Positions 1-46,578 of a DNA stretch of 46,578 nucleotides are shown in pieces. The notes beneath the pieces were generated by a model that was not told the DNA's origin, searched no databases, and saw nothing but the letters and a program-made list of their open reading frames with translations. A program made the position numbers and the translations under genes. The first letter of the stretch is position 1, and each line of letters begins with the position of its first letter. The DNA lies in assembly GCA_002269645.1 (NCBI GenBank), contig NIVC01001352.1, positions 1 through 46,578 on the forward strand. Reading direction: 5' to 3'. The DNA is from Macrostomum lignano. Lineage: Eukaryota.

Positions 1-407
1 TTAGACCTGTCTTTAGTTATATTGATTGCAATATTAGGCTCTATCAAGAAAGTATTGTTTATTTATAAGTGATTTTTTGTTTTTATTAGATATAGGGTGC
101 CTATATAATTTGTGAACTTTATCTATTATTCATAATTATTTTTAATTTAGGCTGTCGTATATAGGGGCCTATATTTATAATATTTTATAAACCTACAATC
201 AAAATAAGATCTTGTTAGTTATTACTTGCACATTGTCTTTGGCCAAGTTCATAAGAAAATATCCATTTAAAATATTTTAAACACATGTTGCTATTATTGT
301 TCTTCTGGTCTCTCATTTCTATGGCTCTGGGTCTACTTCAAATATCAATGTGAAAGCCAAATAACTGAGGCGGCAGATTCAAACTGATTTTTCGGTTTTT
401 CGATTTT

Positions 408-735
408 TAGCGGTTTCTGATACTCCCAATTGGGGTTCTTATATTCTAAGAAATGATTAAGTCTTTAAGCGATTTCAATATTTAGAACAAACTAAATTTG
501 CTTATCAAAAACCGAAAGGCAGCAAACGGTTGCTTCCTCAAGTCTGCTCAGCGTGTCTATTTATACCCAAAATTTGTTATAGTTTAAACAAAATAATAAT
601 TGCAGAAATATTTTTGCAAACCACAACATTCAAACAAATATTTCGCGCAGATTTGAATAAAGGTTTTTCTAAGAAAGGCAAACATAAAACGAGTAAAATT
701 TAAAAGTATTAGAGCTATTATTAATGCCTGTCTCA
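408..735 (-). repeat. 3' LTR (the portion identical to the 5' LTR)
   Basis: Matches 8672-8999 with 4 substitutions in 328 bp by manual comparison. Starts TGAGACAGG on the minus strand, directly after the PPT. Where the 5' copy has TG on the plus strand (8670-8671), this copy has TT (406-407). Confidence 0.9.
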
Positions 736-747
736 GCTGCCTTCCCT
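736..747 (-). promoter_or_regulatory. Polypurine tract (PPT)
   Basis: Minus strand AGGGAAGGCAGC directly abuts the TG start of the 3' LTR. Confidence 0.65.
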
Positions 748-1180
748 AAACGCAAATTTTGAACAATAAAATTTACAAAAATGTTTGCGTGAAAAATTTG
801 CTAAGTAGTATTACTAGTATTATAAGGCAAAGATTTGTGAAGAAATTCAAAAGAACGATAAGTACATATTTATGAAAAAGGCAGTAAAAAGGCAATGGCA
901 TAACAAAACTATTTAGTAGGTGCTAATAATAAGGAAGAGTTAGTAGTGTGAAACAAAGCAAGTGTAGCAACAGAGAACTAAAATACAATTTAAGCAAAAA
1001 AGGCAATACAGGTAACGAAAAATAAAAAAAAATGTAAGCTAGTAATAATTTCCTATAAGCATAATTGAAAGAAGAATTTAGCTACTAAATGCTACAAATA
1101 CTACTAAGCTAGTAATAAAGCAAAAACAAAAACAATATCAGTACTTTTGCAAATGTTCGATTCAGAGTAACCCTTGTCAT

Positions 1181-2170
1181 TTAGAAGTAGCAATTTCGCG
1201 GGAGGTCTCTGTACTCGAGCCATCCGAGCTGGGTGAAAACCCATCTCACCTCAATGTTGACAAGCTGTCTCTGAATTGGCTGTCGGCTGGCATCCAGATC
1301 GTCTCGAAATCGGTCGATGGCGTATCGCAGCAGAGCGATGGCTTCCTCTCGCGAAAGTCGGGTTCTCAGCTGCCTCAGGCTTGGCCACAGGTAAGCCCGC
1401 TGTGGCAACGCCTGGTCGAGGCGCAGGTGGGCTATCCTTTCCAGATAAACCCTGATGCCGTGCACAACTCGTTCGAGCGTAACGCCGTGCATGTCGATAA
1501 GGGCTAGCGCCGTTTCATGGTACTCTCGCCTTGGCTGTAGCGGCGGATTAGGCACAGGCTGCAGTGGCTGCCTGGGTGTTGCTGGCTGATGTGGCGGAGG
1601 CGGCTGCTGCTGCTGTGGCGGCCGACTCGGCGGCTGCGGCTGGTTCGACGGCTGCGGCAGACGTCTTGGCGACGAATGGCGCGGCGGCTGTGGTGGACGT
1701 CTCGGCTGACGTCTCATTGCTGACTGCTGTGGAGGCGCGGCCAGCTGAAGGGTGCGCCGCTCTTCTCCGGCGCATGGTCTTACGACCAAAGACTTGATTG
1801 GCGCTTTTGCTTGAGCATCCAGAAGAGCGGCCCTCTTGGCTGGAATTGATGATTGTTCAGCGGCTGGCGGTCGCTTGCCTGTTCCTGACAGGGCTCTTGG
1901 TCTCGTCGGAGCTCGCAATGGCGCCTCCTCAATGTCAGGCGCCGATCGGCTGGTTGATGGCGCGAACGTCGCTGCAGGCTGATTTGCTGATGAAGCTGGC
2001 GGCCGAGCTGACGGTACTGGCGACTCAGCTGGCGGCTCGGCTGGCTGCTCAGCTGGCTGCTCAGCCGGCTGGTCTGGAGGTCGAACTGGCGGCGCTGGAG
2101 GCTGCGCTGGAGGCTCAGCTGGCTGGTCTGCTGCGGCGGCGACGGCTAATTCCTCCATGGAGTCGTCCAC
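1181..2170 (-). CDS. ORF3 of the retrotransposon: Pro/Gln/Ala-rich disordered N-terminus plus an ~115-aa predicted helical C-terminal domain, function unknown
   Basis: 329-codon ORF between pol and the PPT, in element orientation. First in-frame ATG at 2158 (2170 is GTG). No signal peptide or transmembrane segment is visible, so it is not Env-like. The C-terminus is complex, non-repetitive sequence (EYHETALALIDMHG...RWVFTQLGWLEYRDLPRNCYF). Confidence 0.7.
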   Translation of the reverse strand: MDDSMEELAVAAAADQPAEPPAQPPAPPVRPPDQPAEQPAEQPAEPPAESPVPSARPPASSANQPAATFAPSTSRSAPDIEEAPLRAPTRPRALSGTGKRPPAAEQSSIPAKRAALLDAQAKAPIKSLVVRPCAGEERRTLQLAAPPQQSAMRRQPRRPPQPPRHSSPRRLPQPSNQPQPPSRPPQQQQPPPPHQPATPRQPLQPVPNPPLQPRREYHETALALIDMHGVTLERVVHGIRVYLERIAHLRLDQALPQRAYLWPSLRQLRTRLSREEAIALLRYAIDRFRDDLDASRQPIQRQLVNIEVRWVFTQLGWLEYRDLPRNCYF

Positions 2171-2575
2171 AAATCTTTTAAGAAATTATCTAAGTCGTCG
2201 TCCATTCTAGCTCGCAATATATATTCTTGCGGTATTAACTCAAGATTGACTTGGAGAGGTGTGATCGACGGGTCTATGGAGCTGCAGGGAGTTCAATTGT
2301 ATATCTGAAAAACTGGACCGCATCTTCGTGTTCGCACGAGAGGGGGTTTAGCAAATTTCTAACGAGCTCGCTCATTGGCTCACACCGTTACTAAGCGTTG
2401 CTAGGATTTTTATGCGGAACGAGTTTCGAACAATACCTGCACAATTCTGTATACTCTACTGTTAGTAATGCGCATAACATTTTTACTGTATATGCAAATT
2501 TAATATTTTTGTATTTTTATAGATTTTATGATTTTTACTTTTTATGAGTTTTATATTGAGTCTATTTACACATTT

Positions 2576-5500
2576 TTACATGGATTCGGCCTCATTACTT
2601 TCGGTAATGAGAATATCGCCTCCGGGGAACAAAGCCTGTTGCGACTGAGTTCTCTCGGGTCTCAAATTATATTGATGTCTTTGTTCGGCTCTTTCATTCT
2701 CACCTATCTCTAATGCGTCATCTTCCTCAGCTAACTCAGTTCTTTCACTGTCTGTTGACTCATCTTCTATCTCATTCTGCTCAATTTCCTCTTGCTCAAC
2801 TTCTTCCTCAATTGGCTCGATCTCTCTTGCTCTCCACTGAATTCTTTCGTCTTCCGAACTGTCAGTTTCTATTATTGGCTCTAAATGATTTTTCTTACTA
2901 ATCTGTTGCCTTCCCTTATTTTTCGGCTCTCTCTTTTTCTGTTGTTCTCTCTGCCTTCCCCTATTTGTAGGTTCCGTCTCTTTATTTGGTTCATTCGGCA
3001 AATCTATTTGCGAGTTGGGTACTGGAGTGAGGTTGTTTCGATGTACGAGCATCTTCTCGCCAATCCTTACTCCGTCTATTTCTCGCTGTACTCGAAATAC
3101 TGTTTCGGAAAGTCTCGCAAGGACTCTGAATGCTGCTCTTTTCTTGCGGTGAAATTTATGGCTTTCTTCACTGTGTAATTGCGGATTGTTAATCAATGCG
3201 AGGCATCCAACCGGTACATGCTTCGGTGGCTTGTTCTCAGCATTGTCCTCCTCTCTACGGTCCTTTACCTTCTCTAGCTTCTTCTGCACGAGTTTCTGTG
3301 CTTCTTCGAGCCTTTCAGCATGGTTTAGCACATAGCTCGGATAATCGTGATACTGCTTTGGCCTTCGAATAATACTGTCTATCCTAAGATCTGCCTCCCT
3401 ACCAAATAGCAGGTAGTGCGGCGTGAATCCGGTGGTCTGGTTCACACTAGTGCGCACAGCTACCAGAGCTGCGGGAATTAGCAAATCCCAGTCGGAATGA
3501 TCTTTCTCTACTAGACAAGTTACTATTGACTTTATTTGTTTATTGAATCTTTCGACTAGTCCGTTACTTTGTGCGTGATACGGTGTGGTGCATGTATGCT
3601 TGATGCCATACATCCTACAAAATGCTTGGAACTGACGGCTGACGAATGTCTTGCCATTGTCAGTGTGGATCCACTGGCATTGTCCGTATTCGCTAAAGAT
3701 TCTTTCTTGTATGATCTTAATCACTATATCCGATTTCTGATTTCGCACTGGGAACGCAAATGGGAACCGAGTAGTGCTATCTACTACTGTTAGTACGTAG
3801 CGATGACCTCTTCGACTCTCTTTTGAGATCGGCCCAATCAGGTCAATATGGATCCTATGAAACGGTTCGCATATTGGAAAGGACTGCACTGGCGCCTTCA
3901 CCTTATTTCCTGCCTTACTCTCTAAACAAGGAATACATTCCGAAATATACTTCTCTACTGCAGTTGCTAGTCCTGGTCGCCAAAATCGATCGCGCACACG
4001 TTGCAGTGTTTTATCACGACCTAGGTGACCTGAGAGAGGACTGTCATGCAACTCTCGGAATACTTTTTTCTCAATGTTCTCTGGCAACACGACCTTCTGT
4101 GTCCCGTCTTCGTCTATGGTCAATAACTCGTCTTCTAGCTTCATCTGCTTATAGAACTTTAACATCTGCTTCAACTCTCTAGTTGCATCCTTTGGTAATT
4201 TCGGTTCTCGGATACTCTGCTCCTTCCAGGCTATCAGCGTCCTCATAGAAGGGTCGTCACGCTGAGCTGATGTCAGCTGCTCCTTCTTAAGCGGGACGAA
4301 GAGATAGTCGGTTAGGAGTTTCCGACAAGCGGTCTCACTAACGTTTTCTTCCGCATCCTCATACACTTCTTCATCATCAGCGAAGTAATCGCTGGCGTCC
4401 TCATACTCTTCTTCTTCATCTTCGAAATATTCTCTTGCATCTTCGTACTCTTCATCGTCTTCTACTTCTTCTCTAATTGGATCAGTCTGACAGCTCTGGT
4501 GCTTACAGCTTGAGATATTGGTCTGACTTCGGTTTACCGTAACGGTAGGAAGTACTGGACCTATCTCAGCTTTAGTGCACTTTTCTGCCTTAGTCTCCTG
4601 ATTATCTTTTAATCTTTCTGCGGGTCGTCTGGATAGTCCGTCTGCATTGGTGTGTTTAGCACCGCTGCGGTGTTCAATGTCATACTGAAACTCACTTAAT
4701 CTCTCAATCCATCTACCGAGGATTCCCTGCGCTTCAGTCTGGCGAAGTAGCCATAGGATAGCGCGATGATCTGTTCTTGCCAGGAATCTCTTTCCGATGA
4801 GATAGAATCGGAAGTGTTTCATTCCGTCAACTAATGCTAGCAATTCTTTTCTTGTGATTGGATACCTCTTTTCTGATTCCTTCATGGCTCTGCTAAAGTA
4901 CGCGATGGGCCTTTCAACTCCATCGGATTGTATCTGACCTAAGCAGGCCCCAATCCTGTCATCACTCGCGTCGGTGTCAAGCACCATTCGAACTTCTTCA
5001 TTGTCAGTGAACTCTGGGTATGCTAAAACTTCTGTTGATGTCATCTTCTGCTTTAGTAGCGCAAAGGCTTCATCATGACTCTTAGTCCATTTCTCCCTAA
5101 AATTCTGAATTCCCTTCTTAGTTAGCTGGAAGAGCGGGTGCGCTGCTTCCGCGTAATTCTTCACGAACCTACAGTAATAGTTACATAGACCTAGGAAGCT
5201 TCTTAATTCTTTAACGTCCTTAGGCGTCGGCCATGACTGAATTGCTTCTATCTTAGCTGGATCTGTCTTAATTCCTTCTCTACCAACTATGTGTCCTAGA
5301 TATTTAAGCTCTTTTTGAAATAGATTACATTTCTTCGGCCTTAATTTTAATCCGGCTGTTACTAGTCTCTGGAACACTTCTCGTAGGTGATCCAGGTGAT
5401 CCTCAAATTTCGTTGAGTAAGTTACTATGTCGTCAATGTACGACATGGCGAATTTATGTTGAATCCCCATCAATACTAGGTTCATTAGTCTCTGGAATGT

Positions 5501-7141
5501 TCCAGGTGCATTAGATAGTCCCTGCGCCATGACCTGATACTCGAACTGTCCCATAGTCAAAGTCGAAAATGCTGTCATGAATTTATCCTCTTCCTTAATT
5601 GGTACCTGCCAATAACCTGAATTTAAGTCTAAACTACTGAAATATTGACTTCCCGTTAGATGAGAGAAAGTTTCCTGAATATTCGGCAACGGATACGGAT
5701 AGTAGTTAACTCGAGAGTTCAAGACTCTGAAATCGCTGACAATCCTAATAGTTCCATCTTTCTTAGGCACTATTACTAATGGCGTCGAATAAGTGCTATA
5801 GCACGGCCTTATTAAATTTTTAGCGAGCATATCGTCTAACTGTTCGTCTACTTGCTTCTGCAGATGTGGTGGTATTCTGCGAGTAGGTATTCTGACTGGC
5901 GTCGTATCCTTCAGCGAGATTTCGTGGGTCACTAGATGAGTGAGGCCCATCTCCTGGCTTGTCTGCGAGAATGCTTCCCTATTCTCTTTCAGCAGCTCTA
6001 CTACCTTTTCTTTCTGCTCTGATGATAGCTCATCTGAGATGTTAATCTCCTGAATCCATTCATCAGTACGAGTATCAGCAGTTTCAGCGCATTTCGCGGA
6101 TTTAACTTGTCCGGTGTCATTCTTGGTAACGAAGTACGTTAGTTCTTCGGCTTTTAATGGCTTGGCAATGCCTACCATTGCTGATTTCCTAATCACTACG
6201 TCGTTATTCTGCCTATTGATCACTTCTACCACACCAGTTCCATTACTCATCGTTAATAAGGTTGGAACCATATCCAGTGTGTCATCTTTTACTGAGATAT
6301 GTCCTTTGGTGGTCTCAATCATCATTGGCGTACCGAAGTTCATTTCAGCTCGTTTAGCTAGTTTGACTGGTATTCTTAAAGCACTATTAGCTGGCACAAC
6401 TACCTTGTCGTGACAGTAGACTCGGCACACTCGTACCGGCAATTTAGTAAACTGCATCGGAATGCAAACTCCGGTTTTTAAAATCATCATTCCTTTGTCA
6501 AAACTCATACTCTCGCAAAAGTTCATAAAGAAATCCATTCCTAGGATATCATCACACTCATGGTTGCACAGCAGGAAGTCGGTCACAATTTCTACTTCTC
6601 CGAACATTATCTTTATTGTCACTTCTCCTTCGATTCGCACAATCGATCCATCGAATGTGGTCACTCTTTGATCAGATGGCCTGATCTCTTGTTCTCTACA
6701 TACTCTTCTCCAAGTACTTTTACTTAGAAAGTTACGACCGGCTCCTGTGTCTAACAGAAAGCGAATATTCTGCTTGCGGATCTTTCCGTCAATGACTGCT
6801 TCTCGGCCTTTCTTCTCTGTGCCGGCATCTAAACTTGTCTCTTCTTCTGCACTTTCATTCAGCTTGACGTACTCTTCTGGCTTCGGAGTACTTTTCTTGG
6901 GTAAGCAATCAGGTGCACGCGTAGTATTTACATTCGGTACTGTATGTGCATTCGCATGTTTTTTGTTGGGTTTTCTAAACTTATTATAATTTTCGCATGA
7001 TTTGTACTTGTACTGCTTATTAACTTTGTACGCATTATTAACTTTGTACGCATTATTTACAAATTCAGAGGCCTGAATTTTGCTCTGGATTTCGCTAGAG
7101 GGACGTGGCCTCGTTATTCGGCCCTCGCTTCTCAGTTTCCC
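2576..7141 (-). CDS. pol: Pol polyprotein (aspartic protease, reverse transcriptase, RNase H, integrase), translated as Gag-Pol by -1 frameshift
   Basis: I translated the frame by hand from 7141 to the tracked ORF start (6664) and found no stop. It contains protease FLLDTGAG (Asp codon 6749-6751), RT YIDD, RNase H LDTDAS, integrase HHCC (LHDSPLSGH...CIPC) and D,D,E (IHIDLIGP / HTDNG / GLVERFN). Confidence 0.96.
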   Translation of the reverse strand, partial: GKLRSEGRITRPRPSSEIQSKIQASEFVNNAYKVNNAYKVNKQYKYKSCENYNKFRKPNKKHANAHTVPNVNTTRAPDCLPKKSTPKPEEYVKLNESAEEETSLDAGTEKKGREAVIDGKIRKQNIRFLLDTGAGRNFLSKSTWRRVCREQEIRPSDQRVTTFDGSIVRIEGEVTIKIMFGEVEIVTDFLLCNHECDDILGMDFFMNFCESMSFDKGMMILKTGVCIPMQFTKLPVRVCRVYCHDKVVVPANSALRIPVKLAKRAEMNFGTPMMIETTKGHISVKDDTLDMVPTLLTMSNGTGVVEVINRQNNDVVIRKSAMVGIAKPLKAEELTYFVTKNDTGQVKSAKCAETADTRTDEWIQEINISDELSSEQKEKVVELLKENREAFSQTSQEMGLTHLVTHEISLKDTTPVRIPTRRIPPHLQKQVDEQLDDMLAKNLIRPCYSTYSTPLVIVPKKDGTIRIVSDFRVLNSRVNYYPYPLPNIQETFSHLTGSQYFSSLDLNSGYWQVPIKEEDKFMTAFSTLTMGQFEYQVMAQGLSNAPGTFQRLMNLVLMGIQHKFAMSYIDDIVTYSTKFEDHLDHLREVFQRLVTAGLKLRPKKCNLFQKELKYLGHIVGREGIKTDPAKIEAIQSWPTPKDVKELRSFLGLCNYYCRFVKNYAEAAHPLFQLTKKGIQNFREKWTKSHDEAFALLKQKMTSTEVLAYPEFTDNEEVRMVLDTDASDDRIGACLGQIQSDGVERPIAYFSRAMKESEKRYPITRKELLALVDGMKHFRFYLIGKRFLARTDHRAILWLLRQTEAQGILGRWIERLSEFQYDIEHRSGAKHTNADGLSRRPAERLKDNQETKAEKCTKAEIGPVLPTVTVNRSQTNISSCKHQSCQTDPIREEVEDDEEYEDAREYFEDEEEEYEDASDYFADDEEVYEDAEENVSETACRKLLTDYLFVPLKKEQLTSAQRDDPSMRTLIAWKEQSIREPKLPKDATRELKQMLKFYKQMKLEDELLTIDEDGTQKVVLPENIEKKVFRELHDSPLSGHLGRDKTLQRVRDRFWRPGLATAVEKYISECIPCLESKAGNKVKAPVQSFPICEPFHRIHIDLIGPISKESRRGHRYVLTVVDSTTRFPFAFPVRNQKSDIVIKIIQERIFSEYGQCQWIHTDNGKTFVSRQFQAFCRMYGIKHTCTTPYHAQSNGLVERFNKQIKSIVTCLVEKDHSDWDLLIPAALVAVRTSVNQTTGFTPHYLLFGREADLRIDSIIRRPKQYHDYPSYVLNHAERLEEAQKLVQKKLEKVKDRREEDNAENKPPKHVPVGCLALINNPQLHSEESHKFHRKKRAAFRVLARLSETVFRVQREIDGVRIGEKMLVHRNNLTPVPNSQIDLPNEPNKETEPTNRGRQREQQKKREPKNKGRQQISKKNHLEPIIETDSSEDERIQWRAREIEPIEEEVEQEEIEQNEIEDESTDSERTELAEEDDALEIGENERAEQRHQYNLRPERTQSQQALFPGGDILITESNEAESM

Positions 7142-8157
7142 TGGTTATTCGAGCGGTTCTGCATCTGCGGAGCGTTCTGCTTGGCACTCCTGCACTGCTT
7201 TGCAATGTGGCCAATCTTCCCGCAGTTATAGCAAGTCTGCGGCTGTTGTCTCGGCTGACCCTGGTTTGGGTGCTGCTGCCGGGCGAACATTTGCTGTCGC
7301 GCCTGCGCTCCATTGCCATACTGTGGCGGAACGGGCTGCGGCTGCTGGGGCTGGTATCTCTGTGGATACTGCCTGGCTGCCTGAGCGTACGAATAATTTT
7401 GCGAAAACTGCTGCTGATTATTCTGCATCTTCTCCTCTCTTAGCTCCTGCAAAGCTCTCTTCTGCTGTTCAATCTCGAACTTCTGCTTCCTAATGATCTC
7501 TTCCAGTCTTTCTTGTTCAGCCTTCCTCTGCTGTTCTTGTTCTTCCTCGCTCTTAGCTACTCTCATGCCTGAATTCCTGCGTGACATGTTCCAGGCTGCT
7601 TCCATTCTCCTCAGCATTCTTCTGGCTTCCTGCAGATTAGCTGGCTGAGCGAAGATCAGTTTCTCGCGGGTTTCAGGTGGAACTCTCACACCCTTGATGA
7701 ACTGTTCCACGATCTCCTCTTCCCGCTGTTCCACAGTCATGTTTGGGAAGGCTCGCGAAGCTAGCTCAATTAGACAATCGGTGTACGATTCTACTAACTC
7801 ATTTCTGCCTTGCATTCGGCCTCTAAATTCTTCCCTAAACTCTGCTGAACTGCCAATTCTGCCAAAGCGTTCTACAAGTCTTTCTTTAAATTCTTCGTAC
7901 TCCAGATCATCTGGGAGGTTCAAACGCTGAACTGCTGCGAATGCAGTAGCCAGGTCGAGGTTCGCGAGAAGCTCTTGCTTCCGGTTATCCTCTTCGATAC
8001 CCTCAGCTTCACAGCGCTGGTCGAAGGCAGTCAACCAGATCCTAATATCTTGACCTGGCGTGAATTTCTGAATTTTCACATGCCTTTGTGGTCCTAACTC
8101 TAACCTGTTTCTTAGCTCTTCAGCTAGCATCGCAATCGCATCATTTGCGTTGGCCAT
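7132..8157 (-). CDS. gag: Gag (capsid-like domain, coiled coil, Gln-rich linker, CCHC zinc knuckle)
   Basis: 341-aa ORF with a retrotransposon gag-like core (YEEFKERLVERFG...RMQGRNELVESY...EQFIKG) and CYNCGKIGHIAKQC. Located between the PBS and pol. Confidence 0.93.
   Translation of the reverse strand: MANANDAIAMLAEELRNRLELGPQRHVKIQKFTPGQDIRIWLTAFDQRCEAEGIEEDNRKQELLANLDLATAFAAVQRLNLPDDLEYEEFKERLVERFGRIGSSAEFREEFRGRMQGRNELVESYTDCLIELASRAFPNMTVEQREEEIVEQFIKGVRVPPETREKLIFAQPANLQEARRMLRRMEAAWNMSRRNSGMRVAKSEEEQEQQRKAEQERLEEIIRKQKFEIEQQKRALQELREEKMQNNQQQFSQNYSYAQAARQYPQRYQPQQPQPVPPQYGNGAQARQQMFARQQHPNQGQPRQQPQTCYNCGKIGHIAKQCRSAKQNAPQMQNRSNNQGN
7135..7141 (-). promoter_or_regulatory. -1 programmed ribosomal frameshift slippery site G GGA AAC
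   Basis: gag ends CAG GGA AAC TGA. The heptamer is in the X XXY YYZ register and pol is in the -1 frame. The -1 frame has a TAA two codons upstream, which restricts the shift to this site. A candidate stem (GAGGG...CCCTC) begins 8 nt downstream. Confidence 0.85.
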
Positions 8158-8205
8158 CTCTGATCTTGTCAGGTTCTGCTATTTCTCTAGTCTTCTAAGG
8201 TTTTT

Positions 8206-8266
8206 GCCGTTTCTCTGATCTAATTCGCGCCGTTTCTCTGATCTAATTCTCGCCGTTTCTCTGATC
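8206..8266. repeat. Three 23-bp-period repeats (GCCGTTTCTCTGATC core) in the leader, just 3' of the PBS
   Basis: Cores at 8206-8220, 8229-8243 and 8252-8266. Confidence 0.85.
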
Positions 8267-8281
8267 CCACCGCTGCCACCA
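8264..8281 (-). promoter_or_regulatory. Primer binding site complementary to the tRNA-Leu 3' end
   Basis: Minus strand TGGTGGCAGCGGTGGGAT is the 18-nt complement of ...ATCCCACCGCTGCCACCA, the 3' end of metazoan tRNA-Leu(AAG/UAG class) including CCA. The tRNA sequence is recalled, not searched. Confidence 0.88.
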
Positions 8282-8398
8282 AAAGCTGTCGTAGGGCTCT
8301 TATTTAATCCTTTGTCTAGCCTTACTTGCTGCCACCAAAGTTGTTACAAAGCTATTTCTTCTTAACAATTCTACTGGTTGTTAATTGTAATTCTACTG

Positions 8399-8659
8399 GT
8401 AGCGCATGTACTTCTATTGGTAGCGTATGTACTTCTATTGATAGCGTATGTACTTCTATTGTACTTTCTGGCCTGAGCGGTCTAATAGCACTGTCTATTC
8501 TATTCCTATGCTTCCCCTAATATTATTCTCTCAGTCCTGGGCGTTCCCTGGATCAGAGGGTCACAGCTTATGCTCTTTCTCTGCCCTGAGGCGATCTTCT
8601 CTCGTTATGAGGCGGTTCTCCTGCCCTGAGGCGAATTTACAATTTACTGCCCTGAGGCG
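8399..8659. repeat. Short tandem repeats between the PBS and the LTR identity block
   Basis: Three 21-bp units (RTAGCGYATGTACTTCTATTG) at 8399-8461. Three CTGCCCTGAGGCG at 8581, 8621 and 8647. Confidence 0.85.
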
Positions 8660-8669
8660 GTTTCTCGCT

Positions 8670-8999
8670 TGTAGCGGTTTCTGATACTCCCAATTGGGGT
8701 TCTTATACTCTAAGAAATGATTAAGTCTTTAAGCGATTTCAATATTTAGAACGAACTAAATTTGCTTATCGAAAACCGAAAGGCAGCAAACGGTTGCTTC
8801 CTCAAGTCTGCTCAGCGTGTCTATTTATACCCAAAATTCGTTATAGTTTAAACAAAATAATAATTGCAGAAATATTTTTGCAAACCACAACATTCAAACA
8901 AATATTTCGCGCAGATTTGAATAAAGGTTTTTCTAAGAAAGGCAAACATAAAACGAGTAAAATTTAAAAGTATTAGAGCTATTATTAATGCCTGTCTCA
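8670..8999 (-). repeat. 5' LTR (minimal extent; may extend to ~8287), with TATA box
   Basis: TG...CA ends on the minus strand (8999 to 8670). TATAAATA on the minus strand at 8822-8829. Near-identical to 408-735. Confidence 0.88.
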
Positions 9000-9924
9000 A
9001 TAATAACTTATAGACCATTGTATTTGATAGTCACAATCTCAATATATTATCTTACAAATAGGCCTATAATGTCTAAGATAGAATTCCAAATAAGAAGCAC
9101 ATTCAGTTCAAGTTACAAGGGGTTTCTAATTGTATAGGTGAACCAAAGGTTTAGTCTATTGTGGAATGCGGGATGCTTGTTGGTTCAGTTTTAGTGAGTC
9201 AATTTAGCAGTTTTGGCATTTGGGTTAAGACCCTAATTGTGTCAATCAAAGGTTGTTCTACAAAAATAGAAGGCAAAAAGGAGGGAAAAGGGAGGCAAGC
9301 TTCTTGCTTGGTTGACATGGGCTTTTTTAATACTTTTTGGTCTTGATCACATTGGATGGTATATAGCTACTTTTCATTGGTTTGGGTTGTGTCCTCAGCT
9401 TTTGCTAGTTGGAGCACATTCATTGGTTAAAATACATTCATTCTATATAAGAACTTTTTAGAGCCAAAATGTGTCACTTCATATTATTAGATATTTTATC
9501 TATTTTTTAGATCTTTTATTTACTATTATACTATATCTATAATAATTCTAAGCCTAAGAAGGTTGGGCAAAATCTAGATTATTAGCTATATATGGCTTAA
9601 GAAACCTTTAAATAAAATTTAGGGTATTTAGTTACTTTTTGTAATAGTAATATGGTTTACTTTATATCTTAGTCTTATTTTATGTGTTCTTTGCTCTTTT
9701 TTTCTAAAAATATTTGTTATTTTTTCTTTCTTTATTCTTTTATTTACTTATCTTTGTTTATTAATAGAAAACCACTTTTATAACAATAATAATAATAATA
9801 ATAACAACAAAAATATGAAGTCATTATTAGAGTAGGACATATTAGATAGGCCCTAGTACATTGCAGAGCCTAAAAGTTAAAATCAATGTTAGGTGCCCAT
9901 GCCCTAGTATTGCATACTAGGTAG

Positions 9925-12900
9925 CAGTGGCATAGTCAGGGGGAGGCCCCCCATTGCCTGGGGGGTTGGGTTGGGTGTGGTGGGTACCAAAAACCATGAG
10001 GCAATTGAGTGCTTGCAGCGCCAAAATGAGTGCCTGCAGCACCAAAATGAGTGCCTGCAGCACCAAAATGAGTGCCTGCAGCACCAAAATGAGTGCCTGC
10101 AGCACCAAAATGAGTGCCTGCAGCACCAAAATGAGTGCCTGCAGTGCCAAAATGAGTGCCTGCAGCGCCAAAATGAGTGCCTGCAGCACCAAAATGAGTG
10201 CCTGCAGCATCAAAATGAGTGCCTCCAGCACCAAAATGAGTGCCTCCAGCACCAAAATGAGTGCCTGTAGTGCCAAAATGAGTGCCTGCAGTGCCAAAAT
10301 GAGTGCCTGCAGCACCAAAATGAGTGCCTGCAGCACCAAAATGAGTGCCTGCAGCACCAAAATGAGTGCCTGCAACGCCAAAATGAGTGCCTGCAGCACC
10401 AAAATGAGTGCCTGCAGTGCCAAAATGAGTGCCTGCAGCGCCAAAATGAGTGCCTGCAGCACCAAAATGAGTGCCTCCAGCACCAAAATGAGTGCCTGCA
10501 GTGCCAAAATGAGTGCCTGCAGTGCCAAAATGAGTGCCTGCAGCACCAAAATGAGTGCCTGTAGTGCCAAAATGAGTGCCTGCAGCACCAAAATGAGTGC
10601 CTGCGGTGCCAAAATGAGTGCCTGCAGCACCAAAATGAGTGCCTGCGGTGCCAAAATGAGTGCCTGTAGTGCCAAAATGAGTGCCTGCAGCACCAAAATG
10701 AGTGCCTGCGGTGCCAAAATGAGTGCCTGCAGCACCAAAATGAGTGCTTCCAGCACCAAAATGAGTGCCTCCAGCACCAAAATGAGTGCCTGTAGTGCCA
10801 AAATGAGTGCCTGCAGTGCCAAAATGAGTGCCTGCAGCACCAAAATGAGTGCTTCCAGCACCAAAATGAGTGCCTCCAGCACCAAAATGAGTGCCTGTAG
10901 TGCCAAAATGAGTGCCTGCAGTGCCAAAATGAGTGCCTGCAGCACCAAAATGAGTGCCTGCAGCACCAAAATGAGTGCCTCCAGCACCAAAATGAGTGCC
11001 TGCAGTGCCAAAATGAGTGCCTGCAGTGCCAAAATGAGTGCCTGCAGCACCAAAATGAGTGCCTGTAGTGCCAAAATGAGTGCCTGCAGCACCAAAATGA
11101 GTGCCTGCGGTGCCAAAATGAGTGCCTGCAGCACCAAAATGAGTGCCTGCAGCACCAAAATGAGTGCCTGCAGTGCCAAAATGAGTGCCTGCAGCGCCAA
11201 AATGAGTGCCTGCAGCACCAAAATGAGTGCCTCCAGCACCAAAATGAGTGCCTGCAGCACCAAAATGAGTGCCTCCAGCACCAAAATGAGTGCCTCCAGC
11301 ACCAAAATGAGTGCCTGCAGTGCCAAAATGAGTGCCTGCAGTGCCAAAATGAGTGCCTGCAGCGCCAAAATGAGTGCCTGCGGTGCCAAAATGAGTGCCT
11401 GTAGTGCCAAAATGAGTGCCTGCAGCACCAAAATGAGTGCCTGCGGTGCCAAAATGAGTGCCTGCAGCACCAAAATGAGTGCCTGCAGCACCAAAATGAG
11501 TGCTTCCAGCACCAAAATGAGTGCCTCCAGCACCAAAATGAGTGCCTGCAGTGCCAAAATGAGTGCCTGCAGCGCCAAAATGAGTGCCTGCAGCACCAAA
11601 ATGAGTGCCTCCAGCACCAAAATGAGTGCCTGCAGTGCCAAAATGAGTGCCTGCAGCACCAAAATGAGTGCCTGCAGCACCAAAATGAGTGCCTGTAGTG
11701 CCAAAATGAGTGCCTGCAGCACCAAAATGAGTGCCTGCGGTGCCAAAATGAGTGCCTGCAGCACCAAAATGAGTGCCTGCGGTGCCAAAATGAGTGCCTG
11801 TAGTGCCAAAATGAGTGCCTGCAGCACCAAAATGAGTGCCTGCGGTGCCAAAATGAGTGCCTGCAGCACCAAAATGAGTGCTTCCAGCACCAAAATGAGT
11901 GCCTCCAGCACCAAAATGAGTGCCTGTAGTGCCAAAATGAGTGCCTGCAGTGCCAAAATGAGTGCCTGCAGCACCAAAATGAGTGCTTCCAGCACCAAAA
12001 TGAGTGCCTCCAGCACCAAAATGAGTGCCTGTAGTGCCAAAATGAGTGCCTGCAGTGCCAAAATGAGTGCCTGCAGCACCAAAATGAGTGCCTGCAGCAC
12101 CAAAATGAGTGCCTCCAGCACCAAAATGAGTGCCTGCAGTGCCAAAATGAGTGCCTGCGGTGCCAAAATGAGTGCCTGCAGCACCAAAATGAGTGCCTGT
12201 AGTGCCAAAATGAGTGCCTGCAGCACCAAAATGAGTGCCTGCGGTGCCAAAATGAGTGCCTGCAGCACCAAAATGAGTGCCTGCAGCACCAAAATGAGTG
12301 CCTGCAGTGCCAAAATGAGTGCCTGCAGCGCCAAAATGAGTGCCTGCAGCACCAAAATGAGTGCCTCCAGCACCAAAATGAGTGCCTGCAGCACCAAAAT
12401 GAGTGCCTCCAGCACCAAAATGAGTGCCTCCAGCACCAAAATGAGTGCCTGCAGTGCCAAAATGAGTGCCTGCAGTGCCAAAATGAGTGCCTGCAGCACC
12501 AAAATGAGTGCCTGCGGTGCCAAAATGAGTGCCTGTAGTGCCAAAATGAGTGCCTGCAGCACCAAAATGAGTGCCTGCGGTGCCAAAATGAGTGCCTGCA
12601 GCACCAAAATGAGTGCCTGCAGCACCAAAATGAGTGCTTCCAGCACCAAAATGAGTGCCTCCAGCACCAAAATGAGTGCCTGCAGTGCCAAAATGAGTGC
12701 CTCCAGCACCAAAATGAGTGCCTGTAGTGCCAAAATGAGTGCCTGCAGTGCCAAAATGAGTGCCTGCAGCACCAAAATGAGTGCCTCCAGCACCAAAATG
12801 AGTGCCTGTAGTGCCAAAATGAGTGCCTGCAGCGCCAAAATGAGTGCCTGCAGCACCAAAATGAGTGCCTCCAGCACCAAAATGAGTGCCTGCAGCACCA

Positions 12901-15900
12901 AAATGAGTGCCTCCAGCACCAAAATGAGTGCCTCCAGCACCAAAATGAGTGCCTGCAGTGCCAAAATGAGTGCCTGCAGTGCCAAAATGAGTGCCTGCAG
13001 CACCAAAATGAGTGCCTGTGGTGCCAAAATGAGTGCCTGTAGTGCCAAAATGAGTGCCTGCAGCACCAAAATGAGTGCCTGCGGTGCCAAAATGAGTGCC
13101 TGCAGCACCAAAATGAGTGCCTGCAGCACCAAAATGAGTGCTTCCAGCACCAAAATGAGTGCCTCCAGCACCAAAATGAGTGCCTGCAGTGCCAAAATGA
13201 GTGCCTCCAGCACCAAAATGAGTGCCTGTAGTGCCAAAATGAGTGCCTGCAGCACCAAAATGAGTGCCTGCGGTGCCAAAATGAGTGCCTGCAGCACCAA
13301 AATGAGTGCCTGCAGCACCAAAATGAGTGCCTGCAGTGCCAAAATGAGTGCCTGCAGCGCCAAAATGAGTGCCTGCAGCACCAAAATGAGTGCCTCCAGC
13401 ACCAAAATGAGTGCCTGCAGCACCAAAATGAGTGCCTCCAGCACCAAAATGAGTGCCTCCAGCACCAAAATGAGTGCCTGCAGTGCCAAAATGAGTGCCT
13501 GCAGTGCCAAAATGAGTGCCTGCAGCACCAAAATGAGTGCCTGCGGTGCCAAAATGAGTGCCTGTAGTGCCAAAATGAGTGCCTGCAGCACCAAAATGAG
13601 TGCCTGCGGTGCCAAAATGAGTGCCTGCAGCACCAAAATGAGTGCCTGCGGTGCCAAAATGAGTGCCTGTAGTGCCAAAATGAGTGCCTGCAGCACCAAA
13701 ATGAGTGCCTGCGGTGCCAAAATGAGTGCCTGCAGCACCAAAATGAGTGCTTCCAGCACCAAAATGAGTGCCTCCAGCACCAAAATGAGTGCCTGTAGTG
13801 CCAAAATGAGTGCCTGCAGTGCCAAAATGAGTGCCTGCAGCACCAAAATGAGTGCTTCCAGCGCCAAAATGAGTGCCTCCAGCACCAAAATGAGTGCCTG
13901 TAGTGCCAAAATGAGTGCCTGCAGTGCCAAAATGAGTGCCTGCAGCACCAAAATGAGTGCCTGCAGCACCAAAATGAGTGCCTCCAGCACCAAAATGAGT
14001 GCCTGCAGTGCCAAAATGAGTGCCTGCAGTGCCAAAATGAGTGCCTGCAGCACCAAAATGAGTGCCTGTAGTGCCAAAATGAGTGCCTGCAGCACCAAAA
14101 TGAGTGCCTGCGGTGCCAAAATGAGTGCCTGCAGCACCAAAATGAGTGCCTGCAGCACCAAAATGAGTGCCTGCAGTGCCAAAATGAGTGCCTGCAGCGC
14201 CAAAATGAGTGCCTGCAGCACCAAAATGAGTGCCTGCAGCACCAAAATGAGTGCCTGCAGCACCAAAATGAGTGCCTGCAGCACCAAAATGAGTGCCTCC
14301 AGCACCAAAATGAGTGCCTGTAGTACCAAAATGAGTGCCTGCAGCACCAAAATGAGTGCTTCCAGCACCAAAATGAGTGCCTCCAGCACCAAAATGAGTG
14401 CCTGTAGTGCCAAAATGAGTGCCTGCAGCACCAAAATGAGTGCCTGCAGCACCAAAATGAGTGCTTCCAGCACCAAAATGAGTGCCTCCAGCACCAAAAT
14501 GAGTGCCTGTAGTGCCAAAATGAGTGCCTGCAGTGCCAAAATGAGTGCCTGCAGCACCAAAATGAGTGCCTCCAGCACCAAAATGAGTGCCTGTAGTGCC
14601 AAAATGAGTGCCTGCAGCGCCAAAATGAGTGCCTGCAGCACCAAAATGAGTGCCTCCAGCACCAAAATGAGTGCCTGCAGCACCAAAATGAGTGCCTCCA
14701 GCACCAAAATGAGTGCCTCCAGCACCAAAATGAGTGCCTGCAGTGCCAAAATGAGTGCCTGCAGTGCCAAAATGAGTGCCTGCAGCACCAAAATGAGTGC
14801 CTGCGGTGCCAAAATGAGTGCTTGTAGTGCCAAAATGAGTGCCTGCAGCACCAAAATGAGTGCCTGCGGTGCCAAAATGAGTGCCTGCAGCACCAAAATG
14901 AGTGCCTGCAGCACCAAAATGAGTGCTTCCAGCACCAAAATGAGTGCCTCCAGCACCAAAATGAGTGCCTGCAGTGCCAAAATGAGTGCCTCCAGCACCA
15001 AAATGAGTGCCTGTAGTGCCAAAATGAGTGCCTGCAGCACCAAAATGAGTGCCTGCGGTGCCAAAATGAGTGCCTGCAGCACCAAAATGAGTGCCTGCAG
15101 CACCAAAATGAGTGCCTCCAGCACCAAAATGAGTGCCTGCAGCACCAAAATGAGTGCCTCCAGCACCAAAATGAGTGCCTCCAGCACCAAAATGAGTGCC
15201 TGCAGTGCCAAAATGAGTGCCTGCAGTGCCAAAATGAGTGCCTGCAGCGCCAAAATGAGTGCCTGCAGCACCAAAATGAGTGCCTCCAGCACCAAAATGA
15301 GTGCCTGCAGCACCAAAATGAGTGCCTCCAGCACCAAAATGAGTGCCTCCAGCACCAAAATGAGTGCCTGCAGTGCCAAAATGAGTGCCTGCAGTGCCAA
15401 AATGAGTGCCTGCAGCACCAAAATGAGTGCCTGCGGTGCCAAAATGAGTGCCTGTAGTGCCAAAATGAGTGCCTGCAGCACCAAAATGAGTGCCTGCGGT
15501 GCCAAAATGAGTGCCTGCAGCACCAAAATGAGTGCCTGCGGTGCCAAAATGAGTGCCTGTAGTGCCAAAATGAGTGCCTGCAGCACCAAAATGAGTGCCT
15601 GCGGTGCCAAAATGAGTGCCTGCAGCACCAAAATGAGTGCTTCCAGCACCAAAATGAGTGCCTCCAGCACCAAAATGAGTGCCTGTAGTGCCAAAATGAG
15701 TGCCTGCAGTGCCAAAATGAGTGCCTGCAGCACCAAAATGAGTGCTTCCAGCGCCAAAATGAGTGCCTCCAGCACCAAAATGAGTGCCTGTAGTGCCAAA
15801 ATGAGTGCCTGCAGTGCCAAAATGAGTGCCTGCAGCACCAAAATGAGTGCCTGCAGCACCAAAATGAGTGCCTCCAGCACCAAAATGAGTGCCTGCAGTG

Positions 15901-18900
15901 CCAAAATGAGTGCCTGCAGTGCCAAAATGAGTGCCTGCAGCACCAAAATGAGTGCCTGTAGTGCCAAAATGAGTGCCTGCAGCACCAAAATGAGTGCCTG
16001 CGGTGCCAAAATGAGTGCCTGCAGCACCAAAATGAGTGCCTGCAGCACCAAAATGAGTGCCTGCAGTGCCAAAATGAGTGCCTGCAGCGCCAAAATGAGT
16101 GCCTGCAGCACCAAAATGAGTGCCTCCAGCACCAAAATGAGTGCCTGCAGCACCAAAATGAGTGCCTCCAGCACCAAAATGAGTGCCTCCAGCACCAAAA
16201 TGAGTGCCTGCAGTGCCAAAATGAGTGCCTGCAGTGCCAAAATGAGTGCCTGCAGCACCAAAATGAGTGCCTGCGGTGCCAAAATGAGTGCCTGTAGTGC
16301 CAAAATGAGTGCCTGCAGCACCAAAATGAGTGCCTGCGGTGCCAAAATGAGTGCCTGCAGCACCAAAATGAGTGCCTGCAGCACCAAAATGAGTGCTTCC
16401 AGCACCAAAATGAGTGCCTCCAGCACCAAAATGAGTGCCTGCAGTGCCAAAATGAGTGCCTGCAGTGCCAAAATGAGTGCCTGCAGCACCAAAATGAGTG
16501 CCTGCAGCACCAAAATGAGTGCCTGCAGCACCAAAATGAGTGCCTCCAGCACCAAAATGAGTGCCTGTAGTACCAAAATGAGTGCCTGCAGCACCAAAAT
16601 GAGTGCTTCCAGCACCAAAATGAGTGCCTCCAGCACCAAAATGAGTGCCTGTAGTGCCAAAATGAGTGCCTGCAGCACCAAAATGAGTGCCTGCAGCACC
16701 AAAATGAGTGCCTCCAGCACCAAAATGAGTGCCTCCAGCACCAAAATGAGTGCCTGTAGTGCCAAAATGAGTGCCTGCAGTGCCAAAATGAGTGCCTGCA
16801 GCACCAAAATGAGTGCCTCCAGCACCAAAATGAGTGCCTGTAGTGCCAAAATGAGTGCCTGCAGCGCCAAAATGAGTGCCTGCAGCACCAAAATGAGTGC
16901 CTCCAGCACCAAAATGAGTGCCTGCAGCACCAAAATGAGTGCCTCCAGCACCAAAATGAGTGCCTCCAGCACCAAAATGAGTGCCTGCAGTGCCAAAATG
17001 AGTGCCTGCAGTGCCAAAATGAGTGCCTGCAGCACCAAAATGAGTGCCTGCGGTGCCAAAATGAGTGCCTGTAGTGCCAAAATGAGTGCCTGCAGCACCA
17101 AAATGAGTGCCTGCGGTGCCAAAATGAGTGCCTGCAGCACCAAAATGAGTGCCTGCAGCACCAAAATGAGTGCTTCGAGCACCAAAATGAGTGCCTCCAG
17201 CACCAAAATGAGTGCCTGCAGTGCCAAAATGAGTGCCTCCAGCACCAAAATGAGTGCCTGTAGTGCCAAAATGAGTGCCTGCAGCACCAAAATGAGTGCC
17301 TGCGGTGCCAAAATGAGTGCCTGCAGCACCAAAATGAGTGCCTGCAGCACCAAAATGAGTGCCTGCAGTGCCAAAATGAGTGCCTGCAGCGCCAAAATGA
17401 GTGCCTGCAGCACCAAAATGAGTGCCTCCAGCACCAAAATGAGTGCCTGCAGCACCAAAATGAGTGCCTCCAGCACCAAAATGAGTGCCTCCAGCACCAA
17501 AATGAGTGCCTGCAGTGCCAAAATGAGTGCCTGCAGTGCCAAAATGAGTGCCTGCAGCACCAAAATGAGTGCCTGCGGTGCCAAAATGAGTGCCTGTAGT
17601 GCCAAAATGAGTGCCTGCAGCACCAAAATGAGTGCCTGCGGTGCCAAAATGAGTGCCTGCAGCACCAAAATGAGTGCCTGCAGCACCAAAATGAGTGCTT
17701 CCAGCACCAAAATGAGTGCCTCCAGCACCAAAATGAGTGCCTGCAGTGCCAAAATGAGTGCCTGCAGTGCCAAAATGAGTGCCTGCAGCACCAAAATGAG
17801 TGCCTGCAGCACCAAAATGAGTGCCTGCAGCACCAAAATGAGTGCCTCCAGCACCAAAATGAGTGCCTGTAGTACCAAAATGAGTGCCTGCAGCACCAAA
17901 ATGAGTGCTTCCAGCACCAAAATGAGTGCCTCCAGCACCAAAATGAGTGCCTGTAGTGCCAAAATGAGTGCCTGCAGCACCAAAATGAGTGCCTGCAGCA
18001 CCAAAATGAGTGCCTGCAGCACCAAAATGAGTGCTTCCAGCACCAAAATGAGTGCCTCCAGCACCAAAATGAGTGCCTGCAGTGCCAAAATGAGTGCCTG
18101 CAGCGCCAAAATGAGTGCCTGCAGCACCAAAATGAGTGCCTGTAGTGCCAAAATGAGTGCCTGCAGCGCCAAAATGAGTGCCTGCAGCACCAAAATGAGT
18201 GCCTCCAGCACCAAAATGAGTGCCTGCAGCACCAAAATGAGTGCCTCCAGCACCAAAATGAGTGCCTCCAGCACCAAAATGAGTGCCTGCAGTGCCAAAA
18301 TGAGTGCCTGCAGTGCCAAAATGAGTGCCTGCAGCACCAAAATGAGTGCCTGCGGTGCCAAAATGAGTGCCTGTAGTGCCAAAATGAGTGCCTGCAGCAC
18401 CAAAATGAGTGCCTGCGGTGCCAAAATGAGTGCCTGCAGCACCAAAATGAGTGCCTGCAGCACCAAAATGAGTGCTTCCAGCACCAAAATGAGTGCCTCC
18501 AGCACCAAAATGAGTGCCTGCAGTGCCAAAATGAGTGCCTGCAGTGCCAAAATGAGTGCCTGCAGCACCAAAATGAGTGCCTGCAGCACCAAAATGAGTG
18601 CCTGCAGCACCAAAATGAGTGCCTCCAGCACCAAAATGAGTGCCTGTAGTACCAAAATGAGTGCCTGCAGCACCAAAATGAGTGCTTCCAGCACCAAAAT
18701 GAGTGCCTCCAGCACCAAAATGAGTGCCTGTAGTGCCAAAATGAGTGCCTGCAGCACCAAAATGAGTGCCTGCAGCACCAAAATGAGTGCTTCCAGCACC
18801 AAAATGAGTGCCTCCAGCACCAAAATGAGTGCCTGTAGTGCCAAAATGAGTGCCTGCAGTGCCAAAATGAGTGCCTGCAGCACCAAAATGAGTGCCTGCA

Positions 18901-19214
18901 GCACCAAAATGAGTGCCTGCAGCACCAAAATGAGTGCCTCCAGCACCAAAATGAGTGCCTGTAGTACCAAAATGAGTGCCTGCAGCACCAAAATGAGTGC
19001 TTCCAGCACCAAAATGAGTGCCTCCAGCACCAAAATGAGTGCCTGTAGTGCCAAAATGAGTGCCTGCAGCACCAAAATGAGTGCTTCCAGCACCAAAATG
19101 AGTGCCTCCAGCACCAAAATGAGTGCCTGCAGCACCAAAAGTGGCAATGGCATAAGGCATGGCCAGCTAGGCCAACCTGCCTCCTCCCAATTGAAATTCC
19201 TGGCTACGCCATTG
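9925..19214. mobile_element. Non-autonomous hAT-type DNA transposon (MITE-like) carrying a giant internal tandem array
   Basis: Left TIR CAGTGGCATAGTCAGG (9925-9940). Right TIR reverse complement CAATGGCGTAGCCAGG (19199-19214), 13/16 match. Perfect 8-bp TSD CTAGGTAG at 9917-9924 and 19215-19222; 8-bp TSDs are typical of hAT. No transposase sequence. Confidence 0.85.
10005..19139. repeat. 21-bp tandem array (consensus ATGAGTGCCTGCAGCACCAAA), 435 units
   Basis: 9135 bp = 435 x 21. The unbroken ORFs show there are no frameshifting indels. A small set of recurring variants is confined to about 8 positions of the unit. Confidence 0.98.
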
Positions 19215-19479
19215 CTAGGTAGTCAATGTATTGATGGGTTTGGGCCTAACCTTGACCCCATTTAAATAGGCATTATAATTATAAGGTGAGCAAGAGGGTA
19301 TCTTGAATAGGTTAGGGACATAAGCCCTTGGCCTAGATCATGTGACTTACCAGTTGAAGTTGCCACTGGCATAGGATAGGCCTAATAGATAGGTGCTGCA
19401 GCTTGGCCTAATCATATAAGGTCTCTTTTCCTAAAGCATTATTATAGATAGAGCATTAGCAAAGTGATTGACTTTAGCT

Positions 19480-20516
19480 TCCCTAATACTAAAACTGACG
19501 CGATGTTTGTCTGTGTGTGTGTGTGTTGCAAGTGAACTCCTACAATACTTGCAAGTCAGCGTCGAAACTTATATGGGAAAATTGCAAATTTTCCGTATCA
19601 GGCTTTAGACTATTTTAATTTTTAATTTTCACATTTTAACATCCCTAAAAAAGCAGAAAACTGCTTTTTTAACCCCCAATAACCTTCTTTGGCCACTCTG
19701 CCTGGGGCTGCAGCCAGTTTGTAAAAATAGCCACCCCAACCTCCGCCCGCGGGCCGCTGTGTATTGAGGGGTGGTGGGTGCGATCCCTAATACTAAAACT
19801 GACGCGATGTTTGTCTGTGTGTGTGTGTGTTGCAAGTGAACTCCTACAATACTTGCAAGTCAGCGTCGAAACTTATATGGGAAAATTGCAAATTTTCCGT
19901 ATCAGGCTTTAGACTATTTTAATTTTTAATTTTCACATTTTAACATCCCTAAAAAAGCAGAAAACTGCTTTTTTAACCCCCAATAACCTTCTTTGGCCAC
20001 TCTGCCTGGGGCTGCAGCCAGTTTGTAAAAATAGCCACCCCAACCTCCGCCCGCGGGCCGCTGTGTATTGAGGGGTGGTGGGTGCGATCCCTAATACTAA
20101 AACTGACGCGATGTTTGTCTGTGTGTGTGTGTGTTGTAAGTGAACTCCTACAATTCTGCCAAGTCAGCGTCGAAGCTTATATGGGAAAACTGCAAATTTT
20201 CCGGATCAGGCTTCCCTAATACTAAAACTGACGCGATGTTTGTCTGTGTGTGTGTGTGTTGTAAGTGAACTCCTACAATTCTGCCAAGTCAGCGTCGAAA
20301 CTTATATGGGAAAACTGCAAATTTTCCGGATCAGGCTTTAGGCTATTTTAATTTTTAATTTTCACATTTTAACATCGCTAAAAAAGCAGAAAACTGCTTT
20401 TTTAACCCCCAATAACCTTCTTTGGCCACTCTGCCTGGGGCTGCAGCCAGTTTTTAAAAATAGCCACCCCAACCTCCGCCCGCGGGCCGCTGTGTATTGA
20501 GGGGTGGTGGGTGCGC
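19480..20516 (+). mobile_element. Head-to-tail array of a Helitron/Helentron-like non-autonomous 5' segment
   Basis: Four copies starting TCCCTAATACTAAAAC at 19480, 19784, 20088 and 20213. Periods are 304, 304 and 125 (truncated), then a longer copy. Each has a (GT)n tract near the 5' end and a GGAAAA..GCA..TTTTCC hairpin. No canonical hairpin+CTRR 3' end was identified. Confidence 0.5.
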
Positions 20517-20978
20517 GTGTTCTGGGTTCAATGCAAATAAAACCCCCCGCGTGTTGGGGGGCTGAGTTAAATTTAATGCTTCACCCAGAACGGGGGTTGG
20601 GCTTGGGCTGAGTGTACATAGCAGTTGTACAGTGTGAATAGATAGACTGTGTCGAGATTCAATTGGTTTTATTATTGGCGCCTTTTTTCCATAGGCAGCC
20701 CTGTGTATTAGTTTGGCAGTGAAATTCAATGAATAAACTTGCGAGCTTCTCTAGCAACTTAGCAAGCAGTCGGGAAATCGGTAAATTTCAAACGCTAACT
20801 GTTCCTCGAGTTTTAAACTTTGAGAGGAGAGACTTATATTGCTAGAAAGATCTTGCAACGCTGAGTTCGGGGATATAAGTTGTTTGCTTTAAATATGAAA
20901 AGAAAAAGCACAGCATTTAAAAAACTATTTCCATACTTTTAACTTTCTGCAAAAATTGTACTCAGTTTTGCGAGACGT

Positions 20979-22093
20979 AATAGATAAAGTTGGGCGTATT
21001 GGAAGGGTGTCTGCCGCTGCGTATTGGAGGGTTGATTTAGATTGCGCAACCGTTTATTTAACTTTAAATAAGACTGATACTGTCTGACTGAGAAATGGTT
21101 TGCGCAATTAATTGATTCAATTAATTCAACACGCAGCTCTGTGCAGCTCTAACCCTAACCCTAACCAATGAATTCTGAGAGTTAAGTTCTTTTTGACAGA
21201 GAAAATTTCGATTGAGTCCAGTTTCACGGAGTATTCTGATGGTTTTCGGTTTCACGGAGAGGATTTCTTTTTCGTGGAGAGAATCTAGATGTATTTCTGT
21301 TTTACGGAGACGATTTTGATGGATGTCAGTTTCACTCAGAGGATTTCCATGGAGCCCAGTTTCACGGAGAGGATTTCTGTTTCGCGGAGAGGATTTCTGT
21401 TTCGCGGAGAGGATTTCTGTTTCACGGAGAGGATTTCTGTTTCACGGAGGGATTTTGATGGATTTGGTATCTTCAGTCAGTCAGTAAAGAGAGTAAAGAG
21501 AAGAGTGAAAAGAGAAGAGAGAAGAGATTATAGAAAAGAGAGTAGAGATGAGAGAGGACAGATTAGACATGACAGATGGGAGAGAAGAGGGGAGTAAGGC
21601 GGGAACGAAGAGGGAGAGAGAAGAAAAGAGGAGAGAGGAGATGAGAGGGAAGATATGAGATAGCAGAAGGAGACAGGAGAGATGAGAGGAGAGCGAAGAG
21701 AGGAGCTGAGAGTAGAGGAGAAAGAAATAGTGAGATGAGGCATGAGGGATGAGAGATGAGAGAGGAGAGAAGAGAGGAGAAAACAGGGGATAAAGGAGAC
21801 AGGAGAGAAAGACGAAAGACGAGGGAGAAGAGATAAATAAGGTGGTAGAGATGAGAGACGTGAGAGGAGAGAAAAGAGAAGAGAGGAGACAGAAGAATCT
21901 GAGTCTGGACAATGGCAGTCAGTTTTTGCGAACAGGGAAAACAAGATATGGTTTTATGGCTTTACAGAGGATTTGGAGATGATTTGGAAGATGGGATTCA
22001 AGTCATGGAATTTGAGCTGATGGATTTCAGGGAATGGAATTCCGGTGATGGGAGTTCTTCCCCTTTCTCCTCCAGAGGAGGAGTTGGCCTCGT
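20979..22093 (+). repeat. Copy A of a tandemly duplicated composite repeat (telomeric hexamers, TTTCACGGAGAGGA repeats, GA-rich tract, 3' hairpin)
   Basis: Starts AATAGATAAAGTTGGG. (TAACCC)2TAACC at 21150-21166. Hairpin CTCCTCC-AGA-GGAGGAG at 22067-22083, then CTCGT. Confidence 0.75.
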
Positions 22094-23956
22094 AATAGAT
22101 AAAGTTGGGGGGAGGGTTCAACTTCTCACTGCTGCTGTGTATTGGAGGGTTGATTTAGATTGACTGACTGACTGTGAAATCAGTTGCGCAATGAATTGAT
22201 TCAATTTGTTCAATATTTTTATCAGTGCCTTTTAACACGAAGCTGTGCGCAGTTCTAACCCTAACCCTAACCCTAACCCTAACCAATGAATCCGGAGAGT
22301 TGAGTTGTTTGACGGAAAAAAATCGATTGAGTCCAGTTTAGCGGAGACGATTTCAATGTTTTAATTTTGACGGAGAGGATTTCTGTTTCGTGGAGAGGAT
22401 TTCGATGGTGTTCAGTTTTACGAAGAGAGGATTTCGATGATGTTCAGCTTCACGGAGAGGATTTCTGTTTCGCGGAGATAATATACGATTGATTTCTGTT
22501 TTATGGAGACGATTTTGATGGATTTAAGTTTCAAGGAGAGGATTTCGAAGGAGTCCAGTTTCACGGAGAGGATTTCGAAGGAGTCCAGTTTCACGAAGAG
22601 GATTTCGATGGTTTTCAGTTGCACGGACAGGATTTCTGCTTCGCGGAGAAGATCTTGATAGATTTGGCATCTTCAATCAGTCAGAGAAGAGAGTAAAGAG
22701 AAGAATGAAAAGAGAAGAGAGATGAGATGATAGAAAACAGAGTAGAAATGAGTAGAGAAATTAGACATGACAGATGGGAGAGAAGAGGGGAGTAAGGCGG
22801 GAACGAAGGAGAGAGAAGAGAAGAGGAGAGAGGAGATGAAGAGAGAGGATATGAGAGAGGAGATATGAGATAGCAGAGAGGAGACAGGAGAGAGAAGAAA
22901 GGAGGGATAAGAGCGTACAGAGGCAATAGAAGAGAGGAGAGAGGTGAGAGGTGAGAGGAGAGAGATGAAAGATCAGAGATCAGAGATTTAAGAGAAGAAA
23001 GTAGTGAGGAGAAAGAAGAGGGTAAAGATGAGAGTGCAGAGAGGAGAGAAACGAGAGGAGACAGGTGGTAGAAAGGAGTGTAAAAACAGCAGATAAGAAA
23101 GGGGAGGGTGAGAGTGAGAGCATATAGGAAAGTGTAAAAGGGGAGCAGAGGAGAGAGAATAGATAAGTGAGTAGAGAAGAGATATGAGAGAGGAAAGACG
23201 AGGGGAGAGAGGAGACAGGAGAGAGTAAATTTGAAAGACCTGGGAGAAGAGATAAATAAGATAGTACAGATGAGAGGAGAGAGAGAGAGGAGAGATGAGA
23301 GATGCAATGAGAAAAGAGATGAGTGAGAAAATAAGAGAGAGAAGAGATTAGAAATTAGAGAAGAGATGAGGGGAGATGAGAGGAGAGAAGAGAGAATGGA
23401 GAGGAGAGAAAAGAGAGGAGAGGAGACATGTGATGCAGTAGAAAGGAGGGAAGAAAAATGGGAGATAAGAAAGGAGAGGTTGAGAGCGTATAAGAGATAC
23501 GAGAAATGAGAGCAGAGAGAAGAGAGAAAAGGGAAGAGAGAAAGTAGAGCGGAGACGATAGATAAGTGAGTAGAGATGAGATATGAGAGAGGAGAGAAAA
23601 GGGGAGAGATAAGATAGAAGATAGGAGAGTAGACAGGAGAGGGAGAAGAGAAAGACGAAAGACGAGGGAGAAGAGATAAATAAGGGAGTAGAGATAAATA
23701 AGAGAGTAGGGGTAGAGATGAGATGAGAGAGAGGAGAGAGAAGCGAGTCACGATAATAGCGAAGAGAGGAGAGAGTAGATATGAGAGACGTAAGAGTCTT
23801 TGAGCTATGGTCTTTGAAAGGTTTGTAAAGAATTTGGAGACGATTTGGAAGATGGGATTCAAGACATGGAATTTCAGTTGATGGATAATTCAGGGAATGG
23901 AATTCCGGTGATGGGAGTTCTTCCCCTTTCTCCTCCGAAGGAGGAGTTCCACTCGT
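22094..23956 (+). repeat. Copy B of the same composite repeat, with a longer GA-rich tract
   Basis: Same start. (TAACCC)4TAACC at 22256-22284. Hairpin CTCCTCC-GAA-GGAGGAG at 23930-23946, then CTCGT. Confidence 0.75.
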
Positions 23957-24743
23957 ATATACTAAAAATTATACAATATTTTCCAACTCTTGCTTGGGCA
24001 CATTGGGTCTAGGCTTAGCTGCTAAATAAGACAAGCAAATATGAGACAGTTTACAAAGTTGAAAGTGCTTGACACAGATAAAGTAGGTGGTGTATTACTA
24101 TCTCATTTGTAAGAGAATTGTTGCAATGGGTAAAATTGATCAAAACTAGCTATAACTTTTGACATCTGTATAATAATGAAATCAAGTTGAACTTGCTATA
24201 ACTAATTTACAATACCATCAAATGAGGCAATTTTTTAACACATGACTTGTTTATTGACTTTCATTCTTTTATTACTTTGTTTGTATGATTTGATAAGATT
24301 ATGAAGAGGATTTTGAACTACCATCTCTTGACCTATGGGGGCGAAAGCCAGCACTCAGTGTATTTTAGTTGGCTTACTACCTCTGGTTAGATAAACCTCT
24401 TGACTGGACTGAACTGATTGGGTCTAAAAGGACTTACAGTCTGTGAGCTGCTCATTTGTACCTTAGTTTTGTTTGTTTCCTTAGACCTCAAAAATGCTCA
24501 TACACTCAAGCAACATGTCAAATTTTCCACCCCAAACTCAATGGTAAAATTTTATCAGATCTCAACCCCAAGTGACGCAGTTCACACCACGCCCACAAGG
24601 CCCTAGCTTAGGCTGGTGAAGAGAGTGGGGAGTTAAGAGTCCTCATGAACTGGAAACTCTTAACATGTTTGAGAAGTATGAATATTAGGTGCGTTTTTAT
24701 TCCAAAGACTAATCCTCTTGATAGTGAGCTGTTTGTGATACTT

Positions 24744-25046
24744 TTAAAAAAACGTAGCGATGACTTCTAACTTAGACTGGTCAGGCACCGAATTTTCACA
24801 CTTATCAGCTGCCTTCAGAAGCTGCTGAGCAAATGTCCTGTTCCTGCTTCTAACTGCTCTCTCATGGGTTTGAAAGGCAAATCGTTCTGCCAAAACGTAT
24901 GTCTTGGGAAGCAGAATGTCTTCCCGAGTCTTCTTCAAGTCCTGAAATGACTTCGTGGTCGGCAGCTGGTCAGCCAATGTGTCATGAAGGGGAGCTTCAC
25001 AAGACAGAAACTTCACAACGCAGAAAACTACTGCACGATCCTTCAC
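24744..25046 (-). pseudogene. Degenerate gag fragment of a second Gypsy family (K02A2.6-like)
   Basis: The peptide PTTKSFQDLKKT.EDILLPKTYVLAERFAF...FAQQLLKAADKCE resembles the conserved K(S/T)F.EL...L..H..P...V.AERF.F...Q......F...L...A..CEF gag motif. No pol follows. Confidence 0.65.
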
Positions 25047-25229
25047 AGAACCGAAACTTCACAATGCCGAAATTCTGCATGGTCATCTGCATGGTGTATA
25101 TTATGTTTTCTACGATATGAAATTTCGGTCTTTTAAAAGCGCTCCATCATAAAAGATGAAACTGGTATATGACGTACTGGTTCGAGGTACTATCTTTAAG
25201 GCTATAGCTTCTCCAGGTAAATCTCGGGT

Positions 25230-25710
25230 GTGGTTCGGGGGGCAATTCTCAGGTGTGGTTTAGGGGCGATTCTCATGTGTGGTTTAGAGGCAATTCTCAG
25301 GTGTGGTTTAGAGGCAATTCTCAGGTGTGGTTTAGAGTCAGTTCTCAGGTGTGGTTCAGGGGGCAATTCTCAGGTGTGGTTTAGGGTCAATTCTCAGGTG
25401 TGGTTTAGAGGCAATTCTCAGGTGTTGTTTAGAGTCAGTTCTCAGGTGTGGTTTAGAGTCAGTTCTCTGGTGTGGTTTGGGGGAATTCTCAGGTGTGGTT
25501 TGGGGGGAATTCTCAGGTGTGGTTAGAAGCAATTCTCTGGTGTGGTTTGGGGGAATTCTCAGGTGTGGTTTAGGGGGAATTCTCAGGTGTGGTTAGAAGC
25601 AATTCTCTGGTGTGGTTTGGGGGAATTCTCAGGTGTGGTTTAGAGGCAATTCTCAGGTGTGGTTTAGGGGCAATTATCGGGTATGTAGATGCGATTCTCA
25701 TGGTGGTTCA
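25230..25710. repeat. ~21-23-bp minisatellite (CAATTCTCAGGTGTGGTTTAG(A/G)GG)
   Basis: Directly visible tandem units. Explains the ORFs at 25230-25596. Confidence 0.9.
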
Positions 25711-26449
25711 GAGGTGTTAGTGTATAAGACATTATCATAAGCAATTTAGATTAGTTCTAAATTTAGACCCACCCCCTCCGCCAAATTTATTTGTGTATAA
25801 TGATTTAATGTTATGGTTTTAAATATAACATCATGAAACGAAACGTACGCAGCTTTGTATTTTGTGCCCCCCCCCCACGAAAATAAATGGTGGCTGGGCC
25901 TCTGCTACAGTGGCAGCTAGGGGTAATAAAAGCTTATCTAATTAGAAACAGGTCTTGAAGTGCGCACATCTGTCTGATCAGTTAACCACTTCGCCTTACC
26001 TTGAAATTGGCATTTGACTTCGCAAATGCAGTGCGGTGTAAGATTTGTTAGCAAATTTACTTCTTGAGCCTTCTAAGTAGTTGTCATGGGGACAATTTTT
26101 TACTACCTCCGCAATCCCATTAATTCCATCTGTGTCATTCTCATTCCCTAAGAAATGAGCAGCAAGAGGGTCTCCATAATTAATTACATAAATTTTCATT
26201 ACTTCTAAAACTTCTCTTAAGGCAGGTTTTTCGAGATAGCAGGTTTGTCTTTTTTCTGCAAGATAATTGTTATTGCTCTTGATAGAAGGCAGACCCTGTG
26301 TTCATCTTTTGATATGCCTTGCCTTTCTTATATAACTCTATTGATATGAGCTATTAGTCCATAAATTCAGTGTGTGTGTGGGCTTCAAAGCTATTCAAAG
26401 CAAAGCTTTGCTGCCTTCAGAGGTCGGCAACTCCGGTCGTGCTATCTGG

Positions 26450-26570
26450 AGGGGGCGCCAGCAACAGAGGGGCGCCAGCTGCAGAGGGGGCGCCAGCTAC
26501 AGAGGGGACGCCAGCTACAGGAGGGGGCGCCAGCTTCAGACTTCAGAGGGAGCGCCAGCTACAGAGGGCT
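26450..26570. repeat. Short ~20-bp tandem repeat (GAGGGGGCGCCAGCTACA)
   Basis: About six visible units. Confidence 0.8.
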
Positions 26571-28033
26571 TATAGTACAAATGTTAGTGACAAGAAATAC
26601 GAGTACCTACCAACGGTGCGATCGCAGAAACCGGGCTCATTTGGTTGTGGTGTGAATGAGCACTGTGCCTATAGCAATGAGCCTATAAATGCCTTGATTT
26701 TGATCTGTGCAATCACGTTTTCAATAGAGCTTACTAGCATTTCATGCTACTTCTAAGTAGCATAAAAAGTTCGACTCCATGACAAGAAGCAAAAATTTAT
26801 TAAGAAATAAACAAACAAACCAGAATCCACACGATTGACTGCAGCTAACAGAAAGACCAATTTAGTAGGCTTTCCTGCTCTTTGCCTGCTCTGCAAAAGA
26901 AATTGAACGCAAACTCGCCACATTTCATGGATATTATATTTATAAATGAAAGATATTAACTGTTAGTAGTATTAGGTTGTTGCTTTTTCTGCTACTCAAT
27001 ACTTGTACATACACCATTAGCACAACACAACAGGCCAGCCAACATGGATATTGCTAGGAAAACTGAAATTTCTTTGCAGCAAAAAAACACGCAAGCGTAT
27101 GCCGCCGCTTATTAAAGTCAAAATGACAAGTTGAAATGAAAATGAAGCATCAATTAGTTTAGCATAATTTGATAAACAGAGCTCAACCCAAATTAGCTAA
27201 AAATGGAATAATCTTATATTTATTGAATTATTAATCATTTTCTGCCTTTTCTGAAGTAGGAAAACGATGAGCACGCGGTGTTTTGACGGACGCGCTGAAA
27301 CGAAAACGAATTTTTTGAAGCGACAAAACAAACCGAAACCACGGGCAGAGGGAGAACACAAATTTTGCAAGTAAAACATCTGTTATGGATTACATTCTCT
27401 AGGGGGGGAGAGTGAGTTATGGCTGACAAACTCGAGCAGCAGAAATAAACAAAGACTGGCGAGTATCTGAAGAATAAAGAGTTAATGGGAGGAATTTCTC
27501 GTGCCATCCAATTATATTTAACAGACAGACCCCATCGAAGCAAAGGTGGCTTTCGCGTGTACAATCTACACATGTTGTTATTAACAGGCAAATTCTTAGT
27601 ACACAAAAATTATAATAAATTTGGGACATATAAAATGGCTAAGTTACTACAATAACGCAAATCCTAAAGTCAATTGGGATTTTTAATTTAGTACAAATAT
27701 TAAAAGAAATTCTCATACACAAGCATGAGGAGAAGACTCACACTTTACGATCGCGACAACTCACGTTGCTATGAGACGTCAAATATCACGTCTCATATCT
27801 CACATTGAAGTCTAATATCATCTCACGTCAACCTCTGATCTCATATCTCACGTTAATATCATATCTCATATCTCACGTCAATATCTAATCTTAAATCTCA
27901 CATTGATCTCATACAATCGCATGTAACTCGAGATGTATTTGATCTCGATCTTTGAGCACAGTTTGAGGCTAGGGTTGATCGACCAAGACAATCTCTCTGA
28001 GCTCCTTGAGCCAGTGTGTCGAGTAACTCAAAT

Positions 28034-28285
28034 TTATTTGACAAAATTCTGCTCAAGCGGCGGCTCCTCAGAGGCGTCCATGGGCACGCTGGGCCGCCTG
28101 ATGTACTCCGGCTGGGCCTGGCCTCGGGCGCACTCGGCCGAGATTCGAACTTCGCACACGTCAGAGCCGGGCGTCTCGTAGCGCGGCACCAACAGCAGCG
28201 CCTCGAGGATGGCGCGCAGGCCTCGCGCCCCTGTCTGGCGCCTCTGGGCCTGCTGAGCGATCTCCAGCAGCGCCTCTTGCGTCAC
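28034..28285 (-). CDS. CLPX: CLPX exon 6 (last exon; contains GARGLRAILE)
   Basis: Acceptor ccttcccccgccag, phase 0. VTQEALLEIA...GARGLRAILE. Stop TAA at 28034-28036. Confidence 0.93.
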   Translation of the reverse strand: MTQEALLEIAQQAQRRQTGARGLRAILEALLLVPRYETPGSDVCEVRISAECARGQAQPEYIRRPSVPMDASEEPPLEQNFVK

Positions 28286-28299
28286 CTGGCGGGGGAAGG

Positions 28300-29098
28300 A
28301 AGCCAGACTGAATAAAGGTTTGACCTGAGGATCTGAAGCCAGACTGAATGAAGGTTTGACCTGAGGATCTGAAGCCAGACTGAAGGTTTGACCTGAGGAT
28401 CTGAAGCCAGACTGAATGAAGGTTTGACCTGAGGATCTGAAGCCAGACTGAATGAAGGTTTGACCTGGGGATCTGAAGCCAGACTGAATGAAGGTTTGAC
28501 CTGAGGATCTGAAGCCAGACTGAATGAAGGTTTGACCTGGGGATCTGAAGCCAGACTGAATGAAGGTTTGACCTGAGGATCTGAAGCCAGACTGAATGAA
28601 GGTTTGACCTGAGGATCTGAAGCCAGACTGAATGAAGGTTTGAACTGAGGATCTGAAGCCAGACTGAATGAAGGTTTGACCTGAGGATCTGAAGCCAGAC
28701 TGAAGGTGTGACCTGAGGATCTGAAGCCAGACTGAAGGTTTGACCTGAGGATCTGAAGCCAGACTGAATGAAGGTTTGACCTGAGGATCTGAAGCCAGAC
28801 TGAATGAAGGTTTGACCTGAGGATCTGAAGCCAGACTGAATGAAGGTTTGACCTGAGGATCTGAAGCCAGACTGAATGAAGGTTTGACCTGAGGATCTGA
28901 AGCCAGACTGAATGAAGGTTTGACCTGAGGATCTGAAGCCAGACTGAATGAAGGTTTGACCTGAGGATCTGAAGCCAGACTGAAGGTGTGACCTGAGGAT
29001 CTGAAGCCAGACTGAATGAAGGTTTGACCTGAGGATCTAAAGCCAGACTGAATGAAGGTTTGACCTGAGGATCTGAAGCCAGACTGAAAGTTTGACCT
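28300..29098. repeat. 36-bp minisatellite in CLPX intron 5 (GACTGAATGAAGGTTTGACCTGAGGATCTGAAGCCA)
   Basis: Visible tandem units, some with a 4-bp deletion. Explains the ORF at 28282-29169. Confidence 0.95.
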
Positions 29099-29156
29099 GA
29101 GTATCTAGATAGACGAGAAGCCTGAAGGCCTAGATGTCTAGAAGCTGGAAACTCAC

Positions 29157-29521
29157 CTCCAGGTTGCATTGGTCCATGCCGAACAGCAGTTTGTACTGGC
29201 TGATGAGGGCATTGCGAGGCTCCACGAGAATTCTGGCCAGCATAGCGGCGTCCAGGCTGTGCAGGACGCTGATGACGGGGAACCGGCCGACAAACTCGGG
29301 GATCATGCCGAAGTCGATGAGGTCGCGAGCTTCAACCCGCGACAGCACCTTGTCGTCGTCTGTCAACGGGTCGCCAGTGGACACGGGCTGGTTGAAGCCG
29401 ACGCCTCGTTGTTGCTCACGGCGGCGGACAATCTTGGCCAGGCCGTTGAAGGCGCCGGAGGCGATGAATAAAATGTTGGACGTGTCCACCGCCACTGTCT
29501 CGCCGCGCTCGCGCCGGTTGC
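29157..29521 (-). CDS. CLPX: CLPX exon 5
   Basis: AG acceptor at 29522-29523 and GTGAGT donor at 29151-29156. [23 protein letters not shown] (IGF-type loop), [24 protein letters not shown]. Confidence 0.95.
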
Positions 29522-29699
29522 CTGGGGATTTTTATTGGGATGGGGAGTAAGAGTGGTATTTGTAAGAATTGAATTCCTGAGGATATGTGGTCCCTAATGA
29601 TGAGATCAGTAACGATGTGGTTACTAGCAATGGAGCAATGGGATTAAAAGAATCAGATTACTTTACTTAGTATGGGGTTTTGAAGGACTGGATAGGATG

Positions 29700-30020
29700 A
29701 CATGAGATTGATGAAGCTGGCATTAATGAAGCTGGGATTGAAAAAGCTGGATTGATGAGTCTGTTATTACCGTTGGTGAGGTTGAGATTGATGAAACTGA
29801 GATTGATGAGGCTGGGATTTATGAAGCTGAGATTGGTGAGACTGGGATTGATGAAGCTCGGATTGAAGTTGAGATTGATGAGGCTGGGATTGATAAAGCT
29901 GAGATTGGTGAGACTGGGATTGATGAAGCTGAGATTGATGAAGCTGGGATTGATGAGGCTGGGATTGATGAAGCTGAGATTGGTGAGGCTGGGATTGATG
30001 AAGCTGAGATTGATGAGGCT
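29700..30020. repeat. Degenerate 15-bp minisatellite in CLPX intron 4 (GATTGATGAAGCTGR)
   Basis: Visible tandem units. Explains the ORFs at 29752-30042 and 29767-30024. Confidence 0.85.
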
Positions 30021-30108
30021 GCAACTTTTCAGTATTGGATAGTTAAGGCTAAGGGATTGATGAGAATCGGGTTACAACCAACAGATACTCATAGAAGGCC
30101 TCACTCAC

Positions 30109-30690
30109 CCTTCGGCGCGTTAACAATGGTTCCCTCGACCATCTTGAGCATGCCCTGTTGCACTCCTTCGCCGCCAACGTCCCTAGTAGCGTGCATGCCG
30201 CCGACACGGCTGCTGATCTTGTCGATCTCATCCAAGAACACGATGCCAGCCTCCGCTCGTTCAACGCTGAACCCGGCGTCCTGCAGCAGCTTGCCGACCA
30301 CGGATTCGACATCCTCGCCAACGTAGCCGGCCTGGGTGAGGGTGGTGCAGTCGCAGATGGCGAACGGCACGTCCAGGCACTGGGCGAGGGTCTGCGCCAG
30401 CAGAGTCTTGCCGCAGCCAGTCGGGCCCAGCAGCAGGATGTTGCTCTTGTCAATGCGGGTCCGGTGCTGCTCGCTCTGCAGCTGGTCGGAGCCGCGGCTG
30501 TTCGACCAGCCGTTGGATGATGAAGCGCCATCAGATGCTGAGGAGCCGCTGGCGCCGCTGCCAGATGATGATGAGGACGACTTTGAGCCCGAGAATCGAA
30601 GGCTGCCGACTCCGCCGCCGCCGCTGCCGCCGCGAGGTCCCAGGACTGAGCCGTGGGGACCGCTAGTGACTCCCGTCATGTTCATCAGGT
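30109..30690 (-). CDS. CLPX: CLPX exon 4 (AAA+ core)
   Basis: Walker A GPTGCGKT, pore loop GYVG, Walker [22 protein letters not shown]. Acceptor ccgctcag and donor GTGAGT at 30103-30108; phase 1 on both sides. Confidence 0.96.
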
Positions 30691-31137
30691 CTGAGCGGAT
30701 GCGGCGGTGTGAGACTTGATCCCATGGGATTCTGAGATTATATTATCCCATGGGATACTGGGGATCTCTACTAAGATAATCTCATGTTATAGCTAATTTA
30801 CTAGGCTAACGAAACCATAAAACAGGAAATCAGAAACGCTAGAGTGACAACAAAAAACAGAAATGCAACATGAGAACTGGACTGTCAAATCTTGCTTAAA
30901 ACGAATACTTTATGTAAATCTCTACGAGTATTTACTAAAATACCTTTAACACTGCGCGGCCTCTTGCTGGTGGCCAAATCCAGTGCATTTTTTATGGAAT
31001 CGCCTAATTTTCAAAGACGCGGTAATTAGAGGTAAATTTTATGGAATCTTTGTAGCAATTGGTGATAATAGCCTGAATTAAATTGCACCCTGGCCCTGGT
31101 GCAAGTGCATGTAAATGCCCCGGAGAAGAACAACAGC

Positions 31138-31312
31138 AACTGAGGATCTGGGAGGCTGGTGGCTCAGCAACTGAGGATCTGGGAGGCTGGTGGCTCAGCA
31201 ACTGAGGATCTGGGAGGCTGGTGGCTCAGCAACTAAGGATCTGGAAGGCTGGCTCAGCAACTGAGGATCTGGGAGGCTGGTGGCTCAGCAACTGCGGATC
31301 TGGGAGGCTGGG
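31138..31312. repeat. 31-bp minisatellite in CLPX intron 3 (AACTGAGGATCTGGGAGGCTGGTGGCTCAGC)
   Basis: About 5.5 visible units. Unit junctions form CTCAG-CAA-CTGAG mini-hairpins. Confidence 0.9.
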
Positions 31313-31353
31313 AATCTAATCTAGAGACCCTTATTGCAACCCCTGGGCCTCAC

Positions 31354-31591
31354 CGGCAGTGGTGAAGGCCTCAGGACCACCAAAGCCGCCGCCGCCGCCA
31401 TCCCGAATAGTCAGCTGACTGCCGAGCGAGCCGGGCCCCACCTGAGCGGAGGTGGCCGCCTGCTGCTGCTGCTGCAAGATGAGGCCCTCCCGGTGGTGCT
31501 GCAGCCGGCGGTAGTGAGAGTACACCTGCACGCTGAGCATGCGCTTGGCCGTGCTCTGCCCGACAACGAATTTGTCCAGGTAGGCGTTGAT
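31354..31591 (-). CDS. CLPX: CLPX exon 3
   Basis: INAYLDKFVVGQSTAKRMLSVQVYSHYRRL matches the ClpX motif YLDxYVVGQ..AKK.LSVAVYNHYKR. AG acceptor and GTGAGG donor. Confidence 0.93.
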
Positions 31592-31677
31592 CTGCCAGGA
31601 TGCAGCGATTCGAGATTATGGATTCTGGGTTGGGATCTTAGGATTTGGGATTCTGAAAATAACAAAAAGAGACTCAC

Positions 31678-31799
31678 TTTTTTAGGATAAGGGATCTCCT
31701 TCTCCTTGATTGAATCGGCCGTCTTTGCCGCGTCCTCCCGGCCTTCCGGTTGGCACAGGAAAAACTGCTGGCAATTGCTGCACTGAAGAAAGACGCTCA
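31678..31799 (-). CDS. CLPX: CLPX exon 2 (second half of the C4 zinc finger)
   Basis: LSVFLQCSNCQQFF...IPYPKK. Acceptor aaccgcag and donor GTGAGT. Phases are consistent with the neighbouring exons. Confidence 0.9.
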
Positions 31800-31859
31800 C
31801 TGCGGTTGATGGGGAACCGTTTGCAGTAGTTAGGGGCTGACTGTCAAGCAGTCAATCAG

Positions 31860-32247
31860 TGTGTCTACCTATTTTACTGTCTGTCTGTCTGTGTGTCTGT
31901 CTGTCTGTCCGTCTGTCTGTCTGTCTTAGTGTCTGTCTGTCATAGGGTCCGTCTGTCTAACTGTCTGTCTGTCTGTCCGTCTGTCTGTCTGTGTCTTAGT
32001 GTCTTTGTGTCTGTCTTTGTGTCTGTCTGTCTGTTTCTTTGTGTCTGTCTGTCTGTCTTAGTGTCTGTCTGTCATAGGGTCGGTCTGTCTGTCTGTCTTA
32101 GTGTCTGTCATAGGGTCCGTCTGTCTGTCTGTCTTAGTGTCTGTCTGTCATAGGGTCCGTCTGTCTGTCTGTCTTAGTGTCTGTCTGTCATAGGGTCCGC
32201 CTGTCTGTCTTAGTGTCTGTCTGTCATAGGGTCTGTCTGTCTGTCTC
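31860..32247. repeat. (CTGT)n-derived minisatellite in CLPX intron 1
   Basis: CTGT runs interspersed with CTTAGT and CATAGGGTCC modules. Abuts the exon 1 donor. Confidence 0.9.
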
Positions 32248-32253
32248 ACTCAC

Positions 32254-32647
32254 AGCCGGACGCATTCATAGGCGAGATTGTCAGGGCCCCGCAGTTTGGG
32301 CACTGCATGGTGGACGAGAAATGGCCGCCGCCGCTACCGCCGCCGCTCGCACCAGCGGCCCCGGCCCCGCCGCTTTTGCCCGCCGACTTGCCGCCGCCGC
32401 CGCCACGGTTGGCAGGACCGCCGCCGGCGCCCGACTTCCGACTGCCGTTGCCGCCGCCGGCGCCTCCGCCAACGCCGCTGTAGGAGCAGCGAGCGGCTGA
32501 CAAGCTGAAGTAGCGCTGCTGCCCGAGTCGCAGGCGGTGCCCAACGCTGCCCTGACGAAAAGCGGCCTGGTGCTGGCGACCCGGCAACGAAACGGCGGCG
32601 GCGGAAGCCAGAATGGCTTGGCGAGGGCCTGCACGAGTAAAATTCAT
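32254..32647 (-). CDS. CLPX: CLPX exon 1 (mitochondrial targeting peptide, Gly-rich linker, first CxxC of the zinc finger)
   Basis: Arg/Ala/Ser-rich N-terminus without acidic residues, containing RYFS; QCPNCG. Donor GTGAGT at 32248-32253. The six exons total 1953 nt = 650 aa + stop in one frame. Confidence 0.88.
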
Positions 32648-34789
32648 TCAAACTTTTATCTATTGAGGCATCTGTGCTCAGGCATAATTATGGATTATGC
32701 CTATGGACTCCTGGGCCTGTGGCAGAACATTAACAAACTGCTCACCAATCAAAACGCAGACTCCATGAGACAGTCCCTTCAAATACGTCACCTTTGAAGT
32801 CATGCTGAGCTGTTGCTTGGCTTAGCAGAAGTGCAAATTTAAATGATTCATTTTAATAAATAGACAAACCTAATTACTTAGTCATAAGAGATGGCCTATC
32901 TTATATTTGTGATTCCATATCTTCTACCAGGTTTTTTCATCAAAAATATGCCATTAGCAGAAAAATGGTTCATTTTGTTGTATTATAATTTCTATCTAAT
33001 CTTTTCTTATTCAACCAATTGCATATAATCACTACTAGGTAAAATTATTAACTTCAATTTTATCAGCCTTTATACATTAGTGATGCTTTAAGCATATCTG
33101 ACTTTTCACTTTTTTCATACACAAAAATTGTAATTGTTACTTTTGACATATGGACTTTAATAGAAGATATCATTCATATATTCTAGGCCCTATGCAGGCT
33201 AATATAATTTAAAACTTTAAACTAAAATGCTGAGATATTTATTACATACAAATATTGATTAATAAAAATATATAAACCTAGTTTTTTAAAAATATATATC
33301 TATTCAACTATTGTTTTTTTTAGTTTTTTTGCTAAATTAGGGCCTATAAAGATTGACATTGCATCTTATGTAAAATTTAAATTCTATATAGTATTACCTA
33401 GACAAAATGCATGCCATATTTTTTTTATATTTTTACTATGAGGCTAAAATATGCTTATACTAAAAAGTAGAAGCATAAAAAATAAGATATAGCCATGATT
33501 GCAAAAATCCTCCAATTGTAACACTCAAGTACAATCTTTATATTCCATTTTTTGTATAATAAGGAGGTCTACTTTATAACAAATCTTGTGAATATAAGTA
33601 AAGACTGTAGGCCTACTTTAGTAAGCTACAAGTATGATTTTTGTAGTTGCCCTACATTCTATATATTTTTCAATTCTTATTACTTTCCATTGGGTAAGGG
33701 CCTATCATATAACAAAATTGATATAAATAATTAATTGGGCAATTGACATTGGATATCATAAAATGAAAGAATTCCTGATAAATTTATAATGCTAAATACT
33801 TTTTTATATTTTGGTTTTTTTAATTTAATGTAATTGTAATGTCAATATGCATAGGCCTAATTTTCTATCTTATTAATTAGAACAAAATAAAACTATGTTT
33901 ACTAAAGATAGGCTGGTGTAATTTAAAAGGTTGCACATTGATATATTCAACTTAACTAAGCCTACTTGTGCAGTCAGTTCCTCTGTTCCCTGTTGACAAC
34001 ATAACATGGCAAATTAAAGAGGAAAATGTTACTTATGACGTTAGGACTCATGAGTACAAGCTCTGGAGTCTGGAGTCTACGGGGCGGAGGAAAAAGGCTG
34101 TGGCTAGGCTAGGGCTAGGCCTAGTCTAGATTAAATCTAAGCGTATCTATCCAGGCACTAACAATAATTTAGAAAATTTATAACTAGCATGACTGACATA
34201 AATGAAGGTTTAAATAACAAGTAGGCCTAAATGACAAAAAAATAGATGAGCATCAGTATACAGTCTATCTCAAATGTTAAAAAAGTTAAAAATATTTTTT
34301 TTCCAAAATTGTATGGGAAATTGAAGTTGAAAAACACCAAATTCCGAGAACTTTTTATTAGGATAAAACTAAATGACGTAAATTATATTTTTATATGTCT
34401 TAAAAGAAATAAAAATTGCTACTATGTTTCTGAGAAATATTTAAACTTGTATTTTAATGCGTAATAATTACTTTTAATAAATTAATTTTTTCAAAAAGAA
34501 TTGTGATTCGGCTTGGCAATTTCGACCTGATATCAACTTGAAGAATCCATTAAAGGCATTTGAAAAACTTAAGCTTGTGTTTAATTTATTCAGCATAAGT
34601 GTTCTCTTATTTAGTTTCTCAAGGCGGGATCGCCCGCATACGAGTATATAAATTTACATGCATGGGCAACTTTGACTGACAAAAGGAGACATATATACAA
34701 TTTGTACAAAGTTTTACTGCATGATCAAAAGTTCTCGTGTTCAAAGTAAACAAACAAAACCACTGAAAATGTTGTCCAGCTGCTCTCCA

Positions 34790-35372
34790 TACCTACCTCC
34801 CTACCTCCCTGCCTCCCTCCTCCCTACCTCCCTACCTCCCTGCCTCCCTACCTCCCTACCTCCCTACCTCCCTGCCTCCCTACCTCCCTACCTCCCTACC
34901 TCCCTACCTCCCTGCCTCCCTACCTCCCTACCTCCCTACCTCCCTGCCTCCCTACCTCCCTATAGTTACCTCCCTACCTCCCTACTTCCCTGCCTCCCTA
35001 CCTCCCTATAGCTACCTCCCTACCTCCCTACCTCTCTGCCTCCCTACCTCCCTACCTCCCTACCTCCCTACCTCCCTGCCTCCCTACCTCCCTACCTCCC
35101 TACCTCCTAACTTCCTACCTCCTATATCTCCCAACCTCCCTACCTCTTATATCTCCCAACCTCCCTACCTCCCTACCTCCTAACTCCCTACCTCCCTACC
35201 TCCCTACCTCTCTACTTCCCTACCTCCTACCTCCCTACCTCCCTACCTCCCTACCTCCCTACCTCCCTACCTCCCTACCTCCCTACCTCCCTACCTCCCT
35301 ACCTCCCTACCTCCCTGCCTCCCTACCTCCCTACCTCCCTGCCTCCCTACCTCCCGACTTCCCGACCTCCCT
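34790..35372. repeat. (CTCCCTAC)n 8-bp minisatellite
   Basis: Directly visible. Confidence 0.95.
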
Positions 35373-38039
35373 AGCTCTATTGATATCTGATTATTTTAGG
35401 TCAATACAGACCGGAAAATTCTAACCCAGTCAATATTGTCTCATTCGTCAGAACGCAATTGAATTATTGTAGTTAAAAATCCATTTTGTTACAAAATCAA
35501 TAAGCTAAACTGAAACAAAGATTCATAAAAACGACTGAATCATCAAGGCTACAAGAATAAAAGCAAGTCATATCAAAAGATGAGCATCGGGTCTGGCTCC
35601 TATCATAAGCAGTAACAAATTTGATGCTGAAAGAATCAAAGACTATTCGCCGTAATTAATTTTTCGCTAAAACCGGCCTTCTAAAATTTTTCCAAGAAAG
35701 CGTAGTTTCCCGTCCCTCTAATTGGGCACACCTTGCTTTCATATAGCACTTGTGCATCACTATCTGACGCGATGTCGGAGTCCTGATGAGAGTCTGACTC
35801 TCCAATCAGATCAGCTTGCTTCCTTGCAGATCAAAATCCGGAAACGAAATTACTTTTTCCATCAGCATCGCTTCAAAAGTGAGCTCACAGCATGCCCAGA
35901 AAGCTTTCTACAATTTGCTTGTTGTGTGGGTCATCCTTCTAGCCCTACAGTCCGCGACAGTGCCTTAAAAACAACATGCCAGGTAGATGAAGCTTCCCTG
36001 GTCTGTGAAGTTTCCCCGGTTGGGGAAGTTTCCCTGGTTGGGAATTTTCCCTGGTTGGGGAAGTTTCCCTAGTTTATTTAGCTTGTAATGTTTTTGATCT
36101 GTGAAGCCGTCACAAATGCTCTCTAAAGCTATCGTGCAGTCTCAAAGCCGCAGCTAAAGGTGAGGCAAGACTTGGCGAACGGTGAAGAAGGCGGCCTGTC
36201 AGGCCATGCAGCAAACACAGGAGCAAGAATGCATAAACAAGTGCGGGGTTTGCCTGAACTGCAGTCAGCCGAAACGGGGAGGTAAAAAAAGAACAAGACA
36301 GAAAAGTCCACGTGGACTGTTCAGCGCTGTGTGTACATGTGCACATTTTGACAAATATTCGCTGCAATACATAAAATGAGTTTGTGTCTCGGATGTGATC
36401 GAATGAGATCTGAGAACCTTCTTGATAGAGTGTGGCGAATAAAGTGATTTAGAATTTGATAAAATCATCCATTTTAAAGCATAGAATTTGAGATAGCTTT
36501 GGAAATATAGGCTTCCCTCTCTACGCTTCGTTGATTCGTATCTTAGCCTATATCTTATCGATCATGTCAGGACAGACATGGGGGTCCAACCCCCATGGCA
36601 CAGAAAGTCAATGTACATTCTGTGTGAGCGTGTGTATGAGTGTTTGCCAGTGTACAGTATTTGTTTCACTAATTACATGAAACAGACTCTAAAACACTCG
36701 ATTGCAAGATTTCAGACCAATAGTTTCGGGCAACTGCATGCGATTCATTGACAGGCCGCCCGGATGGGGAAGAGAAGCCGCTGACAGCCCCGCTCACCTG
36801 AGCAATACTTTGAATCGAAAGTGCGGAGCAGAGCAAAGATAACAAAAAATATGGGCTTTGGAGCTCTCAGCTCACACAGAAACGGCCATGCCAGCTTTTC
36901 CCATCCCCCTCTCTCCTCTCCTCTCTCTGCCCTGTTCCCCAATTCCTTAAGTCTGTAGGGCAGCGCACTGAAAGTTCAGCTTGAGCAATGGCCAGGGCAA
37001 AGCAAAGGCACGCGGTGCATTGCGCGGTGCGAGTGGGGAGCAGAGCTGGCTGAAGCGCCAGCCCACCCGCACCCCGTTCGTTTCGTCTTCTAAAAGAGGG
37101 GTGAAAGCTGCCTGCTCGCCGCGAACAGGAGCTGCGCAAAGTGTACATTTCCCACTCCAAACCCCCGGGGGGGGGCAGCAGGGAAGCTCAGGGCGACGCG
37201 GCGGTGGGTCTTGCAGTGCACTGGAGGAGCCGAGAGGACGGCAGTTTCAGCTCCCCAAACCAGTCGCAAGCAGCTTAGGCGAGTGAGCGCGCAAAACAGG
37301 CCAGTGGGTGTGGATGAAGGAGAGAGGGGAGAGGAGAGGGTGGGAGAGGAGGGAGGCCCGGCATCCCCGGGGCAGTTCAGTCGCCGAACCAGCCACCCGC
37401 CCCATCCCATTCCCAACTCCCAGGCCGACTTCTGTTCTTGAAATTCCTGCCGTGTCCCCTCCCCCCCTCTCCCCTCTCCCCTCTCTCTCCCCTCTCTCTC
37501 CCCTCTCTCTGTCCCCCTTCGCCGCCTTTAGCAGCTCCTTAGCCCCATTTTCTTAATGCGGGCGCACTGTTGGCTTGACCGCATGCATATAGGCTATCAT
37601 CTCGTTTGGCAGTGACAGTTGAGTCCCCAGCAGAGCCTTAGCTACACAAGCACCCCAATCCCCCCCGGCGAGGATTTCACAATTTTTCAAAGACTTCAAA
37701 GACTTGTCAGAGTTGCTATGAGCACCAGCGGCGCCCCCTGACCAGTTGAGCCCGCCTGCTGTCACTGGAAACTTGTCTGCCGATATGTAGGGAGGCTGAC
37801 TTCGAATTTGACCCGTACACTTCTGCTTCGCCTTTGCATTTAACCATTCGAATTTAATTTTTGTGGTAAGTATAGCAGTCAATAACCAGCTACTTTGCAT
37901 AGTTTTCGAAACTTACCTTTTATCTGCACTAGACATATTGACACCTGGAATGCCTGCAAAAATCCTCTTTGCCATCTGAATAGGCAAGTCAGGTTTTCTA
38001 TTATATAATGCTTTAGTATTGCCACTGAGATTCTCTATG

Positions 38040-39113
38040 ATCTCCAGGTTTCTATACGACTCTATGGATCTCAATGACCTCAATGATTCTCTATATAACT
38101 TCAATGATTCTCCATGACCTCAATGATTCTCTATGACTTCAATGATTCTCTATGACCTCAATGATTCTCTATGGACCTCAATGATTCTCTATAGACCTCA
38201 ATGATTCTCTATGACCTCAATGATTCTCTATGACCTCAAAGATTCTGTATGACCTCAATGATTCTCTAAAGACCTCAATGATTCTATATGACCTCACTGA
38301 TTCTCTATGACCTCAATGATTCTCTATAGACCTCAATGATTCTCTATGACCTCAATGATTCTCTATGACCTCAATAATTCTCTTTGACTTCACTGATTCT
38401 CGATAGACCTCAATGATTCTCTATAGACCTCAATGACTGTTGATGACCTCAATGATTCTCTATGACCTCAATGATTCTCTATGACCTCAATGATTCTCTA
38501 TGACCTCAATGATTCTCTATAACTTCAATGATTCTCTATGACCTCAATGATTCTCTATGACTTCAATGATTCTCTATGACCTCACTGATTCTCTATGACT
38601 TCAATGATTCTCTATGACCTCACTGATTCTCTATAACTGCAATGATTCTCAATGACCTCAATGATTCTCTATGACCTCAATGATTCTCTATGACCTCAAT
38701 GATTCTCTATGAACTCAATGATTCTCTATGACCTCAATGATTCTCTATGACCTCAATGATTCTCTATGGACCTCACTGGTTCTCTATGACTTCAATGATT
38801 CTCTATGACCTCACTGGTTCTCTATGACTTCAATGATTCTCTATGACCTCAATGATTCTCTATGACCTCAATGATTCTTTATGAGCTCAATGACTGTTGA
38901 TGACCTCAAAGATTTTTTATGACCTCAATGATTCTCTATGAGCTCAAGGATTCTCTAAGACTTCACTGATTCTCTATGACTTCACTGATTCTCTATGACT
39001 TCAATTATTCTCTGTGACTTCACTGATTCTCTATGACCTCAATGATTCTCCATTAGCTTAATGATTATCTATGACCTCGATGATTTTCTATGCCCTCAAT
39101 GATTCTCTATGAC
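38040..39113. repeat. 19-bp minisatellite (ATGATTCTCTATGACCTCA)
   Basis: Directly visible tandem units. Confidence 0.95.
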
Positions 39114-39794
39114 CTGCGGCCCATTCATTTCATAAAGAGTCTATTTATCTATTTATTTGTCTGTCTGTCTAATAAGAAAATTGTCTATAGCCTCAATTAC
39201 GAGCCAATTATGGTGACTTTAAGATTCTAAACGACCTCTGTGACCACGTCAGAAAAAAATTAAAGTCAGATTAACTTAAGTAAAATTAAAATAAGCATTA
39301 AATTTAGCTTCTATTCCAATTTAGATGATAACTCACAGCAGTTCTGGTACGCATAAACCCAAGTTATTCGAGAGGCTATAAAATAAGAATAATAAATCTC
39401 CCCTCATCGCGCCAGAAGCCCATGCATTTTTAATTCATTATTAAAATACAAAATCTATGCCGAGAAATCTCCCGTACCGTCAGACAGAAATTATAACAAA
39501 ATCGAGGACAATCCATTGAAGATCGTTTTTGATTTAAAAAAAACGATGATTCACAAAAGTGGTGATGATTTGTTGAATTCGTCAATGACTTTTTTAATCT
39601 TTTTAATTCCTGAACACGACATTTACTAGACAGTGCTTTAGCGGCGCGAAATTTTCAACAGCTTTCACTTCACACTTTTCTTAGTCTGTTGCTTTTAGTA
39701 GGGTTGCCATCAATTTATTAATTCCAGTTCGATCGGAAATTCAATATACCTCTTGGCACCTGGTCTCTTAAATGTGCTCATGTGTACTCTTATT

Positions 39795-40485
39795 TTCCTT
39801 TCTCTCCCCTCTCCTTCTCTTCCCCTGCCTCTTCCCTCTACCCCTCTCTCCCTCTCCCTCTCTCTCTCTCCCTCTCTCTCTCTCACTCTCCCCCTCTCTT
39901 TCTCCCTCTCTCTCCATCTTTCCCTATCTCCCTCTCCCTCTACCCCTCTCTCCCTCTCCCTCTCTCTCTCTCACTCTCCCCCTCTCTTTCTCCCTCTCTC
40001 TCCATCTTTCCCTATCTCCCTCTCCCTCTCCCGTTCTCTTCTCTCTTTCTCCCCTCTATCGCTCTCTCCTTCTCTCACTCTCCCTCTCTTCCTCTCACTC
40101 TCCCTCTCTCCTTTTCTACCTCTCTGCCTCTCTCCCTCTCTGCCTCTCTCCCTCTCTCCGTCTCTCTCTCCTTTCTTTTAATCTCCCTATCTCCGCCCCT
40201 CTCTCTCCCTCTCCCTTCTCCCCCCTCCCTTCTCTCCCTCTCCCTTCTTTCCGTCTCCCTCTCTCCCTATCCCCTCTCTCCCTCTCCCTCTCCCGTTCTC
40301 TCCCTCTCTCTCCCTCTCTCGCTCTCTCCCTCTCTAACTCTACCTCTCTTCCTCTCATTCTCCCTCTCTCCCTTTCTCCTATCTCCCTCTCCTTCTTTCC
40401 CTTTCTTTGACTCCCCATCTCTCTCTCCCTCTCTCCCTCTCTCCCTCTCGCCCCTTTCTCTCTCCCTCTTTTGACTGCCTCTCTC
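39795..40485. repeat. CT-rich polypyrimidine low-complexity tract
   Basis: Almost purely C/T on the plus strand. Explains the ORFs at 39753-40474. Confidence 0.95.
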
Positions 40486-40965
40486 GCAATCTTCGCCTGC
40501 TTTTTGAATTTCTCACTGAGCGGATTTCTTTGGTATCAGCTGTATAAATATTCTTCACCTTTCTTCACACCCATCCACCTCCTCCACCATTTGTCCCTAC
40601 TCTACTCCCACCTTCTTAATATCCCTTTCGACCCGTCTCCATTTCTATTTAGCTTAATCCTTCCCCACACGCAGATCGCAGCCTCCCCTGCACCCATTTG
40701 GCCTCATTTCCCGTCTCCCAATCGGCCGTGTCGCTTTTCAGTGCTTCATTTCGTTGGTTTTATAAATTTCCCCCTGCTCAGAGACCCCATCGCCCCCAAA
40801 CTCAGCTGGAATCCCTGCTTGTCTGTCCGCCTCATTTTTATCCCAAATCCGCCCCTAGGGAAGTTTTGGTGGCTTCTCTCAGTTGATGGTCTCTGGCTGC
40901 GCTGACCTGATCAATGGGACCAACCCTGGCTTTGCTTAAAATAGACTCAAGGCTGGAATCTAACA

Positions 40966-41410
40966 GTAGGCTATAGATTAGCAATCCATTCTATTCCTTA
41001 ATCTTCATGTAGGCTATAGATTAGCAATCCATTCTATTCCTTAATCTTCATGTAGGCTATAGATTAGCAATCCATTCTATTCCTTAATCTTCATGTAGGC
41101 TATAGATTAGCAATCCATTCTATTCCTTAATCTTCATGTAGGCTATAGATTAGCAATCCATCTATTCCTTGATCTTCATGTAGGCTATAGATTAGCAATC
41201 CATCTATTCCTTAATCTTCATGTAGGCTATAGATTAGCAATCCATCTATTCCTTGATCTTCATGTAGGCTATAGATTAGCAATCCATCTATTCCTTAATC
41301 TTCGTGTAGGCTATAGATTAGCAATCCATCTATTCCTTGATCTTCATGTAGGCTATAGATTAGCAATCCATTATATCCCATTATGTATGCGGAATAGATT
41401 AGCAATCCAC
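40966..41410. repeat. 42-43-bp minisatellite (GTAGGCTATAGATTAGCAATCCATTCTATTCCTTAATCTTCAT)
   Basis: About 9-10 units; period 43 in the first copies, 42 in later ones. Confidence 0.95.
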
Positions 41411-41546
41411 TATTTAAAGAAATTAACTATCAAACATTAGCACTTCATTGAACAGGAACACTATTTCTATATTTAGCTAGTTGTTGGATGTATCAAAGAA
41501 GTACACCAAGAACTTTTTATCCTCATCCGCTCCCGCCTAGCCAGTC

Positions 41547-41836
41547 ATGAGCGCCGCCATGAAAACTTATCGAAAGAGCAGCAGCGGCGGCTCCGGCGGC
41601 GGCAATTCCGATGCACAGAAGCAGACCCAGCGGGCACTGCTGAAGTACAACGCCTCCAGCAGCAGCGGCGGCGGCGGCGGCGGTGGCGGCAGGAACAACC
41701 GCAACGGCAGTCGGTCGCACAGCGGCGACGCACCCGACGGTCCGATTGGCGATGAAGGCGGAGACGGCGGCGGCGAGGCGAGACGAGGCAACAAGACCTG
41801 CTGCTTCTGCTGGTGCTGCTGCTGCTCCTGCTCCTG
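41547..41836 (+). CDS. RGS17: RZ-family regulator of G-protein signalling (RGS17/19/20-like), first coding exon with cysteine string
   Basis: NKTCCFCWCCCCSCS is the RZ-family cysteine string. Donor TG|GTTAGT at 41837. The symbol reflects the best remembered match; an invertebrate gene would be co-orthologous to RGS17/19/20. Confidence 0.88.
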
Positions 41837-42159
41837 GTTAGTGCTGCCAATCATTTTCTCTGTTGTAAAATAGTAACATGTACCTTTCTATACTGGCTAC
41901 TTGCAGTAGGGTATCGCGGAGATATTATTTAATTTATTTGAGAAATCATCAAATTAGCAATGCGAGTTGTTATTTCAGGACAACTGCTGCTATACAGAAT
42001 CTAGACCAGAAAGATCAGGCTCCTTAGAGGACATTGCGGTTCCGCAAACAAAAAAATGTATAGGTTTTTTGAGAGTACCAGAAAATATGATAAACGAGAA
42101 ACAGTATTTAAAAAATTGAGAAAGTTTGGATTGGTTTATTAGAATGAAAAATATAAAGT

Positions 42160-43980
42160 GAGAGAGAGGAAAGAAGATAGGAAAAAGAGAGAAGGGGAGT
42201 GAGAAGGAGAGAGAGAGAAGGGGAGAGAGAAGGGAAGAGAGAAGGGAAGAGAGAAGGGAAGAGAGAAGGGAAGAGAGAAGGGGAGAGAGAAGGAGAGAGA
42301 GAGAAGGGAAGAGAGAAGGGAAGAGAGAAGGGAAGAGAGAAGGAAGAGAGAAGGGAAGAGAGAAGGGAGAGAGAAGGGGAGAGAGAAGGGGAGAGAGAAG
42401 GGGAGAGAGAAGGGAGAGAGAAGGGAAGAGAGAAGGGGAGAGAGAAGGGGAGAGAGGGGAGAGAGAAGGGAAGAGAGAAGGGGAGAGAGAAGGGGAGAGA
42501 GAAGGGAAGAGAGAAGGGGAGAGAGAAGGGAAGAGAGAAGGGAAGAGAAGGGGAGAGAGAAGGGGAGAGAGAAGGGGAGAGAGAGAAGGGAAGAGAGAAG
42601 GGAAGAGAGAAGGGAAGAGAGAAGGGAGAGAGAAGGAAGAGAGAAGGGAAGAGAGAAGGAAGAGAGAAGTGGAGTGAGAAGGAGAGAGAGAGAAGGGAGA
42701 GAGAAGGGAAGAGAGAAGGGAGAGAGAAGGGAAGAGAGAAGGGAAGAGAGAAGGGGAGAGAGAAGGGAAGAGAGAAGGGAGAGAGAAGGGAAGAGAGAAG
42801 GGAAGAGAGAAGGGAAGAGAGAGGGAAGAGAGAAGGGAAGAGAGAAGGGAGAGAGAAGGGAAGAGAGAAGGGAAGAGAGAAGGGAAGAGAGAAGGGAGAG
42901 AGAGAAGGGAAGAGAGAAGGGAGAGAGAAGGGGAGAGAGAAGGGAGAGAGAAGGAAGGAGAGAGAGAAGGGAGAGAGAAGGGAAGAGAGAAGGGAGAGAG
43001 AAGGAAGAGAGAAGGGGAGAGAGAAGGGAGAGAGAAGGGAGAGAGAGGAAGGGAGAGAGAAGGGGAGAGAGAAGGGAGAGAGAAGGGAAGAGAGAAGGGA
43101 AGAGAAGGGGAGAGAGAAGGGAAGAGAGAGGGAAGAGAAGGGGAGAGAGAAGGGGAGAGAGAAGGGAAGAGAGAAGGGAAGAGAGAAGGGAAGAGAGAAG
43201 GGAAGAGAGAAGGGAAGAGAGAAGGGGAGAGAGAAGGGAGAGAGAAGGGAAGAGAGAAGGGAAGAGAGAAGGGAGAGAGAGAGAGAAGGGAAGAGAGAAG
43301 GGGAGAGAGAAGGGAGAGAGAAGGGAAGAGAGAAGGGGAGAGAGAAGGGAAGAGAGAAGGGGAGAGAGAAGGGGAGAGAGAAGGGGAGAGAGAAGGGAAG
43401 AGAGAAGGGAGAGGAAGGGAAGAGAGAAGGGAAGAGAAGGGGAGAGAGAAGGGAAGAGAGAAGGGAAGAGAGAAGGAGAGAGAGAAGGAGAGAGAGAAGG
43501 GAAGAGAAGTGGAGTGAGAAGGAGAGAGAAAGAAGGGGAGAGAGAAGGGGAAGAGAAGGGAAGAGAGAAGTGGAGTGAGAAGGAGAGAGAGAAGGGGAGA
43601 GAGAAGGGAAGAGAGAAGGGGAGAGAGAGGAAGAGAGAAGGGAGAGAGAGAAGGAGAGAGAGAAGGGGAGAGAGAAGGGAAGAGAGAAGTGGAGTGAGAA
43701 GGAGAGAGAGAGAAGGGGAGAGAAGGGAAGAGAGAAGGGGAGAGAGAAGGGAGAGAGAAGGGGAGAGAGAAGGAAGAGAGAAGGAGAGAGAAGGGGAGAG
43801 AGAAGGGAAGAGAGAAGGGAAGAGAGAAGGGAAGAGAGAAGGGAGAGAGAAGGAAGAGAGAAGGGAAGAGAGAAGGGGAGAGAGAAGGGAAGAGAGAAGG
43901 GAAGACGGAATGGGAGAGAGAAGAGAAGAGAAGGGGAGATGGGGAGCGAGGGGGAGAGGAGAGAGTCGAACAAAGAGAAA
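42160..43980. repeat. 12-bp polypurine minisatellite (GGGAAGAGAGAA)n in the RGS intron
   Basis: Almost purely A/G on the plus strand for ~1.8 kb. Explains the ORFs at 41990-44101. Confidence 0.97.
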
Positions 43981-44664
43981 GGTGAGGTGTTTCAGTTGAC
44001 ACATTAGTTGGAAAGGAGGTCAGAAGGAGCCTGAAATCCGCAGAATTTCCCATGCAGGAACGCGGTGACTGCAGTGTGAGAGTGGACCAGAGAAGGCTCA
44101 AACAGGGAAACCTGAGCTGCTCATCCCAAACGGGGATTTAATCCGCGGTTCCCGCTGCCCGTTCCCCATCGAGAAATTTCTGCTTTGCGCTTCGCCTTTC
44201 AGGCTGACAGAATTGGCCCTGCCAGCCATATCTGCTCAGGCCCTGCTCACCTCTCCATTCCCCTCTCAGCCTGTCCCCCCGAGTGCTCACTTAATCCGCG
44301 CCGCTGAAATCTGGGATCGGCGAGATGCGCCGTCACTGGCTGCTGCTTCCGCTGCCCGACCCCCCGGGGCGCGCGGGGGATTGAATAGAGAATGGGGAGT
44401 GGGCGGTTCCGCCTGAGCACTGATTTCCCAGTCCTTGCCGTCCCATTCAAGTACCCCACCCGCCCCCTGTCTTCGGCCATTGGTCTCGCATTTGCGCTCG
44501 GGTAATAAGGATTTGCCCGGAGGTTCTGTCTGTGAACTGCAGGGGCTCAGAGAGAGAGGGGCTCTTCTTTAGCGGAAAGGCTTTTGAGCTCAGGACTGAG
44601 CAGCCGCATAGGTGAGACAGAGTGGGAACAGTCCTGACAGCATGACTTTCTGCTGCGCTTCCAG

Positions 44665-44757
44665 CCTCAGCGTCAAGTCCAACAGGCAGGAGGTGACGCC
44701 CAGGCAGTCGGGAGTGTCGCAGACTGCAAAGGACATCTCTGCCTTCGACTTCGGCAG
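44665..44757 (+). CDS. RGS17: RGS coding exon 2
   Basis: Acceptor tgcgcttccag. Splicing gives ...CSCSC-LSVKSNRQE..., matching the RGS17 CSCSCLTVRNE pattern. Donor AG|GTGAGA; phase 2 on both sides. Confidence 0.82.
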
Positions 44758-44774
44758 GTGAGACTGCTGGTGGA

Positions 44775-45198
<424 letters not shown>

Positions 45199-45411
45199 TT
45201 TGTTTTTTCTGCGATATTTCCCTAATTAGAATTGGGATTGCAGAGATAATCTTCCTGCCCGATCCCAGCTGTTCCCGGCAAGTGATTTGGAGGCACAAAG
45301 GCTGCTGTGTCGCACCTGCGTTGTTTTTTCCTTGGGGAATCAGCCACACGGGAAACCGGTGAAGAAAGGCTGGGAAAAATATTGATTTTCATATCCGCCA
45401 TCGCCTTGCAG

Positions 45412-45473
45412 CATCTCCAAGGAGGAAGCCAAGCAATGGGGAGAGTCCTTCGATGCGCTGATGCAGAGCGCCA
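45412..45473 (+). CDS. RGS17: RGS coding exon 3 (start of the RGS domain); the gene continues beyond the window
   Basis: Acceptor cgccttgcag. SISKEEAKQWGESFDALMQSA is RGS helix 1 (EE...W..SFD.LM). Donor A|GTGAGT. Confidence 0.9.
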
Positions 45474-45749
45474 GTGAGTTCTGTTTCAATTATTATTTCT
45501 AGAAGTGCTTTTTAAAAATGCTTCTTTGCACTTCAAGCGAATGCGTCTGCGATTCTGATAAATTCAGCTCCGGTTATGATATCTGAAAAATGATAATTAT
45601 TCTGCTATTGCAACAGACCTTGAATAGTGGAATACTGTACGCAAGCACAGCACTCATAGCACACGCCACACAGGGTGTACAGCTGCACAGACTTTCTAAT
45701 TGTCAGGTATGTGCAGTCTCTGTGAGCCTTGGGGTTGTCCCCTAATGAG

Positions 45750-46578
45750 AAAGGGAATTCCGGTAAGAGAAATGGAGGGAATTCCGGTAGAGAAATGGAG
45801 GGAACTCCGGTAGATAAATGGAGGGAATTCCGGTAGAGAAATGGAGGGGAATTCCGGTAGAGAAATGGGGGAATTCCGGTAGAGAAATGGAGGGAATTCC
45901 AGAGAGAGAAATGGAGAGAATTCCAGTAGATAAATGAAGGGAATTCCAGGAGAGAAATGGAGGGAACTCCGGTAGAGAAATGGAGGGAACTCCGGTAGAG
46001 AAATGGAGGGAATTCCAGGAGAGAAATGGAGAGAATTCCGGTAGAGAAAGGAGGAATTCCAGGAGAGAAATGGAGGGAATTCCGGTAGAGAAATGGAGGG
46101 AATTCCGTAGAGAAATGGGAATTCCGGTAGAGAAATGGAGGGAATTCCGGGAGAGAATGGAGTGAATTCCGGTAGAGAAATGGAAGGAATTCGGTTAGAG
46201 AAATGAAGGGAACTCCGGTAGATAAATGGAGGGAATTCTAGGCAGAGAAATGGAGGGAATTCCGGGAGAGAAATGGAGGGAAGTCCGGTAGAGAAATGGG
46301 GAATTCCGGTAGAGAAATGGAGGGAATTCCGGTAGAGAAATGGAGGGAATTCCGGGAGAGAGATGGAGGGAATTCCGGTAGAGAAATGGGGGGAACTCCG
46401 GTAGATAAATGGAGGGAATTCTAGGAGAGAAATGGAGGGAATTCCGCGGAGAGAGATGGAGGGAATTCCGTAGAGAAATGGGGGTGAACTCCGGTAGATA
46501 AATGGAGGGAATTCCAGGAGAGAAATGGAGGGAATTCGGAGAGAAATGGAGGGAATTCCGGTAGAGAAATGGAGGGAA
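45750..46578. repeat. 23-bp minisatellite (AGGGAATTCCGGTAGAGAAATGG) in the RGS intron, truncated by the window edge
   Basis: Directly visible tandem units. Confidence 0.95.

Follow-up and report, generated by a model that had tools for sequence, protein, structure and literature searches.

Satellite DNAs ascribed to transposons are in most cases recognized by residual similarity alone, with the ends of the element already lost. Kilobase-scale satellite arrays that were born in DNA transposons, as well as tandem repeats in MITEs, have been documented (PMC3879986; PMC4079207; PMC9659126). In Tetris, a foldback transposon of Drosophila virilis, the TIR-220 satellite has been reported with up to 66 copies (PMC4079207), and MITEs with tandem repeats include DTC84 (Donax trunculus), pearl (Crassostrea virginica), and DINE-1, SGM, PERI, and mini-me (all Drosophila) (PMC3879986). 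Transposons of the hAT superfamily are recognized by a target site duplication of 8 bp and by short inverted repeats with the terminal motif YARNG (PMC3014272), and the hAT element Hermes has the target pattern nTnnnnAn (PMC10368747).

The locus described here lies in a 46.6-kb stretch of Macrostomum lignano DNA (called the window, which refers to the whole stretch analyzed) and consists of a long tandem array enclosed by the two ends of a short element. The element is delimited by two exact copies of the octamer CTAGGTAG, at 9917-9924 and 19215-19222, each of which directly adjoins an inverted repeat; on both strands of the window, the octamer is found at these two sites alone. Its length of 8 bp is that of a hAT target site duplication, and with T at position 2 and A at position 7 it also fits nTnnnnAn, which is weak evidence as one in 16 random octamers does so. 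The left terminal inverted repeat (CAGTGGCATAGTCAGG, 9925-9940, forward strand) begins with CAGTG and the right one (19199-19214, reverse strand, reverse complement CAATGGCGTAGCCAGG) with CAATG, both in agreement with YARNG. The two 16-bp repeats match at 13 positions, and each of the three mismatches is a transition. Searching the window with a degenerate inverted-repeat pattern returned the two element ends as the only sites, where 0.2 sites were expected.

The non-array sequence amounts to 155 bp and is divided into a G-rich left arm of 81 bp (9925-10005, forward strand) and a right arm of 74 bp (19141-19214, forward strand). Neither arm and neither inverted repeat has a second copy in the window (inverted-repeat search with up to 4 substitutions; BLAST of both arms). 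When the left arm was aligned to the right arm in direct orientation, the head of the inverted repeat was seen to recur internally as a direct copy, CAATGGCATA at 19145-19154 on the forward strand, which matches the left head and the reverse complement of the right head at 9 of 10 positions each. This copy is a candidate subterminal repeat and, if Hermes with its subterminal repeats is taken as the analogue (PMC10368747), a putative transposase-binding site. The last ~20 bp of the left arm (ACCAAAAACCATGAGGCAAT) look like a degenerate proto-unit in our reading, which is not a statistical one. According to fold prediction, the array-less shell folds with its termini paired. The fold also offered inverted repeats longer than 16 bp (GGGAGG and CCTCCC past a bulge of ~10 bp), a candidate that was rejected as not significant in alignment.

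The combination of these features is hardly expected by chance. Within 250-bp flanks, 3.6e-6 exact 8-bp duplications abutting an inverted repeat of at least 13/16 are expected, and the combined score of inverted repeat and duplication was 16.5 compared to a maximum of 12.5 among 200 shuffles. Elsewhere in the window, the combined shell score did not rise above 12 for any of 20 further tandem arrays; among the 21 arrays in total, only that at 10006-19140 has such a shell. No further shell (8-bp duplication beside an inverted repeat of at least 12/14) was found in a scan of the window that covered ends 60-3000 bp apart, a span that the 9.3-kb element itself exceeds. An earlier note, made from the letters of the stretch, had claimed a shell of ~155 bp with 13/16 inverted repeats and a perfect 8-bp duplication, and had placed the array inside a non-autonomous, hAT-like DNA transposon; both claims are upheld by the duplication, its target pattern, the YARNG termini, and this low chance expectation.

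Judging from these hallmarks, the shell would belong to the hAT superfamily. The 155-bp shell moreover has the makeup of a MITE, as it is small and non-coding and has inverted repeats together with a target site duplication; with its array the element measures 9.3 kb, and the term "miniature" therefore no longer applies. No hAT, BED, or Dimer_Tnp_hAT domain was detected in the 16 non-array open reading frames of the window that were scanned, and no paralogous or allelic empty site turned up when each flank and the joined empty-site sequence were compared with the masked window by BLAST. One copy of the element is present in the data examined. Exact-pattern scans with the core of a unit dimer and with both ends gave 0 matches in metagenome, prokaryotic-genome, and viral collections, which are not expected to hold this eukaryote. 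Rfam reported no RNA family anywhere in the window at gathering thresholds, and searching the literature for the core of the unit and for the strings of the inverted repeats returned no relevant paper.

The closest counterparts of the shell are the non-autonomous hAT elements and hAT MITEs, such as the Anolis families (PMC3014272), with which it shares the 8-bp duplication, the YARNG termini, short imperfect inverted repeats, and the lack of coding capacity at a length of 155 bp without the array. The Drosophila element mar, as cited in PMC9659126, is another such analogue. Unlike the usual hAT MITEs, to which it is assigned here from hallmarks only, the element carries a far larger internal array of 9.1 kb. 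In this respect it is similar to Tetris, where tandem repeats of a DNA transposon have likewise been amplified within the element to kilobase-scale satellite-like arrays. The Tetris repeats, however, are ~220 bp long and located inside long foldback inverted repeats, whereas a 21-bp unit is combined with inverted repeats of 16 bp here, and the amplification in Tetris is thought to disrupt the element, whereas here both ends and the duplication are intact (PMC4079207). All 435 units have the same orientation and are sited between the inverted repeats rather than within them, which sets the element apart from foldback transposons with their long, repeat-containing inverted repeats.

With the tandem-repeat MITEs the element shares the "cassette" organization, in which arms with inverted repeats surround a central array of core repeats, as well as a repeat palindrome of the kind at which copy numbers have been proposed to change preferentially, and the link to satellite DNAs (PMC3879986). 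Those MITEs, however, have the duplication AA, an array that borders on a microsatellite at one end, and units of ~100-170 bp that are usually present in 6 copies or fewer (PMC3879986), whereas the element described here has an 8-bp duplication, no microsatellite at either array junction, and 435 copies of a 21-bp unit. MITEs of the pearl/DINE-1/DTC84 type are thus an analogue of the element and not its class. As generally described for transposon-derived satellites (PMC9659126; double-insertion model, PMC5932611), the seed stems from a transposon and is expanded by slippage, unequal crossover, and non-allelic homologous recombination. The unit described here, however, is a sub-segment from within one insertion and neither a tandem dimer of whole elements nor the product of a target site duplication. 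The locus is a clear-cut case of an already known path from transposon to satellite and not a new kind of element.

Tandem Repeats Finder describes 10006-19140 (forward strand) as one array with a period of 21, 435.0 copies, 91% matches, and 0% indels, whose consensus is TGAGTGCCTGCAGCACCAAAA; the count of 435 21-bp units over 9.1 kb given in the earlier note was thus reproduced. When cut in register, the array (9135 bp in total) yields 435 units of merely 15 sequence types with a mean pairwise identity of 91.4%. Classified by its unit length it is a minisatellite, and its length, homogeneity, and freedom from indels are also those of a satellite. Unit positions 1-7, 9, and 17-21 are identical in 435/435 units, frequent variation is restricted to six positions, and only three substitutions in the whole array are limited to one unit. 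Four mismatches to the consensus occur in two units, and a search allowing up to 3 mismatches gave 433 matches, a number consistent with the array interior; the 200 listed are consecutive from 10006, and among the matches listed none lies elsewhere in the window. Constraint behind the invariant positions (about 12) was considered and rejected: the three single-unit substitutions all fall within positions 8-16, for which (9/21)^3 = 0.08, and with just three of them this clustering is not significant.

The unit variants are arranged in irregular higher-order block duplications. Exact multi-unit duplications comprise, among others, 43, 36, 30, 30, and 25 units at irregular lags of 37-241 units, the longest being 903 bp (43 units), 756 bp, and 630 bp. 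Unique marker units (variants J-O) and a variant that occurs twice (I) are found within this non-periodic order, and at its left edge the array opens with the unique variant J, which we read as a sign that edge units escape homogenization. The restriction of frequent variation to six unit positions would be expected from the amplification of a few founder variants. As single-stranded DNA, a trimer of the unit is predicted to fold at -13.7 kcal/mol compared to -7.6 kcal/mol for shuffles (z = -3.3), which would be consistent with slipped-strand intermediates.

The locus is probably best explained as a short non-autonomous, MITE-like transposon of the hAT type, of which an internal 21-bp segment was subsequently amplified into the array. 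An element with ~155 bp of non-array sequence would have inserted at CTAGGTAG and duplicated its target, after which a single internal 21-bp segment would have been amplified in tandem, most probably in place. Amplification may have started by replication slippage on the quasi-palindromic unit, and blocks of tens of units may then have been copied by unequal exchange between sister chromatids or homologues together with gene conversion. The end product would be 435 units flanked by intact transposon ends, that is, as part of the same probable explanation, a transposon-born minisatellite or incipient satellite. The array appears to be non-coding, and nothing found suggests a benefit to the transposon or the host.

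Regarding the age of the locus, the earlier note had proposed a recent expansion from the intact duplication and the low divergence of the units. With blocks as long as 903 bp duplicated exactly, and with only three single-unit substitutions, the array indeed looks recently expanded and still turning over. The intact duplication, by contrast, says little in favor of a young insertion, given that three of the 16 inverted-repeat positions have already diverged; the shell may therefore be old, or it may at no time have served as a good substrate. Since inverted repeats, arms, and duplication have all survived, both the start (a single insertion) and the end (a 9-kb array) can be read at one locus, and the succession of block duplications is recorded in the order of the unit variants. 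Sister copies with few units, if there are any in the genome, would form a convenient natural series for the rate and the type of exchange by which a repeat internal to a transposon turns into a satellite. Taken alone, the locus makes a good textbook case and is not a discovery.

Several other explanations have to be weighed against in-place amplification. In one of these, which we consider unlikely, a 9.3-kb non-autonomous hAT element was transposed as a whole with the long array already aboard as cargo. hAT transposases are able to move elements that are several kilobases long, and the perfect duplication and the presence of both termini would be expected from such an event as well. The three longest exact duplications within the array, however, point to very recent change at the locus itself, whereas the inverted repeats have diverged, and arrays inside mobile MITEs usually do not exceed about 6 units (PMC3879986).

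It is likewise improbable that the length or the internal order of the array is partly an artefact of assembly and that the real array is shorter or differently ordered. Arrays of 9 kb made of near-identical 21-mers are hard to assemble, but the variant order is rich, non-periodic, and interspersed with unique markers to which long reads can be anchored, the units add up to exactly 435.0 without indels, the junctions are clean, and the window does not contain a single N. Even if there were an artefact, the length alone would change and the architecture would stay.

Also unlikely is the reading that shell and 21-bp core represent a mobile family, with many loci that carry these inverted repeats around one to hundreds of units and thereby spread the repeat. 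The age of such a family would have to be sufficient for the persistence of a related 21-mer in M. lignano, in the heptads HFGAAGA and HFSAAGT of gene model P0122. If it were true, the element would be a directly traceable and still intact "satellite seeder," with an array that may act on the transposase.

Quite unlikely, too, is the suggestion of the earlier note that the 21-mer goes back to the amplification of a motif bound by the transposase, by which the element titrates hAT transposase or seeds the satellite as a mobile cassette. It is in line with the binding of short subterminal repeats by hAT transposases through their BED domains (PMC10368747) and with the intact ends of the element, and a related, heptad-encoding 21-mer may exist in the M. 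lignano gene model P0122. No significant similarity, however, connects the unit with either the arms or the inverted repeats: 298/500 and 339/500 shuffles scored at least as high as its best local alignments to the arms, and the sharing of 5- to 7-mers between unit and arms gave P values of 0.04-0.33 in 12 tests, none of which survived correction. The sole motif that recurs in the ends is CA[A/G]TGGC[A/G]TA, which occurs in each inverted repeat and again at 19145-19154, but the unit does not contain it. Furthermore, the window has neither another shell with ends 60-3000 bp apart nor, among the matches listed, a 21-mer outside the array, and the subterminal repeats of Hermes are motifs with a 4-bp core that are scattered in both ends and not 21-mers (PMC10368747).

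Far less credible is a protein-coding heptad repeat, although three frames (MSACSTK on the forward strand, ILVLQAL and FGAAGTH on the reverse strand) are open over 9.1 kb without indels, giving open reading frames of 3074-3103 residues, and half of the variable sites are, in our reading, third-codon positions in the forward frame. A random 21-mer keeps a given frame open with a probability of (61/64)^7 = 0.71, and three to four open frames are therefore expected anyway; the open reading frames also end within the transposon arms and flanks. Exact look-ups of two array open reading frames and of the gag open reading frame of the window gave no entry, and a composite of the three frames had only two matches among 5.8 billion protein clusters. 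The first (P0121) is an unrelated repeat protein, and the second (P0122) is the aforementioned gene model, in which six such heptads (HFGAAGA/HFSAAGT) interrupt a delta-aminolevulinic acid dehydratase, most simply as an intron that was read through by the annotation. All Pfam matches of the array translation are to assorted coiled-coil families, mostly without any single stretch passing by itself, and this also holds for the sole family above its curated cut-off; we read them as an effect of the 7-residue periodicity. Just as implausible is an ordinary minisatellite without any transposon, whose flanks hold inverted repeats and duplication by chance, as might be argued from the single copy and the imperfect repeats, given that ~3.6e-6 such shells are expected, that the score lies above all 200 shuffles and all 20 control arrays, and that three independent hAT hallmarks coincide.

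Outside the element, the window shares a 129-bp reverse-transcriptase match of 72% with a 21-kb M. lignano locus, in which neither the inverted repeat nor the unit occurs. The best match of the reverse-transcriptase piece in the window is to M. lignano with 60% identity, the others being at about 50%. A gag open reading frame is present as well, and a ClpX-like exon shows up to 81% identity to assorted animals.

The tandem array at 10006-19140 is enclosed by a transposon shell that is real and specific to this array. The array is adjoined by two non-array arms, one of 81 bp on the left (9925-10005) and one of 74 bp on the right (19141-19214), which carry the terminal inverted repeats CAGTGGCATAGTCAGG (left arm, plus strand) and CAATGGCGTAGCCAGG (right arm, opposite strand). 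These agree at 13 of 16 positions, and all three mismatches are transitions. Both termini are directly abutted by the target site duplication CTAGGTAG (9917-9924 and 19215-19222), of which the window holds only these two copies on either strand. With 250-bp flanks, an exact 8-bp direct repeat directly abutting an inverted repeat of at least 13/16 is expected 3.6e-6 times by chance, and the score combining inverted repeat and duplication, 16.5, was not reached in any of 200 shuffles (maximum 12.5). As an internal control, the identical scan was applied to 20 other tandem arrays of this repeat-rich window, none of which scored above 12. A window-wide scan for 8-bp duplications adjoining an inverted repeat of at least 12/14 and ends 60-3000 bp apart, a span too short to detect the 9.3-kb element itself, returned no candidate, nor did 20 shuffles. 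Without the array, the remaining 155 bp of the shell fold such that the two termini pair, and this pairing continues through GGGAGG/CCTCCC (z = -1.9). On rechecking, all numbers previously given for the array, arms, inverted repeats, and duplication were correct.

The element probably belongs to the hAT superfamily, as judged by three coinciding hallmarks in the one copy examined. Its duplication is 8 bp long and both termini (CAGTG and CAATG) fit YARNG, features that are typical of this superfamily (PMC3014272). Furthermore, the duplication matches nTnnnnAn, the target preference described for Hermes (PMC10368747). The head of the inverted repeat recurs as a direct copy, CAATGGCATA, in the right arm (19145-19154, 4 bp past the array), which resembles the subterminal reiteration seen in hAT ends. 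A scan of 16 window ORFs outside the array revealed no hAT transposase domain, and the element is therefore considered non-autonomous. The structural reading of the earlier note, an array inside a hAT-type transposon shell, is thus supported by the duplication, the termini, the target pattern, and the chance tests.

Tandem Repeats Finder describes 10006-19140 as one array with a period of 21, 435.0 copies, 91% matches, and no indels (unit consensus TGAGTGCCTGCAGCACCAAAA). The 435 in-register units comprise 15 sequence types in all, with an average pairwise identity of 91.4%. Twelve positions (1-7 and 17-21) as well as position 9 are invariant in all 435 units, while common variation is restricted to positions 8, 10, 11, 12, 14, and 15 and mostly consists of transitions among CG/TG/CA dinucleotides. 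The variation at positions 11-12 and 14-15 resembles CpG decay, and this would imply that the host methylates cytosines in its germline or has some other mutation bias specific to CpG there. Positions 11-12 read CG, CA, TA, or TG; positions 14-15 read TG, CA, or CG, the latter being rare and found in the edge unit.

The order of the unit variants along the array is not random, nor does it follow a regular higher-order period. Stretches of many units recur as exact duplicates (43 units or 903 bp, 36, 30, 30, 25, 24 units, etc.) at irregular lags of 37-241 units, which gives the array a mosaic structure; the only two instances of the rare variant I lie one in each copy of the 43-unit block. Of the six unit types that are singletons, three recombine variants found elsewhere in the array and three carry single-unit substitutions. 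This pattern is characteristic of a small set of founder variants that unequal exchange or replication slippage has copied again and again, and the last growth rounds are very recent relative to the 3/16 divergence of the inverted repeats. The recent expansion proposed earlier is hence borne out, both by the exact blocks and by the mere three single-unit substitutions in 9135 bp. The unit at the left edge is a unique variant, and the 20 bp preceding it, ACCAAAAACCATGAGGCAAT, resemble a proto-unit that has decayed; from both features we infer that the unit is probably native to the element and not imported. The unit contains a quasi-palindrome (GTGC-CTGCA-GCAC, CTGCAG included), and a unit trimer as single-stranded DNA folds better than its own shuffles (z = -3.3). 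Such a fold would favour slipped-strand intermediates, a role that has also been suggested for the palindromes of the DTC84 core repeats. Regularly phased A4 tracts are known to curve DNA. As there is one A4 tract per 21-bp unit, that is, per two helical turns, the array should be intrinsically curved.

The earlier note also took the unit for an amplified transposase-binding motif, to which nothing in the sequence comparisons points. Local alignments at least as good as the best one between the unit and each arm, in either orientation, arose in 298/500 and 339/500 shuffles, and unit variants and arms did not have a significant number of 5-, 6-, or 7-mers in common (P 0.04-0.33, 12 tests). Moreover, the motif recurring at the element ends is missing from the unit, and the characterised Hermes subterminal repeats have a 4-bp core and lie scattered in both ends. 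As sequence alone does not reveal what a transposase binds, the motif reading is improbable rather than refuted.

Tandem repeats in MITEs are well documented but usually comprise up to about six units, as in DINE-1, SGM, PERI, mini-me, pearl, and DTC84 (PMC3879986). In Tetris/TIR-220, transposon-internal repeats have been amplified to kb-scale satellite arrays (PMC4079207), and the reviewed mechanisms for such amplification include unequal crossover, non-allelic homologous recombination, and slippage (PMC9659126). The element works like these cases and is set apart by degree, with 435 copies of a very short 21-bp unit between two intact termini and an intact target site duplication. Membership in pearl/DINE-1 was rejected (the duplication is not AA and a microsatellite module is missing), as was a foldback element (the inverted repeats are short). 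A literature search with the unit core and inverted-repeat strings gave no match. The element would be more interesting as part of a genome-wide family with graded array sizes, which we consider quite improbable.

Three of the six reading frames are open over the entire array, which is to be expected because a random 21-mer keeps a given frame open with a probability of about 0.71. When the three translations were combined into one query and compared with 5.8 billion protein clusters, two proteins matched. P0121 is a repeat protein that is unrelated and of unknown origin, and P0122 is a UniRef model of M. lignano delta-aminolevulinic acid dehydratase interrupted by six heptads, HFGAAGA/HFSAAGT, which match the minus-strand unit translation FGAAGTH. 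The sole protein with the unit's heptad in these clusters thus comes from M. lignano. We take the heptads for intron sequence that the annotation has left in the model, which suggests that a related 21-bp repeat may lie in an intron of this gene. Against Pfam, the plus frame matched mixed coiled-coil families, most of them without an individually significant stretch, as was also the case for the sole family above its curated cut-off; we attribute these matches to the 7-residue periodicity. The array is non-coding.

To the left, 918 bp before the hAT-like element, ends a young, complete-looking Ty3/gypsy LTR retrotransposon (393-8999, minus strand) with LTRs (393-735 and 8658-8999) that are 97.7% identical. 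It has an open gag ORF with a zinc knuckle (7132-8157), an open pol ORF of 1362 aa with RT, RNase H, and integrase domains (2576-6664), and a further 329-aa ORF without Pfam match (1181-2170). The best match of the RT piece is an M. lignano protein at 60% identity, all other matches reaching about 50%. The host is a metazoan, for which this RT match and the M. lignano protein with the heptads are two weak, mutually independent hints of a flatworm. However, a 21-kb locus of M. lignano has almost no DNA in common with the window. To the right lies a mitochondrial ClpX-like AAA+ gene on the minus strand (exons 30514-30110 and 29519-29169; 75% and 49% identity to an animal ClpX), directly followed by a 36-bp x 23 array inside a 295-aa open frame (28299-29106). 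The protein database searched held no near-identical ClpX or pol.

The region 19480-46578 has an exceptional density of unrelated tandem arrays, many of them micro- and minisatellites: a 304-bp repeat x 2.4, or as much as x 3.4 if a diverged copy is counted (19480-20512), 24 bp x 19 (25222-25682), 8 bp x 74 (34792-35377), 19 bp x 57 (38029-39115), 42 bp x 9.6 (40966-41371), a purine-only 12 bp x 148 (42186-43939), (GATA)106 (44773-45198), and 23 bp x 36, truncated where the window stops (45752-46578). None of these is surrounded by a shell of inverted repeats and target site duplication. Two arrays at 21080-21484 and 22160-22684 share a related unit of about 20-30 bp (GTTTCACGGAGAGGATTTC...), are each flanked by short inverted motifs of the CTGACTGA type, and are followed by long (AAGAGAG)n-like purine tracts. 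They look like a duplicated composite repeat, and their bracket scores are within chance. A short interstitial TTAGGG-type telomeric run, (CTAACC)5, is found at 22255-22284.
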